A stretch of DNA of 43,466 nucleotides from a virus: the IMG/VR virus record IMGVR_UViG_3300045988_091197. One strand, written 5' to 3'. How positions within the stretch are numbered: position 1 is the stretch's first letter; each line of letters opens with the position of its first letter. The translations under genes were made by a program, and so were the position numbers. The notes under the pieces were generated by a model that had not been told where the DNA came from, did not search any database, and worked only from the letters and a program-made list of their open reading frames with translations. Below are positions 1-43,466 of this stretch, piece by piece.

Positions 1-119
1 AATTCGGCGCACGTACCCGGAGCTGCAAGAGAACCACATTATCCCACTGTGCGAGATGCTGCACTGCCACGCGGAGGACAAGACGCAGCGTGTAGCGAGC
101 TACAACGATGCAAAAAAGC
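1..119. repeat. Terminal overlap, identical to 43348-43466 (signature of a circular or terminally redundant assembly)
   Basis: The two window ends are identical base by base. The overlap lies inside the terL frame and keeps it in phase. Confidence 0.95.
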
Positions 120-1282
120 ATATCACATTCCCCAACGGCAGCCGCATACTCTTCCGCTACTGCGACAACGAGAAGGACGCGGATCGCTTTCAGGGCACCG
201 AGGTCGACGTGCTGTTTGTCGACGAGGCTACCCACCAGAGCGAGGCAAAGATGGACAAGCTCAGCGCCTGTGTGCGTGGCGTGAACAGCTACCCGAAGCG
301 TATTTATTACACCTGCAACCCCGGCGGCGTCGGTCACGCGTGGGTCAAACGGCTTTTCGTCGACCGGCAGTATAAGCCCGGCGAAAATCCGGATGATTAC
401 AGCTTTATCCGCTCCCTTGTGCGCGACAATCTCGCGCTGATGCAGGCAGATCCCGAATACGTCCGCAAGCTGGAGGCGCTTCCGCCCAAGCTGCGCAAGG
501 CGTGGCTTGACGGGGACTGGGATATATACGAGGGGCAATTCTTTGAGGAGTTCGCCGACCGGCCGGAGCACTACACCGACCGACAGTGGACGCATGTTAT
601 AGAGCCGTTCGAGATACCGGACGGCTGGCGCATATACCGCTCTTTCGACTGGGGCTACGCCAAACCCTTCTCCTGCGCGTGGTGGGCTGTCGATTATGAC
701 GGCGTTGTTTACCGCATACTTGAGCTTTACGGATGCACGGACACCCCTAACGAGGGCGTAAAATGGACACCTGAGCGCGTGTTCGCGGAGATACACCGGA
801 TAGAGACCGAGCACCGCTGGCTGCGCGGGAAAACGATACAGGGCGTTGCGGACCCGGCAATATGGGACGCGGAGACCGGAGAGAGTATAGCGGACGTTGC
901 AACGAGATACAGAGTTTATTTCGACAAGGGTGACCATGCGAGGCTCCCCGGCTGGATGCAGGTGCATTACAGGCTGTATTTCGACGATAACGGCTACCCG
1001 ATGATGTATGTATTCAAAAACTGCAAGGCGTTTATTCGCACAATGCCGCTTTTGCAGTACGACGAGCACAGGGTAGAGGATTTGGACACGGACGGAGAGG
1101 ATCACGTTGCCGACGAGGTACGCTACTTTCTGATGACGCGGCCTATAAAGCCACGCAAAGCTCCGCTCCCGGAAGCAAAGCAGGCTGACCCGCTAAAAAT
1201 GTTTTTGGATATTGATCCAGCAGATATTATGCCGGCACAGCGAGTGCCGAGAATGGAGATAATACATGGCGATGTTAAATAA
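2..1282 (+). CDS. terL: Terminase large subunit, C-terminal part (continues from 43181-43466 across the circular junction)
   Basis: The frame is open from base 2 to TAA at 1280-1282 and is in phase with 43181-43466 through the 119-bp overlap. Gene order is terS-terL-portal. The N-terminal piece carries Walker A GGARGGGKS. Confidence 0.9.
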   Translation: MRRTYPELQENHIIPLCEMLHCHAEDKTQRVASYNDAKKHITFPNGSRILFRYCDNEKDADRFQGTEVDVLFVDEATHQSEAKMDKLSACVRGVNSYPKRIYYTCNPGGVGHAWVKRLFVDRQYKPGENPDDYSFIRSLVRDNLALMQADPEYVRKLEALPPKLRKAWLDGDWDIYEGQFFEEFADRPEHYTDRQWTHVIEPFEIPDGWRIYRSFDWGYAKPFSCAWWAVDYDGVVYRILELYGCTDTPNEGVKWTPERVFAEIHRIETEHRWLRGKTIQGVADPAIWDAETGESIADVATRYRVYFDKGDHARLPGWMQVHYRLYFDDNGYPMMYVFKNCKAFIRTMPLLQYDEHRVEDLDTDGEDHVADEVRYFLMTRPIKPRKAPLPEAKQADPLKMFLDIDPADIMPAQRVPRMEIIHGDVK

Positions 1283-3278
1283 GCGCCCACGCGACGACGC
1301 GGTCGAGAGCGACGCATCCGGCGCACTGCCGGTGGACGCACCGCCTGCGGGGAGTATGGGAAACATGGCGCTGATGCAGTCGATAGACCTTAGCGCGCTC
1401 CCCGTGGGGAATGTCGAAACACACAACGCGTTTTCACAGCGCATAGGCGCAGACCAAATAGCCGAGGCGTGGCAGACCCTCCTGAAGTACAAAGAGGGCA
1501 AGGCAAACCTTGAGCGCCGCATTGTCGACAACCACCAGTGGTACAAGCTGCGGCAATGGGACTGCATGCGCAAACACGGCGACGGTCAGGTGGAGCCGGT
1601 GTCCGGCTGGCTCTTTAACGCCATTGCGAATAAGCATGCAGACGCTATGGACAACTTCCCGCGCGCCAACATCTTGCCACGTGAAGAAGGAGACAAGGCC
1701 GAGGCCGAGATGCTGTCGTCCATTATTCCGGTAATCCTCGACCAGTGCGATTTCGAGCAGGTGTACAGCAGCGTCATGGACGACAAGTTGATAGGCGGCA
1801 CCGGCGTGTATGGCGTGTTCTGGGATAACACCAAGCTCAACGGGCTTGGTGACATAGACATTGAGGCCATAGACGTTATAAATCTCTTTTGGGAGTCCGG
1901 TATATCGGATATTCAGCAATCACGCAACCTGTTTTATGCCACACTCCGAGACAACGAGCTGCTCGAAAGCGAGTACCCGCAGCTCGCGGGCAAGCTTGCA
2001 GCGCCGGTCATGGACATTGCGAAGTACGTCTATGACGACACGATAGACACTACGCAAAAGTCTGTTGTTGTGGACTGGTATTACAAAAAGATGCAGGACG
2101 GGCGCGCCGTGCTCCACTACTGCAAGTTTGTTGCCGGGCAGCAGGAACCGCTGTTCGCCACCGAAAACGATCCGGATTATGCGTCTGCTGGCTGGTATAA
2201 TCATGGGCTTTACCCGTTCGTGTTTGATCCGCTGTTCTCCTGCAAGGGGACTCCGTGCGGTTTCTCGTACATCGACGTCGGCAAACGCACGCAGGAATAC
2301 ATAGACCGCGGAGACAAGGCGATCATGGAAAACCTGCTCTTTAACGCCTCGCCGCGGCACTTCTCCCGTATCGACGGAGGCATAAACGAGCAGGAATACG
2401 TCGATACCACGAAGAAGATCGTGCATGTTGAGGGCTCACTGTCGGACGACTACGTGAAGCCCATACCGGTAAACCCACTCAATGAGATATATGTCACTGT
2501 TATCAACAACAAGATTGACGAACTCAAGGAGACGACGGGCAACCGCGACGTATCGTCCGGCGGAACAACGGGAGGCGTTACGGCGGCAAGCGCAATAGCA
2601 GCCATGCAGGAAGCCGGCAGCAAGCTGTCACGCGACGGCAACAAGGCGGCTTACAGAGCTTTCCGCAAGGTTCAGGTGATGGTCATAGAGCTGATACGAC
2701 AGTTTTATGACACCGCGCGCTGCTTCCGTATTATTGGCGAGAACGGCGCACAGCGCTTTGTGCAGTACTCCAACGCCGGTATTCTCCCACAGGCGCAAGG
2801 ACAGCTGGTAGGCGGCACGCCAATGGAGCTGGGCGTCGAAGTCGGGTACAGATTGCCGCTGTTTGACGTTGAAGTCACAGCGGAAAAAGCGAGCCCATAC
2901 AGCAAAATGAGCCAAAATGAGTTGGCTTTGCAGTTTTATTCTGCGGGCTTCTTCGTGCCGGAACAGGCTGACGCGGCGCTCATTTGCCTTGACATGATGG
3001 ACTTTGACCGCAAGCAGTTCGTGATGCAGAAGATAGCCCAGAACGGGCAGATATATAAGCAGATGATTGCGGCGCAGAGCGTTGCTTTACAGCTTGCACA
3101 GACGCTGGATGCTGGCACGGGCGGGCAGCTTGCCGAGACGCTTGCGGCTCAATTCGGGATGCAGGCTCCGACGGCAGCACCCGGAACCGTGAACCCCGCG
3201 GCCGCGGACACAGGAAGCGAAAGCAGCGTGACGAAAAATGCAAGGCAGACGGCTGCGGAAGCTTCTGCGCCGAGATAA
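1266..3278 (+). CDS. Portal protein
   Basis: 670-aa ORF immediately after terL, overlapping its end, with GGAGA 7 nt upstream of the ATG. Size and position are typical of a portal. Confidence 0.8.
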   Translation: MAMLNKRPRDDAVESDASGALPVDAPPAGSMGNMALMQSIDLSALPVGNVETHNAFSQRIGADQIAEAWQTLLKYKEGKANLERRIVDNHQWYKLRQWDCMRKHGDGQVEPVSGWLFNAIANKHADAMDNFPRANILPREEGDKAEAEMLSSIIPVILDQCDFEQVYSSVMDDKLIGGTGVYGVFWDNTKLNGLGDIDIEAIDVINLFWESGISDIQQSRNLFYATLRDNELLESEYPQLAGKLAAPVMDIAKYVYDDTIDTTQKSVVVDWYYKKMQDGRAVLHYCKFVAGQQEPLFATENDPDYASAGWYNHGLYPFVFDPLFSCKGTPCGFSYIDVGKRTQEYIDRGDKAIMENLLFNASPRHFSRIDGGINEQEYVDTTKKIVHVEGSLSDDYVKPIPVNPLNEIYVTVINNKIDELKETTGNRDVSSGGTTGGVTAASAIAAMQEAGSKLSRDGNKAAYRAFRKVQVMVIELIRQFYDTARCFRIIGENGAQRFVQYSNAGILPQAQGQLVGGTPMELGVEVGYRLPLFDVEVTAEKASPYSKMSQNELALQFYSAGFFVPEQADAALICLDMMDFDRKQFVMQKIAQNGQIYKQMIAAQSVALQLAQTLDAGTGGQLAETLAAQFGMQAPTAAPGTVNPAAADTGSESSVTKNARQTAAEASAPR

Positions 3279-3287
3279 GGAGAGCAC

Positions 3288-3632
3288 ATGATACGGGCAG
3301 CTTTTATCGTTGACAAAACAAAAGGCACGCTGACAATGAGCGTTCGCGGGCATTCCGGCCTCGGCGCTCGCGGCCGCGATCTTGTATGCGCCGGGGCTTC
3401 CACACTCGCTTATACGGCGGCGCAGAACATAGATTTTATGGCAAAGGCCGGACAATTTGACGGCGAGCCGAAGATCATAATACACGAGGGGCACATGAAG
3501 GTGCAGTGCAAGCCCAAGCCGGAACACTACGCCGAAGCCCTGCACACGTTCTTCGTTGTGCAGACAGGTATGTTATTGCTGGCGAAGAATTTCCCAAAGA
3601 ACATTGAGCTTAAACCGTTTGAGACCGCCTGA
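3288..3632 (+). CDS. prp: Prp-like cysteine protease (ribosomal-processing protease family, DUF464)
   Basis: 114 aa. The motif GHSG...GRDLVCAGAS matches the His/Cys dyad context of Prp. It has an AAGGAG RBS and sits between portal and scaffold. Confidence 0.75.
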   Translation: MIRAAFIVDKTKGTLTMSVRGHSGLGARGRDLVCAGASTLAYTAAQNIDFMAKAGQFDGEPKIIIHEGHMKVQCKPKPEHYAEALHTFFVVQTGMLLLAKNFPKNIELKPFETA

Positions 3633-3705
3633 GGGCGTATCAATAGGAGTCGTCCACCATACGGACAGGTTAAAGAGTCGTTCGCTTAACGGACAGGAGG
3701 ATACC

Positions 3706-4653
3706 ATGAGCAAATACATTAGCCTTGACTGTTTCGACATCCAGCTTTTCGCCGAAGGCGGCGCAGGAGCCGGAGGCGGCACCGGAGCAGCGGGCGCAAC
3801 GGGCGTAAGCGCTGCTGACGCCGGGCAGCAATCAACAGGCGCGGGCAATCCACTCGCAGGCGTGAAGTATGGCAAGCAGGCGGACGCCGCCGGAGAGGCG
3901 CAGGGCGCGGCAGGAGAGACCGTAGCCGGAGACAGCCCGGAACAGGCCAGAGCGCGCCAGTTCAAGGCGCTTATCAAGGGCGAGTACAAAGACCTTTATG
4001 ACGCGGAAGTCAATGACGTTGTGCGCAGACGTTTTAAGGCGACCGACGAAAAGGTAAGCCGCTATGATGCGCTGTCGCCTACTCTGGAATTGCTATGCAG
4101 GAAGTACGGCGTGGAGAACGGCGACGTAGAGGCGCTTGGCAAGGCCATAGAGGATGACGACAGTTTCTTCGAGGAAGAAGCAATGCAGCGTGGTATGAGC
4201 GTACAGCAACTTAAGCAGGTGCGCAAGATGGAGCGCGAGAACGCCGACCTCAAGCGCCAGATGCAGGAGCGCCAAACCCAAGAGCAGGCCGACAAGCTGT
4301 ACAGTACATGGCTCAATCAGGCAGAAGAGGCAAAGCGCATATACCCTGATTTTGACCTTGCAGCGGAGCTTCAGAACGCGGACTTCCAGTCGCTTCTCCG
4401 CAGCAACATCCCGGTGCAGACGGCCTACGAGGTTGTCCACAAAGACGAGATCATAACACGAGGAATGAACTTTGCCGCAAAGACCGTGGAAAAGAAGATT
4501 GCGAATGATATGATCGCGCGAGGCCGCAGACCCAGCGAGGGCGCAATGTCTCAGGGGGCGGCGGTCATTAAGAGCGATGTGTCGCAGCTCACCAAAGCAG
4601 ACAGGCGGGAAATAGCCCGCCGCGTAGCCAGAGGGGAGAAAATAGTATTCTGA
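3706..4653 (+). CDS. Scaffolding protein with N-terminal Prp-type propeptide (MSKYISLDCFDIQLFA/EGG)
   Basis: AGGAGG at 3695-3700 precedes ATG 3706. The product has a Gly/Ala-rich N-terminus followed by charged, coiled-coil-like sequence. The gene lies just upstream of the capsid gene. The longer ORF-track start at 3556 has no RBS. Confidence 0.75.
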   Translation: MSKYISLDCFDIQLFAEGGAGAGGGTGAAGATGVSAADAGQQSTGAGNPLAGVKYGKQADAAGEAQGAAGETVAGDSPEQARARQFKALIKGEYKDLYDAEVNDVVRRRFKATDEKVSRYDALSPTLELLCRKYGVENGDVEALGKAIEDDDSFFEEEAMQRGMSVQQLKQVRKMERENADLKRQMQERQTQEQADKLYSTWLNQAEEAKRIYPDFDLAAELQNADFQSLLRSNIPVQTAYEVVHKDEIITRGMNFAAKTVEKKIANDMIARGRRPSEGAMSQGAAVIKSDVSQLTKADRREIARRVARGEKIVF

Positions 4654-4699
4654 CGCAGAAGACCGGCTTCTCCTCAAAATTCATAAAGGAGAACAACAA

Positions 4700-5779
4700 A
4701 TGAAGAAAATCAAATCTATCCTGTTTCCCATGCTGCTTATGAATATGCAGCTCTTTGCAACGCAGACCACGTTGCTCAACAGTACCGGCAACGACCTTTC
4801 GCCGGAAATGAAGACCTTCTATGACATGACGCTGCTCGACGAGGCGCAGGCACAGCTGGTTCACGACCAGTTCGGCCAGAAGCGCCCCATTCCCAAGAAC
4901 GGCGGCAAGACCATAGAATTCCGCAAGTTCAGTTCCCTCGCTAAGGCGCTGACTCCGCTCACTGAGGGCGTCACTCCGAACGGCAACAGCCTTGACGTGA
5001 CGACTATCACCGCGACTGTTAAGCAGTTCGGCGATTATATCGTCATGTCCGATGTCCTTGAACTGACCGCCCTTGACCCGATTGTTCTTGAGGCGACCAA
5101 GCTTCTGGGCAGACAGGGCGGCCTGACCCTTGACACTGTTGTCCGCAACATCCTGTGCGCAGGCACCAACGTGACCTACTGCCCGCAGATCGGCACCGGC
5201 GGCGCCGAAACCGAAGTGACGAGCCGCAGCGGGCTGAATACCACGTCTCAGCTCACCGTTGACGTTGTGCAGCAGGTTGTTGCCAAGCTCCGCGCGCAGA
5301 ATGCGCCCACCATCGACGGCGATTATGTCGCCATAATCCACCCGTACGTCGCATATGACCTGATGCGCGACCCCGAATGGATCGATGCGCACAAGTATGC
5401 ACAGCCTGACAACCTGTATACCGGCGAGATCGGCAAGATAGCCGGTGTGCGCTTCGTGCAGACTACCGAGGCAAAGATCTGGAATGACGAGACCTGCCCG
5501 GTAAAGACCGCGGCAGCAAGCGGCAATCCCGCCGTTTATTACAGCGTGTTCGCCACTCTGTTCATCGCCGACGGCGCGTACGGCACGACCGAGGTCGAGG
5601 GCGGCGGTATGCAGACCTTTGTCAAGCAGAAGGGCAGCGCCGGTACTGCCGACCCGCTCGATCAGCGCAGCTCCGTCGGCTGGAAAGCGCTCAAAACCGC
5701 AGAAATACTCATGCCGAACTATCTGGTTCGTGTTGAGTCTGTCTCCAAGCGTTTCAGCGGTACGGCGAAAGCCAACTGA
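4700..5779 (+). CDS. Major capsid protein (HK97-fold type) with N-terminal Prp-type propeptide (…MNMQLFA/TQT)
   Basis: 359 aa with an AAGGAG RBS, located after the scaffold gene. The QLFA motif is at 4748-4759. Confidence 0.85.
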   Translation: MKKIKSILFPMLLMNMQLFATQTTLLNSTGNDLSPEMKTFYDMTLLDEAQAQLVHDQFGQKRPIPKNGGKTIEFRKFSSLAKALTPLTEGVTPNGNSLDVTTITATVKQFGDYIVMSDVLELTALDPIVLEATKLLGRQGGLTLDTVVRNILCAGTNVTYCPQIGTGGAETEVTSRSGLNTTSQLTVDVVQQVVAKLRAQNAPTIDGDYVAIIHPYVAYDLMRDPEWIDAHKYAQPDNLYTGEIGKIAGVRFVQTTEAKIWNDETCPVKTAAASGNPAVYYSVFATLFIADGAYGTTEVEGGGMQTFVKQKGSAGTADPLDQRSSVGWKALKTAEILMPNYLVRVESVSKRFSGTAKAN

Positions 5780-5791
5780 CGGTTCAATATG

Positions 5792-5820
5792 GCGCGGGGG
5801 AGGCTTTGCCTCCTCTGCGC
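5792..5820 (+). other. Strong GC hairpin (about 14 bp, tri-loop) just after the capsid stop codon, without a T-tract
   Basis: ggcgcgggggaggc ttt gcctcctctgcgc. It may be an attenuator or an RNA-stability element. Confidence 0.4.
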
Positions 5821-5842
5821 ATACGAAGAAAGGAGTTTTATT

Positions 5843-6085
5843 ATGGCAAAACTGGAAACCATTGACGCAGCGGAAGCAGTCGAGGAAAAGGTGAGAATCC
5901 GCCTCCCCAAGACCAAAGACGAGACCGGAGACGTCTTCGTAGCGGTAAACAATCGCACTTTCCTCATCCAGCGCGGCGTGGAGGTAGAAGTTCCGGCCTG
6001 CGTTGCGGAAGTTCTTCGCAACAGCGAGCGGGCAACCGAAGAAGGCTTGGAATACCTCGAACAGCGCGCATCCAAAAGAGCATAA
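5843..6085 (+). CDS. Small head-module protein, function unknown
   Basis: AAAGGAG RBS upstream of ATG 5843; 80 aa. The ORF-track start at 5789 lies inside the hairpin. Confidence 0.7.
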   Translation: MAKLETIDAAEAVEEKVRIRLPKTKDETGDVFVAVNNRTFLIQRGVEVEVPACVAEVLRNSERATEEGLEYLEQRASKRA

Positions 6086-6091
6086 ATACAA

Positions 6092-6124
6092 ACGGCGCAC
6101 TGTTCATTCCGGTGCGCCGTTTTG
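6092..6124 (+). terminator. Rho-independent terminator after the head genes
   Basis: 9-bp stem acggcgcac/gtgcgccgt followed by TTTG. Confidence 0.65.
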
Positions 6125-6141
6125 AATAAGGAGTGATACAT

Positions 6142-6513
6142 ATGACAGCTGGACAGGCTATCAAGAGCATAGACGAGCTTAAACCCAACGCATACTCGCA
6201 GAGCAGAAAATATATCTGGCTGTATGAGCTGGACGCGCAAATAAAAGATAGGCTGATTGACACCCACGAACTCAATGCAGGCGAGCGCGCGCCGGAGCTT
6301 CCGGAGGAGTACGACGCAGACACGGTTCTGCTGGTACCGTCTCCGTATAACTCGATGTATATACACTGGTTGGAGGCGCAGATAGACTACGCCAACAACG
6401 AATACCGCAAATTCAATAACAGCAACAGCATGTTTCAGGCTGATTTATCGGAATACGCCATGAAATACAACAGGACGCACATGCCGAAAGGCTCCACACC
6501 TATTTATTACTGA
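6142..6513 (+). CDS. Putative head-tail adaptor or head completion protein
   Basis: AAGGAG lies 8 nt before ATG 6142; 123 aa. The function is assigned from position only. Confidence 0.6.
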   Translation: MTAGQAIKSIDELKPNAYSQSRKYIWLYELDAQIKDRLIDTHELNAGERAPELPEEYDADTVLLVPSPYNSMYIHWLEAQIDYANNEYRKFNNSNSMFQADLSEYAMKYNRTHMPKGSTPIYY

Positions 6514-6523
6514 GGGGTGCGCG

Positions 6524-8278
6524 ATGAGATATCCAGAACTCACAGAAGAAAGCACCTTTCGGCAGGTGACGGACACTTTCCTCGGATACAACCACAACAT
6601 AAAACTGCGGGACGGCGAGTTTTACAACACCGAAAACCTCACAAGCAAGTTCTACCCTATGCTTGCCGTGCGTCAGAAGCGCAGTGTTGTTACGGACTCG
6701 CTTACCGCGGCACAGGGAATGATCGAAAAAGACGCGCTCGGTTATGTGGATAACGGGACGCTTTATTATAATTCGCTTGCAACGCCTATAACAGGGCTTA
6801 AAGCCGGGCGAAAGCAGCTTATCAGCATGGGGGCATACATCTGCATATTCCCCGATAAGATGTACTACAACACCATAGACGGCAGCGATTATGGCAGCAT
6901 GGAGGCATCTTACAGCTTCAACGGGACTGCCAAATACGAGATGTGCAACTCTGACGGCAGCGTTTACGGCACGGCTACCGAGGGTTCCACAGCGCCCGCA
7001 GACCCGGAAGACGACGCACTGTGGATTGACACTGCAAACGGAGTGCTTAAACAGTACAGTGTGAGTATGGCAATGTGGGTAACGATTGAGACAGTGTATA
7101 CCAAACTGACGTTTTCAACGCAGGGGCAGGTCACGAACCTGTTCAAGGAGTATGATGGGGTAGAGCTTGCGGGGGCGCATTTCGACGATCTCAACGGCTC
7201 CAAGATTATATATGGCATAGGCGGCAAGGACGGAGATGACGCCGAAAACGACTTCATAGTTGTGATAGGCGTTCTTGAAAACGAGTATACGGACGAAAAT
7301 GCGCAGATCAGCATAAAGCGCACCGCCCCCGACATGGACTATGTCTGCGAGTGCCAGAACCGATTATGGGGATGCCGCTACGGCAACGACGGTACGCAGA
7401 ACCTCAACGAGCTTTACTGCTGCGCACTCGGCGACTTCAAGAACTGGCGGCAGTATCTCGGCCTCAGCACGGACAGCTGGACGGCATCTGTAGGTTCAGA
7501 CGGCGTGTGGACGGGCTGCATAAACTTCCTCGGAAGTCCGGTGTTCTTCAAGGAGAACAGAATCCACAGAATCTCCGTCTCGTCTTCCGGCGCGCACAGC
7601 GTTTCTGACACGCCCGCAAGAGGCGTTCAGCAGGGCAGCGACCGCAGCCTTGCGGTTGTCGACGAAGTGCTCTACTACAAATCGCGCACGGATGTATGCG
7701 CGTGGCAGGGCGGATTCCCTGAGGGCGTATCATCGGATCTTGGAGACGAGCGTTATTACAAAGCCGTTGCGGGAGCGTTCGGACGCCGCTACTACATCAG
7801 CATGGAGGACTCAGACGGGAAACCGCAGATGTTCTGCTATGACATATCCAAAGGGCTGTGGATGCGTGAGGACGGTCTAAGAGCAGATCAGATATGCAGA
7901 CTTGACGACTCGCTGTACTGCCTATCGGGAAACACAATATACGACCTTAACGGCCTTGCCGGAAGCGCGGAGGGAAATATATCGTGGTTTGCCGAGACGG
8001 GGATAATGTACTACGAGTATCCGGACAAGAAATATATATCCAGATATAACATCAGGCTGCGCATGGCGGCTATGGCCACACTGCAAATGGATATTGAATA
8101 CGACTCTTCCGGCGAATGGGAGCTTGCAGGCAGAGTGGAAGCGGCGAGCGGCACAAGAACCGTGACGCTGCCTGTCTGCCCGCGGCGCTGCGACCACATG
8201 AGACTTCGACTGAGCGGGGCGGGGGACGTGAAGATATTCTCTATTGCCCGCCTGCTTGAAAAGGGGAGCGATATGTGA
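6524..8278 (+). CDS. Virion structural protein, probably a tail protein (repeated aromatic YY/beta-strand motifs)
   Basis: 584-aa ORF with a GAGGGG RBS and recurring motifs such as LYYN, MYYN, LYYK and RYYI. No family was recognised. Confidence 0.7.
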   Translation: MRYPELTEESTFRQVTDTFLGYNHNIKLRDGEFYNTENLTSKFYPMLAVRQKRSVVTDSLTAAQGMIEKDALGYVDNGTLYYNSLATPITGLKAGRKQLISMGAYICIFPDKMYYNTIDGSDYGSMEASYSFNGTAKYEMCNSDGSVYGTATEGSTAPADPEDDALWIDTANGVLKQYSVSMAMWVTIETVYTKLTFSTQGQVTNLFKEYDGVELAGAHFDDLNGSKIIYGIGGKDGDDAENDFIVVIGVLENEYTDENAQISIKRTAPDMDYVCECQNRLWGCRYGNDGTQNLNELYCCALGDFKNWRQYLGLSTDSWTASVGSDGVWTGCINFLGSPVFFKENRIHRISVSSSGAHSVSDTPARGVQQGSDRSLAVVDEVLYYKSRTDVCAWQGGFPEGVSSDLGDERYYKAVAGAFGRRYYISMEDSDGKPQMFCYDISKGLWMREDGLRADQICRLDDSLYCLSGNTIYDLNGLAGSAEGNISWFAETGIMYYEYPDKKYISRYNIRLRMAAMATLQMDIEYDSSGEWELAGRVEAASGTRTVTLPVCPRRCDHMRLRLSGAGDVKIFSIARLLEKGSDM

Positions 8279-9105
8279 TGGCTATAAACGAAATGCCGCC
8301 GATGCTGTCCGGCAGCGTGACACAGAACATTGCGAACCTGCGCGCGTACCTTGTGCGCATGGTGAATGAGCTTAACGATGTTGCCGCAGCGGCTTCCGAC
8401 GGCACGGCGATCACTGCGGCACCGTCTGTGCAAAAAGCGATGATGGCGGCGAGCAAAGACAAGACCGCGGAGGACATACGCAAGAACGCGGAGTCTTTAA
8501 AATCGCTCATAGTCAAGACGGCGAACGAACTCGCGGAAAAAATTACATCGGGCGACAGCTCTGTTATGCACTATGCTGACGAGCGCGTTGACACACTTAG
8601 CTCGGTATATGTGGCGCAGTCTGAGTTCGGCACGTTTCAGGAGAATATACAGGCGCAGATAACCGCGACGGCGCGCGGCGTTGTCGAAAGCTACGACTAT
8701 GACTCGGCAATAGAGTCTGCACAGGACGATATAGAAGCGCTTCAGCGCTATTACACATCCATAGACGGAGAAATAAGGCGCGGCATTGTCCAAGACCCGG
8801 AAACCGGAGAATACGTTACCGGTATTGCGATATCTCAGAATCTCCAATTCAGCGGGGAGTGCGCGCCGGGGGACAGCAACAATCCGCAGGACGGTTATAC
8901 ATACTATTACCTTTCAAGCGGTCAGACCTTCGGCCTGTACACGTCCACCGGCTGGCAATTCTGGATAGACGGAGTTCGCCGCGGCTACTTCAACAGCGAA
9001 GACGGCGTTCTGCACATAAGCAGAGTACAGGCCGAAGAGAGCATGCAGTTTGGCGACAGTTGGCTTATTACTTCGGCGGGCGGCTTCGGCATGCGAAAGA
9101 TATGA
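8278..9105 (+). CDS. Virion structural protein, function unknown
   Basis: ATG 8278 overlaps the upstream TGA. AAGGGGAG lies 9 nt upstream. 275 aa. Confidence 0.7.
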   Translation: MAINEMPPMLSGSVTQNIANLRAYLVRMVNELNDVAAAASDGTAITAAPSVQKAMMAASKDKTAEDIRKNAESLKSLIVKTANELAEKITSGDSSVMHYADERVDTLSSVYVAQSEFGTFQENIQAQITATARGVVESYDYDSAIESAQDDIEALQRYYTSIDGEIRRGIVQDPETGEYVTGIAISQNLQFSGECAPGDSNNPQDGYTYYYLSSGQTFGLYTSTGWQFWIDGVRRGYFNSEDGVLHISRVQAEESMQFGDSWLITSAGGFGMRKI

Positions 9106-9115
9106 GGTATACGGC

Positions 9116-11029
9116 ATGAGCAGCATTACAACAACAGGGCGCGCCGCATACCGCGGAGGCGCGAGCCATACGGGGTATCTCGCGGGCTTTGAGACGGCAA
9201 ACAAGCTCACTCGCGTGCTCCGCTACACCTTCACGACGCCTGCGGGCGGCGTAAGCAAGCTGAGCTTCACGGGGGCACATCTGGCGCACAGTGCGTCGTA
9301 TTCATGGAGCGGACTCGACTTCTATATAACGACCTCGGCGACGTCGCACGTCAATGCAGGCGCAGGATCGGTGAGTCAAGGAACGCTGATCATAACCGGT
9401 AACGGCAAGGACTACGATATTTCTACGGGCGAGATCAATGTGAACCTCCCCGGAAACGTGACTGCGTATGTTTACATCTTCCCCAACAACACAAGCTATT
9501 TCCTGTGGAACTTTGTAAACGTTACGGCTCTTAGCATATCCACCGAACCCGGAGCGTCAACAATAGCATCTTGCCCGACGGCGCTATATACACTTGATAC
9601 GCTGGCAATAGCGATGAGGCGCGCAGGCGACAGCTTTTGTCACAGAGCGACGTTTAAGTGCGGCAATACGCCGCTTTATACGTCGGAGCTGTTTGGGGAG
9701 TCGCTCAGCGTTACGGTGCCGCGCGCGTGGCTGGCAGAGTTTACAGACAAGCCCGCAATAAGTGTGTCTGTAAGCATACAGACCTACGCAGATTTACAGG
9801 GAACCGTTGCGGCGGGGGAGCCGGTCACGGCGGAAATAAAGATAACTGCCGATGCGAATATGCGGCCTGCTATACAGGAGGGCGGCGTATCCGTGGCAGC
9901 TTATAACGCCGGAGCTGCTGCGGGCATGACTGGGTATATACGCGGGTTTTCCCGCGTTGAAGCGACGGTAGTTGAGGCAAACATCGACTTATCGGCCTGC
10001 GCGGGAGCGAGTATAGCAGAATATAAGCTTGTATGTGCAGGAGCGGCGGTCACTTCCGTCCCGTACCGCAGCCCAATTCTCACGGATGACGCAACAGCTG
10101 TTTTCACGGTGACTGACAGCCGCGGGCGATCTGCAAGCGTCAGTTTTCAAATAAGCACAATCGCCTATGCTGCGCCGACGCTTACGGCGACGGAGATATT
10201 CCGGTGTGACGCAAGCGGCGCGGCAAACGACGACGAGGGCTACATATCCGTAAAGACTACGCCCATATTCAGTTCTGTGGAAGGGCAGAACACCTGCAAG
10301 GTTTATGCTGCGCTTGCCGAAGAGAGCGGGAACTACGGCTCCGATACAGAGATCACGGCAGGCAGCGCAAACGTTTTATACGGTACGCTTTCGCCGGATA
10401 AGACGTATCGGGTGCGGCTGACGGTGCGGGACACTCTCGGTGGGGAGCGAATAAGCACAACAAAATTGCCAACAAGAGTGTGGGCAATGAAATTCCGCGA
10501 AAGCGGGCTTGGAATCGGATTCGGAATGGCTCCGCAGCACGACAAGGCAATAGAAGTTCCAGAAGATTGGACGCTCAGAATAGGTACTGCTGCACTTACG
10601 CAGGCGCTTATTGCATCGCTTGGAAATCTCGTCGACCTGATTTGCCCCGTCGGAATGTACGTATGGCTTGCAGCGGAGACAGACCCGGCGGACATCTGGG
10701 GCGGCACATGGGAAAGGCAGCCCGAGGGGCTGACGCTGGTGTCCGCGGGCGGCAAATACCCGCTGAACTCCACCGGCGGTGAAGCGGCGCACACGCTGAC
10801 CGAGGCCGAAATGCCGAAGCATAGCCACGTGATCTATTGGGGCAATGCTACCGGCGAGTATTACACGGCAACTACCGCTTTTCCCGCCGCCATGACCGAT
10901 TCAAAGGGCGACAACGTCACAACGTCTTGGGGCTATGAAATGTGCAAAACCGCCGAAACCGGAAGCTCGGAGGCTCACAATAACATGATGCCGTATAAGG
11001 CGGCCTATTGTTGGCTGCGGACGGATTGA
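9116..11029 (+). CDS. Tail fibre or receptor-binding protein
   Basis: 637 aa. The C-terminal block GGTWERQ...STGGEAAHTLTEAEMPKHSH is a pattern typical of Gram-positive phage tail-fibre and baseplate tip modules. The ORF-track start at 9050 overlaps the upstream gene. Confidence 0.7.
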   Translation: MSSITTTGRAAYRGGASHTGYLAGFETANKLTRVLRYTFTTPAGGVSKLSFTGAHLAHSASYSWSGLDFYITTSATSHVNAGAGSVSQGTLIITGNGKDYDISTGEINVNLPGNVTAYVYIFPNNTSYFLWNFVNVTALSISTEPGASTIASCPTALYTLDTLAIAMRRAGDSFCHRATFKCGNTPLYTSELFGESLSVTVPRAWLAEFTDKPAISVSVSIQTYADLQGTVAAGEPVTAEIKITADANMRPAIQEGGVSVAAYNAGAAAGMTGYIRGFSRVEATVVEANIDLSACAGASIAEYKLVCAGAAVTSVPYRSPILTDDATAVFTVTDSRGRSASVSFQISTIAYAAPTLTATEIFRCDASGAANDDEGYISVKTTPIFSSVEGQNTCKVYAALAEESGNYGSDTEITAGSANVLYGTLSPDKTYRVRLTVRDTLGGERISTTKLPTRVWAMKFRESGLGIGFGMAPQHDKAIEVPEDWTLRIGTAALTQALIASLGNLVDLICPVGMYVWLAAETDPADIWGGTWERQPEGLTLVSAGGKYPLNSTGGEAAHTLTEAEMPKHSHVIYWGNATGEYYTATTAFPAAMTDSKGDNVTTSWGYEMCKTAETGSSEAHNNMMPYKAAYCWLRTD

Positions 11030-11043
11030 AAGGAGTACAAGAT

Positions 11044-12012
11044 ATGGCGATTAACCTCGACAAAGACAAGAATAATCCTGAGGCTTTTGACACGGCTGTG
11101 CAGCGCGCGACAGAAAAGCCGGAATACAAAGGCACTTTCGACGATCAGCTGCGGGATATATACGACAAGATAACGAACCGGCAGCCGTTCAGCTACGACG
11201 TCGGCAGCGACCCAATGTACCGCATGTATGCAGACAAGTATATGCAGCAGGGTAAGGCCGCGATGCGTGACACGATGGGGCGGGCGGCAGCACTCACCGG
11301 CGGCTACGGCAACAGCTACGCTCAGAACGTGGGGCAGCAGGCATATGATGCGGCGCTGCAAAAGATGGGCGACGTGATACCGGAATTCTACGGGATGGCG
11401 CTCGACCAGTACAACGCCGAGGGCGACGCACTCACCAAGCAGTACGGGATGCTCGGCGATCTCGCGGCGGACGAATACAGCAAATACCGCGACCAAATGA
11501 CAGACTGGAACAACGACCAGACGCTTGCGCGACAGCAGGAGCAGGATGCGGCGAACAACAGACAGCAGGCGTATTCAAACCTCTATGCCCTCATAAAGGC
11601 AAGCGGCTACAGCCCGACGGACGACGAGCTTTCGGCGGCTGGCATGACCAGAGAGGCGGCAGAAGCGCTCATAAAAGAATACCTCAGAAGCACGGGACAG
11701 CTTGCGGTAGATGCGGGCAGCGGCTCTTCTGGCGGTTCCGGAGGCGGTGGAAGCCGCGGCAGCAGCGCAGGAGGAAGCGGAAACGACTCTGATACAAGCG
11801 GAACCGTCAACAAGAGCACAGCGAAAGACAACACAGGCGCTGCCAGAGCGGCATTACAGGCAGTAAATGCGTACCAAAAGGGAACTATGTCGATGCAGGA
11901 GGCAACCGCAAAAATTCAAGACTTGTACGACCGAGGACTGATAACGCCCAGTACGGTGCAAAGATATGCAAGCTTGATGCGGCAAAGTGCGCGACCGGGT
12001 GCGAACAGATAA
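11044..12012 (+). CDS. Virion protein, function unknown (Gly/Ser-rich tract near the C-terminus)
   Basis: AAGGAG RBS upstream of ATG 11044; 322 aa. Confidence 0.7.
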   Translation: MAINLDKDKNNPEAFDTAVQRATEKPEYKGTFDDQLRDIYDKITNRQPFSYDVGSDPMYRMYADKYMQQGKAAMRDTMGRAAALTGGYGNSYAQNVGQQAYDAALQKMGDVIPEFYGMALDQYNAEGDALTKQYGMLGDLAADEYSKYRDQMTDWNNDQTLARQQEQDAANNRQQAYSNLYALIKASGYSPTDDELSAAGMTREAAEALIKEYLRSTGQLAVDAGSGSSGGSGGGGSRGSSAGGSGNDSDTSGTVNKSTAKDNTGAARAALQAVNAYQKGTMSMQEATAKIQDLYDRGLITPSTVQRYASLMRQSARPGANR

Positions 12013-12024
12013 TAGGAGGCGGCC

Positions 12025-15000
12025 ATGAACAGCATAGATAGACTTCTCGCGCATGTAGACGAAGAAGAACAGAAGCGGAGCAATGCGGGCGAAACCGCGG
12101 AAAGACGCGGCAGCACCGGAACATCTGATCCAATAAAAGACTTGCTCGACCATGTTGCCGCGGTAGAGTCCGGAGAACTACCGCGCTACACTTCCACCGA
12201 CTACTCCGAAACTTCATATCAGGAGCCGCAGCGCGAACAGGTGAGTTTTGGGGAGAGAATAAAGAACTTCTTCAAAGGCAGCGACAACCGGCGCGATGAA
12301 AGCGGACTGAGCGGCAGCCAGACGCAGCGCTTCCGCGACTTACAGGCACAGCTAAACGAGATAGACCGCAACAGCGGATATGCAACAACGGCAGAGACAA
12401 GCGACGAACTCGAACAGCAACGCCGGAATATCATCAGGCAGCTTGACGAGCTTGACGAGGAGGCGGGACGCGAGGCACGTACATACAGCCCCTCGGACAG
12501 GATAGACAACGTAATAAAAAGCTGGCTCAATCGCACGGGAGCAGGGTATACAAACGCCGCAGGCAGCATATTAGACCTCGGAAGCAGTAAGCGGAAGTCT
12601 CTCCGGCAGCAGCAGGAAGAGGCAGACATGGCGCGCTTTGCCGAACGCAACCCGGAAGCGGCGGCGGAAGCCCAAGCTGCTGAGGAAAGATATAGGCAAA
12701 GCCTCAGAGGTGCGAGAGACAGCACGTATAAAGCCGCCGACAAGATGCAGAGCAGCGCCGAACGGCAGCTTGCAAAGAGCGAATACGGCACGAGCGCGGC
12801 GGGAAGCTTTGCGATAGACGCGGCGATGACCGGCGCGGACATAATCACCGACGCCGCGTTTGCGAAGCTCACAGGCATAACCGGTCTTGCAAACATGGCG
12901 CTGCGCGTCTACGGCTCAGAGTCTCAGGATGCGAGACTGTCCGGAGACGACGCCGAGACAGCGGCCGCAAAGGGCTTGAAAGCGGCGACGATTGAGGTCA
13001 TAACCGAAAAGCTCGCGGGTCCATTTGAGCTGGCGTACGGCAAGAGCTTAGGCCGTCAGGCGATGGGAAAGACGGCGGGCAAGATTGCGCGCGTATTTGA
13101 CCGGCTGGAAACCAACGGCGTTCTTAAGTGGGTGTTCGACACGGCGGGCGAGGGCGCAGAGGAAGGCCTGAGCGACGTGCTGAACATCATAGCGGATCAT
13201 GTGTTCAACTGGGACGATGGAGACATGACGATACTTGAGGAAATAGCCTCGGACAAAGACGACATTCTCTATGACATGATTCTCGGAGCGTTCGTCGGCG
13301 CGTTCGGCGCTACAACAAGCGCCATTGCCGAAGGGGAGCAGGGCAGAAGAGTTAAAAATATATACGGCAAGGAGGGGGCGGCAGCACTCGTTGACGAAGG
13401 GTTGTTAAGCGGCGAGGGCACCAAAAGCCGCCGCCTAGCTGAGAGATACAATGAGAAGCTGCAAAGCGGCCGAGAGCTTACAGGGCGGGAAATGAGCCAA
13501 CTTATAGAAGCCAATGACATGGCTTTTGCGGACGAGTCACCCGAAAACCGCGGCGCAGACGCAAGCGAGCCAGAGCAGACCGATCATGTTGAAAAAGCTA
13601 TTTCCAAGATAGCCAAGAACGACACAGAGGCTGATCTGCTGCGCGAAGATTTTACGCTCGGCGAAGCAGACGCAGAAACATATGCTCGCGGCGCGGAGGA
13701 GGCGTATAATTACGGCAAGCTCGGCGTGAGTATGGAAGATGCTGTGCAGAACGGCTCGTTCATAAACGACCTCACGGAGGCGCAGAGAGACCACGCATAC
13801 AAGCTCGGACAGCAGGAGAGCAGCGCCGACACGCTCACCGAAGAGGACGCCGCGCAGGGTGCAGAGGCTGACACGGCAGACGCGAACGCCGAAAATGTTG
13901 ACGCATATGCGGCGAAGTACGGCGACGAAGCGCCGGCCGTTATAGCTTCGTATAATTCCGGAGAAGTGAAGGGCATCGGCGAGTTCTCCACAGCTTTCGA
14001 TGCAGCATACAACATGGGCAGAAGCGGAGTGCCGGAAAGTGAGCTTTCAGCTTCTGCAGCACTCTCATATCTCAGCGACGCACAGCGCAAGACCGCGTTC
14101 GATATGGGGCGCGCTTCCGCGAGCAAAGCGGCAGCGCAGGCGCAGACAGAGGTGAAGTCGGCGGCCAAGCCGGGCAAGCTGAATCGAAAGGGCGTTGTGA
14201 AGGGCGAGGGCGTGACGCTGAAAGAGCTGAAAAGCACGTTTAACGATCGGCAGAACACGGCGTACCGGCTCTTGAGCACCTTCGCAGAGGCAACCGGCGT
14301 TGACGTTGTGCTGTATAAAACTTCGGCAGAGCCTGACGGCAGCTTTGCAAGCGAGCAGGGGCGTTTTACGTGGAAGGACGACACCATCTATGTGGATATA
14401 AACAGCGGGCTTTATTCGTCAAAGGACGTGGAAAGCCTCGGCAAGTACACAATGATGCGCACTTTTGCGCACGAGTTCACGCATTTTATTGAAAAATGGA
14501 ACCCGGCACAGTATAATGATTTCAGAAGCTTTGTGTTCGGCACACTGGCTGGAAAAGGAGAGAGTGTCAACGACCTAATTGAAAGCAAAATGAGCCTCGA
14601 TAGCAGCGGCAAACTTGACTACGAGCAGGCGAGCCGCGAGGTTATCGCAGACGCTATGGTTGATATCCTGCCGGACAGCAACATCGTCCAGCGCCTTGCA
14701 AGCGAACACGAGAGCATATACAAAAAGCTGTTACAGAAGCTCAGAGACTTTACTGCTCGTCTCAAGCAGTATTATAAGGAGATAACCACACGCCCCGGAC
14801 GCGAAGCACAGGCACTCAAAGAGCAAGTGGGCGAGGGCACAAGATACATGCAGTCCATTGTGGATATGTGGACAAATGCGGCAGAGGGCGCGGTGAGGAG
14901 CTACAAGGCTGCGGAAGGCACGGAGCAGCGCATTGAAAACAAGGCAAAGCCGGAAGCGACCAAGCTGAAGGAAGCGCCCAAGCAGAAGCCGAAAACGGAG

Positions 15001-18000
15001 CAGCCGAAGGCAAAGGAAAGCGCCGCCGAAACGGCGGAAAAAGCTCCTCCAAAGGAAAACGACGAGCTTACGAGGCTGCGGGACAGGCTTGATGCATTGA
15101 GATATACAGAAGTAAACGGCTTCGGCTTTGCAGTGACCGCGACTGCGGGAAAGGACGGGGAGGCTGTATATCGAGCACGCATAAACAGAGTTGCCTCCGA
15201 CCCGCTTCACATCGAGGACGCAAAGGCGGTGTACAGCGAAGCCTTCACAAGCCTTGAGGACGCGATCGAGTCACTGGTTGCGGTTGCGGAGAACAACAAT
15301 TTGCTCACGCCTGTCGAGGCGGACAAGGAAGCAACGGAAACAAAAGAAACCGTCGCACAAGAAGAAGCACCGGCAAAGAGCGACGAGAAGAACCGGGAGA
15401 TGGAAAGCGGCACTCCGTCTGAAAAGACCGCTTACAGGATACTCACCGAGTATTTAGCTGCCGGAAAGAAGCTTACAAGCAAGGAGCTTTACAGCATTTG
15501 CGACGAGACCTTCAACGGCACTCAGGCAGAGGGAGCATATGACCGTAAAGCGGCATATGACGCGATGGAGCTTGCCGTGAACAGATACCTGCTCACAAAC
15601 GCCGCAGATTTGAACGGAGACACGGCAGAAGACGCGAGAAGAGGGCTTGAACGAGTGCAGGGCATACTGTCGCTTCTCCCGACGCAGAATGTCCGTACAC
15701 AGGAAATGGAGCAGTTTCAGCAGTTCTCCACGCCTCCTAACATAGCATACCTCGCGGCGTGGGCAGCAGACATAAACAGCTCCGACCTTGTTCTTGAGCC
15801 GTCGGCGGGAATAGGCGGCCTTGCTGCTTTTGCAAAGGCGTGGGGAGCGGAGGTAGCCGTGAATGAGCTTTCTGAACGCAGGCTTGCGGTGCTGAAAGCT
15901 ATGGGATTCGACCATGTTTTCAACGAGAACGCAGAGCAGATAGACAACGTCCTTCCGGAGAGCATAAAACCGACGGCTGTGATCATGAACCCGCCGTTTT
16001 CTTCCACGGCAGGACGCACGGCAACGAATAAGACCTCAAACGCGGAGCGGCATATAAATCAGGCGCTTGCGCGGCTGAACGACGGTGGAAGACTTGTTGC
16101 TATTCTCGGCAGAGGCATGGCAGATAAAGCCTACAGTAAGTACTGGGATAAGCTGCGGCAGGATTATAATATCCGTGCGAACATCTCTATTGACGGGGAA
16201 AACTATAAAAAGTACGGCACTACCTTTGATGTGCAGCTTGTTGTGATAGATAAAACAGGGGCGCAGGGCAGCGCAGAGACTGTTACGGGAAGCTACAAAG
16301 ACCTTGCGGAAATACCAAATGTTTTGGAGGGAATAAGAAATGACCGAAGTGCAGAGACTGAACGCGACTCCGCTGTCGCAGGGGTTCAAGAAGCTTCTCC
16401 CGTGGAACAGGGCGGAGAGGGAACTGTACGTGCTCCAGTGGATACGGCAGACGGTGGAGCTGATGCAGGGGTACTGGAACTCGGGAGCAGACCCGGAAGT
16501 ACTGGCGAACCTCGAAGCGCTGACATTCACGGAGAAGTACAGCGAGGCATACAGGATGCTTCTGCCGCCGACGGAGCCGCTGTACAGCAACAGCGAGCTG
16601 ATGCGGCAGATAAAAAGAGTGGAAAGCGCACAGACAGAGGAGCAGATAGAGGAGAAGAGCGTAACACTGCTAGAGATGCTGGTGGACAACTCAACATTCA
16701 GCGACTCGGAGCTGGCGGACTTGAAACCGAGTCTGCACGAGGACAGGTAACCGAAAAGGGGCGGTCAAATAAGCGCAGTGATGACGGCGTTTATGCGGAT
16801 TATGTCGCGCCGGAGCTGACAGTTAAGGGCAGCAAGCCGCACCCGGCAGTGCTTGTGGAAAGCTCGGCTATGTCGGCGGTTTTCATGCCGAAGGCGACAT
16901 ACACTCCTCACCTGCCGGAGAATGTTATAAAAAACAATCTTTCAACAGAACAGCTTGTATCTGTTACATATGCAGGTCAGGCGCACGAACAGACACTCCC
17001 AAACGGCGAACGCAAGGGCTTCTTTATCGGCGACGGCACGGGCGTCGGCAAGGGCAGAGAGATAAGCGGAATCATCTTGGACAACTTCGAGCAGGGCAGA
17101 GACAAGGCCGTGTGGATATCCATGAATGACAAGCTTTTCGCAGACGCGCAGAGAGACTGGGCTGACACGACCGGCAGAGGAAAAGATGAAATTCATCTTC
17201 AAGGAAAAACAAAGCTACAAAACAAAATAGACTTCGGAAGCGGAATTCTGTTCACCACATATCCAACACTCAGAACGGAGAAAGGGCAGCTCAGCCGAAT
17301 AAATCAGATCGTCGAATGGCTAGGAAAGGACTTTGACGGAGTCATAGCGTTTGACGAGGCGCATAATATGGGTAATCTTCTCGGTTCAAGCGGCAAGTTC
17401 GGCAGAACGAAAGGCTCGGCAATGGCGGCGGCAGCCGTCAAGCTTCAATCCCTACTCCCAAAGGCGAGGGTGGTGTATGTATCGGCGACGGCGGCAACGG
17501 ACGTTCAGGGGCTTGCATTTGCCTCGCGGCTTGGACTGTGGGGGCGCGGCACGGCGTTTACCGACGTCAACGATTTCGTGTCGAAGATACAGTCCGCCGG
17601 GCTTGCGGCGATGGAGCTTGTCGTGCGTGATATGAAAGCGATGGGCGTTTATGTTTCGCGCAGCATCAGCTACAACGGCGTTAGCTATGACACCGTGCAG
17701 CATGATCTTGACCCGATGCAGACCGAGATATATAACACCATGAGCCGCGCATGGCAGAAGACAATGGGCAGCGTGGAGGAATCCCTCAAGTCCACCGGTG
17801 GGGTACACAACAGCAACGCGAAGCAGCTTGCCATAGGCCAGTATTACAGCGCCATGCAGCGCTTTTACAATCAGGTTCTTACCTCCATGTCTATGCCAAG
17901 CGTTATAGCCGACATGAAAAAGGAGCTTGCGGCCGGAAAATCATGCGTACTCCAGATAGTAAACACGAACCAAGCCGAAGCCGACCGCCAGATAGCGAGC

Positions 18001-21000
18001 ATAAAGGCGGACGGCGGAAGCCTTGACGACATGGATTTAACGCCGCGCGGGACGCTTATAGGCTATCTTGAAAACTGCTATCCCATTATCCAGTACGAGG
18101 AATACACGGACGAAAACGGTGCTGTAAGGTCGCGCCCGGTAACTGACAGCAAGGGGGAGCCGGTAATTGACAGAGCCGCGGTGAGAAAGCGCGACGCGCT
18201 TATCGAGGAGGTCAAGCAGATGGCCATCCCGGACGGCCCGCTTGAAATGCTGTTTAATGCGTTCGGCACGGATCAGGTTGCAGAGATAACCGGCAGAACG
18301 CGGCGCGTTGTGCCGCGCAAGCAGCCGGACGGCAGCATAAAAAGAGTTGAGGAGAGTCGCAGCAAGGCACACACGGCGGCGGACGTGCAGGCGTTTCAGG
18401 ACGGGGATAAGCGAATACTTGTATTCTCGGACGCCGGCGGCACGGGCAAGAGCTATCACGCGTCCAGAACTGCGAAAAACCAGCAGCAGCGCGTACATTA
18501 TGTATTGCAGCCCGGCTGGGTAGCGTCAAAAGCTGTGCAGGGCTTTGGCCGGACACACCGCAGCAATCAGAGCAGTGCACCTATCTATAAGCTCGTAACC
18601 ACAAACATCAAAGGGCAGAAGCGCTTTACATCGACGATTGCCCGCAGGCTCGACCAGCTCGGCGCGCTTACCAAAGGGCAGCGAGACACCGGCAGCGGAA
18701 TGTTCGGCGCAAAGGACAACCTTGAAACCGACCTCGCGCGGGACAGTCTGAGAGAATTTTACCGCCGACTCGGCAAAAACCAAATCGACGGCATTGACGG
18801 CATGGACACCTTGCAGCGGCTTGGACTAAAGAGCAAGTTCACGGATGAGTTCGGCGCGTTCAAGCTTGACGACTCAACGTCGCGAGATATAAGCACCTTC
18901 CTTAACCGCATACTTGCGCTTGAGGTAGACGAGCAGAACACGCTGTTCGATGCATTTATCAACATCTACGAGACGGAAATGGAAGCCGCGATTCAGGCCG
19001 GTACGCTTGACACCGGTATGGAGAATGTCAAGGCGGACAAAATCGAGATTGTCGACGACAAGGTTATCAAGGAGCAGGAGACAACCGGCGCGGCGACGCA
19101 CTATATTCAGGCGAAGATCTATACCAAGCCCAAAATCATATCCACGGTTGCGGCGGCGGAGGGGCTGCGCAGCGGCTTCATGGGGATATACAAGACCAAA
19201 AACGGAGATATCCGCGCAGTGTACCGCATTGCGGACAAAACAACGGAATGGGGCGAGGTACAAAAGCAATACAAGCTGCAATCTCCGAATGCCGCCAAAT
19301 CCTCCATATGGAAGGAGAGCAGCTTTGAAAAGAACGCTGAGCTGCTGCCAAAGGACGAATGGCAGACCGAATGGGACAAGGAGATAAAAAAAGTCCCCGA
19401 ATATAACGAGGACACTAAGCATATGCTCACCGGTACGCTGCTGCCGATATGGTACGCCCTCCCCGATGACGGCAACACAAAGGTGCAGCGGCTTGTTGCT
19501 GACGACGGCTCCACATATCTCGGCAGGGTAATAAGCCCTGACAAGATTGACGACGTTCTCAAGCGCTTCAATCTCAACCGTACGAAGGAGATTTTTACGG
19601 CTGAAAAGGTGATGGACTCGGCAATAAAGCGAGGGACGCGATTTGACCTGACATATTACAGGGCTCAACTGTTCAGAAGCCGTGTAAGCGGAGAATGGCG
19701 GCTTGAATATAAGCAGGGGCAGAACTCATGGTACGTCGCTCGGCAGTTCCCGGAGCTTATCCACGAGAAAATAAACTATCAAGACCGCTATTTCGTGCCT
19801 CTCAACGATGAGGGACGAGCAGTGCTTGACAAAATTCTCGAAGAAAACCCGGTAACAAATACGAGCGAGGGCAGCGACTCAGACGGCTATGTGCAGTATT
19901 CAAAGCGCGGCAGGGACGATTCCTCGGTCGATTCATACGACCCGGAAACGGCCAACGTGAAAGAGCAGATCGCGAACAGCAGTGCTGAGCTGAACAAGAT
20001 GACCGTCGCGGCGACCGTTAACGCGCCTGCAAACTTCACGAGCAAAGAAGCGGCAAGTAAATGGGCTATCGCTATGCTTGAGCACACGGGATTTCAGGTT
20101 GACCGGAAGAACTTCGGGAAAATCTTTTTCTCTCAAAAGGATATCAAAACAAGCGTTAGGTATGCTGACACGGCGGCAGAGAAAGCCGCTTTCGCGGCTC
20201 TGCCGGCTGTGCTGAAAAAGGGCATAGAAATAGGCAGACACAGTAACCACAAAGCGCGAGGCAAGGAAACGGTTACTTTTGCGGCACCGGTTATCCTAAA
20301 CGGTGTACGCGGTAACATGGGAGTGGTCGTTAATCTCAGGGGCAATCACTACTATGCGCACAGAATCGTGCTACCGGACGGCGGGATATTTGTTCTGTCA
20401 GAAAACGAAAATGATGCAGCACGAGAATTGCCCCGGGGAGTGACCATTTCTGGCTCTCTTGCCGACGCCACAAGTACTGCATCTGTAAATAGTATAGCAT
20501 CCGGCTTGAATTTTGACAAGGAAAATTTTGCAACAGAGGTTGACACGGAACTTTCAACACGCGCACCGGCGCTTTCAGACCGTGAGGTTCTGCAATATGC
20601 GGCTAAAAACATAGACGCAAGCACCCTCACACCGGCGCAGGCTGACGCGCTGAGAATATTCAAGGAGCGCGTTGACAGGCTGCAAGAGCTTCAGGAGCAG
20701 CGGCAGGAGCTGGGGCGTGAGTACCGCGAGCAGCAATTCAAACGACCGGTAGACCGCAACGCGGCGACGGTGACGAAAAACAGGATGGGAGTACTCGACG
20801 GCAAAATCCGGGCGCTCGAAAACAGCGTTGTTTCGCTTGAGGACAAAGATGTATTGCGTCAGGTGCTGAAAGAAGCGCGGCGGTTTGTTGAAAAACGCGA
20901 GCGGACGCAGGGCGCACTGAGGCTGAAAGAATACCGCGAAGCGCGCAACGAAAGCGCAAGCCTCAAGAAGTACCGCGCAAGGGTGCTCAAAGAGGCTGAA

Positions 21001-24000
21001 ACACTGCGGGACATGCTTATGAATCCAAGCAACAAAAACGTGCTGAAACGCGTACCCGGAGCGATACAGAAAACGGTAGCGGACTTTATAGGCGCGATAG
21101 ACTTCACCAGCAAACAGGCTTTGCGCGGCGGAGCGGCGACGCAGGCCGACCAGCGCATTATGTCACAGATGCGGGCGATGCGGGATGCAATCAAGGATAA
21201 CATTGACCTTCAAGGCGAATACTCAGGGTACGCCGACTTGCCTCCTGACTTTATGGATAGCTTCCAGAAGCAGATAGACCGGATGCAGGAGTTAGTAAAC
21301 GAGAGCAGCGGAGAGTATGTTATAAACAAGATGTCTGCCGCTGAACTGAGAGAGCTTGCGCACACGCTGCGAGATATACGCCGATATATTCAGGACATGA
21401 ACCGCTTCCACGAAAACGCCATGTTCCAACACGCTTACGATGCGGGTGAGGATACGATAGCCGACTTGGAGGCAAAGGGCAAGGCGCGGAGACTGCGCAA
21501 CAACGAGATATATAACGGGCTTGCGTGGAAGTATATGCGCCCCGTTTACGGCCTTGAACGTCTCGGAAGGGGCGGAAAGTCAATAAGCGACGAGTTCAGA
21601 AAAGGGCAGGCAAAGCAGGCATTCCTTGCAAAGCAGGTTATAGATTTCTCTGAAAAAGCTTATACCGCTAAGGAAGCGCAGGCGTGGAGCCGCGAAGTGA
21701 AAGCCGTACAGATAGGCGACTCGACCGTACACATGACGGCTGCGCAGGCGATGAGCTTTTATTGCCTTATGCGCAGGCCGCAGGCGAGGACTCATATCTT
21801 CGGGGACGGTATCCGCGTTGCCAACTTTGAAAACGGGAGGATGGTCTACCGCGACGAAGGGCACCGGCTGACGGTCGGAGAGGCAAACGCAATTATAAAC
21901 AGCCTGAGCGAGAGGCAAAAGGCCGTTGCGGATGAGCTGCAGAAGTTTATGTCCGAAGAGTGCGCCGAGTGGGGCAACTATGTCAGCCTTGCGCGCTTTG
22001 GGACAAAGCTCTTCGGCGAAGAAAACTATTTCCCGATAAACTCCGACGGGCGTTATTTGCAGGCCACGGCAGACGAAAGTCCAAGCAACGCAAGCCTTTA
22101 TGCGCTGCTGAATATGGGCTTTACCAAAGAGCTGAACGAAAAGGCGAGGAACCGCATAGTGCTGTATGACATTTTCGACGTGTTTGCAAACCACGCAGCG
22201 AGTATGACGCAGTACAGCAGCTTCGCTCTGCCGGTTCTCGATGCGCTTAAATGGTTCAACTACAAAAATGATGAAACATCGGTTCGTGACAAGATGGCGG
22301 CGGCTTACGGTGCGCCGACCGAGAGCAAGCCGGGAAGCGGGTCGAAGAGCTATGCCGAAAGCTTTGTGCTGAATTTGCTCAAACAGTATAACGGCACAGC
22401 GGCTCGCGGAGATGCATTTGATGCATGGGGAATAAAGGGATTGCACCTGTTTAACCGTGCACAGGTTGCTTTTAACGTGCGAGTTATCATACAACAGCCG
22501 ATGGCCATTACGCGCGCGGCGCAGATCATCTCGCCCACGAAGCTTGCGAAAGGACTATCCGTGTCAGCGACGCAGATGAAAACCCTTGCGGCAGAGATGG
22601 AGGCGCACAGCGGAATAGCGGCGTGGAAAGGACTCGGTTTTTATGACACGAACATCTCGCGCGGCCTTACGGCACTGATAAAGCACGATCAGAGCTTCGC
22701 CGGCAAAGTTACGGAAGCAGGCATGACAGGCGCGGAGCAGGCAGACCGCTTTACGTGGGCGGCTATGTGGTATGCCTGCAAGGACAGTGTGAAGCGCGGC
22801 GACTACAAGACCGAGGGCGAGTATTTTGATGCAGTAACGGAACTTTTCGAGGACGTCATATACAAAACTCAGGTTGTCGACAGCGTACTTACAAAGGCGG
22901 AATTTCTGAGAGCGCAGGGATTCTTCCCACGAATGATGGGCTCCTTCATGTCGGAGCCGAGCGCGACTGTATCCATGCTTATGGACACGTATATGCAGTA
23001 CACCGACGCGCTTCAAAGCGGCATGAGCAAAGGGGCAGCGTGGCAGAAGTACGGAGATACCATACGCAGGACTATAACGGTATATGCCATCGGGCAGGTG
23101 CTCATATCTGCGGTTCAGGCCGTGGCGGATGCATGGCGCGACGACGATGACTACCAGACATTCTGGGAGAAGTATCTCGAAGCACTCAAGGGGAACCTTG
23201 TTGATAATCTGCTTCCGTTCGGCAATATCCCGTATGTTTCAGAACTGTATGACCTTGCAAAGAACCTTTTATCAAAGTTTGGCGTGGACACATACGGCAG
23301 CGGCATTTCAAACGGATGGATGCAGTATGCGCAGTATCTTGAAAGAGCGACAGAAATCTTCGCGGATAAGATTCGTGGCAGCAATACGCGGTACACCACA
23401 TGGGGTGGCGTGTACAACCTGCTGCGCGCCGTGGCCGGCATGACCGGGTTGCCTTTGGCTACAGCCACACGCGAGGTCATCGACGTGTGGAACAACACCA
23501 TAGGCGCAGCAAACCCTGACAGGAAGATAAAGACCTATGATTCCGGCGCAAAGGCGAGTATTAAGTACGCATATCAGGACGGTTATCTGAGCTTCGACGA
23601 GGCGGTTGAAAAGCTCCGCGAGAAGGGCGTGGAAACCGACAAAAACAAGGCGTACTTAATGGTCAAGAGCTGGGATACGGGCGGAAAGTACAGCGAATTG
23701 ACGGCTGCGGCTGCATCCGGCGACCGGGCAGCGTTCAGAGCGGCGCTGCAGGAACTCGTAGAACACGGCGTTGCGGAGAAAGACGCTTACAATGCGGTGA
23801 GGAAGGATATCAAGGAACGGTATCTGGACGGAGACATCACCGAAGTGCAGGCAATAAGCGCGCTTACTGCGTTCGGTGACAAAGACCGCGACGAAGCGCA
23901 AGGCTATGTTCAGGGCTGGCAGTTCAGCCGGGATTACCCGCAGTATGACTGGACGGATGCTGAGATAACAACATACAGCACAGACATAAAGCGCACGGGG

Positions 24001-24213
24001 ATAAGCCCGGATGTATTCGACAGGTATCTCACAGAACTTGATAACTGCAAGGGAACCGACGATGACGGCGACGGCAAGACCGACAGCGGCAGCGTCAGGG
24101 CGCAGGCGATTGTTATGATAGATGCACTTCCGATAAGCGCGGCGCAGAAAGACGCGCTGTATCTTCTCAACTGGAAGGAAAGCACTCTGAGCAAGACGCC
24201 GTGGCACAGCTAA
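12025..24213 (+). CDS. Giant 4062-aa polyvalent protein with zincin-like HExxH, N6-adenine DNA methyltransferase and SNF2/strawberry-notch-type helicase modules plus a long C-terminal region (DarB-like, probably virion-packaged and ejected)
   Basis: Uninterrupted ORF with AGGAGG just upstream. HEFTH is at 14470-14484. MTase motif I VLEPSAGIGG is at 15790-15819 and motif IV NPPF at 15988-15999. Helicase motifs are GDGTGVGKG at 17029-17055, DEAH at 17353-17364 and QGFGRTHRSNQ at 18538-18570. Confidence 0.9.
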   Translation: MNSIDRLLAHVDEEEQKRSNAGETAERRGSTGTSDPIKDLLDHVAAVESGELPRYTSTDYSETSYQEPQREQVSFGERIKNFFKGSDNRRDESGLSGSQTQRFRDLQAQLNEIDRNSGYATTAETSDELEQQRRNIIRQLDELDEEAGREARTYSPSDRIDNVIKSWLNRTGAGYTNAAGSILDLGSSKRKSLRQQQEEADMARFAERNPEAAAEAQAAEERYRQSLRGARDSTYKAADKMQSSAERQLAKSEYGTSAAGSFAIDAAMTGADIITDAAFAKLTGITGLANMALRVYGSESQDARLSGDDAETAAAKGLKAATIEVITEKLAGPFELAYGKSLGRQAMGKTAGKIARVFDRLETNGVLKWVFDTAGEGAEEGLSDVLNIIADHVFNWDDGDMTILEEIASDKDDILYDMILGAFVGAFGATTSAIAEGEQGRRVKNIYGKEGAAALVDEGLLSGEGTKSRRLAERYNEKLQSGRELTGREMSQLIEANDMAFADESPENRGADASEPEQTDHVEKAISKIAKNDTEADLLREDFTLGEADAETYARGAEEAYNYGKLGVSMEDAVQNGSFINDLTEAQRDHAYKLGQQESSADTLTEEDAAQGAEADTADANAENVDAYAAKYGDEAPAVIASYNSGEVKGIGEFSTAFDAAYNMGRSGVPESELSASAALSYLSDAQRKTAFDMGRASASKAAAQAQTEVKSAAKPGKLNRKGVVKGEGVTLKELKSTFNDRQNTAYRLLSTFAEATGVDVVLYKTSAEPDGSFASEQGRFTWKDDTIYVDINSGLYSSKDVESLGKYTMMRTFAHEFTHFIEKWNPAQYNDFRSFVFGTLAGKGESVNDLIESKMSLDSSGKLDYEQASREVIADAMVDILPDSNIVQRLASEHESIYKKLLQKLRDFTARLKQYYKEITTRPGREAQALKEQVGEGTRYMQSIVDMWTNAAEGAVRSYKAAEGTEQRIENKAKPEATKLKEAPKQKPKTEQPKAKESAAETAEKAPPKENDELTRLRDRLDALRYTEVNGFGFAVTATAGKDGEAVYRARINRVASDPLHIEDAKAVYSEAFTSLEDAIESLVAVAENNNLLTPVEADKEATETKETVAQEEAPAKSDEKNREMESGTPSEKTAYRILTEYLAAGKKLTSKELYSICDETFNGTQAEGAYDRKAAYDAMELAVNRYLLTNAADLNGDTAEDARRGLERVQGILSLLPTQNVRTQEMEQFQQFSTPPNIAYLAAWAADINSSDLVLEPSAGIGGLAAFAKAWGAEVAVNELSERRLAVLKAMGFDHVFNENAEQIDNVLPESIKPTAVIMNPPFSSTAGRTATNKTSNAERHINQALARLNDGGRLVAILGRGMADKAYSKYWDKLRQDYNIRANISIDGENYKKYGTTFDVQLVVIDKTGAQGSAETVTGSYKDLAEIPNVLEGIRNDRSAETERDSAVAGVQEASPVEQGGEGTVRAPVDTADGGADAGVLELGSRPGSTGEPRSADIHGEVQRGIQDASAADGAAVQQQRADAADKKSGKRTDRGADRGEERNTARDAGGQLNIQRLGAGGLETESARGQVTEKGRSNKRSDDGVYADYVAPELTVKGSKPHPAVLVESSAMSAVFMPKATYTPHLPENVIKNNLSTEQLVSVTYAGQAHEQTLPNGERKGFFIGDGTGVGKGREISGIILDNFEQGRDKAVWISMNDKLFADAQRDWADTTGRGKDEIHLQGKTKLQNKIDFGSGILFTTYPTLRTEKGQLSRINQIVEWLGKDFDGVIAFDEAHNMGNLLGSSGKFGRTKGSAMAAAAVKLQSLLPKARVVYVSATAATDVQGLAFASRLGLWGRGTAFTDVNDFVSKIQSAGLAAMELVVRDMKAMGVYVSRSISYNGVSYDTVQHDLDPMQTEIYNTMSRAWQKTMGSVEESLKSTGGVHNSNAKQLAIGQYYSAMQRFYNQVLTSMSMPSVIADMKKELAAGKSCVLQIVNTNQAEADRQIASIKADGGSLDDMDLTPRGTLIGYLENCYPIIQYEEYTDENGAVRSRPVTDSKGEPVIDRAAVRKRDALIEEVKQMAIPDGPLEMLFNAFGTDQVAEITGRTRRVVPRKQPDGSIKRVEESRSKAHTAADVQAFQDGDKRILVFSDAGGTGKSYHASRTAKNQQQRVHYVLQPGWVASKAVQGFGRTHRSNQSSAPIYKLVTTNIKGQKRFTSTIARRLDQLGALTKGQRDTGSGMFGAKDNLETDLARDSLREFYRRLGKNQIDGIDGMDTLQRLGLKSKFTDEFGAFKLDDSTSRDISTFLNRILALEVDEQNTLFDAFINIYETEMEAAIQAGTLDTGMENVKADKIEIVDDKVIKEQETTGAATHYIQAKIYTKPKIISTVAAAEGLRSGFMGIYKTKNGDIRAVYRIADKTTEWGEVQKQYKLQSPNAAKSSIWKESSFEKNAELLPKDEWQTEWDKEIKKVPEYNEDTKHMLTGTLLPIWYALPDDGNTKVQRLVADDGSTYLGRVISPDKIDDVLKRFNLNRTKEIFTAEKVMDSAIKRGTRFDLTYYRAQLFRSRVSGEWRLEYKQGQNSWYVARQFPELIHEKINYQDRYFVPLNDEGRAVLDKILEENPVTNTSEGSDSDGYVQYSKRGRDDSSVDSYDPETANVKEQIANSSAELNKMTVAATVNAPANFTSKEAASKWAIAMLEHTGFQVDRKNFGKIFFSQKDIKTSVRYADTAAEKAAFAALPAVLKKGIEIGRHSNHKARGKETVTFAAPVILNGVRGNMGVVVNLRGNHYYAHRIVLPDGGIFVLSENENDAARELPRGVTISGSLADATSTASVNSIASGLNFDKENFATEVDTELSTRAPALSDREVLQYAAKNIDASTLTPAQADALRIFKERVDRLQELQEQRQELGREYREQQFKRPVDRNAATVTKNRMGVLDGKIRALENSVVSLEDKDVLRQVLKEARRFVEKRERTQGALRLKEYREARNESASLKKYRARVLKEAETLRDMLMNPSNKNVLKRVPGAIQKTVADFIGAIDFTSKQALRGGAATQADQRIMSQMRAMRDAIKDNIDLQGEYSGYADLPPDFMDSFQKQIDRMQELVNESSGEYVINKMSAAELRELAHTLRDIRRYIQDMNRFHENAMFQHAYDAGEDTIADLEAKGKARRLRNNEIYNGLAWKYMRPVYGLERLGRGGKSISDEFRKGQAKQAFLAKQVIDFSEKAYTAKEAQAWSREVKAVQIGDSTVHMTAAQAMSFYCLMRRPQARTHIFGDGIRVANFENGRMVYRDEGHRLTVGEANAIINSLSERQKAVADELQKFMSEECAEWGNYVSLARFGTKLFGEENYFPINSDGRYLQATADESPSNASLYALLNMGFTKELNEKARNRIVLYDIFDVFANHAASMTQYSSFALPVLDALKWFNYKNDETSVRDKMAAAYGAPTESKPGSGSKSYAESFVLNLLKQYNGTAARGDAFDAWGIKGLHLFNRAQVAFNVRVIIQQPMAITRAAQIISPTKLAKGLSVSATQMKTLAAEMEAHSGIAAWKGLGFYDTNISRGLTALIKHDQSFAGKVTEAGMTGAEQADRFTWAAMWYACKDSVKRGDYKTEGEYFDAVTELFEDVIYKTQVVDSVLTKAEFLRAQGFFPRMMGSFMSEPSATVSMLMDTYMQYTDALQSGMSKGAAWQKYGDTIRRTITVYAIGQVLISAVQAVADAWRDDDDYQTFWEKYLEALKGNLVDNLLPFGNIPYVSELYDLAKNLLSKFGVDTYGSGISNGWMQYAQYLERATEIFADKIRGSNTRYTTWGGVYNLLRAVAGMTGLPLATATREVIDVWNNTIGAANPDRKIKTYDSGAKASIKYAYQDGYLSFDEAVEKLREKGVETDKNKAYLMVKSWDTGGKYSELTAAAASGDRAAFRAALQELVEHGVAEKDAYNAVRKDIKERYLDGDITEVQAISALTAFGDKDRDEAQGYVQGWQFSRDYPQYDWTDAEITTYSTDIKRTGISPDVFDRYLTELDNCKGTDDDGDGKTDSGSVRAQAIVMIDALPISAAQKDALYLLNWKESTLSKTPWHS
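16340..16750 (+). CDS. Candidate overprinted gene (136 aa) in the +1 frame of the giant gene's methylase-helicase linker
   Basis: GGAGGG at 16326-16331, an 8-nt spacer, then ATG 16340. An in-frame TAA lies at 16334-16336. The product has globular, helix-like composition. About 108 of 136 codons end in G/C (hand count), while the host frame here uses mostly A/T-ending codons. Confidence 0.55.
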   Translation: MTEVQRLNATPLSQGFKKLLPWNRAERELYVLQWIRQTVELMQGYWNSGADPEVLANLEALTFTEKYSEAYRMLLPPTEPLYSNSELMRQIKRVESAQTEEQIEEKSVTLLEMLVDNSTFSDSELADLKPSLHEDR

Positions 24214-24223
24214 ACACAAGATC

Positions 24224-24256
24224 GGGAGGGGGGATTTATTCCCCCTCCTTTTTATT
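24224..24256 (+). terminator. Rho-independent terminator after the giant gene
   Basis: Stem ggagggggg / cccccctcc-like (GGAGGGGGG-ATTTATT-CCCCCTCC) followed by TTTTTATT. Confidence 0.85.
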
Positions 24257-24284
24257 GATAATATATAGCGCAGGGGTGATAACC

Positions 24285-24410
24285 ATGATAATAGGGCATG
24301 TGCGCGGGCAGGAACTAAAACTTGACCGCACGACCATTGCCGCGCTGGAGCAAGATAATGCCGAGTTGCGAAGCGCAATCGAGGCGCTTATAAGCGGGGT
24401 GACGGAATGA
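24285..24410 (+). CDS. Small hypothetical protein (41 aa)
   Basis: ATG 24285 follows AGGGGTG. The gene is coupled by an ATGA overlap to the next ORF. Confidence 0.45.
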   Translation: MIIGHVRGQELKLDRTTIAALEQDNAELRSAIEALISGVTE

Positions 24411-24568
24411 CGCTGGTAGACAAGGCAAAAGCGTACAACCGAGAGCTTAAAGAGGCGCTACAGCTCATATACGATGAGCTTAATCAAGGACAGCGCAAGA
24501 AGCTACTGCGCAATGCTACAATCAAGGCGCTGTATGAGCGTTACGGGATAGGAGGTAACGATGAGTAA
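24407..24568 (+). CDS. Small hypothetical protein (53 aa)
   Basis: Translated by hand: MTLVDKAKAYNRELKEALQLIYDELNQGQRKKLLRNATIKALYERYGIGGNDE. It overlaps both neighbouring genes. It is below the ORF-track size cut-off. Confidence 0.5.
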   Translation: MTLVDKAKAYNRELKEALQLIYDELNQGQRKKLLRNATIKALYERYGIGGNDE

Positions 24569-25328
24569 AACCGGGCTAGGACTTGTAGAATATGCAAAAG
24601 CACAGTTGGGCAAGCCCTACTGGTGGGGCACCTTCGGGCAGACGGCCTCGGCGGCGCTGCTCGCGCAGAAGCGGACGCAGTACCCCGGCTATTACACGGC
24701 GGACGACTTCGAACCGCAGTTCGGACAGAAGGTACACGATTGCGTCGGCCTTATCAAGGGTTACCTCTGGTGCGACACGCCAACAAGCGAGCCTATCTAC
24801 AAGGCCGCGCAAGACGTGGCAGTCAGCGGGCTGTATCTGGTATGCAAGGAGCACGGCAACCTCGGTACTATCCCGGAGGAGCCGGGCGTGTGCGTGTTCA
24901 TGCAAGACATGTCCCACGTCGGCGTTTACATCGGCGGCGGCTATGTCGTAGAGGCAACCGGCCACGCGCGTGGCGTCGTGAAAACCAAGCTTGCGGGGCG
25001 TGGCTGGGGACTGTGGGGTAAGCCCCGCTGGATAAGCTACGAGGCTGCTGCCACTCCAGCACAGCCCGAACAGACCACCACACAGGCGACCGCTTCGGCG
25101 CTGACCGTCACCGGCTTGCCGCTGCTGCGCTACGGCGACAAGGGCGAGTGTGTCCGCTCGGCGCAGCTGCTCCTCATCGGGCGCGGCTACTCCTGCGGCA
25201 GGTGCGGCGCTGACGGCGAGATAGGGCAGGACACCTATAATGCAATCATCGCTTTTCAGCGGGCATCCGGCTTGCAGCAGGACGGCATCATAGGCGCTCA
25301 AACTTGGGCGCGGCTGATAGGAGGTTAA
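24561..25328 (+). CDS. Endolysin: NlpC/P60 cysteine peptidase domain plus a C-terminal PG_binding_1-type domain
   Basis: The catalytic contexts are VHDCVGLIKGY and SHVGVYIGGG. The C-terminal sequence is ...LRYGDKGECVRSAQLLL...DGIIGAQTWARL. AGGAGG RBS. Confidence 0.85.
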   Translation: MSKTGLGLVEYAKAQLGKPYWWGTFGQTASAALLAQKRTQYPGYYTADDFEPQFGQKVHDCVGLIKGYLWCDTPTSEPIYKAAQDVAVSGLYLVCKEHGNLGTIPEEPGVCVFMQDMSHVGVYIGGGYVVEATGHARGVVKTKLAGRGWGLWGKPRWISYEAAATPAQPEQTTTQATASALTVTGLPLLRYGDKGECVRSAQLLLIGRGYSCGRCGADGEIGQDTYNAIIAFQRASGLQQDGIIGAQTWARLIGG

Positions 25329-25331
25329 GGC

Positions 25332-25634
25332 ATGGCGTTTACTCTGGAAGACTTGGCCGTAAAATACGCGGAAATGGAAGCGCGGGGCAAGTCCAACACA
25401 CACAGGCTCGACACACTTGAGAAAAATCAAAAGGCGCTTAACGAGCTGACCACGTCCGTCAAGGTGCTCGCCACTGAGCAGGGCACCATGAAGACGGACA
25501 TAGGCGAGATCAAAACCGGTCTCAAAACGCTTACGGACAAACCCGCCAAGCGCTGGGAGGCCATCGTAGATAAGACGATATGGCTGGTGGCCGGTGCGCT
25601 GATTGCGTTTGTACTGGCACAGGTCGGGATTTGA
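25332..25634 (+). CDS. XhlA-like lysis-associated membrane protein
   Basis: 100 aa with an N-terminal coiled coil and a single C-terminal TM segment (IWLVAGALIAFVLAQVGI). It lies between the endolysin and holin genes. Confidence 0.55.
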   Translation: MAFTLEDLAVKYAEMEARGKSNTHRLDTLEKNQKALNELTTSVKVLATEQGTMKTDIGEIKTGLKTLTDKPAKRWEAIVDKTIWLVAGALIAFVLAQVGI

Positions 25635-25648
25635 GAGGAGGTGAAAAT

Positions 25649-25906
25649 ATGGACTTTGGTATCGCATCCGTAGCAGCCATAACCGTGATCTGCTATCTGG
25701 TGGGGCAGGCCGTCAAGGCATCCGGCCTTGACAACAAGTGGATTCCCATCATCTGCGGCATCGTCGGCGGCATCCTCGGCGTTCTCGCCATGCTCTTCAT
25801 GGCAGATTTCCCGGCGCAGGACTACATAACCGCAGCTGCAGTCGGCATTGTATCCGGCTTCGCGGCGACCGGCGTCAACGAGGCAGTCAAGCAGCTTAGA
25901 CAGTAA
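25649..25906 (+). CDS. Holin (multi-TM, phi-LC3/Hol44-like pattern)
   Basis: GAGGAGG RBS upstream of ATG 25649. 85 aa with 2-3 hydrophobic helices and a charged C-terminus ...NEAVKQLRQ. Confidence 0.75.
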   Translation: MDFGIASVAAITVICYLVGQAVKASGLDNKWIPIICGIVGGILGVLAMLFMADFPAQDYITAAAVGIVSGFAATGVNEAVKQLRQ

Positions 25907-25917
25907 TTAGAATCAAA

Positions 25918-25939
25918 GCGCCGTCCATATGGGCGGCGC
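25918..25939. other. Hairpin after the lysis cassette (9-bp stem, no clear T-tract)
   Basis: gcgccgtcc atat gggcggcgc. Confidence 0.3.
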
Positions 25940-25974
25940 AAATCAAAACCTTGTAAACCGACGACGGAGAACAC

Positions 25975-26157
25975 ATGAAAGAATCCGTTAAACAATTCTG
26001 CTCGCTCAATGGCCTCGGCGAGGTAACCGCCGAGATGCTTTATGACGCATACATAGGGAGTGAGGCCAATGACGACAGCAGAGATAAAAAGCAGCCTGAC
26101 GACGCCGGGGGCGAAGTGCAAGCTGCAATTCCCGCGGGAACTGCGGGAACAGTTTGA
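25975..26157 (+). CDS. Small hypothetical ORF whose 3-prime third overlaps the next gene
   Basis: GGAGA RBS. The first 30 or so codons look protein-like. The tail reads like off-frame sequence of the 26069 gene. Confidence 0.35.
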   Translation: MKESVKQFCSLNGLGEVTAEMLYDAYIGSEANDDSRDKKQPDDAGGEVQAAIPAGTAGTV

Positions 26158-26332
26158 ACGCGATTGCGGTTTTACCGACGAGGAGCTAGAGATATTCCGG
26201 ATGCGAGCGCAGGGCATGAGCATCATACAAATCTCGTTTGCGCTTGGCCGCACGGAGTATTACAGCACCGAGAAGGTGGAGCGCCGCATACGCAGCATAA
26301 AGGACAAGATAGCAGCCGCGATTGAGGGATAA
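26069..26332 (+). CDS. Small sigma-70 region-4 / LuxR-type HTH protein (candidate late-gene regulator)
   Basis: AGGGAG lies 8 nt before ATG 26069. The HTH sequence ...EELEIFRMRAQGMSIIQISFALGRTEYYSTEKVERRIRSIKDKI resembles a region-4 HTH. Confidence 0.6.
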   Translation: MTTAEIKSSLTTPGAKCKLQFPRELREQFERDCGFTDEELEIFRMRAQGMSIIQISFALGRTEYYSTEKVERRIRSIKDKIAAAIEG

Positions 26333-26345
26333 TTGCGGGATAATT

Positions 26346-26379
26346 GAGGGCAAACCGACGGGTTTGCCCTCTTTTTTTA
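26346..26379 (+). terminator. Rho-independent terminator
   Basis: gagggcaaacc gacg ggtttgccctc followed by T7. Confidence 0.9.
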
Positions 26380-26416
26380 TGCGATGATATAGGCAGAAGA
26401 AAGAAGGAGGCACGGT

Positions 26417-26731
26417 ATGTATAACTCAAACTACCCGTTTAACAATCAGGGCACGGCAGGCTACAACCGCGCCACGCTGCTGTTTGTGCCGACGTTCGCG
26501 GATATAGAACGAGTGCCGGTAATGCCCGGAGAGAAGCTCTGGGTGATGGCAATGGACGAAGCAATTATGGCTTGCCGCACGGGCGGCAACATGGGCGTTG
26601 AGACGACGTATTGCCGCATGGAGGAGTACATCCCGCCGTCTCCACCGAAGCCCGAAGACTACGTAACAAAAGCCGACCTCGAAGCAATGTTCGAGCGGTT
26701 TATGAAGCAGGGAGGGACGCAGAATGAGTAA
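26417..26731 (+). CDS. Hypothetical protein (cargo cassette gene 1)
   Basis: AAGGAGG RBS; 104 aa; no family recognised. Confidence 0.7.
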   Translation: MYNSNYPFNNQGTAGYNRATLLFVPTFADIERVPVMPGEKLWVMAMDEAIMACRTGGNMGVETTYCRMEEYIPPSPPKPEDYVTKADLEAMFERFMKQGGTQNE

Positions 26732-26930
26732 CCCATTCTTCAAGCAGGGGGCGGCGGCACCCAGAAACCCGATGCAGATGGTGAGCGAGTTCCGCAAATT
26801 CGCGGCGAATATGACGCCGGAAAAGGCGGAGCAGGAAATAAACCAGCTCCTCTCGTCGGGCAAGATGAGCAAACAGCAGTTTGAAGAACTGAAACAACAG
26901 GCTAAGAGCTTCATGCAGTTCTTACAATAA
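26724..26930 (+). CDS. Hypothetical protein (cargo cassette gene 2)
   Basis: Coupled to the upstream gene by an ATGA-type overlap. 68 aa, helical and charged. Confidence 0.6.
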   Translation: MSNPFFKQGAAAPRNPMQMVSEFRKFAANMTPEKAEQEINQLLSSGKMSKQQFEELKQQAKSFMQFLQ

Positions 26931-26977
26931 GCCGGGTCGACACGGTTTATATAAAAAATTAAGAAAGGAGTACACCA

Positions 26978-27547
26978 GTGGAAAATTTTAGCCTTTCCGA
27001 CATCGCGGCCGCGACTCGCGGCGCAGACAACGAGAACGGCTGGGGTTCCGGTTGGTTCCTCATTGTCGTGCTCTTCCTCTTCATGTTCGGCTTTGGCGGC
27101 AACGGTTGGAACCGCCAGGGCGAGTTCGGCCAGTACGCGACCGCGGCATCTCAGCAGGAGATACTGCTCGGCCAGCAGTTCGGCCAACTCAACGACAGGA
27201 TCACCAACATCGGCAACGGCATCTGCAACCTCGGCTACGAGATGCAGGGCAGCATCGGCCAGCTCGGCAAAGAGATGGCACTCGCCCAGAACGCGACCAA
27301 CATGGCCATCATGCAGACCGGCAACTCCATCGAGCGCCAGCTCTGCGGCATGAACGCGAACATCGACGCGAAGTTCGCGGCGATGGAAAAGTCGCAGCTT
27401 GAGCAGCGTATATCCGAACAGGCCGCGCGCATTGCCAGCCTTGAAATGGATAACCGCATGTATGGCGTAGTCCGCTACCCCAACGGCTACACTTACAGCG
27501 CCGGTGCGTCCCCGTTCTGCGGCTGCAACAACGGCTGCTGCGCATAA
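26978..27547 (+). CDS. Membrane-anchored coiled-coil protein with a Cys-rich C-terminus (…SPFCGCNNGCCA)
   Basis: GTG start after AAAGGAG. N-terminal TM segment GWFLIVVLFLFMFGFGG, followed by Q/N-rich heptad-like sequence. 189 aa. Confidence 0.65.
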   Translation: MENFSLSDIAAATRGADNENGWGSGWFLIVVLFLFMFGFGGNGWNRQGEFGQYATAASQQEILLGQQFGQLNDRITNIGNGICNLGYEMQGSIGQLGKEMALAQNATNMAIMQTGNSIERQLCGMNANIDAKFAAMEKSQLEQRISEQAARIASLEMDNRMYGVVRYPNGYTYSAGASPFCGCNNGCCA

Positions 27548-27580
27548 CCCCTAATCGTTAACCGCTTTAACAGCGTTAAG

Positions 27581-27617
27581 CCCCGGACGGCAAACGCTGT
27601 CCGGGGCACCTACTTTT
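27581..27617 (+). terminator. Possible terminator (8-bp GC stem, weak distal T-run)
   Basis: ccccggac ... gtccgggg, then cacctactttt. Confidence 0.4.
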
Positions 27618-27632
27618 GAAAGGAGATAAAAA

Positions 27633-28073
27633 ATGTCCTGTAACTCTAGATTTAAGAATGCCCACTACAAGAGCGCGCAGAACGCGTACAACAACACGCC
27701 ACAGACCTTTGTAGCGGCGGGTACGCCGGTTAATGTGCTGGGCATCCTCAACACCGACACCGGCTGTTCGCTCGATACCGTAGCCGGTGGCTTCGTGGTC
27801 AATAACAGTGGCCTTTACCGGATCAGCTACGACGTAGTGTTCACCGCAGACGGCGCGGGCATCGCAGAGCTGAAAGCACTCAAAGATACCGTCTCGCTCC
27901 CGTGCGCCGACGCGCAAGTGACGACCGTGGCCGGCAACACCTACACACTGCACGTCGAGACTACCGTATACATCGCCGCATGCTGCAACGGAACGCCGAC
28001 AATAAGCGCGGCTCTGGGCGGTGTCGCGGGCACTATCAACCACGTCTGCGCATGCATGGTCAAGCTCGCGTGA
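27633..28073 (+). CDS. C1q/TNF-like jelly-roll protein resembling the BclA C-terminal domain, without a collagen stalk
   Basis: AAAGGAG RBS; 146 aa. The pattern ...GGFVVNNSGLYRISYDVVF...TYTLHVETTVYI... resembles the BclA_C/C1q fold signature. Confidence 0.5.
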   Translation: MSCNSRFKNAHYKSAQNAYNNTPQTFVAAGTPVNVLGILNTDTGCSLDTVAGGFVVNNSGLYRISYDVVFTADGAGIAELKALKDTVSLPCADAQVTTVAGNTYTLHVETTVYIAACCNGTPTISAALGGVAGTINHVCACMVKLA

Positions 28074-28083
28074 GGTGAGCGCC

Positions 28084-28392
28084 ATGAAAGAGATCAAATG
28101 TTTGTACACCAACATCCGCGACGAGATGGAGGATGCTGAGAAATACGCGAACCTTGCCCTCAAGTATAAGGACGGGGATCGTGAGCTTGCCGACACCTTC
28201 GAAAATCTCTCCAAGCAGGAAGTGACCCATGCTGAGGCACTACACGCCGAAGCGGTACGCCTGATAAAGGATTACCGCAGCAGAAACGGGGAGCCGCCGG
28301 AGGGCATGAAAGCCGTGTACGACTGGGAACATGAGCGCATGATCGGCGATATGGCGGACGTTAAGCGGCTGCATGAGCTGTACCGAGGGTAA
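28084..28392 (+). CDS. Small ferritin/rubrerythrin-like helical protein
   Basis: 102 aa. DEMEDAEKY...SKQEVTHAEALH contains a di-iron-type E...ExxH pattern. ATG 28084 follows GAGGTGAG. Confidence 0.5.
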   Translation: MKEIKCLYTNIRDEMEDAEKYANLALKYKDGDRELADTFENLSKQEVTHAEALHAEAVRLIKDYRSRNGEPPEGMKAVYDWEHERMIGDMADVKRLHELYRG

Positions 28393-28418
28393 AGACGAAA
28401 AGCGGCGAGCTGCAAGCA

Positions 28419-28441
28419 TGTAGGCTACGATGTAGGCTACG
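28419..28441 (+). repeat. Two tandem copies of TGTAGGCTACG (candidate integrase arm-type sites, one side of attP)
   Basis: Copies at 28419-28429 and 28431-28441. The same 11-mer family recurs at 28672, 28684 and 28751. Confidence 0.6.
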
Positions 28442-28525
28442 CAACAGAACTTTGCAGAACTCAACGGAGTCTATCAGCGTATATGGCCGGTTGAGACAAG
28501 CGAATATTTTAAACTTAGGCAAAGA

Positions 28526-28570
28526 AAAAGTACCAAGAATCAGTCGCTTTTGATTGATTCTTGGTACTTT
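28526..28570 (-). terminator. Perfect 17-bp hairpin abutting the tRNA fragment 3-prime end. It is a minus-strand terminator of the tRNA-like segment and may also terminate the plus-strand cargo operon.
   Basis: aaaagtaccaagaatca (12-nt loop) tgattcttggtactttt. A T-run follows on the minus strand (tttttcttt). Confidence 0.7.
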
Positions 28571-28635
28571 TGGCGCAGAAGGAGGGATTTGAACCCTCGC
28601 GCGCTTTTTACACGCCTACTCCCTTAGCAGGGGAA
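28571..28635 (-). tRNA. Partial tRNA-Ser(GCU), anticodon arm through CCA only; probable attP core
   Basis: The reverse complement reads TTCCC-CTGCTAA-GGGAG, a long variable arm, GAGGG-TTCAAAT-CCCTC, then CTTCTGC-G-CCA. No 5-prime acceptor strand or D-arm is present upstream. Confidence 0.85.
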
Positions 28636-28671
28636 ATAAAAACCTTGATTTATCAATACTTTGCGGGTTTT

Positions 28672-28694
28672 TGTAGGCTATGTTGTAAGCTACG
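28672..28694 (+). repeat. Two tandem degenerate copies of the arm-type repeat (TGTAGGCTATG, TGTAAGCTACG)
   Basis: Same 12-nt spacing and orientation as 28419-28441, on the opposite side of the tRNA fragment. Confidence 0.55.
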
Positions 28695-28736
28695 CGACAG
28701 CGTCCAACGGAACTTTATGGGTCTTAAAATGGCCTG

Positions 28737-28770
28737 AATTCCCCGAAATTTGTAGGCTACGCGGGGAATT
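28737..28770. repeat. Fifth arm-type copy (TGTAGGCTACG, 28751-28761) framed by the 9-bp inverted repeat AATTCCCCG/CGGGGAATT
   Basis: Read directly from the sequence. It lies just downstream of the integrase stop codon on the minus strand. Confidence 0.5.
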
Positions 28771-28787
28771 TTCGCGCTGAAATAATA

Positions 28788-29906
28788 TCATTCCTTGCCG
28801 CCTTTGTCAAGGACATTGATAGCAGCGTGGGCACTCTGCATATCGGGATGAATATAGCGCTGGGTGGTCGTAAACTTGGTATGCCGCATGATCTCCTGTA
28901 TCACGCTGGGCGCAGTCTTGGCGAGCGCCAGCGCCGTCGCCGTGGTATGGCGGCACGAGTACGGCGGCAGATCGCGCACCTTTGCCCTGGCGAGGGCGGC
29001 GTGATACTCGGTATAAAAATTATCCGAGTTCATGCCGACGATGCGCCCCTTCTTGCTGCTCACGTTGGCGAGGATATCCTGCACGAGCGGTTCGAGCCAG
29101 TCGGGATAAATCAGCGGTGTTGATTTGCGCTTCTTGGTTTTCAGGCCGCAGCCGATGATCTCGTGCGTATCGGTGTGTATCATGTCGGCCGTGCAGCGCA
29201 GCAGCTCACCGGGCATCATGCCGCTGTATATCATCAGCAGCGGGAAGCGCATAAACAAGTCACCGTTGTCGTAGGCCGTCCACAACGCATTTATCTCATC
29301 CTCTGCAAACGGCTTTTGCTCTGTTTCAGCAAGCGGCGGCAGTTCGACAAACTCTGCGAGATTTGTTCGCGCCTGCCCTTCGGCGACGGCGCGCTTGTAT
29401 AGCTTGCGAAGCATGGTTTTCATGTCCTTCGCGGGATAGTACGTATCAGTTTGCGAATCCACGCAGCTTTGCAGATTATCTATTGTAAGCTCCGCTACGG
29501 GTACATTTTTGATGGAGTCTAGCCGACGCCATGCGATATCATGCGCACACTGCTTGGAGCTGCCGAGCTTATCGTATGCGCCGCTCTTTTCCCACCATCT
29601 GTGGTAGTCTCTGAGCGTAGGCCGGTACACCTGCTTCGGCGCGGTTTCTGTGGGATTGGCCGCAAAGGCGAGCGCGGCGGTTTTAGATGGGAAGCCTCCC
29701 TTCGTTCCGCGCCGCTGGTGCAGGCTGCCGGACGCATCAACAAACGTGTCAATTGTCCATTGCGCAGTCCACGTCCTGCCACGCCGGTACGCCGTGCCCT
29801 GCCCGTTCCCTCGCCCCCTACGCGGCTGCGCGTTTTGCCGCGCCCCGCAGAACATGCAAAATGCGCTTATATCCGGTATTTCTTTTCTGCACTTACGGCA
29901 TATCAT
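28788..29906 (-). CDS. int: Tyrosine integrase with an N-terminal CxxC...CxxC zinc ribbon
   Basis: The gene starts MICRKCRKEIPDISAFCMFCG and overlaps the upstream gene by ATGA. Catalytic contexts ...YSCRHTTAT... and ...HTKFTTTQRYIH are present. It is adjacent to the tRNA-fragment attP. Confidence 0.85.
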   Translation of the reverse strand: MICRKCRKEIPDISAFCMFCGARQNAQPRRGRGNGQGTAYRRGRTWTAQWTIDTFVDASGSLHQRRGTKGGFPSKTAALAFAANPTETAPKQVYRPTLRDYHRWWEKSGAYDKLGSSKQCAHDIAWRRLDSIKNVPVAELTIDNLQSCVDSQTDTYYPAKDMKTMLRKLYKRAVAEGQARTNLAEFVELPPLAETEQKPFAEDEINALWTAYDNGDLFMRFPLLMIYSGMMPGELLRCTADMIHTDTHEIIGCGLKTKKRKSTPLIYPDWLEPLVQDILANVSSKKGRIVGMNSDNFYTEYHAALARAKVRDLPPYSCRHTTATALALAKTAPSVIQEIMRHTKFTTTQRYIHPDMQSAHAAINVLDKGGKE

Positions 29907-30451
29907 TTTCTTAACATCCTCAGGGCGTACACCATGACACACACGGCGGCAACGACTATCAAACCAAAAATAACGGCAAGGGCGCTTGACCTGGCGGACT
30001 GAAAAAGCCCCGCCGTTACAAGCTGGGCATCCCACACCATATACGAAATTAAACACACGAGCAGCAGGGCGCAGACAGCTAAAAGCGCGTATACGACAGG
30101 CCTGCGGCTTGCAAGCTGCGCTTTGAGCATGGCGTTGACCTCTTCGAGCCGCTTGACGTCTCCGGCCTGACGGACATTATCCATTTCAAGCTCATGCACG
30201 GCGGCGAGGTCTGACGCGGGGCAAAGCCCGCACAGTTCATCCAGAGACAAGCCGAGGGTATCACATATCGCTGCCTGCTCAAATAGCTTTGGGTTTGGCG
30301 CTGTATCGGCGCTCTGGGTGGCTATAGCAGAGTATGATACGCCGGACTGCTCCGACAATTCGGCGAGGGAAAGGCGTCGGTCATTACGCGCGTCGGTTAC
30401 TTTACGATTATAGCTGTCAAAGTACGGGATAAGACGCTGGTACGGGGTCAT
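29903..30451 (-). CDS. XRE-family HTH protein with two C-terminal transmembrane helices, translationally coupled to int
   Basis: GGGAG RBS upstream of ATG 30451. HTH sequence LSLAELSEQSGVSYSAIATQ. TM segments VVYALLAVCALLLVCLISYMVW and ALAVIFGLIVVAAVCVMVYAL. Confidence 0.75.
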   Translation of the reverse strand: MTPYQRLIPYFDSYNRKVTDARNDRRLSLAELSEQSGVSYSAIATQSADTAPNPKLFEQAAICDTLGLSLDELCGLCPASDLAAVHELEMDNVRQAGDVKRLEEVNAMLKAQLASRRPVVYALLAVCALLLVCLISYMVWDAQLVTAGLFQSARSSALAVIFGLIVVAAVCVMVYALRMLRK

Positions 30452-30649
30452 TTCACACACTCCCAAAAGTTTTATTTGTTCCTGGCAACGGGGAAAAGGC
30501 CTTTTGCCGCAGGCCGAGACGACATCTCAAAACCGGGCGTGGACTATGCCGGGCGCAGATGTTAGGCTATAAGCGTAGCAGATAAGTCGGTTTACAAGGT
30601 ATCTGTTACATGCCCCGGCGGAGGCTGGCACCAATGCCGGGGCGCGTTT

Positions 30650-31369
30650 TTACGATAAGGAAACCACGACCAGAATACAGAGCAGCGTGAAGACTATTAA
30701 AAAGACTATCAGGGCAGTCCAGCCCTCGTCTAGTTTCTGGCGAGAATGCTTTTCAGGTTGAAACCTCGGCGCTTCCGGGGGCTTCTCGCCAAATATGCCT
30801 CGGTAGTCTATCTCGTGGGGAACATCCCGATAACATATGTGAACGTTTGACGGCTGGCTTTCTCGCGGCCTGACTGGAGCAGGGGCGGGTTTCACGGGCT
30901 GCGCCGCGCTTTTATCACTCGGCGTAGAGAGCCACTTGTGAAACAACACACCGCCGATAAATGCGGCGACTACGGAGATGATCCAGCCAACCTTCACGTA
31001 GCTTTGCTGAGGCTCCTCTGTGGAGGAACCAACGCGCTCAAAGGCTGCGGACTCCACAGCTGCTTGATAAAGCTCCGGATTCGCTGTAACTACCACATGG
31101 CCGCCTGACGCAATTGCGCGACTCGGAGTCGGCGCGGGCGTAGCTTTTGCAACATACGTATAGGGGCAGTCGAGCACACCATCACCGTCTATATCATAGT
31201 GGTCGTGCGCTGGGTAGCCGTGATGGTAGTGGTATTCGCCGGTTGCGGTAACGTAATGCCCGCCGTTACTGTCAGTTCTGCCCGGATGGGCGAAAGCAAT
31301 TGACGACAGCGCACAAGCGGCGGCAAAGACGCAACAGGCGAATATGAGAAGCTTTTGAACCATTTTCAC
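30650..31369 (-). CDS. Secreted or membrane-anchored YHYH-domain protein
   Basis: Signal-peptide-like N-terminus, the motif HPGRTDSNGGHYVTATGEYHYHHG, a Pro-rich linker and two C-terminal TM segments. AGGAG precedes the GTG start. Confidence 0.7.
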   Translation of the reverse strand: MKMVQKLLIFACCVFAAACALSSIAFAHPGRTDSNGGHYVTATGEYHYHHGYPAHDHYDIDGDGVLDCPYTYVAKATPAPTPSRAIASGGHVVVTANPELYQAAVESAAFERVGSSTEEPQQSYVKVGWIISVVAAFIGGVLFHKWLSTPSDKSAAQPVKPAPAPVRPRESQPSNVHICYRDVPHEIDYRGIFGEKPPEAPRFQPEKHSRQKLDEGWTALIVFLIVFTLLCILVVVSLS

Positions 31370-31395
31370 ACTTTCGCCACTCCTCTTATACGTAT

Positions 31396-31722
31396 TTACC
31401 GATTACGGGAGAAGAGGGCAAGCAGCATGGGAAGAAGCTGGGTGAAAAAATACAGCGCGAAGCAGATGTAAAACACGAGTATCCAGCCGTTGAACGGCAT
31501 CGACAGGGCGCGGAAGAAACCCCATACATATAAAATAAGCTGGATTATGCCGCCAACGGTCGGCGCAAACGTAGCGACGGCGACGATGGCCACGGTAATG
31601 AACAAGCCGAAGTTGAAAACGGTAAGCAGCGGGGCGAAGGTATAGACCAGCGAAAGCACATACCAGACCGCAATACCGGCGCCGCCAAGCGCAGTTACAA
31701 GTTTATCTCGCAATGTGTTCAT
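31396..31722 (-). CDS. Small polytopic membrane protein (3-4 TM), function unknown
   Basis: 108 aa, almost entirely hydrophobic helices. It lies in the lysogeny module. Confidence 0.65.
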   Translation of the reverse strand: MNTLRDKLVTALGGAGIAVWYVLSLVYTFAPLLTVFNFGLFITVAIVAVATFAPTVGGIIQLILYVWGFFRALSMPFNGWILVFYICFALYFFTQLLPMLLALFSRNR

Positions 31723-31863
31723 GAAAAGTCCTCCTTTTGTTCACAGATTATACATATTTTAACACGAATAACCGGTATATTCCATACTGGTTTTCCGGTT
31801 CTACGTTTTTTACAAATAAAATGCACCAAAATAATGCAAAATGACGATAAACGGGGGGAAAAC

Positions 31864-31974
31864 ATGGAGAACGAACGGGAAATACTGATTGCGGAGCTTG
31901 AAAAGCTGGCGGAGAAGCTGACATACGAACAGCTGAGGTCGGTGTACATCTTCACACTTCAAAAAACAAAATAA
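31864..31974 (+). CDS. Possible 36-aa ORF convergent with the repressor gene
   Basis: Sequence MENEREILIAELEKLAEKLTYEQLRSVYIFTLQKTK, with a G-rich RBS-like tract upstream. It ends immediately before the bidirectional hairpin. Confidence 0.3.
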   Translation: MENEREILIAELEKLAEKLTYEQLRSVYIFTLQKTK

Positions 31975-31979
31975 GCGGG

Positions 31980-32019
31980 AACAAGCCCGATACGGAAATC
32001 ACTCCGTATCGGGCTTGTT
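31980..32019. terminator. Bidirectional terminator, perfect 16-bp stem
   Basis: aacaagcccgatacgg (8-nt loop) ccgtatcgggcttgtt, with T-rich flanks on both strands. It overlaps the last codons of the repressor gene. Confidence 0.75.
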
Positions 32020-32382
32020 TAGTTTATCGGCAAGTCTTCGGAACACTGCGGAGAGCTCCTTCCACTCTTCGACAGTGGTCTCGGCCATAAATTCAATGAG
32101 CAGCTGCTCAAGGTCTGAGCGCCGCCCGTCCGAAAGCTCGGAAAGATAAGCGTCTATGGCATCACGGCGCGACTTCTCCGCGAAGGGCTTTCCCACGCCG
32201 GTACGCAGCCACACCTCATCTACATTATATACTCGGCAGATATCCGCTATTGTGCGGTCGCTGGGGTCGCGCTGGCCTATTTCCATCATGGCTATATAGT
32301 TGCGAGACAAACCAAGAGCGGCGGCGAACGCTGATTGCGTTAGACCAGCCGTCTGGCGGACTTGTTTTATACGCTCGTTCAT
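31999..32382 (-). CDS. CI-like repressor (XRE HTH)
   Basis: ACAGGAGGTGATAAT precedes ATG 32382. HTH sequence LTQSAFAAALGLSRNYIAMMEIGQR. 127 aa, divergent from the early operon. Confidence 0.8.
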   Translation of the reverse strand: MNERIKQVRQTAGLTQSAFAAALGLSRNYIAMMEIGQRDPSDRTIADICRVYNVDEVWLRTGVGKPFAEKSRRDAIDAYLSELSDGRRSDLEQLLIEFMAETTVEEWKELSAVFRRLADKLNKPDTE

Positions 32383-32406
32383 ATTATCACCTCCTGTTGC
32401 GCTTAT

Positions 32407-32435
32407 ATAATAAACCAGTTTGCTAACGTTGTCAA
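32407..32435 (-). promoter_or_regulatory. Leftward (repressor) promoter: TTGACA, 17 nt, TATTAT
   Basis: The -35 is the reverse complement of 32430-32435 and the -10 is the reverse complement of 32407-32412. It shares the 10-bp motif TTGACAACGT with the rightward promoter. Confidence 0.55.
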
Positions 32436-32465
32436 TAAAAATTTCAGAAAGATGTAAAATAACTG

Positions 32466-32494
32466 TTGACAACGTGACGCAAGTGTGCTATTGT
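32466..32494 (+). promoter_or_regulatory. Rightward (early) promoter: TTGACA, 17 nt, TATTGT
   Basis: -35 at 32466-32471 and -10 at 32489-32494. ACGTTGTCAA (32426-32435) and TTGACAACGT (32466-32475) form a perfect inverted repeat. Confidence 0.55.
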
Positions 32495-32544
32495 TTGTAC
32501 ACAGAGTTAGCAAGCAAGTCAACAAACACACGAGAGGAGAACAC

Positions 32545-32910
32545 ATGAAAGCAGTCAAGAAACCGTTTGTCGGTCAGTTGGTACAGGTTCCCGCATTTGA
32601 ATTTGCCCCGATGCGTTCTGGTCGGAACGGTTGGATTTTCAGGGTTGGCGTTATTGAAAAGCTGTACATTTCCAAGAGCGGGAGAAAATGCGCAAAGGTG
32701 CGCTATTGCACCAGACGCGCCGGACGGTATCAGCTTCTTCCTTGCACCGAGTATTCCAAAGGCTTTGTTATCGAAAATGTATTCCAGTGGGACAATCTGG
32801 CACTTGTGCAAAGCACTTATTCTGATTTAAAAGCTGTAGAGGACAGCGGTGAGCCGGTTTGCTGGGACGAAGATACCGCGTTTCTGCTCCAAAACGGATA
32901 TATCCACTAA
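32545..32910 (+). CDS. First early gene, in the position of cro but with no recognisable HTH; function unknown
   Basis: GAGAGGAG RBS upstream of ATG 32545; 121 aa. Confidence 0.65.
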   Translation: MKAVKKPFVGQLVQVPAFEFAPMRSGRNGWIFRVGVIEKLYISKSGRKCAKVRYCTRRAGRYQLLPCTEYSKGFVIENVFQWDNLALVQSTYSDLKAVEDSGEPVCWDEDTAFLLQNGYIH

Positions 32911-32934
32911 AAAACCGGGGCTTATCACATAAGC

Positions 32935-33305
32935 TGTGCGCATGGCGCGGTAGGGTGGGCGGCAGAGAAAGCGAGCGGGGCTGTAACCTCCGCAGGCTTC
33001 CTCTGCACAGGCTCCCAATCGGCCGCAGGCGCTCAATACGGCTCAATTTACAGCCGTCCCGCGGGCGAATTGTGCGGGGTGGGCTGAGGGGCAGCGTCAA
33101 CCAATGAGCGCATCCTGTTACAGCAGGGGCTTAGGCCGATTCCGTTCTTTCAGTGTGCGAGCTTCGCGGGCTTTACTCTCCCGCGAACTGAGAACGAGTC
33201 ACCGGGAGCAACAGGAAGGGCGACATTACGGAAGAAATAATCTCTCCCATAAGCATCACCTCCTTTCACTCCGGAGCAAGCCCATCCTATCACGCCATGC
33301 GCACA
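32935..33305 (+). ncRNA. Candidate structured RNA or inverted-repeat-bounded element (about 371 nt) with no credible ORF
   Basis: 32935-32960 pairs with 33280-33305: 23 Watson-Crick pairs, 2 G-U pairs that are valid only for plus-strand RNA, and 1 mismatch. Several internal hairpins are present, for example 32962-33006, 33039-33056 and 33163-33187. Confidence 0.4.
33173..33250 (-). CDS. 25-codon mini-ORF (MGEIISSVMSPFLLLPVTRSQFAGE) with an extended Shine-Dalgarno sequence
   Basis: The minus strand reads TGAAAGGAGGTGAT, an 8-nt spacer, then ATG 33250. A candidate promoter and an upstream terminator lie on the same strand. Confidence 0.35.
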   Translation of the reverse strand: MGEIISSVMSPFLLLPVTRSQFAGE

Positions 33306-33312
33306 GAGTCAA
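33284..33312 (-). promoter_or_regulatory. Candidate minus-strand promoter TTGACT, 17 nt, TAGGAT upstream of the mini-ORF
   Basis: The -35 is the reverse complement of 33307-33312 and the -10 is the reverse complement of 33284-33289. Confidence 0.35.
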
Positions 33313-33314
33313 AC

Positions 33315-33338
33315 AAAAAACGGGGCTTATGCGCCCCG
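33315..33338 (-). terminator. Minus-strand terminator-like hairpin (CGGGGC/GCCCCG plus T6)
   Basis: The plus strand reads aaaaaa cggggc ttatgc gccccg. A related copy, aaaaaaccggggcttat, lies at 32909-32925. Confidence 0.45.
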
Positions 33339-33405
33339 CCTTAATGCAGCCGAGGACGGTCACAAGCCCGTGTGAAATGCAGAGTGAGGACAAGGAGGTG
33401 AAACA

Positions 33406-33552
33406 ATGAGCGAGCAGGAGAAAAAGGCGGCGAAGGAGCTGCTGGACGACCTGAAGAAGATCCCGGCGGACGGCGCGGATTATATGCGCGGGTATATGCG
33501 GGGCAGGCTGGACGGCATCAAGAACCGCAAGGACAAGGAGGACGAGGAATGA
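33406..33552 (+). CDS. Small acidic/basic hypothetical protein (48 aa)
   Basis: AAGGAGGTG RBS. Coupled by an ATGA overlap to the next gene. Translated by hand. Confidence 0.6.
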   Translation: MSEQEKKAAKELLDDLKKIPADGADYMRGYMRGRLDGIKNRKDKEDEE

Positions 33553-33770
33553 CACTTGACGACATCGAGGCGATGACGGCGGCGACGATAAGCCCGGCGC
33601 AGGCGGCAAGCGTGATCGGCTGCAACGAGCAGGCGCTGCGCATACAGGCGAGGGAGCGCCCCGAATGGTTAGGGTTCCCGGTTATCCGCATCAACAACCA
33701 GATAAAGATACCCCGCGAGGCGTTTTTGAGATACATGGGGCGGGGCGAGAGGGGGACTGAGCGATGCTGA
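33549..33770 (+). CDS. Excisionase-type / MerR-like HTH DNA-binding protein
   Basis: The sequence ISPAQAASVIGCNEQALRIQARE...IKIPREAFLRYM follows the typical Xis-family HTH pattern. Confidence 0.55.
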   Translation: MTLDDIEAMTAATISPAQAASVIGCNEQALRIQARERPEWLGFPVIRINNQIKIPREAFLRYMGRGERGTERC

Positions 33771-33955
33771 GTCCATGCGTCAACTGCGAGGAGCGGGAGG
33801 CGGGCTGCCACGGGAGCTGCGGCGCATACAAGGAATGGCGCGAGCGCTACGACGCAGCAAAGGCCGCGAGGCGCAGGAGCTTCCCCGCGGCGGGGTACTG
33901 CGCACAATGGAAGCGCAAGAGGAAGCAGTACGAGCACCGGCACAGAAGAAAATAA
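33764..33955 (+). CDS. Small Cys-rich basic protein
   Basis: 63 aa with CVNC...GCHGSCG. It overlaps the upstream stop codon. Confidence 0.5.
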   Translation: MLSPCVNCEEREAGCHGSCGAYKEWRERYDAAKAARRRSFPAAGYCAQWKRKRKQYEHRHRRK

Positions 33956-34037
33956 AAAGCCGCCCACGGGCCAGAACCCCGTAAGGCGGTTAGGAAAACA
34001 CATGTCTATATCTTAGCACAGGAAGAAGGAAAATGCA

Positions 34038-34253
34038 ATGGCAAATTGCGAGCTGCGGATGAGCAAATTCGCAAATCTCACTCAAAAATACCCGATGCAC
34101 CGCGACGGGCGCAAGACGCTGTACTTCGTGGTTGAGCATCAGCCGGATCACACCCGCGCCGGGTACGAGGTAGAGAGGGACGGCAAAGCCGTACAGTTCG
34201 TTGACCTCACTGACGCGATCAAGTTCTTTAATGATGGGAGGCGCAGAAAATGA
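34038..34253 (+). CDS. Hypothetical protein (71 aa)
   Basis: ORF with coding-like composition, coupled to the next ORF by an ATGA overlap. Confidence 0.55.
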   Translation: MANCELRMSKFANLTQKYPMHRDGRKTLYFVVEHQPDHTRAGYEVERDGKAVQFVDLTDAIKFFNDGRRRK

Positions 34254-34420
34254 CGCCGACGACGGCAGAGGTCGTTTTATGCGCGGTGCTGGGAATCCCG
34301 CTGGCGCTGGGGCTGCTGTGGGCGCTGTTTGTGGCGGCGCTGGCGGCCTACGACGACTACCGCAAGGACTACAAGCGGAACCGGCTGCACCCTGAGCGCT
34401 ACAACGGCTGGAACTACTGA
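34250..34420 (+). CDS. Small single-TM protein (56 aa)
   Basis: Translated by hand: MTPTTAEVVLCAVLGIPLALGLLWALFVAALAAYDDYRKDYKRNRLHPERYNGWNY. The overlapping ORF-track entry 34201..34395 is off-frame junk. Confidence 0.5.
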   Translation: MTPTTAEVVLCAVLGIPLALGLLWALFVAALAAYDDYRKDYKRNRLHPERYNGWNY

Positions 34421-34432
34421 GGAGGGATAAAC

Positions 34433-34540
34433 GTGTATCAGATACCGGACGACCCTATAATCCGCTGCATGGAGCGGACGGGCTTCCCGCCCTGGATGCA
34501 AGGCGATGACTGCGGCGAGGAGGACGAGGAGGATGAATAA
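34433..34540 (+). CDS. Small acidic protein (35 aa)
   Basis: GAGGAGGG RBS upstream of GTG 34433. Sequence ...YQIPDDPIIRCMERTGFPPWMQGDDCGEEDEEDE. Confidence 0.45.
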   Translation: MYQIPDDPIIRCMERTGFPPWMQGDDCGEEDEEDE

Positions 34541-35087
34541 CCTCATACTCTGGCGAGAGAGCCGCGGACTCAAGCAGACGGAGCTTGCGGCGATGGTAAA
34601 GCCCATCGACGCAAGAATCGACAGCAGCATGATAAGCCGATTTGAGAATGAGATGTGCCTGCCGACACCAAGCGTATCAAAGGCGCTTGCAAGCGCGCTG
34701 AACGTGCCGGAGAGCCTTTTATTCGGCGGGACAGAGCAGCTTTACATCTCCGGCGTAGTCGACGGAGAAGCCCGCGCAGAGCCGGAGAGCATGGACGTGA
34801 CAGACCTGATAGCCCATTTCCGCGAGGCGGGCAAGGGCGCGGCGATAAGCCGCCGGGCGCTGGCGAGCATGATGGACGTATCCGACAGGCATCTGCGGCG
34901 GATCATCGAGGAGGCGCGGAACTGCGGCTACCTCATAATCAACGACAGCGACGGCACGGGGTATTTCCTCGCGGCGTCCAGCGCCGACATTGAGCGGCAC
35001 TTCCGGCAGGAGAACGCGAGGGCGATGAGCATATTAAAGCGGCTCAAGGCCGCAAGGACAAGGCTAAAGGAGGTAGGCGCGATATGA
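34533..35087 (+). CDS. XRE-family HTH protein with an additional C-terminal (winged-helix-like) domain
   Basis: Sequence MNNLILWRESRGLKQTELAAMV...; 184 aa. ATG 34533 overlaps the previous ORF. Confidence 0.65.
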   Translation: MNNLILWRESRGLKQTELAAMVKPIDARIDSSMISRFENEMCLPTPSVSKALASALNVPESLLFGGTEQLYISGVVDGEARAEPESMDVTDLIAHFREAGKGAAISRRALASMMDVSDRHLRRIIEEARNCGYLIINDSDGTGYFLAASSADIERHFRQENARAMSILKRLKAARTRLKEVGAI

Positions 35088-35278
35088 ACGGCGTGGAGAA
35101 ATACTCCGAGGCGACGGTGAGCATCTTTTTTGAGCCGGGGCATGAGGCCTGCGCCTACTGCCCGCTGCTTGAGACCTACGCACGGGCGCAGTGCCGGAAG
35201 ACCGGCGAATACATAGTTGACACAAGATACACAGTCGGGCGTTGGTGCCCGCTGAAATTCAAGGAGGAAAACACATAA
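35084..35278 (+). CDS. Small Cys-containing hypothetical protein
   Basis: 64 aa, ATGA coupling. Confidence 0.55.
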   Translation: MNGVEKYSEATVSIFFEPGHEACAYCPLLETYARAQCRKTGEYIVDTRYTVGRWCPLKFKEENT

Positions 35279-35496
35279 TGGAGAAAAAGACAAACGCCGA
35301 ACTGCTGGGCGACACCGTGATGATCGTCCCCGCGGCGGTGTACACGGACTACGTAGAACGGACGGCACGAGCCGAGACCCTGCTCGACCACATGAACGAG
35401 AAGGTCAGCGACCTGACCATCAAGAACTGGCGGCTGCAGCAGGACTTGGACAACGCGCTGGCGAAGCTGGCGGAGCTTGAGGGGGCGGCAGAATGA
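35278..35496 (+). CDS. Hypothetical coiled-coil protein (72 aa)
   Basis: GGAGGAAAACA RBS upstream of ATG 35278. Confidence 0.55.
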   Translation: MEKKTNAELLGDTVMIVPAAVYTDYVERTARAETLLDHMNEKVSDLTIKNWRLQQDLDNALAKLAELEGAAE

Positions 35497-36164
35497 ACGA
35501 GACGGACAAGCTGAGATTCTACAACGCGACGGCGGAAGTCCCCCGCGAGGCGAAGAAGCCCATCGGCGGCGGCAGACTCAAGGGCATGACGGACATCAAC
35601 CCAATGTGGCGCATCAAGAAGCTGACGGAGGTTTTCGGGCCCTGCGGCTTCGGGTGGTGGTACCGCATCACCGAACAGCAGATAGCCCGCGACGAGCACA
35701 CCAAGCAGGCGGCGGCCTTTGTGAACATCGAGCTTTTCGTGCGGGACCCGGAGAGCGGCGAGGTATCACAGCCTATCCCCGGCACGGGCGGCGCGGCTTT
35801 CCTGGCAGCAGAAAAGAGCGGGATATATCTCGACGATGAGGCTTTCAAAAAGGCGACGACGGACGCAATCAGCGTAGCGGCGAAGGCGCTGGGCGTCGGA
35901 GCGTCCGTGTACTGGGAGCGTGACCCGGGCAAGTACTCTTCAGAGCCCGCCGCACCGAAGGAGAAGCCGAGAGCGCCGGAATACATATGCGAATGCTGCG
36001 GCAGCGTGATAGCGCCGTACAGGGACGGAGCGGGCAAGCCCGTGAATCTGGCCAAGCATGCGGAACGCAGCCTTGAGAAGTACGGCAAGCTGCTGTGCCT
36101 TGACTGCATAGCGCAGGAGGCACGAGTGCAGGAGCTTAATTACGGGCAGGAGCTGCCGTTTTAA
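35493..36164 (+). CDS. Rad52/Sak-like single-strand annealing protein with a C-terminal zinc ribbon and an SSB-like ELPF tail
   Basis: Motifs ...GMTDINPMWRIKKLTEVFGPCGFGW... and ...KKATTDAISVAAKALGVGASVYW. The zinc ribbon is CECCG...CLDC. The gene lies next to ssb. Confidence 0.65.
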   Translation: MNETDKLRFYNATAEVPREAKKPIGGGRLKGMTDINPMWRIKKLTEVFGPCGFGWWYRITEQQIARDEHTKQAAAFVNIELFVRDPESGEVSQPIPGTGGAAFLAAEKSGIYLDDEAFKKATTDAISVAAKALGVGASVYWERDPGKYSSEPAAPKEKPRAPEYICECCGSVIAPYRDGAGKPVNLAKHAERSLEKYGKLLCLDCIAQEARVQELNYGQELPF

Positions 36165-36178
36165 GGAGGAGGAAGAGA

Positions 36179-36562
36179 ATGCTTAATCACATAGTTATAA
36201 TGGGGCGGCTGACCGCTGCCCCGGAGCTGCGATACACACAATCGAACACGCCGGTAGTGTCGTTCACGCTGGCGGTCGACCGCGACTACCAGCAGGGCGG
36301 CAGCGAGAAGCAGACGGACTTTATACCCTGCGTCGCATGGCGCGGCACGGCGGAGTTCGTAAGCAAATACTTCACCAAGGGCAGCATGGCCGCCGTTTCC
36401 GGCCGCCTGCAGCTCCGCGACTGGACGGACAAGGACGGCAACAAGCGCCGCACGGCGGAGGTCGTAGCCGACAGCATCTACTTCGGCGAGAGCAAGAAGC
36501 GCGACGCGAGCCCCGACGTTCCGTTCGAGGAGATACCCGACGATGGCGAGCTTCCGTTTTAA
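36179..36562 (+). CDS. ssb: Single-stranded DNA-binding protein
   Basis: The OB-fold N-terminus is MLNHIVIMGRLTAAPELRYT and the acidic C-terminal tip is ...IPDDGELPF. Confidence 0.9.
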   Translation: MLNHIVIMGRLTAAPELRYTQSNTPVVSFTLAVDRDYQQGGSEKQTDFIPCVAWRGTAEFVSKYFTKGSMAAVSGRLQLRDWTDKDGNKRRTAEVVADSIYFGESKKRDASPDVPFEEIPDDGELPF

Positions 36563-36574
36563 GGAGGCTCCGCC

Positions 36575-37279
36575 ATGCCGAACAGGATAATCAAGGAGAG
36601 CATTCACACGTCTGAGGACGTGAACCGGATGACGGATTTCCAATTTCGGCTTTGGGTGTCGCTGATTACATACGTTGACGACTTCGGCAGAGGGGACGCA
36701 AGGCCGGCAATAATCAAGGGCTCTTGCTTCCCCCTCCGGGACAGGATTACGAACAAGGATATTGAAGCCGCTCTGAGAGCTTTGGCGGGTATAGGCTGCG
36801 TTAGCCTCTACGAAGTAGACGGAAAGCCCTACCTATACTTCCCAACATGGGAGTCGCATCAAACTGTGCGTAACCAAAAGAGCAAATACCCGGCTCCTGC
36901 CGAAGGACAGCAATTGCAAGCAATTGAAAGCAACTGCAAGCAATTGAAAGCGAATGTCCCCGTAATCCAATCCGAATCCGAATCCAATCCGAATCCGAAA
37001 GAAGGGGTACGCGCTGCGCGCTTCACCCCGCCCACCGTCGATGAGGTGCGGGAATACTGCCGAGAGCGCGGAAACACAGTAGACGCAGAGCGCTTTGTGG
37101 ACTTTTACGCCGCTAAAGGCTGGATGGTTGGCAAAAACCGCATGAAGGACTGGAAAGCTGCGGTGAGAACTTGGGAAAAGGAGGACGGCGATGGAAACCG
37201 TAGGAGTCAGCCTCGCGGCGTGGATCGAGAAGAAGCGCAGCGAAGCGACAGCAAATGGGGCATCACTTACGACGCCTGA
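36575..37279 (+). CDS. Replisome organizer / DnaD-like replication initiation protein
   Basis: 234 aa. The N-terminal pattern MPNRIIKESI...FQFRLWVSLITYVDDFGRG matches phage replisome-organizer proteins. The C-terminal sequence ...ERFVDFYAAKGW... is DnaD-like. Iterons are embedded in the linker region. Confidence 0.7.
   Translation: MPNRIIKESIHTSEDVNRMTDFQFRLWVSLITYVDDFGRGDARPAIIKGSCFPLRDRITNKDIEAALRALAGIGCVSLYEVDGKPYLYFPTWESHQTVRNQKSKYPAPAEGQQLQAIESNCKQLKANVPVIQSESESNPNPKEGVRAARFTPPTVDEVREYCRERGNTVDAERFVDFYAAKGWMVGKNRMKDWKAAVRTWEKEDGDGNRRSQPRGVDREEAQRSDSKWGITYDA
36911..36997. repeat. Iteron cluster (candidate origin of replication) inside the replisome-organizer gene
   Basis: Four tandem 10-mers, CAATTGCAAG/CAATTGAAAG/CAACTGCAAG/CAATTGAAAG, occupy 36911-36950. 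Two perfect 17-mers, AATCCAATCCGAATCCG, occupy 36964-36980 and 36981-36997. Confidence 0.6.
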
Positions 37280-37943
37280 ATACCGCTGCCCGCTCTGTCA
37301 TGACAGCGGCCAGATAATTCACCGTGCGCCGGGCAGTTTTGAAATCTCGGTGTCCGAGTGTGAGTGCGCCGTGAAGCGCAGGAACGCCATGCGCATCAGG
37401 CGCAGCGGTCTTGCGGACGTCTTGAGCCGGTATACCTTCGCCGCCTTCAAAACGCCTGATAAAAAAACTGCGGCCATAAAGGCTGCGGCGCTGCGGTATG
37501 TCGCCGAGTCACGCAGCGAGTGGTTCGTGGTCGTCGGTCGCCCCGGCAGCGGCAAAACCCATATCTGCACCGCCATCGTCGGCAAGCTCATGGAATCCGG
37601 CAAGGACTGCCGCTATATGCTCTGGCGCGATGAAGTCCGTGAGCTGAAAGCTCTTGTGAATAACGCCGCCGCCTATCGTGAGCGCATGAACCTGCTGAAG
37701 AACGTCGACGTCCTGTATATCGACGATTTTCTCAAGGGCAGGTCGGTGTCCGACGGTGACCTGAATGTCGCCTTCGAGCTGCTGAACGCACGCTATAATG
37801 CGCGGAAACGCACGATTATCAGCGGCGAACGCACGATAGGTGCGATCATGGACATTGACGAGGCGATAGGCTCAAGGATCTATGAACGCTCGAAAAACGG
37901 GTACTGCTTCGAGACGTCGCCGGAGAACTGGAGGCTGACATGA
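37191..37943 (+). CDS. DnaC/IstB-like AAA+ helicase loader
   Basis: Walker A GRPGSGKTH, Walker B VLYIDDF and an N-terminal CPLC zinc motif. AAGGAGG RBS. The gene overlaps the organizer gene by 89 nt. Confidence 0.8.
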   Translation: METVGVSLAAWIEKKRSEATANGASLTTPEYRCPLCHDSGQIIHRAPGSFEISVSECECAVKRRNAMRIRRSGLADVLSRYTFAAFKTPDKKTAAIKAAALRYVAESRSEWFVVVGRPGSGKTHICTAIVGKLMESGKDCRYMLWRDEVRELKALVNNAAAYRERMNLLKNVDVLYIDDFLKGRSVSDGDLNVAFELLNARYNARKRTIISGERTIGAIMDIDEAIGSRIYERSKNGYCFETSPENWRLT

Positions 37944-38440
37944 GAATTGACAGCGCCAAGATGCAGGGCGGCGAGCTCGTGCTGACGGCCTCCGTGCCGG
38001 ACGCGAGGCGGTTTGTGTACGGCTTCAAGCCGGGGGAATATGACATCTCCCCCGCCAAGAAGAAACGCAGCCTCAACGCCAATGCATACGCGTGGCGGCT
38101 CATCAACGACATAGCGCTTGCCGTACGCGAGACGCCGGAGACGGTGTACCGCGAGGCGCTGAAGAACGTGCCGAACATCTGCGAGGTACTTTGCGTACAG
38201 GACAAGGCCGTTGACAGCATGGAGCGGCTTTGGACACGCGACCACATAGGGCGGCGTGTTGAGCGCGAGCCAAGCAGGATCAAGGGCTGCACAAACCTGT
38301 ATATCTACTACGGCAGCTCGGATTTTGACACCCGCCAGATGGCCATGCTGATAGACGGCCTCATACAGGATGCGCGGGCGCTGGGCATCGAGACGCGGCC
38401 GGAGGAGGAAATCAGATCGTTGCTGGAGGAGTGGAAATGA
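37940..38440 (+). CDS. NinB/Orf-like recombination mediator
   Basis: The motifs KKRSLNANAYAWRLINDIA and ...GSSDFDTRQMAMLIDGLIQDARALGIE parallel the lambda NinB motifs RSLDQNRKLWACLGDVS and STSRMRVGEFAELLELIQAFG, as recalled from memory. Confidence 0.5.
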   Translation: MRIDSAKMQGGELVLTASVPDARRFVYGFKPGEYDISPAKKKRSLNANAYAWRLINDIALAVRETPETVYREALKNVPNICEVLCVQDKAVDSMERLWTRDHIGRRVEREPSRIKGCTNLYIYYGSSDFDTRQMAMLIDGLIQDARALGIETRPEEEIRSLLEEWK

Positions 38441-38754
38441 AGAACGAATACGGCGTTACCCTCGACCGCAACGGCTATGCACCGTCGATCGTGCAGGACA
38501 TCGCGGGCTGCTACTACTGCGCAACGCAGTGCGGCAAGCTCGACCGGCACGAGGTGTTTCACGGCGCGTTCCGCAAAAAATCAAAGGCGCTGGGGCTCTG
38601 GGTGCTGCTCTGCCACGACTGCCACATGACGCTGCACCACAAGGACGCCGCGCTTGATGCGCTGCTCAAACGTCAGGGGCAACGCGTGGCAATGCGGCAC
38701 TACGGCTGGAGCGAGGACGAGTTCCGGGCGCGGTTTGGGAAAAATTACATTTAA
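38437..38754 (+). CDS. HNH/Zn-finger nuclease-like protein (possible Rap/NinG-type resolvase)
   Basis: The sequence CYYCATQCGKLDRHEVFHGAFRKKS...LCHDCHMTLH...FGKNYI follows a pattern common in Gram-positive phages. ATGA coupling to the upstream gene. Confidence 0.5.
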   Translation: MKNEYGVTLDRNGYAPSIVQDIAGCYYCATQCGKLDRHEVFHGAFRKKSKALGLWVLLCHDCHMTLHHKDAALDALLKRQGQRVAMRHYGWSEDEFRARFGKNYI

Positions 38755-38765
38755 GGAGAACACAT

Positions 38766-39440
38766 ATGAACGAAAAAATAGTTACCAGTCAAGCCGAGCT
38801 TGACGCGATACCCGTAGATTACAGCGGCAGAATCATCATAAAGTTCGGCACCCCGGCCAAGCGTGCAGTCGTGAACAAAAAGTATCTGCTCCCCGTCGAG
38901 GCGTATGACAACAGCTCCGTCTGTGCGTATGGCAACAGCTCCGTCTGTGCGTATGGCAACAGCCAAGTTGTAGACGCACATAGACGAGGCAACATAAAGG
39001 CCTCCGGAAATGCCCGCATAGTGTATAACCCCGACAATATCACCGATTGGGCGTCGGCAAACGGTATCACCATAACCGACGGTAAAATCAGACTGTATAA
39101 GGCCGTACATAAACGCGATGGCAAATACGTTGCCGATTGGGATAACAATTTCACATACACCATCGGCGCGGTCGCCGAGGCAAATGGGTTTACCACCGAC
39201 CCCGTGGAAGATTGCGGGCAGGGAATACACATGGCAACGCTGGGGTGGTCTGCTGCGTATGGGCGAGGCTGGGGCGATATAGCGCTGCTTGAGCTTGAGA
39301 CCGACGCAGACGAGATAGTCGTGCCGCTGTACGAAACCGGCAAAGTCCGCGCCCCGAAAGCGCTGGTTATCCGCGAGGTACCGCTGGAAGAGGCGGGCAT
39401 TATGGGCAAGATTCTGGCGAAGAGGAGGACGAATGGATAA
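38766..39440 (+). CDS. Hypothetical protein with an internal 8-aa tandem repeat (SSVCAYGN)
   Basis: AAGGAG RBS; 224 aa. A 24-bp tandem repeat lies in the coding sequence. Confidence 0.7.
   Translation: MNEKIVTSQAELDAIPVDYSGRIIIKFGTPAKRAVVNKKYLLPVEAYDNSSVCAYGNSSVCAYGNSQVVDAHRRGNIKASGNARIVYNPDNITDWASANGITITDGKIRLYKAVHKRDGKYVADWDNNFTYTIGAVAEANGFTTDPVEDCGQGIHMATLGWSAAYGRGWGDIALLELETDADEIVVPLYETGKVRAPKALVIREVPLEEAGIMGKILAKRRTNG
38901..38964. repeat. 24-bp tandem repeat, about 2.6 copies, in frame
   Basis: gcgtatgAcaacagctccgtctgt / gcgtatgGcaacagctccgtctgt / gcgtatggcaacagcc. Confidence 0.9.
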
Positions 39441-39453
39441 AGAACATACAGCG

Positions 39454-39567
39454 ATGGAGCGGCTGCGCCTCGCGTCGGACATGTCGCTGCGCCTGTATAA
39501 GCAGCCGCTTATGAAGCCCAGAGCCGTAAAGCCTACAAGGAAACAAAAACAAGGGGATAACGCATGA
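39454..39567 (+). CDS. Possible 37-aa ORF (MERLRLASDMSLRLYKQPLMKPRAVKPTRKQKQGDNA), perhaps a gene remnant
   Basis: Translated by hand. Its stop codon overlaps ATG 39564. No clear RBS. Confidence 0.25.
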   Translation: MERLRLASDMSLRLYKQPLMKPRAVKPTRKQKQGDNA

Positions 39568-40253
39568 TACATGTTGGCGACATAACAAAGCTTAACGGCG
39601 CAAAGCTTGAGCCTGTCTGGTGCATCACAGGCGGCTCACCGTGCCAGGATTTATCCATCGCCGGGAAACGCGCCGGTTTGGCGGGAGCGCGAAGCGGCCT
39701 GCTTATGGAGCAGGTGCGCATCGTAAAAGAAATGAGGGAGGCGGACAAAAGGAATGGACGGACAGGTGACATGGTTAGACCTCGGTATCTCGTGTGGGAA
39801 AACGTGGTCGGAGCCTTTAGCAGCAACAAAGGAAAAGACTTCGCAGCCGTGCTCGAAGAGATCATCAAAATCGTCGAACCGGAAGCCCCCGGTATTGAAG
39901 TGCCTGAAAAGGGCTGGCCTACCTGGGGAGGGTATCACGATGAAGTGGGAGGACGATGGAGCGTGGTGTGGCGAACTCACGACGCGCAATACTGGGGAGT
40001 GCCCCAACGCCGTCGTCGTATCTCGGTTGTCGCAGATTTTGGAGGAGACACCGCATCCGAAATACAATTTGACCGCAAAAGCATGTCAGGGGATATTACG
40101 GCGAGCGGAGCGTCGGGGGAAGGATCTGCCGAAGCTGCTGAAGCAGGTTTTAATCCAGCAGTCGCAAGGAGCCTCACCGCAAGAGCGGACGGAAGCCCCT
40201 GCGCCGACAGAGACCCCAACATCGTATGCAGTCCGCATCAGGGGGGGCTGTGA
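39564..40253 (+). CDS. C5-cytosine DNA methyltransferase, part A (motifs IV, VI and VIII only)
   Basis: GGSPCQ has its PCQ at 39639-47. ENV is at 39798-39806 and QRRRR at 40005-40019. No FxGxG motif I is present. The gene stops at 40251 immediately after a G7 run. Confidence 0.75.
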   Translation: MIHVGDITKLNGAKLEPVWCITGGSPCQDLSIAGKRAGLAGARSGLLMEQVRIVKEMREADKRNGRTGDMVRPRYLVWENVVGAFSSNKGKDFAAVLEEIIKIVEPEAPGIEVPEKGWPTWGGYHDEVGGRWSVVWRTHDAQYWGVPQRRRRISVVADFGGDTASEIQFDRKSMSGDITASGASGEGSAEAAEAGFNPAVARSLTARADGSPCADRDPNIVCSPHQGGL

Positions 40254-41124
40254 CGGCGGAGGAAAAGGCGCGTTAGTGCAGGCAGAGAAAAGCGGAACAC
40301 TGGGCTGCGGCAATGACCAGACGATATTCTGCCTGCAAGGCGATGGCATCGACAGAGCCGACACTGCCGGATGTAACGGTAAAGGCTGGCGGGAAAATAC
40401 GTGCTATACGTTGAATACCATAGACCGACCGGCAGTGTGCGCCGGGTTCAAGCTGGGCAACAGCGAACAGGCGCGGAGCATAGGCTATCAGGAGGAACTG
40501 TCTCCTACACTGAACGCCGAGTGCGGCGGGAATAAGCCCGCAGTGGTGGCGCTGGACATGACACACGCCTGTGACGTCATCCGCGAGTGCGGGCAAATCG
40601 TGCCCAGTCTCCAAGCGCGTATGGGCACCGGTGGCAATCAAGTTCCGCTGACATACCAGATGAACGGGTTTGGAGATTACCGCGCCGCCGAGGTTGCAAG
40701 CAGTTGTAAGCAACGGGACTTTAAGGACAGCACAGACCTTGTTATCACACACATGGTGGTGCGCCGCCTGACGCCGATGGAGTGCGAACGGCTGCAAGGG
40801 TTTCCCGACCGCTGGACTGACATCGGCGAGTGGACGGACGAAAAGGGAAAGAAGCACAAGGACGCGGACAGCCCACGGTACAAGGCGCTGGGCAACTCCA
40901 TCGCCCTTCCCTTCTGGGACTGGATGCTGCGGCGCATGGCGCGGTATCTGCCCGAACACGCTACTCTCGGCTCGCTCTTTGACGGCATAGGAGGTTTTCC
41001 GTTGGTCTGGCAGGAGACACACGGCGATTATACGGCGCGTTGGGCATCGGAGATTGAGGAGTTCCCGATAGCGGTGACAAAGCTTCGTTTCCCTGAACCT
41101 GAAACAAAGGAGAAACTGCAATGA
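39940..41124 (+). CDS. C5-cytosine DNA methyltransferase, part B (target-recognition region, motifs IX and X, then motifs I and II at the C-terminus); a different frame that overlaps part A
   Basis: GGAGGG lies 7-8 nt before ATG 39940. RRLTPMECERLQGFP is at 40762-40806, GNS at 40891-40899 and FDGIGG at 40978-40995. The ORF-track start at 39754 gives junk-like sequence up to 39940. The true start, or a frameshift join with part A, is uncertain. Confidence 0.6.
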   Translation: MKWEDDGAWCGELTTRNTGECPNAVVVSRLSQILEETPHPKYNLTAKACQGILRRAERRGKDLPKLLKQVLIQQSQGASPQERTEAPAPTETPTSYAVRIRGGCDGGGKGALVQAEKSGTLGCGNDQTIFCLQGDGIDRADTAGCNGKGWRENTCYTLNTIDRPAVCAGFKLGNSEQARSIGYQEELSPTLNAECGGNKPAVVALDMTHACDVIRECGQIVPSLQARMGTGGNQVPLTYQMNGFGDYRAAEVASSCKQRDFKDSTDLVITHMVVRRLTPMECERLQGFPDRWTDIGEWTDEKGKKHKDADSPRYKALGNSIALPFWDWMLRRMARYLPEHATLGSLFDGIGGFPLVWQETHGDYTARWASEIEEFPIAVTKLRFPEPETKEKLQ

Positions 41125-41285
41125 GATTTAAGGCGGCAAAAACAACAAACGAATTCATATTGATACCAACATTCGGCTGGATAAATGAGCGCTATTATTA
41201 CGGCTACCCGGTTATCGCCATTGCTTTTGCATGGCTGTGCTGGCGGTGCAAAATCGAAATCGGAGTCAAGAAGTATAGGAGGTAA
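41121..41285 (+). CDS. Small hypothetical protein (54 aa, one hydrophobic segment)
   Basis: Coupled by ATGA to the upstream gene. Translated by hand. Confidence 0.45.
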   Translation: MRFKAAKTTNEFILIPTFGWINERYYYGYPVIAIAFAWLCWRCKIEIGVKKYRR

Positions 41286-41288
41286 ATT

Positions 41289-41489
41289 ATGGCTGAACTG
41301 AAACCTTGCCCATTCTGCGGTGGAGAAGTTGAAGAACGTGGCGGCTCATGCAATTACGGGAAACACATTATGACATTGGACTTAAAGTGTAAAGGTTGTG
41401 AAACCGCTTTTAAGTTTAAGGCAAAATGGTCAAGCGACCCGTATAACGAAAAGCATGAAGCATGGAACAGGAGGGCTGACAATGGCTGA
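41289..41489 (+). CDS. Lar-family restriction-alleviation-like zinc-ribbon protein
   Basis: The sequence MAELKPCPFCGG...CKGC...EAWNRRA matches the Lar family signature. AGGAGG RBS. Confidence 0.65.
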   Translation: MAELKPCPFCGGEVEERGGSCNYGKHIMTLDLKCKGCETAFKFKAKWSSDPYNEKHEAWNRRADNG

Positions 41490-41826
41490 AAGAAACCTTG
41501 TTGCGGTCAGTATCAAGCATACGATATACGGTTGGAAGTTCGGTATGCCGTGCTGGCTGTGGGGAAGCAGAACAAAAGACGAAGAGAAGCGGTCGTTTGG
41601 CGGTTATACACAATATCCTAACAACGCAGAAGTGTACTCTCTCGAAGAGTGGCAGGAAAGCGGTTATGGTGCTGGCGATGTATGCAAGGTGGATGAACCG
41701 GTGCAGATGTGTATCGGTTTTTGCAAGAAATACAAAAAGTACGACACCGTACTTGTTCCACTCGATCAGTACGTCAAATACTGCGAGTGCGCTTGCTTGC
41801 CACTGGATAAACCAAAGGAGGACTGA
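41482..41826 (+). CDS. Hypothetical protein (114 aa, Cys-rich)
   Basis: ATG 41482 follows GGAACAGGAGGG and overlaps the Lar-like gene by 8 nt. Confidence 0.6.
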   Translation: MAERNLVAVSIKHTIYGWKFGMPCWLWGSRTKDEEKRSFGGYTQYPNNAEVYSLEEWQESGYGAGDVCKVDEPVQMCIGFCKKYKKYDTVLVPLDQYVKYCECACLPLDKPKED

Positions 41827-41828
41827 CA

Positions 41829-42008
41829 ATGGATGAATACATAGGCCTAAAAAAGCTGCTTGCCAAAATCGACGAGGCATTTTTTGAAACTGACCCCGAC
41901 GGGAAAGAACAGATAGGCGTGCTGAAATGCAGGGCAATTATCCGCAAAATCCCCGCCTCTGACGTTGCGCCGGTGCGGCATGGGCGTGTGGGTGCTGTGC
42001 GACATTGA
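41829..42008 (+). CDS. Hypothetical protein (59 aa)
   Basis: Translated by hand: MDEYIGLKKLLAKIDEAFFETDPDGKEQIG...; AAGGAGGA RBS upstream. Confidence 0.5.
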   Translation: MDEYIGLKKLLAKIDEAFFETDPDGKEQIGVLKCRAIIRKIPASDVAPVRHGRVGAVRH

Positions 42009-42048
42009 GCTGCTCAAGCTGATTTTTGGGAGGAGGTGACGCAAAATA

Positions 42049-42210
42049 ATGCGAAATCCGTGCAAAGACTGCATTTATTATCACCAAGAGAATAAAACTT
42101 GCCAATCAAAGAAATGCGCTACGGGCGGTAGCGGAAAAGTGTCTTGGGTTGATAGACTGTTTTGTTCGCCATGCAAAAAGACCGGAGGTAACAGCGATGC
42201 GACTGATTGA
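42049..42210 (+). CDS. Small Cys-rich protein (53 aa)
   Basis: GGGAGGAGGTGA RBS, 9-nt spacer. Sequence MRNPCKDCIYYHQENKTCQSKKC...CSPCKK. Confidence 0.55.
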   Translation: MRNPCKDCIYYHQENKTCQSKKCATGGSGKVSWVDRLFCSPCKKTGGNSDATD

Positions 42211-42234
42211 TGGTGACGCGGAAAGGAGAAACAC

Positions 42235-42333
42235 ATGATACATTGGCTATGGGCGCTCGCGGCGTTTATCCTCGGCGGCTCGCTTGGCGCCTTGATAATG
42301 GCCGTCATTATCGGAGGGAGCCGCGGCGATTAA
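42235..42333 (+). CDS. 32-aa single-TM peptide
   Basis: GAAAGGAG RBS. Sequence MIHWLWALAAFILGGSLGALIMAVIIGGSRGD. Confidence 0.45.
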   Translation: MIHWLWALAAFILGGSLGALIMAVIIGGSRGD

Positions 42334-42357
42334 GTGTGACGCAAAACAAAGCGGACA

Positions 42358-42591
42358 ATGTTTGGAAGGCGGTATGACATGGGCAAACATTACATATCCA
42401 AAGAGGCGTGCTGCCCCTTTTATCGTTGTGAGGACGCGCAGGCAATATACTGCGAGGGAGTAGAGCCGGGGACGGCGCTCAGACTGACGTTTGCAGGCAG
42501 CGCCATTGAGTACAAGCATATTTATTGCCGAGATATCCACAACTATGCGGATTGCAGGATTGCCCGGATGCTTGCAGGCAAATGGGCATAG
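42358..42591 (+). CDS. Small Cys-rich protein upstream of terS (alternative start ATG 42379)
   Basis: Sequence ...KEACCPFYRCEDAQAIYCEGVEPG...YCRDIHNYADCRIARML. Confidence 0.6.
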   Translation: MFGRRYDMGKHYISKEACCPFYRCEDAQAIYCEGVEPGTALRLTFAGSAIEYKHIYCRDIHNYADCRIARMLAGKWA

Positions 42592-42595
42592 TTCA

Positions 42596-42626
42596 AACGG
42601 GAGGTTTCTTGCCTCCCGTTATTTTT
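42596..42626 (+). terminator. Rho-independent terminator separating the early genes from the packaging operon
   Basis: aacgggagg tttcttg cctcccgtt, followed by ATTTTT. Confidence 0.85.
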
Positions 42627-42665
42627 CGCTGTAGGGGGGATTTAGTTTCGGAGCTGCGAGATGCT

Positions 42666-43184
42666 ATGCTTGGAGCAGACGACCGGGAGGGAGGCAACTT
42701 GAGCAAAAAGCAGGGCAAGCCCAATTGGGCGAAAATCCAAGCTGAATATATCGCGGGCGGCACATCGTACAGGCTGCTGTGTGCAAAGTACGGAGTGCCC
42801 ATGTCGACGCTTCGCCGGCACGCTACGAGCGAACAGTGGGTGGAAAAGGCTGCACAGGTCAAGCGCGAGGCGGACGTGGCCATACACGAGGCTGCTGTGT
42901 CCACACGGATAGACGCGGCGGCAGATTTTGAAACGCTTGCGGCGGCCATGACACAGCGCATAGCAGAGGCGATTGAGCGCTGCGATACCTCAAACGCAAA
43001 GGCCGTAAACCTGCTTACCGACGCGCTGGCGACCCTGCAGCGCATACAGGGGCTTAACAAGGATAGTCTGGATAAGGCCGAGCAGCAGGCGCGCATTGAC
43101 AAGCTTCGCAAGGACAGCGAGAGCAGCACAACGTCTGAGGTAACGGTAAGTTTCGCCCCGGACGTCAGGGAGTATGGCGTATGA
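42666..43184 (+). CDS. terS: Terminase small subunit (HTH type); start uncertain (ATG 42666 or TTG 42699)
   Basis: Sequence ...KPNWAKIQAEYIAGGTSYRLLCAKYGVPMSTLRRHATSEQW... The stop codon overlaps the terL ATG (ATGA). The ORF-track start at 42525 would cross the terminator and overlap the upstream gene. Confidence 0.7.
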   Translation: MLGADDREGGNLSKKQGKPNWAKIQAEYIAGGTSYRLLCAKYGVPMSTLRRHATSEQWVEKAAQVKREADVAIHEAAVSTRIDAAADFETLAAAMTQRIAEAIERCDTSNAKAVNLLTDALATLQRIQGLNKDSLDKAEQQARIDKLRKDSESSTTSEVTVSFAPDVREYGV

Positions 43185-43466
43185 GCAGCTTTACGTTTCC
43201 GCCGCCGAACGAAAAGCAAGCGCTTTTTTTAACGGATACGCACAAGTACATCGGCTTCGGCGGTGCGCGAGGCGGCGGCAAGAGCTGGGCGGTGCGCGTT
43301 AAGGCTGTTTTGCTGTGCCTCAACTACCCCGGCATAAAGGTTATGATAATTCGGCGCACGTACCCGGAGCTGCAAGAGAACCACATTATCCCACTGTGCG
43401 AGATGCTGCACTGCCACGCGGAGGACAAGACGCAGCGTGTAGCGAGCTACAACGATGCAAAAAAGC
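43181..43466 (+). CDS. terL: Terminase large subunit, N-terminal part (continues at base 120 of the circle)
   Basis: MSSFTFPPPNEKQALFLTDTHKYIGFGGARGGGKSWAVR contains a Walker A motif. The frame is open to the window end and in phase with 2-1282. Confidence 0.9.
   Translation, partial: MSSFTFPPPNEKQALFLTDTHKYIGFGGARGGGKSWAVRVKAVLLCLNYPGIKVMIIRRTYPELQENHIIPLCEMLHCHAEDKTQRVASYNDAKK
43348..43466. repeat. Terminal overlap, identical to 1-119
   Basis: Base-by-base identity with the window start. Confidence 0.95.

Follow-up and report, generated by a model that had tools for sequence, protein, structure and literature searches.

The stretch of viral DNA analysed here (the window, 43,466 nt) behaved as a closed genome: across its junction, the reading frame of terL ran on. 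Genes for TerL, portal, MCP and tail lay upstream of a giant gene and lysis genes lay downstream; the giant gene was thus the last of the structural module, directly ahead of the lysis genes. It spanned 12025..24213 on the plus strand, with an ATG start and 4062 codons plus a stop, and encoded a product of 448 kDa with a pI of 5.4. At 12.2 kb, it took up 28% of the window. The original prediction had described a single uninterrupted 4062-codon ORF of this extent, and its frame, start and stop were borne out. A ribosome-binding site, AGGAGG (12014..12019, plus strand), was read from the sequence 5 nt upstream of the ATG at 12025, and an intrinsic terminator with an 11-bp G+C-rich stem, a 4-nt loop and a T-run (24224..24259, plus strand) followed 11 nt past the stop codon.

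The giant gene was genuine and under selection, and an unbroken frame of 4062 codons cannot have arisen by chance. An independent IMG/VR contig (L004) encoded a protein 98.9% identical to the window protein across all 4062 aa, and the two genes showed 135.5 synonymous and 48.5 non-synonymous differences, a dN/dS of 0.10. Uninterrupted giant frames of 4065-4342 codons were present on five other contigs, namely L004 and four more (L005, L008, L010, L011) with unbroken frames of 4108-4342 codons. The region was split in some relatives, into 2991 + 1581 aa in L001 and 1561 + 784 aa in L015, which could favour an assembly chimera, a pseudogene or a chance ORF. That explanation, of which the chimera had been raised in the original prediction, was effectively refuted by the full-length L004 copy on a separate contig, its dN/dS, the four further uninterrupted giants and the ribosome-binding site and terminator of the gene itself.

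Gene neighbourhood and source of the phage

No tail-tube, sheath or tape-measure gene was recognisable in the window; the lack of the first and last of these had been predicted. Six genes separated the capsid gene from the giant gene; PDB sequence searches with the 584-aa and 659-aa neighbours gave nothing relevant. With the portal and the 584-aa protein, tblastn returned uncultured faecal fragments and Bacillus phage PK1, the latter at 25.6% only and with an uninformative annotation, and a megablast search of phages with the first 12 kb gave no match. The nearest relatives of the giant protein were all metagenomic. The source was probably a temperate gut phage of Clostridia, likely of Oscillospiraceae or Ruminococcaceae, and the phage was probably short-tailed. 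A separate methyltransferase (MTase) gene at 39754-41124 made self-methylation in the producer cell possible.

The conserved frame

The N-terminal part of the frame (aa 231-1030; 12715..15114, plus strand) was delimited by BLASTP conservation. It held a Gly/Ala-rich stretch (aa ~255-440), a tandem repeat of ~50 aa (aa ~545-700) and an HExxH module. BLASTP identity to the giants of L005, L008, L010 and L011 was 37-45%, with conservation of the N module over aa ~116-1030, and the part from aa 231 to 690 was shared by 27 of 142 family representatives. The Gly/Ala segments of the N-terminus had been predicted to be hydrophobic, as had the final ~1200 aa, which were also expected to be helical. The Gly/Ala-rich stretch was found and the helical character of the C-terminal ~1100 aa was upheld by a predicted globular model, but hydrophobicity was not: only two 19-aa windows in the entire protein, at aa 417 and 3683, reached a Kyte-Doolittle score of 1.4. 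The hydropathy scan revealed no strong transmembrane segments, and the reading as a membrane protein was rejected.

The HExxH module (aa 725-960; 14197..14904, plus strand) was zincin-like, with HEFTH at aa 816-820 (nt 14470-14484) and Glu872 (nt 14638-14640). Both, along with a downstream SREV..M.DILPD helix, were invariant in homologs, and the module occurred in 100 of 142 family representatives. The longer motif FAHEFTHFIEKW had been assigned to 14461-14496; it was present, but one codon further on, at nt 14464-14499 (aa 814-825). The AF2 topology (helix, three strands, HExxH helix, Glu helix) fitted a zincin, so that the predicted zincin-like module agreed with the conserved HExxH...Glu arrangement and the modelled topology, but its fold found no significant Foldseek match in the PDB, where the best E-value was 0.16 and the weak top matches included PPEP-2 (E 0.21) and lethal factor (E ~0.5). 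No Pfam match was obtained for the module, and an HExxH profile found nothing relevant in a PDB sequence search. A hydrophobic-poor, K/E/P/A-rich linker, located by composition scan at aa 949-1029 (14869..15111, plus strand), marked the boundary between frame and cargo, and BLAST conservation broke near it, at aa ~1030.

Beyond the cargo, the frame resumed with a conserved helical or coiled region (aa 2801-3109; 20425..21351, plus strand) that formed long helices in the AF2 model, was present in 120 of 142 family representatives and preceded the C module. This conserved, all-alpha C-terminal module (aa 3110-3900; 21352..23724, plus strand) matched phrog_22978 at E 3e-121, was 53-63% identical in relatives and carried many invariant polar residues, such as those in YFPINSDGR, DVFANH, KTQVVDSVLTK, FMSEP and WRDDDDY. 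Conservation in L005, L008, L010 and L011 spanned aa ~2820-3960, and the module measured ~800-1100 aa. The AF2 model (pLDDT 76.6, pTM 0.74) predicted a globular, helical fold. The module had no counterpart in Pfam or, by profile search, in the PDB, and Foldseek against the PDB returned noise only; the 85 matches in BFVD (best E 1e-43) were C-terminal fragments of polyvalent proteins. The C-terminal tail (aa 3901-4062; 23725..24210, plus strand) was shared by 73 of 142 family representatives and contained TDDDGDGKTD, a DxDxDG Ca-loop-like motif read from the sequence.

The methyltransferase-helicase cargo

The first enzyme of the cargo was a predicted gamma-class amino (N6-adenine type) DNA MTase domain (aa 1221-1440; 15685..16344, plus strand). 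Motif X (FSTPP, aa 1234), motif I (VLEPSAGIGG, aa 1256) and motif IV (NPPF, aa 1322) were intact and stood in the order X-I-IV, which supports an amino-MTase of the gamma class, as had been predicted. The domain matched PHROG DNA-MTase families (E 2e-17) and the PADLOC model mad2 (7e-13), as well as MTase_II and type IIG, and scored 21.9 bits against Pfam MTS, slightly below the 23-bit cutoff. Against PDB sequences, the segment gave no MTase match and only weak matches to Rossmann dehydrogenases; a PDB sequence search with the MTase-helicase region likewise gave nothing relevant. A long linker rich in G/A/D/R and poor in hydrophobic residues (aa 1438-1588; 16336..16788, plus strand; composition scan) led to the second enzyme.

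This was a Strawberry-notch-type (Sno) SF2 ATPase/helicase (aa 1605-2333; 16837..19023, plus strand), matched from end to end by Pfam AAA_34 (E 1e-112 to 6e-112, positions 1-306 of 306) and Helicase_C_4 (E 4e-84, positions 3-270 of 271). Motif I (GDGTGVGKG, aa 1669), motif II (DEAH, aa 1777) and motif VI (QGFGRTHRSNQ, aa 2172) were intact. The predicted SNF2/strawberry-notch-type helicase was therefore confirmed by these profiles and motifs as the Strawberry-notch kind. The extension that followed (aa 2334-2660; 19024..20004, plus strand) found no family match and was co-conserved with the MTase-Sno unit, at 66% in L006 and L007.

The last cargo element was LPD3 (PF18798; 20044..20337, plus strand), which scored 27.7 bits with the whole protein and 32.4 bits with the segment, against a Pfam cutoff of 27. 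A small effector or LPD-type region had been expected at nt ~19970-20420, and GRHSNHKARG... at aa 2737 and NHYYAHRIVLPDGG at aa 2774 were located there. All motifs quoted in the original prediction were found in the translated ORF.

Family, modularity and size

An exhaustive search with a profile built from a trimmed alignment showed that the C module matches at least 4176 protein cluster representatives, mostly giants of 2000-4860 aa. The module always sat C-terminally, in thousands of giants. Among the 142 top relatives, the median length was 3252 aa, 32 proteins reached 4000 aa or more and the largest had 4860 aa; equivalents of 3695-5391 aa are known from cultured phages (PMC9144972). The size that had been singled out as notable was thus ordinary for the family. 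The genomic position of the C-module gene was not fixed, because in L014 it lay upstream of the capsid genes. An NCBIfam scan found nothing.

The new point of architecture was that a conserved N-terminal frame and a C module of ~1100 aa enclose an exchangeable centre of ~1700 aa. The giants of L005, L008, L010 and L011 kept the N and C modules and had the centre replaced, and the window's own cargo occurred in only 4-5 of the 142 family representatives. Other cargo in the family comprised SNF2, ART-PolyVal, LPD1, M23, MutS_I, MuF-C and PBECR.

An alternative is that the protein is a very long tape-measure protein, belonging to a siphovirus-like tail whose other genes had diverged too far to be recognised. 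The giant gene lay downstream of head and tail genes, its product was long and mostly helical, and genes of the BppU_N or XkdV_N type followed the giant gene in relatives. However, ~1700 aa of the protein were folded enzymes, the C module was predicted to be globular (pTM 0.74), and the length varied from 1867 to 4860 aa across relatives with similar genomes. No tail tube, chaperone pair or Dit/Tal (distal-tail) genes were found, nor any match to a tape-measure family in Pfam or PHROG, and this very improbable reading was rejected.

Comparison with known systems

The giant protein belongs to the known and very common polyvalent class. This assignment had been made in the original prediction and was right: one chain, encoded where the virion module ends, joined an MTase, an ATPase of the Sno type and LPD3, and also contained the HExxH module. 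Phage-type polyvalent proteins likewise combine many effector domains in one giant encoded among virion genes; these domains include an MPTase hub of the zincin-like kind, LPD domains and an adenine MTase with an SF2 helicase behind it (PMC5512222). Iyer, Burroughs, Anand, de Souza & Aravind (2017) reported the Sno-type ATPase in polyvalent proteins “in a few instances” (PMC5512222). The window protein differed from those they described in its ~1100-aa C module and N frame, for which there is no Pfam model, and a Pfam scan did not detect LPD36 upstream of the MTase.

The description of the protein as “DarB-like” held for architecture and position, but not for sequence homology, as BLASTP (E<=1) and phmmer (E<=10) detected no similarity between the window protein and P1 DarB. 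P1 DarB, a packaged anti-restriction MTase-helicase of 2255 aa, also places an MTase before an SF2 helicase in one polypeptide. It is free-standing and half the size of the window protein, and the DarB type combines NVPF with an SNF2-type helicase, whereas the window protein combines NPPF with a Sno helicase. True, collinear P1 DarB homologs (E 1e-43 to 1e-62) occupied the same slot in the giants of L005, L008, L010 and L011.

Proteins on 708 plasmids, of which 324 are conjugative, matched the window's own MTase-Sno cassette from end to end at 37-43% identity; one example was a 3236-aa Methylomonas plasmid protein encoded inside a tra operon. The match extended to query residue ~1440-1460 of 1473, thus covering the post-helicase extension. 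In conjugative polyvalent proteins of the Methylomonas type, the whole 1473-aa unit of MTase, Sno and extension was collinear with that of the window and was likewise embedded in a giant carrier that is transferred along with DNA. These proteins differ from the window protein in being delivered by type IV secretion instead of from a capsid, in the domains of the flanking frame and in their proteobacterial hosts.

Comparable in setting were the podovirus giants of the Bcep22-like, F116/H66-like and Skulduggery types (3695-4602 aa), each encoded by one gene of ~20-28% of the genome. These “DarB-like” proteins also combine an MTase and a helicase, and their genes close the virion module, immediately ahead of lysis genes (PMC9144972). 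Skulduggery gp28 and JC1 gp69 occupy the same position as the window giant gene, and mass spectrometry detected JC1 gp69 in virions (PMC9144972). Similarity to the window protein was confined to the MTase and helicase regions, at ~30%; the hosts are Gram-negative, and the order in Skulduggery is helicase, then MTase. The PLxRFG motif was absent from the window protein, and its C module was unrelated to the PLxRFG C-termini of the proteobacterial giants verified by mass spectrometry, including that of Skulduggery gp28 (hhalign probability 0.2%).

A further analogue is the virion RNA polymerase of coliphage N4 (gp50, ~3500 aa), a giant with a solved NTD-enzyme-CTD arrangement, of which a few copies are packaged and then ejected into the host (PMC13434306). 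According to Iyer et al., it contains an MPTase-like region (PMC5512222). Its central enzyme is an RNA polymerase, its host is Gram-negative and its phage encodes separate ejection proteins, gp51 and gp52; no sequence or fold match to the window protein was detected.

Proposed function and rival explanations

We consider it likely that the giant protein is a phage-type polyvalent carrier frame with exchangeable cargo that enters the cell together with the DNA and weakens host restriction. We infer its packaging into the virion by analogy with the podovirus giants and N4 (PMC9144972, PMC13434306). The protein would be produced late, as the final gene product of the structural operon, and its frame would direct it into virions and, on infection, out of them together with the DNA or in front of it. 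Once inside a new host, the MTase-helicase pair may load onto the arriving genome and guard it against restriction, the part that P1 DarB plays against type I systems. The putative metallopeptidase may cleave the polyprotein at the long hydrophobic-poor linkers (aa 949-1029, 1086-1142 and 1438-1588). That conserved frames carry either a DarB homolog or an unrelated MTase-Sno unit argues for strong selection for an MTase-helicase pair that enters with the DNA. Carrier and cargo would be separable in a testable manner by domain swaps.

A protein that is not packaged could instead act late in the producer cell, methylating or remodelling progeny DNA ahead of its packaging, in the manner of ordinary phage orphan methyltransferases. 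Expression from the late operon would suit such a role, and MTase-helicase proteins are able to act on any DNA. We regard it as improbable, since the phage already has a stand-alone MTase, since a conserved non-enzymatic frame of ~2000 aa, the peptidase and LPD3 would be left unexplained, and since the alternative cargoes (ART, PBECR nucleases, M23 peptidase) make sense only if delivered. Homologous cassettes in conjugative transfer operons and the virion association of analogous giants (PMC9144972) also argue against it.

The original prediction had further suggested a fusion with an ejection or internal-virion function, which was plausible because conserved N and C frames flank a swappable cargo. 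Taken further, a phage that lacks a tail tube may rely on the frame itself as its essential machinery for DNA ejection, with the enzymatic cargo as a passenger; we hold this to be possible, though rather unlikely. The frame might then, equally tentatively, form a trans-envelope conduit or pilot like T7 gp15/gp16, P22 gp7/16/20 or the N4 ejectosome, making the gene indispensable for infection and not an accessory factor against restriction. The six genes from the capsid gene to the giant gene offered no other ejection, tape-measure or tail-tube candidate, the frame was better conserved than the cargo, the C module kept its terminal place throughout the family, and the N4 enzyme is itself both enzyme and ejection protein. 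However, strong transmembrane segments were absent, a Gram-positive host has no periplasm to span, and uncharacterised neighbours of 584, 276 and 334 aa could fill the role. The predicted globular C module matched no known ejection protein or solved structure.

Between delivery of cargo and ejection of DNA, the two roles may also coincide. Present in at least 4176 clusters, the N frame and C module could together form a general chassis for protein delivery that doubles as the ejection apparatus in a large clade of gut Firmicute phages without a tail tube, a proposal we put forward as speculative. Effector units (DarB-type, plasmid-type MTase-Sno, ART, nucleases and peptidases) would be swapped by recombination, and such a chassis, if real, would be a natural modular system for injecting arbitrary cargo of ~200 kDa into gut Clostridia. 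Giant polyvalent proteins can occupy a quarter of a phage genome, and to our knowledge, no experimental study has addressed one from a Gram-positive gut phage. The C module is a worthwhile structural target because it is very common, with thousands of clusters, but has neither a Pfam model nor a solved structure.

Conserved Frame and Exchangeable Cargo

In BLASTP comparisons, all relatives of the giant protein retained its first ~1000 aa at 37-45% identity and its last ~1100 aa at 53-63%, and the central ~1700 aa was common to loci L004, L006, and L007 only. The centre was instead an Eco57I-type methyltransferase (MTase) with a SNF2-type helicase in L005, L008, L010, L011, and L001, and a PBECR5 nuclease in L002. 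These comparisons, together with the lengths of family members and the co-occurrence of their modules, indicated that the window protein, as read from its sequence, is built of a conserved carrier frame and cargo that can be exchanged, and is of ordinary size. This architecture was the main new result of our analysis.

The C-terminal part of the frame (C module) was predicted to be large, globular, and mostly alpha-helical (pLDDT 76.6, pTM 0.74); it had no Pfam model and no counterpart in the PDB, by sequence or by fold. Its many matches in BFVD (E down to 1e-43) were C-terminal pieces of polyvalent proteins from uncultured phages. An exhaustive profile search with the C module recovered 4176 cluster representatives, and for 2848 the match reached E <= 1e-30. 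Among the best 142 of these 4176, median length was 3252 aa, 32 proteins were above 4000 aa, and the largest reached 4860 aa; the window protein, thought at first to be exceptional in size, was thus ordinary for its family. The C module lay near the C-terminus in every one of these best 142, accompanied by the HExxH module in 100 and a coiled region in 120, and the window's cargo of MTase, Strawberry-notch (Sno) helicase, and LPD3 occurred in only 4-5. Other cargo in sampled family members included SNF2 helicases, ART-PolyVal, LPD1, M23 peptidase, MutS_I, and MuF-C. This carrier module, very common yet uncharacterised, merits follow-up.

Integrity of the Giant Gene

The giant gene ran for 4062 codons without interruption (12025-24213, + strand), confirming the single ORF originally predicted. 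A ribosome-binding site (AGGAGG, + strand) stood in the sequence 5 nt before the ATG, and 11 nt past the stop codon came a strong intrinsic terminator (24224-24259), which combines an 11-bp G+C-rich stem with a T-run. An assembly chimera was countered by the copy in L004, an independent IMG/VR contig, with 98.9% identity across all 4062 residues, and by uninterrupted frames of 4108-4342 codons in the more distant contigs L005, L008, L010, and L011. The window and L004 genes were separated by 135.5 synonymous and 48.5 non-synonymous differences (dN/dS 0.10). The gene is genuine, and an artefactual ORF is scarcely credible.

Divergence between the window and L004 (1124-13312) was uneven within the gene, with dS near 0 at aa 231-1600 and 3901-4062, 0.185 at aa 2341-2660, and 0.128 at aa 2961-3900, which suggests recent within-gene recombination between close relatives. 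The gene appeared split in L001 (1041-14746; 2991 + 1581 aa, 16-nt overlap) and in L015 (5245-12355; 1561 + 784 aa, break within the C module), for which real splitting, prophage decay, and sequencing error are candidate causes.

Cargo Enzymes and Relation to DarB

All motifs quoted in the original prediction were found in the window protein where it had placed them, except that the HExxH coordinates shifted by one codon to 14464-14499. The Strawberry-notch ATPase was unambiguous at the sequence level, matching AAA_34 (E 6e-112) and Helicase_C_4 (E 4e-84) over their full lengths and retaining intact motifs I, II, and VI, and LPD3 scored above its Pfam threshold. The MTase motifs followed gamma-class order, X (FSTPP), I (VLEPSAGIGG), and IV (NPPF); this region matched DNA-MTase families in PHROG (E 2e-17) and MTase models in PADLOC (7e-13 for mad2), and scored slightly under the cutoff for Pfam MTS.

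The proposed homology to P1 DarB did not hold, as no similarity between DarB and the window protein was detectable. With the giant proteins of L005, L008, L010, and L011, DarB was collinear from the MTase through both lobes of the helicase (phmmer E 1e-43 to 1e-62), and the window lineage has therefore swapped a true DarB cassette for an analogue at the same position. Full-length matches to this 1473-aa replacement unit, at 37-43% identity, occurred in proteins of 708 plasmids, of which 324 were predicted to be conjugative. In one plasmid the unit made up the N-terminal half of a protein of 3236 aa encoded within a tra operon, and such a protein belongs to the conjugative class of polyvalent proteins described by Iyer et al. 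Gp3 (5391 aa; L013 1511-17686) of the cultured Bacteroides phage BS-TP4, encoded beside the portal gene and annotated simply as hypothetical, also contained this MTase-Sno unit, at ~27% identity. The non-homologous swap of a presumed anti-restriction cassette in the window lineage is worth pursuing.

Putative Peptidase and Small Sequence Features

No Pfam family matched the HExxH region. Every homolog kept HEF[TI]H and, further downstream, a helix with an invariant Glu (Glu872), and the AlphaFold model (pLDDT 73) placed a helix, three strands, the HExxH helix, and the Glu helix in a zincin arrangement. Foldseek returned no significant PDB match for this model; among the highest-ranked weak matches, enzymes were represented by zincins alone, such as PPEP-2 and anthrax lethal factor, the latter from a family tied to polyvalent MPTases by Iyer et al. 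(PMC5512222). The modelled region is likely a zincin-like peptidase.

Directly upstream lay a tandem ~50-aa repeat (~13660-14120, aa ~545-700; pattern Y/F..A...AY..G..GV...L...Q), kept in the relatives' consensus and without a family match. The C-terminal tail (~24050-24090, aa ~4010-4020) contained a DxDxDG motif, TDDDGDGKTD, resembling an EF-hand or dockerin-like calcium loop and appearing as DxDGNG in relatives. The protein, whose terminal regions had previously been described as hydrophobic, was not notably so.

Proposed Role

The giant gene ended the late structural operon, ahead of the lysis genes, a position shared by the genes for the giant proteins Skulduggery gp28 and JC1 gp69 of cultured phages. 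JC1 gp69 was detected in virions by mass spectrometry (PMC9144972), and confinement of the window protein's activity to the producer cell is improbable. The N4 vRNAP, with its NTD, enzyme, and CTD, is packaged in few copies and then ejected (PMC13434306), and provides a precedent for a packaged, ejected giant of frame and enzyme. The frame/cargo logic would be sensible only if the cargo were delivered. Based on gene position, this logic, and the N4 precedent, we propose that the frame serves to package and eject the protein and that its MTase-helicase cargo would shield incoming DNA against restriction; the peptidase may free parts by cutting at long hydrophobic-poor linkers. The frame could possibly be an essential ejection apparatus, a tentative reading compatible with this proposal. 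The polyvalent class originally assigned stood, and DarB homology, exceptional size, and hydrophobicity did not. Giant DarB-like or polyvalent virion proteins have been described previously (PMC5512222, PMC9144972, PMC6606913, PMC11318856).

Genome Context and Host

Because the terL frame was open across the window ends (43303-43466 joined to 1-1282, 481 codons), the window represents a genome that is either circularly closed or permuted and was cut within terL; the giant gene makes up 28% of it, and no terminal duplication was present at the ends. Genes for TerL, portal, a Prp-type cysteine protease (3288-3632, + strand; PF04327 E 2.4e-11), a scaffold-like protein, and the major capsid protein preceded the giant gene. 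The protease, between portal and scaffold-like genes, is a hint that head proteins are processed N-terminally in the Firmicute manner. Six genes (98, 126, 584, 276, 659, and 334 aa) separated the major capsid gene from the giant gene, and only the 659-aa one could be recognised, its DUF859 + Gp10_C domains marking it as a fibre or receptor-binding type. As the original prediction had noted, no separate tail tube or tape-measure gene was detectable among the window genes, nor were a sheath or chaperone pair; that the giant protein is itself a tape measure is very unlikely. Nucleotide and protein searches, including the portal and the 584-aa gene, found no close relative in culture, and so the short-tailed morphology is deduced from gene content.

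Two small ORFs (~45-50 aa; 24283-24560, + strand) lay between the terminator and the lysin gene (NlpC/P60 + PG_binding_1), followed by an XhlA-like gene and a Hol44 holin. Beyond these were an integrase, regulators, replication genes, a stand-alone 456-aa DNA methyltransferase (39754-41124, + strand; phrog_16427 E 2e-45, PADLOC orphan MTase 2.8e-35), and TerS; the methyltransferase lay in the replication/early region and gives the phage two MTases.

Judged by the lysis genes and Prp, the host would be a Firmicute. Among GTDB genome contigs, related loci fell in MAG bins of Oscillospiraceae (L009), Ruminococcaceae (L011), and 'Ca. Treponema caballi' (L010), and the homolog P0082 bore the MAG name 'Clostridia bacterium'. 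L010 (JAGHRS010000025.1, 42.4 kb) carried the same giant gene as the Clostridia-associated relatives and is probably a phage contig mis-binned into the 'Candidatus Treponema caballi' MAG. In L014, a 39.8-kb relative, a 1298-aa C-module gene (1863-5759) came ahead of the scaffold and capsid genes rather than after tail genes. Before it stood a truncated ORF of 621 aa with no relation to the window portal or giant protein.

Follow-up and report, generated by a model that had tools for sequence, protein, structure and literature searches.

Twister ribozymes of type P1 (Rfam RF03160) are built from the essential stems P1, P2 and P4 and a double pseudoknot (T1 and T2) between loops L1/L2 and L4, whereas stem P3 is optional and is present in 78% of twisters (PMC5408937). 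The mRNAs of type I toxins (for example hok, AapA1 and Fst, and prophage-borne systems of Firmicutes) carry a short ORF for a small hydrophobic membrane-active peptide within a highly structured RNA that has its own promoter and terminator, a sequestered Shine-Dalgarno sequence and start codon, and transcription from the opposite strand; such mRNAs usually close 5′ to 3′ on themselves. Large ornate RNAs (ROOL and GOLLD; also OLE, raiA and HEARO) are found in prophages and bacteria, and phage early transcripts contain intercistronic processing sites (the RNase III sites of T7) and leader RNAs such as λ nut and HK022 put.

The locus described here lies in a 43,466 nt stretch of viral DNA (IMG/VR record IMGVR_UViG_3300045988_091197, "the window"), where a gap of about 0.5 kb (32,911–33,405) separates the first early gene of a gut phage from the rest of its early operon. 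The gap holds three separable modules: a strongly folded cassette of about 375 bp ("e1"), a G+C-rich hairpin, and a predicted type-P1 twister ribozyme. The cassette belongs to a previously undescribed family with two paralogous types, e1 and the diverged e2, which share one multi-helix fold (P1 to P10 plus a candidate loop-loop contact). Like the ornate RNAs it is large, multi-helical, supported by covariation, phage-borne and narrowly distributed, but it is smaller (about 330–375 nt), carries coding-type signals on one strand, and occurs as tandem paralogs next to a ribozyme. Like the T7 sites it lies in the early transcript between cistrons, where a long double-stranded stem and a cleavage element would split the polycistronic RNA; here, however, cleavage would be by a self-cleaving ribozyme, the structured part is far larger than nut or put, and the element is dispensable in near-identical phages. 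The comparison with type I toxin mRNAs is taken up below.

The structured cassette and its relatives

The features of the region are collected in Table 1; related loci from human-gut phage contigs carry L numbers (L002, L005 and so on), and e1-B is a subtype of e1.

Table 1. Features of the early-operon gap and its flanks (window positions)
Positions	Strand	Feature	Remarks
32466..32494	+	PR-like early promoter	TTGACA-17-TGnTATTGT; faces away from the HTH repressor gene at 31999-32472 (-; Pfam HTH_3); predicted to drive plus-strand read-through of the whole region
32910..32925	.	Left copy of direct repeat AAAAACCGGGGCTTAT	A-run plus 5′ half of a hairpin, truncated in the window; in L005/L006 a complete minus-strand intrinsic terminator (CGGGGCATATGCCCCG followed by a T-run)
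32934..33306		Cassette e1	About 375 bp
32934..32960	+	P1 5′ arm	Left arm of the 27-bp closing stem; contexts to its left diverge at or within 9 nt of it in four different ways, so it marks the left end of the cassette
32962..33006	.	P2 hairpin (GCAGAGAAAGC / GCUUCCUCUGC)	Tip P2a at 32975-32993; both paralogs keep an A x C opposition on the plus strand, a G.U on the minus strand; loop CUGUAA (32981-32986) is complementary to the P7 loop
33011..33016	.	P3 5′ strand GCUCCC	Pairs with 33204-33209; near-invariant across e1 and e2 (outer pair G-C becomes A x C in e1-B)
33017..33026	.	P4 plus P5 5′ strands	Pair with 33129-33141; six of the eight P4 pairs change on both sides between e1 and e2
33028..33112	.	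P6 (33028-33037 with 33103-33112)	Three different sequence versions, all of which pair; interior (33038-33102) variable, 15 nt shorter in e1-B and deleted in L067
33113..33128	.	P7 hairpin	Loop UUACAG (33118-33123) is a candidate 6-bp kissing partner of the P2a loop; in e2 the corresponding loops offer UCGU with ACGA
33143..33196	.	P8 three-part hairpin	Top stem at 33164-33186 carries a compensatory G-C to A-U change
33173..33250	-	25-codon ORF, MGEIISSVMSPFLLLPVTRSQFAGE*	Open in all 22 unique e1 copies; no protein-family match; peptide not conserved in e2 beyond about residue 12
33204..33209	.	P3 3′ strand GGGAGC
33216..33265	.	P9 (33216-20 with 33261-65)	Encloses the P10 hairpin (33225-33250); on the minus strand this domain is predicted to sequester the Shine-Dalgarno sequence and the start codon
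33255..33267	-	Shine-Dalgarno sequence GAAAGGAGGTGAT	13-nt perfect match; GGAGG core 8 nt upstream of the ATG; reads AUCACCUCCUUUC on the plus strand, like the 3′ end of Firmicute 16S rRNA
33280..33306	+	P1 3′ arm	Right arm of the closing stem
33284..33312	-	Sigma-70-like promoter	TTGACT-17-(TGa)TAGGAT; predicted start near 33277; two of the three non-Watson-Crick positions of P1 create the extended -10 TG and the A at -10 position 5; invariant in 45 copies
33315..33330	.	Right copy of the direct repeat	A-run plus 5′ half of the hairpin at 33321-33338
33317..33342	-	Intrinsic-terminator-like hairpin with T-run	On the plus strand the same G+C-rich hairpin (33321-33338) sits directly 5′ of twister stem P1
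33338..33390	+	Type-P1 twister ribozyme lacking the optional P3 stem	Predicted cut between U33342 and A33343
33392..33408	+	RBS AAGGAGGTGA and ATG (33406)	Of the 48-aa first gene of the downstream early block; relatives carry e2 inserted exactly within this RBS

An earlier note, made from the sequence alone, had described the gap as non-coding, highly structured sequence closed by a 26-bp stem, with several inner helices and bracketing direct repeats, and had suggested that it is part of the plus-strand early transcript. The structure it described is real and was confirmed throughout. The arms of the inverted repeat are 27 nt long, 89% complementary and 319 nt apart; the best gapless inverted-repeat score is 15, whereas 100 dinucleotide shuffles of 32,700–33,600 gave 9.2 ± 1.0 (maximum 13). 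The imperfect positions are two G.U pairs and one C.A, which would itself be a G.U on the other strand. All of the inner helices listed were recovered, and four of them (32,962–33,006 with its tip, 33,029–35/33,105–11, 33,143–49/33,190–96 and 33,163–87) carry compensatory changes in relatives; 33,039–33,056 and 33,057–62/33,074–79 lie in a variable insert that half of the relatives lack. The direct repeats are 16 nt long and 94% identical; the hairpin to which they belong is complete on the right side, and in L005/L006 it is complete on the left side too. Both strands fold far better than shuffles (z −5.2 for the plus and −8.6 for the minus strand). On the other hand, the note's statement that the gap has no credible ORF and no RBS is wrong, as the minus strand has both, and no self-cleaving ribozyme had been recognized there, only a hammerhead core having been checked for.

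The fold is backed by compensatory changes in about 45 related copies. In a 10-sequence e1/e2 alignment 95.6% of cells pair, against 36–48% when partners are slid by 1–3 columns, and 30 of 63 pairs change on both sides, against 1–7 when slid. A helix-by-helix table has 35 of 119 pairs with double changes, including the different versions of P6. All homologs are closely related, being two paralog types plus subtypes, so this covariation rests on few independent lineages. There is no Rfam 15 match at gathering score in the whole window; at E ≤ 10 the cassette gave only chance microRNA, snoRNA and lncRNA hits (no RNase P, tmRNA, 6S, SRP, group I/II intron, ROOL, GOLLD, OLE, HEARO or riboswitch), e2 matched nothing at E ≤ 1, and ARAGORN found no tRNA or tmRNA. 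BLASTN against 50,697 phage records matched only the twister/RBS part, and the first 12 kb of the window has no near match. A pattern scan with TTCCTCTGCAC..CTCCC found 28 viral loci, of which 19 were chance hits, and a 20-base pattern found only the same nine viral loci; a metagenome scan added nine true loci, and no member more distant than e1 is from e2 was found. A scan of 185,579 GTDB representative genomes gave 13 pattern hits, all chance matches with no nhmmer similarity. Full-text literature searches for related RNAs, and a sequence-string search of the supplements of the human-microbiome RNA catalogue (PMC8040213) covering the 200 of its 408 files that were searchable, found nothing.

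Cassettes, twister and protein genes swap or are deleted independently at this one phage locus, where every copy sits. In many contigs e2 lies in tandem directly after the twister, and relatives show e1 only, e2 only, twister only, twister plus e2, neither, and deletion remnants. Near-identical phages lack the element or keep only remnants of it, so it is accessory. In L072/L076 a plus-strand ORF replaces e1 between the P1 remnant and a hairpin plus twister.

The twister was identified at 49.7 bits (E 6e-10), below the gathering score of 67.2 bits, and the shortfall comes from the deleted P3 stem. In an alignment of seven phage copies P2, P4, T1 and T2 are 100% paired and P1 is 75% paired (94% over all five), P1 and P2 show changes on both sides, and the middle pair of T1 is A-U in six copies and C-G in Roseburia phage Shimadzu, a compensatory change. 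The conserved loop nucleotides are present and the predicted U|A cleavage step adjoins P1. The hairpin abutting P1 on its 5′ side may be the optional P0 stem. The ribozyme sits as a boundary element between cassettes of a phage early operon, 1 nt before an RBS.

Signals on the two strands

The earlier note's strand argument, that G-U pairs in the closing stem favor a plus-strand RNA, fails. Counts of G.U against A.C positions on strand-symmetric pair sets are about equal, 13 and 16 in e1, 14 and 19 in e2, and 5 and 5 at pairs predicted on both strands; the helix table itself gave 18 and 9, but it is biased by plus-strand folding. The minus strand has lower MFE in five of five copies and a lower consensus energy, which mildly favors it, whereas unpaired positions are somewhat A-rich on the plus strand, which mildly favors that one. 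No test clearly favored the plus strand, and the case warns against assigning strand from a few G.U pairs.

The minus strand carries a terminator, a promoter, a Shine-Dalgarno sequence and an ORF, the first three being consensus matches only, without expression data. In the 2-kb region of L002 the only four promoter-like hits are PR, PRM and one at the right end of each of e1 and e2, whereas shuffles give 0.8. L006 shows terminator, promoter, about 350 nt, then terminator, although the left terminator is degenerate in the window itself. The Shine-Dalgarno sequence, ATG and ORF are intact in all e1 copies and an equivalent set is present in e2; the Shine-Dalgarno core is 97–98% paired (unpaired probability 0.02–0.03) in four predicted minus-strand transcripts. 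The peptide, however, is short, and its hydrophobic run of about 13–16 residues is interrupted by prolines, with no convincing transmembrane stretch. Residues 2–8 differ between e1 subtypes, and e2 shifts frame after about residue 12, its 38-aa peptide being Arg-rich from there; the e1 peptide may not be the functional product. Neither has a Pfam or NCBIfam hit. Several third-position and stop-to-stop changes are seen in the ORF, but they are too few to count as a coding signal and are confounded with helix compensation. An e2 allele in at least three contigs has five C-to-U changes that abolish the minus-strand Shine-Dalgarno sequence and two minus-strand helices, yet keep plus-strand pairing through G.U.

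P1 exists in both paralogs (27 bp and 10 bp) with different sequences, and because the predicted minus-strand starts lie inside the right arms it can only form in plus-strand RNA. Positions 33,256–33,265 are a perfect 10-nt complement of the RBS at 33,392–33,401, but a cis anti-Shine-Dalgarno role was rejected as the main explanation, since the same bases form P9, the e2 equivalent does not match its RBS, and the twister would separate the two partners. A search for antisense targets elsewhere in the window found no complementary match of 12 nt or more.

Possible roles of the cassette

The earlier interpretation is partly supported: the element is a conserved, highly structured one without a known RNA-family match between the first early gene and the rest of the early operon, but it is probably not the simple plus-strand regulatory RNA proposed, which would leave the minus-strand signals unexplained. 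The reading preferred here, tentatively and at somewhat less than even confidence, is that the cassette is an autonomous gene on the minus strand, nested antisense in the early operon. It would have an upstream insulating terminator, a promoter built into the right stem arm and improved by the imperfections of P1, a short leader, a very strong Shine-Dalgarno sequence and a 25-codon ORF both locked inside a long hairpin, a conserved structured tail of about 240 nt and, in some relatives, its own terminator; it would be made when the early promoter is repressed. The conserved A x C in P2, a G.U on the minus strand, fits this view. During lytic growth the early promoter would transcribe through the cassette on the plus strand, and only that RNA contains both arms of the 27-bp stem, which would close it into one domain. 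The twister would then leave the cassette RNA ending in the hairpin with a cyclic phosphate, and would free the downstream mRNA with a 5′-hydroxyl 49 nt before its RBS. The analysis establishes the fold with its covariation, the modular swapping, the twister core with its pseudoknots and the sequence signals on both strands, whereas the strand whose RNA is functional, translation of the ORF, self-cleavage and any biological role, toxicity included, are inferences.

This layout resembles the mRNA of a type I toxin or another structured small-ORF RNA in its short ORF within about 350 nt of structured RNA with its own predicted promoter and terminator, its predicted sequestered ribosome-binding site, its coverage by transcription from the opposite strand, its tandem paralogs and its carriage on a prophage. 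It differs in that the peptide is not conserved between paralogs and in that the long closing stem can only form in the antisense (plus) transcript. No promoter-like site was found on the plus strand inside the cassette, so that only read-through from the early promoter would supply antisense RNA.

A stable plus-strand non-coding RNA remains a live rival, although a less likely one. In this view e1, and e2 in relatives, would be transcribed from the early promoter, e1 would be released at its 3′ end by the twister, and the RNA would act in trans or in cis during early lytic development, for example as a takeover, decoy or anti-defence RNA, the minus-strand signals being incidental or serving only neighboring minus-strand cargo genes. 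The need of P1 for both arms, the wobble positions of P1 itself (about 5 to 1 for the plus strand), the hairpin and twister that follow every e1 copy, the position of e2 about 40 nt downstream of the early promoter in L009/L018, the e2 allele described above, the A-rich unpaired residues, and the slot of e1 in L072/L076, which is that of a plus-strand gene in a "payload, hairpin, twister" cassette, are all in its favor. It leaves unexplained two well-placed minus-strand promoters, the flanking T-run terminators and the perfect Shine-Dalgarno sequence with an ATG in both paralogs; the overall wobble counts are balanced, the minus strand folds better, and the twister is not specific to e1, as it also occurs without it (L072, L076, Roseburia phage Shimadzu and MT835475).

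More speculative, and unlikely on present evidence though not excluded, is that e1 and e2 are a new class of phage-borne "RNA moron", in which the conserved fold of about 350 nt, not the poorly conserved peptide, would be the effector, perhaps an RNA-only immunity, anti-defence or catalytic RNA. It would be expressed from its own promoter in the lysogen and opposed in the lytic cycle by the antisense early transcript, which the twister then detaches from the coding mRNA; this would also give the bacterial twister a concrete biological job.

Still less likely is a minus-strand cis-regulatory leader, in which the antisense RNA of e1 would be a long structured 5′ leader with a leader ORF that controls whatever lies downstream on that strand, in many relatives a cargo gene (101 aa or 138 aa) and in the window read-through towards the repressor gene, in the manner of the λ PRE transcript. 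In at least nine loci a minus-strand gene starts about 20 nt beyond the left arm of e1, with the same 5′ UTR and RBS although the genes differ; no other promoter for those genes was found, the e1 right-end promoter points at them, and in the deletion variants L062/L063 the e2-tail promoter sits directly upstream of that gene. However, e1 also occurs with a good terminator and no minus-strand gene on its left (L005/L006), e2 occurs alone next to the early promoter, no attenuator-like alternative structures were demonstrated, and the window has no cargo gene.

A MITE-like or other DNA-level element, including a structure acting in single-stranded DNA, is not supported, for although inverted repeats bound the unit, left-hand contexts change exactly at the left arm, 16-nt direct repeats flank it and balanced G.U and A.C usage would suit DNA, no copy was found in the representative genomes scanned, the direct repeats are hairpin halves lying 8–9 nt outside the inverted repeat, rather than evident target duplications, and are absent in other left-hand contexts, and extensive compensatory change in internal helices is not expected of a MITE; a retron is likewise not supported, as no reverse-transcriptase domain was found among the 20 window proteins scanned.

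Occurrence of the modules

Large covariation-supported RNAs with no family assignment are rare, and this one sits in a temperate-phage lineage that is widespread in human-gut metagenomes; its neighboring 73-aa and 48-aa genes are each indexed in more than 1,000 blocks of the metagenome collection. Phages with e1 only, e2 only, both, remnants or none are otherwise similar, so that nature has already made the comparisons an experiment would need. The natural role of bacterial twister ribozymes is still unclear, and a role in mRNA processing is directly testable here, since in this phage and in Roseburia phage Shimadzu and MT835475 the same "hairpin, mini-twister" module sits at boundaries between early-gene cassettes, followed by an RBS here and at one MT835475 copy.

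The 0.5-kb interval and its predicted twister ribozyme

The window is a temperate phage, with a terminase, a portal, a tyrosine integrase and an HTH repressor, and its divergent early operon on the plus strand carries an exonuclease, a replication initiator and a DnaC-like loader. Between the first early gene and the next lie about 0.5 kb with no ORF of 30 codons that looks real. The structured element that the earlier note described in this interval is real: its 27-nt inverted repeat is 89% complementary and scores far above shuffled sequence (15 against 9.2 +/- 1.0, maximum 13), the direct repeats are present, and both strands fold much better than shuffles. Rfam at gathering score finds nothing in the whole window, and ARAGORN finds no tRNA or tmRNA. 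Feature positions are collected in the table below, in which L numbers are our handles for the phage sequences compared.

Positions of features in the window and in the sequences compared with it
Sequence	Feature	Coordinates	Strand	Remark
Window	Giant ORF	12025-24213	+	4,062 codons
Window	15-nt direct copy of an e1 segment	20172-20186		GGCGGCAGAGAAAGC, from the P1/P2 junction; within the giant ORF
Window	Tyrosine integrase gene	28788-30056	-
Window	HTH repressor gene	31999-32472	-
Window	First early gene	32545-32910	+
Window	Left direct repeat	32910-32925
Window	Block shared with six IMG/VR contigs	32925-33396		84-97% identity
Window	Left arm of P1	32934-32960		27-nt inverted repeat
Window	Helix of the earlier note	32962-33006		part of the e1 fold
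Window	Helix of the earlier note	33029-35/33105-11		part of the e1 fold
Window	Helix of the earlier note	33143-49/33190-96		part of the e1 fold
Window	Helix of the earlier note	33163-87		part of the e1 fold
Window	Short ORF	33250-33173	-	ATG at 33250; 25 codons
Window	Shine-Dalgarno sequence	33267-33255	-	GAAAGGAGGTGAT, 13 nt
Window	Palindrome	33269-33276		CUCCGGAG, 8 nt
Window	Predicted transcription start	near 33277	-
Window	Right arm of P1	33280-33306
Window	Promoter-like sequence	33312-33284	-	TTGACT-17-TAGGAT, extended -10 TG
Window	Right direct repeat	33315-33330
Window	Hairpin with T-run	33342-33317	-
Window	Type-P1 twister	33338-33390	+	predicted cleavage between 33342 and 33343
Window	ATG of the next early gene	33406	+
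Window	C-5 cytosine methylase gene	39754-41124
Window	15-nt direct copy of an e1 segment	40932-40946		GCGCATGGCGCGGTA, from the P1 left arm; within the methylase gene
L029 (Roseburia phage Shimadzu, LR596903)	Hairpin and mini twister	2497-2548
L030 (MT835475)	Hairpin and mini twister, first copy	2497-2548
L030 (MT835475)	Hairpin and mini twister, second copy	2909-2967
L072	ORF in the e1 slot	1840-2090	+
L076	ORF in the e1 slot	2510-2765	+
L002	Cargo gene	about 9730-10035	-
L001 (reverse-complemented orientation)	Cargo gene	about 5060-5490	-
L062	e2 tail in a deletion variant	2760-2850
L063	e2 tail and boundary hairpin in a deletion variant	2255-2335
L088	Gene fragment with ToxN_toxin domain	1-254	-

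With permissive thresholds, the right end of the interval matches the Rfam type-P1 twister model over its full length (49.7 bits, E 6e-10), a score that falls below the 67.2-bit gathering score only because stem P3 is missing. Stems P1, P2 and P4 of twisters are essential, whereas P0, P3 and P5 are optional, and the cut lies between a U and a conserved A next to P1 (PMC5408937). The only BLASTN matches of the region in 50,697 phage records are to this part, in Roseburia phage Shimadzu and in MT835475. Rfam finds similar twisters there, two without P3 and one (the second MT835475 copy) with a P3 insertion, each after a hairpin and in intergenic or unannotated sequence; their scores of 54-61 bits are all below the gathering score. 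In an alignment of seven copies, P2, P4 and the pseudoknots T1 and T2 pair in 100% of cells, P1 and P2 show changes on both sides, and the middle pair of T1 is A-U in this lineage and C-G in Shimadzu. We therefore accept this sequence as a twister, with its cleavage activity predicted from sequence alone. The same module of a hairpin plus mini twister lies downstream of annotated or apparent genes in these unrelated gut phages, and at the first MT835475 copy an RBS and ATG follow within 20 nt, which suggests that twisters are general boundary or processing elements between phage gene cassettes. The twister class is already known, and the present example is a new instance of it in an informative context.

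Two paralogous cassettes, their predicted fold and their modularity

The exact left arm of the inverted repeat occurs in six IMG/VR contigs, in which the shared block listed in the table behaves as one unit. Four of them carry a second noncoding block of about 375 nt inserted exactly within the downstream RBS. This block, here called e2, aligns with the core of the window's element (e1) at roughly 55-60% identity, and the shared motifs include GAGAAA...UUCCUCUGCAC..GCUCCC, GCUUA, GGGAGC and CAU.A..GAA. Further scans and look-ups brought about 43 e1 copies (22 unique) and 32 e2 copies (14 unique), all from human-gut assemblies, whereas a scan of representatives of 185,579 species gave only chance hits. 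The e1/e2 fold matches no described family among those that could be tested, although it cannot be excluded that it is listed anonymously in large catalogues of candidate RNAs.

Consensus folds made separately for each type agree on one architecture: a closing stem P1 (27 bp in e1 and 10 bp in e2), hairpin P2, a long-range helix P3 (GCUCCC/GGGAGC) that encloses P4, P5, P6 with a variable interior, P7 and P8, and a P9-P10 domain. The four helices of the earlier note listed in the table are all part of this fold. On a MAFFT alignment of ten sequences, the RNAalifold structure is paired in 95.6% of cells, against 36-48% when partners are slid, and 30 of 63 pairs change on both sides, against 1-7 when slid. 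In a register-by-register table, 35 of 119 pairs show double changes, including six of the eight P4 pairs, and P6 occurs in three different sequence versions. The sequences fall into only about three lineages (e1-A, e1-B and e2), however, so this covariation rests on few independent events. The P2a loop CUGUAA and the P7 loop UUACAG are perfectly complementary in e1, and the corresponding e2 loops offer UCGU with ACGA; this is a candidate kissing contact, strong in e1 and weak in e2. Both paralogs also have an 8-nt palindrome (CCGGCCGG in e2) just inside the right arm of P1. In e1 it duplicates both strands of P3 and could allow an alternative pairing or dimerization, and it would also lie at the very 5′ end of the predicted minus-strand transcript.

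The locus is a mosaic hot spot, in which relatives with near-identical flanks show every combination: e1 only; e2 only (L009 and L018, about 40 nt after the early promoter); both; twister plus e2 (L072); twister only (L076); neither (L068 and L069); e1 with its P6 interior deleted (L067); and deletion remnants (L062 and L063). In L072 and L076 a plus-strand ORF (MYK(H/L)PTKEE...; 67 or 81 aa as called) with its own 3′ hairpin replaces e1, between a 20-nt remnant of the left arm and the twister; it has no family match. Thus, the cassettes are accessory, the twister belongs to the boundary rather than to e1, and the direct repeats seen in the earlier note are copies of the boundary hairpin. The natural deletion variants L062 and L063 keep only the e2 tail, and in L063 the boundary hairpin as well; the tail carries the minus-strand promoter-like sequence TTGCCA-17-TAGAAT, which the deletions place directly upstream of a 101-aa minus-strand gene. 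This gene is one of two unrelated minus-strand cargo genes (found in L001, L002, L070, L074 and L075) that start about 20 nt beyond the left arm of e1 and use the identical 5′ UTR and RBS; one is 101 aa (MNRYQC...) with a C-terminal hydrophobic segment, and the other is 138 aa (MDAQYEIL...) with a weak DUF4364 hit.

Signals on the two strands and their interpretation

The earlier note used the G·U pairs of the closing stem to favor a plus-strand RNA, but this argument does not hold. The one "mismatch" in P1 is C·A, which is a G·U on the other strand. Pair sets derived symmetrically from both strands give 13 G·U against 16 A·C positions in e1 and 14 against 19 in e2, and at pairs predicted on both strands the within-type polymorphisms split 5 against 5. 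The minus strand has the lower MFE in five of five copies and the lower consensus energies, while unpaired bases are mildly A-rich on the plus strand. Structure alone therefore does not decide the strand, and the note's interpretation of the element is only partly supported.

Reading right to left, the minus strand carries a hairpin with a T-run, a promoter-like sequence with a predicted start, a Shine-Dalgarno sequence, an 8-nt spacer after its GGAGG core, and an ATG that opens a 25-codon ORF, which is open in all 22 unique e1 copies. e2 has the equivalent set: the promoter-like sequence in its tail, GAAAGGGGGTG, an ATG and 38 codons. In the 2-kb region of L002 the only four promoter-like hits of the scan are PR, PRM and these two, where shuffles give 0.8, and L006 shows the full series of terminator, promoter, about 350 nt, then terminator. 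In predicted minus-strand transcripts the Shine-Dalgarno core is 97-98% paired. Two of the three non-Watson-Crick positions of P1 are exactly those that create the TG and the A of the -10 box. The peptide, however, looks weak as a functional product, as it has no family match, its hydrophobic run is short, residues 2-8 differ between e1 subtypes, and e2 shifts frame after about residue 12.

Other observations point to the plus strand. The predicted minus-strand starts fall inside the right arms of P1, and P1, which is present in both paralogs with different sequences, can only form in the plus-strand read-through RNA. Its own wobble positions favor the plus strand about 5 to 1. An e2 allele in at least three contigs carries five C-to-U changes that keep plus-strand pairing through G·U, but destroy the minus-strand Shine-Dalgarno sequence and two minus-strand helices.

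A plus-strand-only reading leaves the coherent minus-strand signals unexplained, and a minus-strand-only reading leaves P1 unexplained. The reading that fits most of the evidence, which we hold only tentatively, is that a minus-strand structured small-ORF RNA gene is nested antisense in the early operon, and that its plus-strand read-through copy would be closed by P1 and separated from the downstream mRNA by the twister. Such a gene would have the architecture of a type I toxin mRNA, but membership in that class is not established. The shared fold, the mosaic arrangement, the twister core and the signals on both strands come directly from the sequences analyzed, whereas which strand's RNA is functional, translation of the ORF, self-cleavage and any biological role are inferred. 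The position in a variable early slot and the element's dispensability suggest an accessory role such as immunity, exclusion, maintenance or counter-defense, by inference only. A plus-strand noncoding RNA is the next possibility, though a doubtful one, and a minus-strand leader for downstream genes is less likely still. A MITE or other DNA-level element is very unlikely.

Elsewhere in the related phages, L088 carries next to the immunity region a gene fragment with the Pfam domain ToxN_toxin, the type III toxin-antitoxin toxin. In the window itself, two 15-nt exact direct copies of e1 segments lie inside coding regions, one in the C-5 cytosine methylase gene and one in the giant ORF, where about 0.03 such matches are expected by chance for each. 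This giant ORF alone takes up more than a quarter of the phage genome.

Follow-up and report, generated by a model that had tools for sequence, protein, structure and literature searches.

We show that the locus at 39564–41124 of the window (the whole stretch of viral DNA analysed here, 43,466 nucleotides, IMG/VR record IMGVR_UViG_3300045988_091197) is a genuine, natural circular permutant of a predicted phage C5-cytosine DNA methyltransferase (C5-MTase), in which the putative AdoMet-binding first part (the strand of motif I, the helix after it and motif II) is relocated to a place behind the motif X helix at the C-terminus. As the chain is broken between motifs II and III, the protein begins at motif III and the gene order becomes III-IV-VI-VIII-TRD-IX-X-I-II. 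This complete set of motifs is carried by two overlapping open reading frames (ORFs) on the + strand. The explanation that we favour, with a probability of about 0.7, joins three elements: a natural permutant, an enzyme predicted to consist of two polypeptides, and an insert that together with a poly-G tract would choose the reading frame. The features referred to below are as follows.

39564–40253, + strand: ORF A, 229 aa, the catalytic half, with motifs III, IV (catalytic Cys27), VI and VIII
39576–39590, + strand: motif III, GDITK, in ORF A
39630–39647, + strand: motif IV, GGSPCQ, in ORF A
39798–39806, + strand: motif VI, ENV, in ORF A
40005–40019, + strand: motif VIII, QRRRR, in ORF A
39754–41124, + strand: ORF B, in the +1 frame, 456 aa from the ATG at 39754, with Bn domain, linker, TRD modules and motifs IX, X, I and II in that order
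39940–40149, + strand: dual-coding stretch, with motifs VII-VIII and ADFGG..ILFE in frame A and the conserved C-terminal half of Bn (GECPN..SRLSQILE..PKYNLTAKACQGILRRAERRGKDLPKLL) in frame B
40149–40218, + strand: 70-nt (3n+1) insert, encoding the linker LIQQSQGASPQERTEAPAPTETPTS in frame B; boundaries uncertain by a few bases, from a DNA alignment of 18 loci
40225–40761, + strand: variable target-recognition region of about four short modules (..SGTL.., ..YTLNT.., ..SPTLNA.., ..PSLQA..)
40241–40247, + strand: poly-G tract G7, 3 nt ahead of the ORF A stop codon (TGA)
40762–40806, + strand: motif IX, RRLTPMECERLQGFP, in ORF B
40891–40899, + strand: motif X, GNS, in ORF B
40903–40950, + strand: motif X helix, ALPFWDWMLRRMARYL, in ORF B
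40951–41097, + strand: PEHAT linker, motif I, motif II and AVTKLRFPE in ORF B, corresponding to PF00145 positions 4–44
40975–40995, + strand: motif I, LFDGIGG, in ORF B
41044–41061, + strand: motif II, ASEIEE, in ORF B

The ATG of ORF A is preceded at 7 nt by AAGGGG, and its stop at 40253 falls past motif VIII, with the TRD and all later motifs following in frame B behind an ATG of their own. An alternative ORF B start at ATG 39940, with GGGAGGG 7 nt upstream, gives 394 aa and is the one used in the contig's own public gene call (P0005); many public proteins cover either 98–99% or 85% of ORF B. The TRD modules are swapped whole among relatives, which gives protein lengths from 390 to 690 aa, and from this shuffling we infer that the enzyme is multispecific.

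The motifs characteristic of PF00145/Dcm-type C5-MTases (I, II, IV, VI, VIII, IX, and X after the TRD) are all present, but they are permuted and spread over two ORFs instead of standing colinearly from I to X in one polypeptide. ORF A matches profile positions 47–131 of PF00145 (E 2.4e-20) and ORF B positions 258–314 (E 6e-10), with the last 61 residues of ORF B corresponding to positions 4–44. The head thus begins at position 47 and the tail finishes at 44, which places the new N-terminus between motifs II and III. Residue 5 of ORF A aligns with M.HhaI residue 59, and the ORF A region as a whole with M.HhaI residues 59–112 and 153–170. When tail and head are joined synthetically, residues 4–147 match PF00145 positions 4–131 in one unbroken stretch with 123.7 bits, whereas the native order scores 108.2 bits over four separate stretches. 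The same tail+head construct also aligns with the canonical NatCom_9287 phage MTase, at 54% identity over 222 aa (E 2e-70) and without a gap at the junction ('..KLRFPE|MIHVGDITKL' against '..TKHLPFMKHYGDISQM'). At the opposite end the motif X helix runs into motif I in a single frame (..GNSIALPFWDWMLRRMARYL-PEHAT-LGSLFDGIGG..), a junction kept in relatives. The locus therefore displays the start between II and III, the covalent X-I link and the restored colinearity after re-permutation by which a Class B permutant is recognised (PMC5944983). Its NCBIfam TIGR00675 scores, 63.5 and 36.6 bits, lie under the 100.65-bit cut-off of that family. An earlier note on this DNA had proposed the permutation, as well as the reconstruction of a canonical N-terminal domain from the C-terminus of ORF B and the N-terminus of ORF A, and both ideas are borne out by the permuted order of the Pfam segments and by the seamless junction. 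It had placed the start of the polypeptide at motif IV, which has to be corrected, since the protein begins at motif III, four residues ahead of GDI.

The relocated motifs are maintained: diversity in the C-terminal motifs I and II, and in ORF A of split loci, falls mostly on the third codon position. For LGSLFDGIGG it is 0.087/0.061/0.518 over the three positions, with the linker more variable at 0.24/0.24/0.36, and for ORF A in the type-2 loci it reaches 0.277 at the third position against 0.119 and 0.051 at positions 1 and 2. Purifying selection acts on motifs I and II at their C-terminal site and, in split loci, on both ORF A and the tail.

A permuted order could also be an artefact or a chance juxtaposition, either a misassembled tandem repeat or an MTase truncated at its N-terminus with the 5′ remnant of another MTase gene behind it. 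Adjacent MTase genes are indeed common in phages (e.g. L006), and the cassette arose by rearrangement of a PAPS reductase locus, as described below. However, an independent assembly from another sample (L109, ERZ28661992) is 100% identical over 2912 nt and no repeated MTase segment was found within the region, on which grounds misassembly, an objection anticipated in the earlier note, was rejected. A further objection raised there, a hidden motif I upstream, was rejected as well: none occurs before 39564, where the upstream ORFs are a DUF5758-like gene and the PAPS reductase remnant. Furthermore, at least 79 protein clusters share the in-frame fusion of X to I, which cultured phages have too, and the fused motifs are under the purifying selection just described; as far as sequence data can tell, an artefact is refuted, and we regard it as extremely improbable. 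Many relatives have the permuted order in an intact single ORF, among them L002, L005 and L061, and 79 of the 120 best homologue clusters combine a III-IV start with a I-II end. Among the 120 best homologues none has motif I at the N-terminus (0/120), and none carries it at both ends, as a tandem-duplicate intermediate of the possible duplication-truncation origin would.

The contiguous IX-X-I-II tail occurs in only 10 phage records of the collection searched, including the cultured Faecalibacterium phages Toutatis and Lelie, and within that collection the permuted tail is confined to gut Clostridia phages. The scan of genome contigs added only five MAG loci, from Clostridia and Oscillospiraceae, and the host assignment is coarse for this reason. 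The surroundings of the locus in the window reveal how it is inserted.

39433–39567, + strand: 44-aa ORF, an N-terminal PAPS reductase remnant, without MTase motif and without Pfam match
39514–41106, + strand: MTase cassette, in place of codons 28–298 of the PAPS reductase gene

Phages with an identical downstream Lar-like gene have a full 304-aa PAPS reductase at this site; homology to them ends at window position 39513 and restarts at 41107, and the first 27 residues of the 44-aa ORF are identical to the PAPS reductase of one of the related loci (L102). The gene moves as a cassette among temperate phages of gut Clostridia, and in the window's phage it took the place of the greater part of a PAPS reductase gene. 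Directly behind the catalytic Cys codon, 39 of 69 close relatives have 4 additional nucleotides (TAGA or TAGC) that cause a stop and a frameshift, so the family often appears to be inactivated; the window is intact at this site.

What sets the frame of the TRD-IX-X-I-II tail? We propose that the 70-nt insert and the slippery poly-G tract do so together, with frame A giving a single chain and frame B two chains. The tract ranges from G5 to G8 among relatives, and the insert is missing from single-chain relatives. With the insert, G7 puts the tail in frame B (13 loci) and G6 in frame A (5 loci); without it, G7 puts the tail in frame A (22 loci) and G8 in frame B (13 loci). Overall the tail lies in frame A, frame B and the third frame in 45, 36 and 4 loci, respectively, counts that do not represent independent events, as the loci are related to one another. 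Among states one G-slip away, the third frame is seen in 1 locus without the insert (G6) against 13 in the alternative state (G8), and in 0 loci with the insert (G8) against 5 (G6). The window would thus stand a single G from the single-chain form, as one G fewer in its G7 would join ORF A to the tail. Tract length varies between near-identical genomes and shifts the frame, as in a phase-variable locus. At another tract Toutatis has G9 and Lelie G14, neither of them in frame. The earlier note had described the gene as split over two frames, and two overlapping ORFs are indeed present, but the split is not a one-off frameshift: it is a state that recurs, is apparently under selection and goes with a conserved +1-frame ORF, and not simple decay.

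This nested ORF is termed Bn, and several observations mark frame B as coding. Within the dual-coding stretch the codon-position diversity pattern switches from frame A to frame B, and phages of Proteobacteria, Actinobacteria, Verrucomicrobia and Firmicutes conserve the peptide of frame B but not frame A. Bn is represented by 2658 representative clusters, with the match nearly always at the protein N-terminus, and proteins of Bn-TRD-IX-X(-I-II) layout form many diverged clusters. Its phages include those of gut Clostridia, Escherichia phage P1 (dmt), Mycobacterium phage Omega, Caulobacter phage DMCA and phages of Vibrio, Pseudomonas, Burkholderia, Pasteurella and Akkermansia. The Bn ORF lies in the +1 frame of the MTase genes in nine other phages tested, including P1 dmt, and a Bn HMM run over eight other phage MTase genes matched in the +1 frame only. 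In P1 it spans 66713–67201 of AF234172 and would encode 162 aa. Records that we inspected carry no annotation of Bn, no Pfam family matches it even at E up to 10, and a profile search found no PDB homologue; HhaI matches in that search came from one chimeric alignment row and were set aside. Residues 91–140 of the AlphaFold2 model of ORF B have pLDDT of 78–96. The C-terminal half of Bn resembles weakly the segment after motif VIII of ordinary enzymes such as E. coli Dcm (HMM 7.4 bits, rank 1/5001 against shuffles; hhalign P 0.0067, above all 200 shuffles), which may be taken as a lead rather than a finding. The N-terminus of Bn often carries Q-[VML]-[ST]-[LWIF]-F-D, which resembles a beta-clamp-binding motif and could tether methylation to replication. 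If frame B is functional as well as open, poly-G slips and 3n+1 indels could shift the tail between a state with a single chain and free Bn and one with ORF A and a Bn-tail protein. More tentatively, and with slightly less than even odds in our opinion, a large clade of phage C5-MTase genes would be dual-coding, with Bn (~135–220 codons) overlapping motifs VI-VIII and acting as an obligatory partner of the enzyme. If so, the permuted enzyme would be a switchable two-state system and not a broken gene.

In the two-chain enzyme that we propose for the window, ORF A would provide strands 3–7 of the catalytic domain, including the catalytic Cys. The AdoMet-binding strands, the helix of motif X and the small domain for DNA recognition would come from ORF B, which would open with the conserved Bn domain, encoded +1 over motifs VI-VIII. 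Once assembled, both chains would form an active methyltransferase, probably a multispecific one, which may shield phage DNA from host restriction. Fragments [62-279] and [280-61] of M.MpeI, the same two pieces, complement each other partially (PMC5944983). In these engineered enzymes the activity of the equivalent split form was no more than partial with M.MpeI and very weak with M.SssI (PMC5944983), so the natural split could be a low or OFF state. AlphaFold2 failed on a single-chain homologue (P0121, pLDDT 31 with 35 close homologues), and the fold of the permuted enzyme is for this reason deduced from its sequence only. The ORF B model is partly confident (pLDDT 55 overall), and its best Foldseek matches, the structurally solved plant enzymes DRM2 and ntDRM, are weak (E 0.045) and are taken as supportive only.

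The most serious competing possibility is that the split is a non-functional OFF or decaying allele: the 3n+1 insert would have broken a single-chain permuted gene and left ORF A as a truncated fragment, ORF B would be read just because the +1 ORF happens to be open, and no active C5-MTase would be made unless the poly-G tract slips back. Single-chain relatives are near-identical save for the insert and the G-tract length, the five loci with insert and G6 have returned to frame A, many relatives have a stop past the catalytic Cys, and the Toutatis/Lelie difference, with both phages out of frame, is the pattern expected of ON/OFF phase variation. On the other hand, a neutral OFF state is not expected to leave the third frame in just 4 of 85 loci, nor does it agree with the purifying selection on ORF A and the tail in split loci or with the many diverged clusters of Bn-TRD-IX-X(-I-II) proteins, and the engineered enzyme with the same split keeps some activity (PMC5944983). 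We consider an OFF allele unlikely. Recoding has much lower odds: transcriptional slippage or a +1 ribosomal shift on G7 would fuse ORF A to the tail as a single chain. The run does lie just ahead of the ORF A TGA, and if one G were lost, or if tRNA-Gly slipped by +1 on GGG_G, ..SPHQGGCDGGGKG.. would come in frame with the tail. However, a G7 run is short for slippage to be efficient, a search for stimulatory elements identified none (Rfam has no match in 39000–41600), and the genomic G6 and G8 variants show that the change occurs at the DNA level. Upstream of the run, moreover, the homologous frame at YAVRIRGG is frame B, and an unrelated linker would end up in the fusion. The two-polypeptide permutant with a frame set by insert and poly-G tract remains our preferred explanation.

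C5-MTases are regarded as the most uniform of DNA methyltransferases. The II/III cut is nevertheless used in nature, by phages of abundant human-gut Clostridia, and the locus offers a natural test case for the duplication-and-truncation model of topology change. It is also a natural, predicted two-fragment C5-MTase of the kind wanted for targeted-methylation tools. Pipelines that expect colinear motifs will leave such genes under family cut-offs or call them fragments. The nested +1-frame ORF and partner-swapping poly-G tracts could alter the reading of a widespread phage anti-restriction family, including P1 dmt.

Several known systems share parts of this architecture. The layout of the locus is that of a split C5-MTase like M.AquI, as ORF A ends after motif VIII and frame B carries the TRD onward. 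The two ORFs of M.AquI also overlap, but its motif order is canonical. Like M.AquI alpha/beta, gp127/gp128 of Mycobacterium phage Omega form a two-subunit C5-MTase in canonical order (I-VIII and IX-X), unlike the window. The 'Class B' permutation was engineered in a 2018 study, where it proved to be the most active and was reported as absent among natural enzymes (PMC5944983); the Kiss laboratory asked why nature avoids the II/III cut and suggested weakened AdoMet binding (PMC5944983). The window enzyme resembles this engineered form in having its N-terminus between II and III and the motif X helix joined straight to motif I, and differs from it in being natural and phage-borne, with a modular multi-unit TRD and an extra overlapping-frame domain on the second piece. 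Natural C5-MTase permutants in the literature that we consulted are of the variable-region type only (PMC5944983; bioRxiv 10.1101/2023.12.13.571470), which agrees with the earlier note's view that a natural C5 enzyme of the present order is unusual. Literature searches, whose coverage is incomplete, turned up nothing relevant on natural permutants broken at II|III, on ORFs nested within the MTase genes of phages or on phase-variable phage MTases, and this absence is accordingly no proof of novelty. M.BssHII, M.Alw26I, M2.Eco31I, M.Esp3I and M2.BsaI (type H, zeta class, 'topology F') are likewise permuted C5-MTases with all ten motifs. Their break falls in the variable region (order IX-X-I...VIII), so that each structural domain stays intact, whereas in the window enzyme it falls inside the AdoMet-binding subdomain, between II and III. 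Plant DRM2/ntDRM ('domains rearranged') also have X followed by I in one chain, but are eukaryotic, with the order VI-X then I-V, a break between V and VI and no close sequence kinship.

The C5-MTases of Bacillus phages SPR, phi3T and rho11s are similarly phage anti-restriction enzymes with rows of short exchangeable target-recognising modules; they have canonical order in a single frame, and multispecificity of the window enzyme is suggested by module shuffling only. The succession of catalytic region, TRD and AdoMet-binding region (cat-TRD-SAM) recalls the beta-class N6/N4 amino-methyltransferases (M.PvuII, M.RsrI), which differ in their chemistry, in the DPPY/SPPY catalytic motif and in keeping motif III with I-II. 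Finally, as in phasevarion methyltransferases, coding poly-G tracts vary between near-identical genomes and shift the frame. Phasevarions involve Type I or Type III mod genes of the host, which are switched ON or OFF, whereas the behaviour of the window locus is known from comparison between genomes; because its second frame is an open and conserved ORF too, a slip would swap fusion partners instead of truncating the protein.

The methyltransferase (MTase) locus consists of two overlapping ORFs on the plus strand within 39564-41124, laid out in the window as follows.

39433..39567: N-terminal remnant ORF of a PAPS reductase, 44 aa
39564..40253, plus strand: ORF A, 229 aa, begins MIHVGDITKL
within ORF A: motif III (GDITK)
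39630-39647: motif IV with the catalytic cysteine (GGSPCQ), ORF A
39798: motif VI (ENV), ORF A
40005: motif VIII (QRRRR), ORF A
39754..41124, plus strand: ORF B, 456 aa, +1 frame
40762: motif IX, RRLTPMECERLQGFP, ORF B
40891: motif X (GNS), ORF B
40975-40995: motif I (LFDGIGG), ORF B
41044: motif II (ASEIEE), ORF B

ORF B carries, in this order, the variable region, motif IX, motif X, the motif X helix, a five-residue linker, motif I and motif II. Matches to Pfam PF00145 (profile positions 47-131 in ORF A, 258-314 in ORF B and then 4-44 in its final 61 residues) bear out the permuted motif order and the split over two frames that had been read from the sequence alone. The earlier note was right about a permuted start but not about motif IV being the first motif: the chain begins at motif III, so the break falls between motifs II and III. 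When the canonical order was rebuilt in silico by setting the C-terminal motif I-II tail ahead of the head, PF00145 matched in one unbroken stretch (residues 4-147 to profile positions 4-131, 123.7 bits), against 108.2 bits over four stretches in the native order. Against the canonical 678-aa MTase of gut phage NatCom_9287, the rebuilt sequence aligns with 54% identity (222 residues, E 2e-70), and the alignment runs gap-free through the junction ('..AVTKLRFPE|MIHVGDITKL..' against '..VTTKHLPFMKHYGDISQM..'), so that joining tail to head does recreate a canonical N-terminal region, as had been proposed. The NatCom_9287 protein has a methionine at the exact start position of the permuted proteins. 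A normal motif I upstream of ORF A, which the earlier note thought would speak against permutation, was not found in the window, where ORF A is preceded by a DUF5758-like gene and the PAPS-reductase remnant. The observation is thus confirmed and its interpretation as circular permutation is supported. The DUF5758-like ORF (38766..39440) contains three tandem 24-nt repeats at 38893-38964, encoding YGNSSVCA units.

Could the locus be an assembly artefact, such as the misassembled tandem repeat considered earlier, or a one-off? As far as sequence data go, both are ruled out by an identical contig from a second sample (L109, 100% identical over 2912 nt, split included) and by relatives with the same permuted order in one intact ORF (MT836051, 591 aa; MT835513, 590 aa; contig locus L061, 487 aa, nearly identical to window ORF A plus the TRD-IX-X-I-II tail); no internal repeat was found in the MTase region. 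Two large protein searches returned at least 8000 matches each. The single-chain query's 120 best clusters include 79 that start MxHLGDI..GGSPCQ and end ..LFDGI.G..ASEIE.FPIAVTK, and an N-terminal motif I is present in none of the 120. In a set of 53 distinct sequences, LGSLFDGIGG has codon-position diversities (1/2/3) of 0.087/0.061/0.518 and motif II of 0.10-0.14 versus 0.34-0.44, with a more variable X-to-I linker (0.24/0.24/0.36); therefore the relocated motifs are under purifying selection. The contiguous IX-X-I-II tail occurs in only 10 records of the INPHARED phage collection (seven uncultured human-faecal phages and, from cultured phages, two of Faecalibacterium phage FP_Toutatis and one of Faecalibacterium phage Lelie), every other phage matching IX-X only. 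Genome matches are few, from Clostridia and Oscillospiraceae MAGs.

The permutation was not created in the window phage. In phages whose downstream Lar-like gene is identical, a full 304-aa PAPS reductase occupies the MTase position, and homology to them ends at 39513 and picks up again at 41107; therefore a 1.6-kb MTase cassette, which brought its own ribosome-binding site, replaced PAPS reductase codons 28-298. The terminal codons of ORF B (KEKLQ*; 41107-41124) come from the replaced gene. For the origin of the permutation itself, duplication followed by truncation is a hypothesis. The Lar-like restriction-alleviation protein (PF14354, E 1e-7) is encoded at 41289-41489 (+), 165 nt downstream of the MTase, and therefore two anti-restriction functions adjoin. 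Elsewhere, among the virion genes, lies a single 4062-aa ORF (12025-24213, +) that contains a segment resembling a DNA methyltransferase (phrog_6263, aa 1230-1370) and matches phrog_22978 over a long stretch; its product could be an injected anti-restriction protein of giant size. With a small terminase subunit near its end (42525-43184), a large-terminase ORF near its start (56-1282) and an integrase (28788-30056, -), the window seems to be the whole genome of a temperate phage.

Why is the chain split? In a comparison of 79 IMG/VR loci and several GenBank loci, the TRD-IX-X-I-II tail is read in frame A, giving a single chain, at 45 loci, in frame B (+1, as in the window) at 36 and in the third frame at four, counts that are not independent because the loci are kin. 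The frame is set by a 70-nt (3n+1) insert at about 40149-40218 and a poly-G tract at 40241-40247: without the insert, G7 gives frame A (22 loci) and G8 frame B (13), while with it G7 gives frame B (13, including the window) and G6 frame A (5). The window is one G from the single-chain form. One-G slips into the third frame are rare, both without the insert (G6 n=1 versus G8 n=13) and with it (G8 n=0 versus G6 n=5), and ORF A of split loci retains purifying selection (0.119/0.051/0.277). Despite the kinship of the loci, this pattern argues for upkeep of both configurations. ORF A is predicted to assemble with ORF B. A second, longer poly-G tract lies between motifs VI and VIII, G9 in Toutatis (locus L008, about 2419) and G14 in the near-identical Lelie (L096, about 1490); neither keeps frame A intact, and the two frames are fused differently in the two phages. 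The TRD (40225-40761 in the window) is in the window and its relatives a row of short modules, e.g. ..SPTL.A..G.N.P.V, varying in number (about 3 to 9) and kind, and looks similar to multispecific Bacillus phage MTases.

Many family members look inactivated or in need of a recoding step, since 39 of 69 close relatives carry a 4-nt insert (TAGA or TAGC) after the catalytic Cys codon (GGSPC*), creating a stop and frameshift inside motif IV (locus positions about 2385-2392 in L001, L009, L011-L013, L016, L021, L040 and others). It is invariably paired with a nearly invariant AT-rich 5' module and a GTG start; it may represent either inactivation that has spread or a recoding site. The window is intact here. 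In twelve relatives (L010, L014, L020, L022, L031, L033, L038, L039, L043, L048, L050, L051) ATA replaces the ATG/GTG start with AGGAGG spacing unchanged, a hint that initiation there is very weak or non-standard.

Every locus examined, canonical unpermuted relatives included, has an open +1 frame of ~140-170 codons over motifs VI-VIII. Upstream, frame A has normal codon-position diversity, highest at position 3 (0.29-0.39); over motif VIII diversity collapses (0.044/0.009/0.091), and after it the pattern flips, A position 1 (= B position 3) being most variable (0.20-0.23 versus 0.05-0.09 at A position 3), so selection acts on frame B there. No such signal was found over the first ~60 codons of window ORF B, and its real start is probably ATG 39940, used in the public gene call of the same contig, with GGGAGGG 7 nt upstream. 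An exhaustive search with the 131-aa N-terminus of B (Bn) found 2658 representative clusters (E up to 1e-3); among the matches listed, 147 of 150 have Bn at the protein N-terminus; these are stand-alone Bn proteins of 135-200 aa, or proteins in which TRD-IX-X, and in some cases I-II, comes next. No Pfam family for Bn was found. An HMM of its C-terminal half matches only the +1 frame in MTase genes of eight phages (E 7e-17 to 2e-30: Pseudomonas TC7, Vibrio 1.046.O, Burkholderia Bcep22, Akkermansia Chantilly, Pasteurella Pm86, Mycobacterium Omega, Caulobacter DMCA and NatCom_9287), and by tblastn 131 phage records carry the Bn motif. Its place in Escherichia phage P1 is a 162-aa +1 ORF inside dmt, absent from the record's 535 annotated features. 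Across phages the B-frame peptide ..LSQ(I/V)LE..P.(K/R)Y.LS.KAC.GI(L/I)RRA..RGK.LP..L..AL shows a conservation that frame A lacks there. An AlphaFold model has pLDDT 78-96 for this segment. The nested ORF occurs in C5-MTase genes of phages of many bacterial phyla, annotated in no record inspected, for example at:

39940-40149: window
1692-2180: locus L112 (P1 dmt)
1711-2184: locus L088 (Omega gp127)
1205-1729: locus L089 (DMCA)
2824-3228: locus L006

What is the role of Bn then? The C-terminal half of Bn can be aligned with residues 289-338 of E. coli Dcm, directly past motif VIII (hhalign P 0.0067, above 200/200 shuffles; HMM score first of 5001, yet just 7.4 bits). Frame-A proteins of the Bn-bearing clade are without such a segment. 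A possible role for Bn is therefore to provide it, acting in trans where the enzyme is a single chain and in cis where it is split; we offer this as a lead only. Also as a lead, the Bn N-terminal motif Q-[VML]-[ST]-[LWIF]-F-D (Q in 98 of 112 representatives) resembles the beta-clamp-binding motif QL[SD]LF. Phage TC7 encodes a DNA polymerase III beta-clamp homologue (L097, 1-111), two genes upstream of its C5-MTase; the latter bears the nested ORF, whose N-terminus, MQLTLL, resembles this motif.

The family's sequences are already public, annotated plainly as cytosine methyltransferases, and show an unexpected architecture of dual coding and frame switching. We found no paper on a natural II/III-break topology or the nested ORF, literature coverage being incomplete. 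A 2025 topology classification lists only canonical and Eco31I-type topologies for m5C enzymes, and the 27 natural permuted C5-MTases of a published REBASE search are all cut in the variable region (M.BssHII type), which bears out the earlier description of this enzyme as unusual. Plant DRM2, the top structural hit for the ORF B model but a weak one, is permuted elsewhere (VI-X, then I-V). By its motif order, the window enzyme is a natural member of a permutation class so far known only from engineering, and ORF A plus ORF B have the same layout as the M.MpeI fragments [62-279] + [280-61], which gave a partially active enzyme (PMC5944983).

What the first reader, a model, noticed from the sequence alone, without database searches (positions are those of the whole stretch)
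39940..40253. 314-nt stretch of the methyltransferase locus that reads as protein in two frames, ending at a G7 homopolymer
Frame 0 (the part A frame) encodes the indispensable motif VIII region and its tail (…WRTHDAQYWGVPQRRRRISVVADFGGDTASEIQFDRKSMSGD…). It stops at TGA 40251-40253, immediately after GGGGGGG at 40241-40247. Frame +1 has its own GGAGGG, a 7-8 nt spacer and ATG 39940. It reads as an equally protein-like sequence (MKWEDDGAWCGELTTRNTGECPNAVVVSRLSQILEETPHPKYNLTAKACQGILRRAERRGKDLPKLLKQVL…) that continues into the rest of the enzyme. By hand count, codons in the +1 frame are G/C-ending far more often than frame-0 codons between about 40021 and 40165. Before 40020 both frames look constrained. 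There are three possibilities. First, this is a real overlapping two-subunit arrangement (A carries the catalytic Cys loop and motif VIII; B carries the TRD, motifs IX-X and motif I). Second, a +1 frameshift or a change in G-tract length (G7 to G6) fuses A to B, which would make the enzyme phase-variable. Third, the G7 run is a homopolymer sequencing error.
Basis: seen in the sequence. Interest (0 to 1): 0.65.

Follow-up and report, generated by a model that had tools for sequence, protein, structure and literature searches.

The report
Hidden gene inside phage cytosine methyltransferase
The stretch really does encode protein in two frames, because a previously undescribed small gene lies hidden in the +1 frame of this phage DNA cytosine methyltransferase gene and of its relatives in phages of many bacterial phyla (including coliphage P1); in this window a one-base frame offset at the G7 block fuses that hidden gene to the enzyme's rear half.

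Summary
The locus is a circularly permuted C5-cytosine methyltransferase: motifs IV-VI-VIII, then TRD-IX-X, then I-II at the C-terminus.

The frame +1 sequence is not just the start of a "subunit B". It is a conserved nested ORF of about 130-145 codons.
- It is open in every one of about 160 related loci, including 79 chosen only by frame-0 motif VIII.
- It has its own conserved ATG and Shine-Dalgarno site (window ATG 39754; ATG 39940 is clade-specific).
- It shows a textbook switch of codon-position constraint to frame +1 from about 40035 to 40165.
- That segment is predicted as a confident small helical module (pLDDT 86-96).
- It also occurs in mycobacteriophage Omega, Caulobacter phage DMCA, cyanophage Pan4 and inside P1/P7 dmt. 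Databases list it only as hypothetical.

G7 is the normal length of a conserved block, not an error. In the window's lineage an out-of-frame TRD-module junction puts that block in frame +1. So frame 0 stops after the G-run, and the nested ORF runs on into TRD-IX-X-I.

Relatives with G6 or other 1-nt compensations are single-chain. About 20 lineages keep the split, and their downstream half is under purifying selection. Whether the two chains are active, and what the nested protein does, remain unknown.

The parts
39564..40253 (+). ORF A, frame 0, 229 aa. It is the catalytic half of a circularly permuted C5-cytosine methyltransferase: motif IV PCQ at 39639-39647, motif VI ENV at 39798-39806, motif VIII QRRRR at 40005-40019, a variable G/A/E/S linker, then a TRD-module remnant FNPAV...PNIV. 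It stops at TGA 40251-40253.
39754..41124 (+). Frame +1 ORF, 456 aa. It is the nested conserved ORF (39754 to about 40245) fused, in this lineage, to the methyltransferase rear half: TRD modules, motif IX VRRLTPMECERLQGFPD, motif X GNSI, and the permuted motifs I-II.
39736..39756 (+). Family-wide translation start of the nested ORF: GGGAGG at 39736-39741, 12 nt, then ATG 39754-39756. The ATG is built from frame-0 codons AAT GGA (N-G).
   Evidence: An ATG lies in the first 15 codons of the +1 ORF in 70 of 73 unique loci, always made from frame-0 NAT+Gnn codons (binomial p = 1e-16).
39927..39942 (+). This is a possible second start that occurs only in the window's close relatives.
   Evidence: The ATG is absent in L038-L040 and in most distant loci.
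40021..40165 (+). Conserved core of the nested protein, read in frame +1: SRLSQILEETPHPKYNLTAKACQGILRRAERRGKDLPKLLKQVLIQQ. AF2 predicts a helical module. The same bases in frame 0 encode the tolerant linker ...ADFGGDTASEIQFDRKSMSGDITASGASGEGSAEAAEAG.
40149..40226 (+). FNPAVARSLTARADGSPCADRDPNIV, the front part of a TRD module read in frame 0. In L038-L040 this module continues in frame. Here it is joined out of frame to the next block through the shared bases CATCGTA (40220-40226).
   Evidence: (long and short contexts)
40225..40256 (+). Conserved block TATGCAGTCCGCATCAGGGGGGGCTGTGACGG. Its native reading is YAVRIRGGCDGG, which is frame +1 here.
40241..40247 (+). G7 homopolymer. G7 is the modal length in relatives. 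G6 or equivalent 1-nt changes restore a single frame-0 chain in the window's context.
40957..41097 (+). Permuted N-terminal segment of the enzyme, now at the C-terminus of the +1 ORF: motif I LFDGIGG and motif II ...WASEIEEFPIAVTK.
   Evidence: 54-62% identity to residues 2-49 of canonical relatives; phrog_363 profile positions 51-97.

Best explanation
Two layers explain the finding.

(1) A conserved nested gene lies in the +1 frame of this subfamily of phage C5-cytosine methyltransferase genes. It spans motif VI, motif VIII and the linker after motif VIII.
- It starts at its own SD and ATG (window 39754).
- Its N-terminal ~85 residues are a disordered tail laid over the strongly constrained methyltransferase motifs.
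- Its functional core is a basic helical module of about 50 residues (LSQILE...KY.LS.KAC.GIL.RAE.RGK.LP..L..AL), laid over the methyltransferase's tolerant low-complexity linker.
- So each frame is constrained where the other is tolerant.
- In most relatives it ends after about 130-145 codons, while the methyltransferase continues in frame 0 as one chain.

(2) In the window's lineage, shuffling of target-recognition modules joined a FNPAV...PNIV module to the next block through the shared bases CATCGTA, one base out of register.
- The block with its normal G7 run therefore lies in frame +1.
- Frame 0 stops two codons after the run.
- The nested ORF loses its own stop and runs on into TRD, IX, X and the permuted motifs I-II.
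- The locus thus encodes a 229-aa catalytic fragment and a 456-aa fusion (or 394 aa if started at 39940).

Inferred, not shown: the two chains assemble into an active enzyme, split at the natural domain boundary after motif VIII. The nested protein normally acts together with the methyltransferase.
For: **Shown: openness of frame +1**
- Frame +1 is open from about -270 or -200 to at least +166 around motif VIII in all 79 viral loci where motif VIII was located.
- It is also open in all 79 genome loci selected only by frame-0 motif VIII at 49-70% identity. These include both canonical and permuted enzymes.
- Frame +2 is closed in the same loci.

**Shown: codon-position diversity**
- Close set: frame-0 position 3 is the most variable up to about 40035. 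It then becomes the least variable (0.06-0.10), while frame-0 position 1 is the most variable (0.14-0.24).
- Diverse set: pi3 is 0.61-0.68 before the +1 ORF. In the linker pi1/pi2/pi3 are 0.51-0.63 / 0.24-0.37 / 0.19-0.27. After the +1 stop pi3 is 0.70.
- Peptide variants: the +1 core is nearly invariant while the frame-0 linker changes freely.
- Deep pairs over the same bases: core identity is 0.59 in +1 and 0.31 in frame 0. On the motif VIII side it is 0.29 in +1 and 0.42 in frame 0.

**Shown: gene-like features of the nested ORF**
- The +1 ATG is conserved in 70 of 73 loci, p = 1e-16, with an SD 7-12 nt upstream.
- ORF length is tightly distributed at 130-145 aa.
- AF2 with a 60-sequence alignment gives pLDDT 86-96 for residues 90-140 and about 50 for residues 1-88.

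**Shown: distribution**
- 3113 representative clusters match at E <= 1e-3.
- 125 phage records match, including P1, P7, Omega, DMCA and Pan4, always in frame +1 of the annotated methyltransferase where checked.
- hhalign across phyla gives 99.8% probability, E = 2e-27.

**Shown: the split**
- G-run and junction table.
- Split loci differ by about 1-17% (mostly 2-6%) over the alignable DNA from their nearest in-frame relatives.
- The downstream half in split loci has no stops, with pN/pS 0.25 at pS 0.40.
- Independent split forms without a G-run occur in distant lineages: L081, L089/L095, L156, and proteins P0310, P0314, P0338, P0349, P0371 and P0388.
- Precedent for an alternative-frame methyltransferase subunit: M.EcoHK31I (PMC2836561).
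Against: - There is no direct evidence of translation (no ribosome profiling or proteomics), no function, and no structural or family match for the nested protein.
- Part of the +1 conservation over motifs VI-VIII must be a by-product of frame-0 conservation.
- The selection tests use related sequences and are descriptive, not phylogenetically corrected.
- Activity of the split enzyme is untested. Most relatives are single-chain, which suggests the single chain is the preferred state.
- Several independent 1-nt compensations (G6; a T deletion in L010; the L016/L035 variants) point to selection to re-fuse.
- The purifying selection on the downstream half of split loci could partly reflect recent recombination with single-chain relatives.
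Confidence: 0.75

Rival explanations
1. Recoding or phase variation at the G-run. The functional enzyme is the single chain. It is made from the G7 template by +1 ribosomal slippage on G GGG GGG C (tRNA-Gly re-pairs perfectly one base forward and gives ...HQGGCDGGGKG, identical to the G6-encoded protein), by transcriptional slippage, or by G7/G6 switching in the phage population (ON/OFF).
For: - G6, G7, G8 and G9 all occur among relatives, and each changes the frame relation.
- 4 of 22 'short-context' loci carry G8 or G9.
- FP_Toutatis changes frame at a different G9 run in the same gene family.
- The G7 is the only long homopolymer in the window.
- The frame-0 stop lies two codons after the run.
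Against: - G7 is short for a contingency tract.
- GGG is not rare here (17% of Gly codons).
- Split loci with an interrupted run (L006, GGGGGAG) and distant split loci without any run (L081) keep intact downstream halves.
- Split loci are distinct lineages rather than near-identical copies of in-frame ones.
- No reads are available.
Confidence: 0.2
2. The split methyltransferase is inactive: a recently broken gene or a fixed OFF state. Only the nested protein, now carrying a long C-terminal extension, still matters.
For: - Most relatives are single-chain.
- Several independent compensating 1-nt changes restore the single chain.
- 31 related loci carry a different disruption, a TAGA insertion after the catalytic Cys codon. 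So inactivation of this gene is common.
Against: - There are no stops in the downstream half of about 20 split lineages, and pN/pS is 0.25 at pS 0.40.
- Split architectures recur in deep lineages.
- The break is at the domain boundary where natural and engineered split C5-methyltransferases work (PMC2836561 for M.EcoHK31I. M.AquI and split M.HhaI come from general knowledge and from papers listed).
Confidence: 0.15
3. The +1 peptide has no start of its own. It is reached by ribosomal frameshifting from frame 0 near motif VIII and gives a trans-frame product: catalytic domain plus helical module.
For: - FP_Toutatis and P0116 encode exactly such an in-frame fusion (motifs IV-VI joined to the +1 core).
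- Canonical C5-methyltransferases carry a superficially similar 'L.DILE...KYYLS' element after motif VIII (from memory).
Against: - A conserved ATG with an SD sits at the 5' end of the +1 ORF.
- The ORF is kept open for about 85 codons upstream of the core in every locus.
- No conserved slippery site was seen.
- A profile of the +1 family does not match solved C5-methyltransferases.
- The Toutatis fusion sits at a G9 run, which suggests a frameshift mutation.
Confidence: 0.07
4. The G7 is a homopolymer sequencing or assembly error, and the gene is a plain single ORF.
For: Homopolymers are error-prone. G6 relatives exist.
Against: - G7 is the modal length of the block in 38 of about 52 loci, in both contexts.
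- 20 independent assemblies share the G7 long-context state, including variants with substitutions in or next to the run.
- Proteins ending GGL* form large clusters (P0123 has 74 members, P0125 has 61).
Confidence: 0.03
5. The frame +1 conservation is not protein-coding. It reflects an RNA structure or a DNA element, or is a pure by-product of frame-0 conservation.
For: No experimental evidence of a product. The N-terminal half overlaps highly conserved methyltransferase motifs.
Against: - There is three-base periodicity of constraint in the +1 register exactly where frame 0 is least conserved.
- The ORF stays open while frame +2 is closed.
- The ATG is conserved.
- AF2 predicts a confident fold.
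- The RNA fold z-score is 0.12.
Confidence: 0.04

Closest known systems
M.EcoHK31I (heterodimeric C5-methyltransferase whose beta chain is encoded in another frame inside the alpha gene)
   Same: A second polypeptide is encoded in an alternative reading frame within a C5-cytosine methyltransferase gene. The enzyme is made of two chains (PMC2836561).
   Different: - The M.EcoHK31I beta chain supplies motif IX. The nested protein here has no methyltransferase motif, and motif IX lies in the ordinary downstream part.
- The nested ORF here overlaps motifs VI-VIII and the linker.
- It is conserved across phyla, and in most relatives it coexists with a complete single-chain enzyme.
Naturally split and engineered split C5-methyltransferases (M.AquI alpha/beta; bisected M.HhaI and M.SssI)
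   Same: The break lies after motif VIII, at the boundary between the catalytic domain and TRD/IX/X. The fragments can assemble (general knowledge; papers listed).
   Different: Here the enzyme is also circularly permuted (motifs I-II on the second chain). The second chain carries the nested protein as an N-terminal extension, and the two genes overlap by 500 nt.
Circularly permuted C5-methyltransferases (M.BssHII; plant DRM)
   Same: The order of conserved motifs is rotated while all motifs are kept.
   Different: The break point here lies between motifs II and III, giving III/IV...X then I-II. This differs from M.BssHII (IX-X before I) and DRM (VI-X before I-V). Those two orders are recalled from memory and were not tested here.
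Overprinted same-strand nested genes of phages and viruses (for example phiX174 B within A and E within D)
   Same: A +1 ORF lies wholly inside another gene. The new frame is partly disordered, and constraint is partitioned between the two frames (reviews PMC8227390 and PMC3494269, listed).
   Different: The host gene is a mobile methyltransferase module rather than a fixed part of one phage genome. The nested ORF travels with it across Bacillota, Actinomycetota, Pseudomonadota and cyanobacterial phages.
Phase-variable methyltransferases with homopolymer tracts (phasevarions)
   Same: There is a G-tract inside a methyltransferase ORF, and its length differs among relatives and sets the frame.
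   Different: The tract is only G7. The split state is stable across many lineages. The out-of-frame state yields a second long ORF rather than a truncation. Within-population switching is untested.
dcm-vsr overlap in E. coli
   Same: A second gene functionally tied to cytosine methylation overlaps a dcm-type gene in the +1 frame (general knowledge).
   Different: The dcm-vsr overlap is a few codons at the 3' end. Here about 135 codons are nested in the catalytic domain, and there is no similarity to Vsr (no Pfam hit).

Membership tests
C5-cytosine DNA methyltransferase (Pfam PF00145) | Score above the Pfam gathering threshold | tested here: met
   A scores 73.7 bits and B 40.2 bits, against a cut-off of 22.
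C5-cytosine DNA methyltransferase (Pfam PF00145) | Catalytic motifs IV (PCQ), VI (ENV) and VIII (QxRxR) present | tested here: met
   GGSPCQDLS, VWENVVG and PQRRRRI are all in frame 0.
C5-cytosine DNA methyltransferase (Pfam PF00145) | Motifs IX and X, and the AdoMet-binding motif I (FxGxG) | tested here: met
   VRRLTPMECERLQGFPD, GNSI and LFDGIGG are all in frame +1 downstream. Motif I is at the C-terminus.
C5-cytosine DNA methyltransferase (Pfam PF00145) | Cytosine-5 methylation activity | not testable with these tools
   Needs expression, then bisulfite, nanopore or restriction-protection assays.
Circularly permuted C5-methyltransferase | A segment that is N-terminal in canonical relatives is found at the C-terminus, with the rest collinear | tested here: met
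   A residues 1-199 match canonical 50-236. B residues 402-448 match canonical 2-49 at 54-62% identity. The same layout occurs in many relatives.
Alternative-frame two-subunit methyltransferase (M.EcoHK31I type) | Second polypeptide encoded in another frame within the first gene | tested here: met
   The +1 ORF overlaps ORF A by 500 nt.
Alternative-frame two-subunit methyltransferase (M.EcoHK31I type) | The nested polypeptide supplies a missing methyltransferase motif (motif IX) | tested here: not met
   The nested part (39754 to about 40245) has no methyltransferase motif and no Pfam or profile match. Motif IX lies outside the overlap.
Alternative-frame two-subunit methyltransferase (M.EcoHK31I type) | Both polypeptides are required for activity | not testable with these tools
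   Needs co-expression assays.
Overprinted (nested, same-strand) protein-coding gene | Alternative frame kept open across diverged relatives | tested here: met
   79 of 79 viral loci and 79 of 79 genome loci. Frame +2 is closed.
Overprinted (nested, same-strand) protein-coding gene | Purifying selection in the alternative frame (constraint on the host gene's synonymous sites with the +1 codon periodicity) | tested here: met
   These tests are descriptive and not tree-corrected.
Overprinted (nested, same-strand) protein-coding gene | Own conserved initiation signals | tested here: met
   ATG in 70 of 73 loci (p = 1e-16), with an SD 7-12 nt upstream in most.
Overprinted (nested, same-strand) protein-coding gene | Product detected | not testable with these tools
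   No ribosome profiling or proteomics data are available here.
Phase-variable (simple-sequence contingency) locus | Homopolymer inside the ORF whose length sets the frame, with length differences among relatives | tested here: met
   G6, G7, G8 and G9 occur, with matching frame states.
Phase-variable (simple-sequence contingency) locus | Length heterogeneity within one population; tract long enough to be hypermutable | not testable with these tools
   No reads are available. G7 is at the low end for hypermutable G tracts (general knowledge).
Programmed +1 ribosomal frameshift site | Slippery site allowing re-pairing in the +1 frame | tested here: met
   caG GGG GGG Ctg: GGG re-pairs with GGG one base forward.
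Programmed +1 ribosomal frameshift site | Site and stimulators conserved wherever the two-frame arrangement occurs | tested here: not met
   L006 has an interrupted run. L081 and other distant split loci have no run. GGG is not a rare codon here.

The most novel reading that the evidence does not exclude
A whole subfamily of phage and prophage C5-cytosine methyltransferase genes, from Bacillota gut phages to mycobacteriophages, Vibrio and Caulobacter phages, a cyanophage and coliphage P1 dmt, carries a previously unrecognised protein-coding gene nested in the +1 frame of the catalytic domain. Its product is a disordered tail plus a basic three-helix module. It would be an obligate partner of cytosine methylation, for example an accessory or assembly subunit of the methyltransferase, or a factor that shields 5mC-modified phage DNA from methylation-dependent restriction. 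It is kept linked to the enzyme by sharing its DNA. Recurrent natural fusions to either half of the enzyme, including the one in this window, are 'Rosetta-stone' evidence for that partnership.
Probability: 0.55. Interest if true: 0.88.

Novelty: new variant of a known kind. Interest (0 to 1): 0.8.

Why it matters
- **A possible overlooked gene in well-studied genomes.** If the nested ORF is translated, one of the most common phage-borne DNA-modification genes, including dmt of the classic phage P1, has held an overlooked second gene. Standard annotation forbids such nested genes, so it appears only as scattered 'hypothetical' or mislabelled 'methyltransferase' entries.
- **A clean natural case of overprinting.** Constraint is partitioned between the frames: each frame's critical part lies on the other's tolerant part. 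The arrangement has been conserved over very long evolutionary distances and through horizontal transfer.
- **It explains odd annotations.** Frameshifts in these genes give long, protein-like chimeric ORFs instead of truncations, and that confuses annotation and domain databases.
- **It is directly testable** in E. coli/P1 and M. smegmatis/Omega. It bears on how phages manage cytosine methylation in the arms race with restriction systems.
- **For this window**, it explains the two-frame stretch and the G7 without invoking an artefact.

Tried and rejected
- **Known family or fold for the +1 protein.** Pfam, NCBIfam, PADLOC, PDB sequence search (single sequence and profile) and Foldseek against PDB gave nothing. 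PHROG 16143 (labelled 'DNA methyltransferase') and two BFVD entries are just other copies of the same ORF.
- **The +1 core as the canonical post-motif-VIII 'L.DILE...KYYLS' element displaced into another frame.** Rejected. It overlaps motif VIII itself rather than following it, and a family profile does not hit solved C5-methyltransferases.
- **RNA structure as the cause of synonymous constraint.** Rejected (z = 0.12).
- **Sequencing error at G7.** Rejected on comparative grounds.
- **ATG 39940 as the conserved start.** Rejected as family-wide, because it is clade-specific.
- **Beta-clamp-binding motif.** Q[LVAI][ST]LF occurs at the N-terminus of the nested protein in several lineages, and QLDLF in Omega. 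It is absent in most canonical members and in the window (QVTWL), so it is left as an idea only.
- **Literature.** Searches for a nested or overlapping ORF in cytosine methyltransferases, or in P1 dmt, found only M.EcoHK31I.
- **Technical.** My first regex for the junction failed and was redone. One paper search failed on a term that was too short.
Full report
**1. The observation**

- ORF A (frame 0) runs 39564-40253 and ends cag ggg ggg ctg TGA.
- G7 is at 40241-40247. It is the only G or C run of 7 or more in the window.
- GGAGGG (39927-39932), a 7-nt spacer and ATG 39940 open a frame +1 reading that continues to 41124.
- Frame +1 is actually open from 39754 (456 aa), so the two-frame stretch is about 500 nt.
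- The GC3 claim holds: for 40021-40165, GC3 is 0.38 in frame 0 and 0.65 in frame +1.

Given the frame-0 protein, resampling synonymous codons leaves frame +1 open over 39940-40252 in 1.4-7% of trials, and over 39754-40252 in 0.04-0.5%. The single sequence is therefore only suggestive.

**2. The host gene**

- Pfam places A on DNA_methylase profile positions 47-131 and B on 257-314.
- A starts at motif III/IV (GDI...GGSPCQ) and carries motifs VI (ENV) and VIII (QRRRR).
- The downstream part carries several short target-recognition modules, whose number varies among homologues. It also carries motif IX, motif X and, at the very end, LFDGIGG...WASEIEEFPIAVTK.
- blastp against canonical relatives from bacterial genomes shows A 1-199 matches canonical 50-236, and the last ~45 residues match canonical 2-49.

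The enzyme is thus a circularly permuted C5-cytosine methyltransferase, with the break between motifs II and III. The same permuted layout is common among relatives.

**3. What relatives show about the split**

Eighty viral loci found with protein A fall into two groups.
- In most, the whole enzyme is a single frame-0 ORF.
- In about 20, as in the window, frame 0 stops just after the G-run and the rest lies in frame +1.

At the DNA level the block TATGCAGTCCGCATCAGGGGGGGCTGTGACGG occurs in two contexts.
- **Short context** (...AEAGASYAVRIRGGCDGGGKG). G7 is in frame with frame 0 in 18 loci. G8 occurs in three and G9 in one, and these are out of frame.
- **Long context** (the window's). A FNPAV...PNIV module precedes the block, joined through the shared bases CATCGTA one base out of register (AAC ATC GTA | TGC against GC ATC GTA TGC).
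  - With the usual G7, the block lies in frame +1 in 20 loci.
  - G6 in six loci, or other 1-nt changes (L010, L016, L035), restore a single chain.
  - G8 in L023 gives the third frame.

G7 is therefore the modal length and not an error. The window's frame offset comes from the module junction.

The split loci are distinct lineages: they differ by about 1-17% (mostly 2-6%) over the alignable DNA from their nearest in-frame relatives. Their downstream halves have no stop codons, and pN/pS is 0.25 at pS 0.40 over motifs IX-X-I-II. They are not decaying pseudogenes.

Split architectures also occur in distant lineages without any G-run.
- L081 is a phage that reads TAG as sense. Its frame-0 chain ends at a TAA in the linker.
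- Other cases are L089/L095 and L156, and proteins P0310, P0314, P0338, P0349, P0371 and P0388.

**4. The key finding: frame +1 is a conserved gene in its own right**

*Openness.* In all 79 viral loci where motif VIII could be located, frame +1 is open from about -270 to at least +166 around motif VIII. This holds whether or not the downstream enzyme is in that frame. Frame +2 is open only from -61 to +65.

To avoid ascertainment through frame +1, I scanned one genome per GTDB species with a frame-0 motif VIII pattern only. All 79 loci recovered carry the same +1 ORF.
- They are 49-70% identical in the frame-0 core and include both canonical and permuted enzymes. Many come from cultured Bacillota.
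- The +1 ORF opens at -197 to -245 and closes at +202 to +241.
- It has the core L-S-Q-I-L-E...K-Y-x-L-S-x-K-A-C-x-G-I-L-x-R-A-x-x-R-G-K-x-L-P.
- Only four of these loci are clearly split like the window.

*Codon-position diversity, close set.* Frame-0 third positions are the most variable up to about 40035. From there to 40155 they are the least variable (0.06-0.10), and frame-0 first positions, which are +1 third positions, are the most variable (0.14-0.24).

*Codon-position diversity, diverse set.*
- Before the +1 ORF opens, pi3 is 0.61-0.68.
- From motif VI to motif VIII, pi3 is 0.45-0.55.
- In the linker, pi1/pi2/pi3 are 0.51-0.63 / 0.24-0.37 / 0.19-0.27.
- After the +1 ORF closes, pi3 returns to 0.70.

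*Peptide variants.* The variants make this visible. SGDIAES changes to SGHPAES in frame 0 while frame +1 still reads QGILRRAE.

*Initiation signals.* The 5' end of the +1 ORF has an ATG within its first 15 codons in 70 of 73 unique loci.
- The ATG is always built from a frame-0 NAT codon followed by a G-starting codon (NG, DA, DG, HG...).
- NAT makes up 52% of NAY codons elsewhere in these genes, so binomial p = 1e-16.
- GAGG, AGGAG or GGAGG lies 7-12 nt upstream in most loci.
- In the window this is ATG 39754, with GGGAGG at 39736-39741.
- From the conserved ATG the ORF is typically 130-145 aa.

**5. How far the nested ORF extends**

- HMMER of the +1 peptide against 1.84 billion representatives finds 3113 clusters at E <= 1e-3 and 964 at E <= 1e-10.
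- tblastn of the core finds 125 of 50,697 phage records, always under an annotated methyltransferase gene. Hosts and phages include Vibrio, Mycobacterium, Escherichia (P1, P7, RCS47, SJ46), Streptococcus, Akkermansia, Sinorhizobium, Roseobacter and Pseudanabaena.
- I checked the frames in mycobacteriophage Omega gp127, Caulobacter phage DMCA, P1 dmt and cyanophage Pan4. In each, the match is in frame +1 of the annotated CDS.
- A profile-profile comparison of the Bacillota family with these four gives 99.8% probability, E = 2e-27.
- In deep pairs over the same bases, core identity averages 0.59 in frame +1 and 0.31 in frame 0. For the 50 codons upstream (the motif VIII side), the averages are 0.29 in frame +1 and 0.42 in frame 0.

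So each frame is constrained where the other is tolerant.

**6. What the nested protein looks like**

- AlphaFold2 with a 60-sequence alignment predicts a disordered N-terminal ~88 residues (pLDDT about 50).
- It predicts a confident helical module at residues 90-140 (pLDDT 86-96; helices 91-95, 108-121 and 127-139). This corresponds to window 40021-40173.
- No Pfam, NCBIfam, PADLOC, PDB-sequence or Foldseek match exists.
- PHROG 16143 and two BFVD entries are other copies of the same ORF.
- Public databases call such ORFs 'Uncharacterised protein', 'hypothetical protein' or, by association, 'DNA methyltransferase'.
- RNA structure does not explain the constraint (z = 0.12).

**7. Mechanism**

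*Shown.* The locus encodes two overlapping long ORFs. Frame +1 is a conserved, selected coding frame with its own start. The window's arrangement fuses it to TRD-IX-X-I-II.

*Inferred.* The 229-aa catalytic fragment and the 456-aa fusion (or 394 aa) assemble into an active enzyme.
- The break lies at the domain boundary after motif VIII.
- Natural (M.AquI, M.EcoHK31I) and engineered split enzymes work when broken there (PMC2836561; general knowledge).
- Rough estimates: active as two chains about 0.55; needs slippage or G6 switching about 0.2; inactive about 0.15.

The function of the nested protein is unknown. Three observations point to it acting together with the methyltransferase on DNA (probability about 0.4).
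- It co-occurs strictly with this methyltransferase subfamily.
- Its helical core is basic.
- It is recurrently and stably fused to either half of the enzyme: the rear half here and in other split lineages, the front half in FP_Toutatis and P0116.

An alternative is a factor that handles the consequences of 5mC, such as methyl-dependent restriction. That is speculation.

**8. Comparison with known systems**

- The nearest precedent is M.EcoHK31I, whose beta chain lies in another frame inside the alpha gene. That beta chain supplies motif IX, whereas the nested protein here has no methyltransferase motif.
- The permutation differs in break point from M.BssHII and DRM (from memory).
- The G-run resembles phase-variable methyltransferase tracts, but it is short, and the split is stable across lineages.
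- As an overprinted gene, it fits the known kind seen in phiX174 and others. It is unusual in riding on a horizontally mobile enzyme module across phyla.
- Literature searches found no description of it.

**9. Verdict**

- A sequencing error is very unlikely.
- Novelty: a new variant of a known kind. Interest is high, because it predicts a hidden gene inside P1 dmt and hundreds of other phage methyltransferase genes and can be tested directly.

Noticed in passing
L009, L014, L019-L022, L026-L029, L031, L032, L035, L045, L049-L051, L055, L056, L059-L066, L069, L071, L072 (equivalent to window ~39644/39645, where the window itself is intact): 31 of 80 related viral loci carry a 4-nt insertion, TGT[TAGA]CAG, directly after the catalytic-Cys codon (GGSPC*). 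The ~80 nt upstream are recoded to be more AT-rich. This puts the PCQ motif out of frame with the rest of the enzyme.
   Followed up: partly
L023 1-3010: At exactly the same point (...AATAAT|CAGGATCTATCC), unrelated DNA with two tyrosine-recombinase-like ORFs on the opposite strand (245-1213 and 1215-2819) abuts the methyltransferase. A mobile element appears to target the DNA that encodes motif IV. The TAGA in the other loci may be related. There is no Rfam hit.
   Followed up: partly
L084 (Faecalibacterium phage FP_Toutatis MG711466) 1419-1428: The methyltransferase changes frame at a G9 run between motifs VI and VIII. The annotated first CDS therefore reads motifs IV-VI straight into the nested protein's core. 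Motif VIII lies in neither annotated CDS.
   Followed up: partly
L081 2419, 2863, 3278, 3560, 3653, 3692, 3992: This distant relative has in-frame TAG codons at conserved sense positions of both the methyltransferase and the +1 ORF (for example QDLSI[TAG]GNRDGL). The phage apparently reads TAG as an amino acid.
   Followed up: no
Proteins P0130, P0010, P0104; L167 (Pan4) motif VIII: Some relatives have a 45-nt insertion inside the DNA that encodes motif VIII. It reads YWG-KTIRDSRTGDVLGMGT-PQRRRR in frame 0 and EKPSETAVQEMLSVWGPHSVAEES in frame +1, with both frames open. Pan4 has a similar insertion at the same place.
   Followed up: no
L083 (Mycobacterium phage Omega NC_004688) gp127/gp128: The canonical methyltransferase is cut into two annotated genes by a single in-frame stop (...QSPL*QPMVSEL...) between the linker/TRD region and the rest. 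This is yet another way the enzyme is split after motif VIII.
   Followed up: no
N-termini of the nested ORF in L092, L095, L100, L105, L108, L116, L126, L128, L144, L148, L156, and in Omega: Several lineages have Q[LVAI][ST]LF (QLDLF in Omega) within the first ~12 residues. This resembles the bacterial beta-clamp-binding motif QL[SD]LF. It is absent in the window (QVTWL) and in most canonical members.
   Followed up: partly
window 40246-40900, and homologues P0003-P0116: The region between the G-run and motif IX is built from short cassettes (for example AEVVCMTPWDAQSQRVYDGNGVSPTLSS, AGFKAGQGAQAGGIGYGEEVSPTL, FDTTQITSKENGS). Their number and order differ among close relatives, as in multispecific phage methyltransferases. 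This shuffling created the window's out-of-frame junction.
   Followed up: partly
window 12025-24213 (+): A single ORF of 4062 aa occupies more than a quarter of the window. The window looks like a complete or near-complete phage genome of a gut Oscillospiraceae-type host. The closest records are MT835520 (human faecal phage) and L086 (Oscillospiraceae MAG).
   Followed up: no
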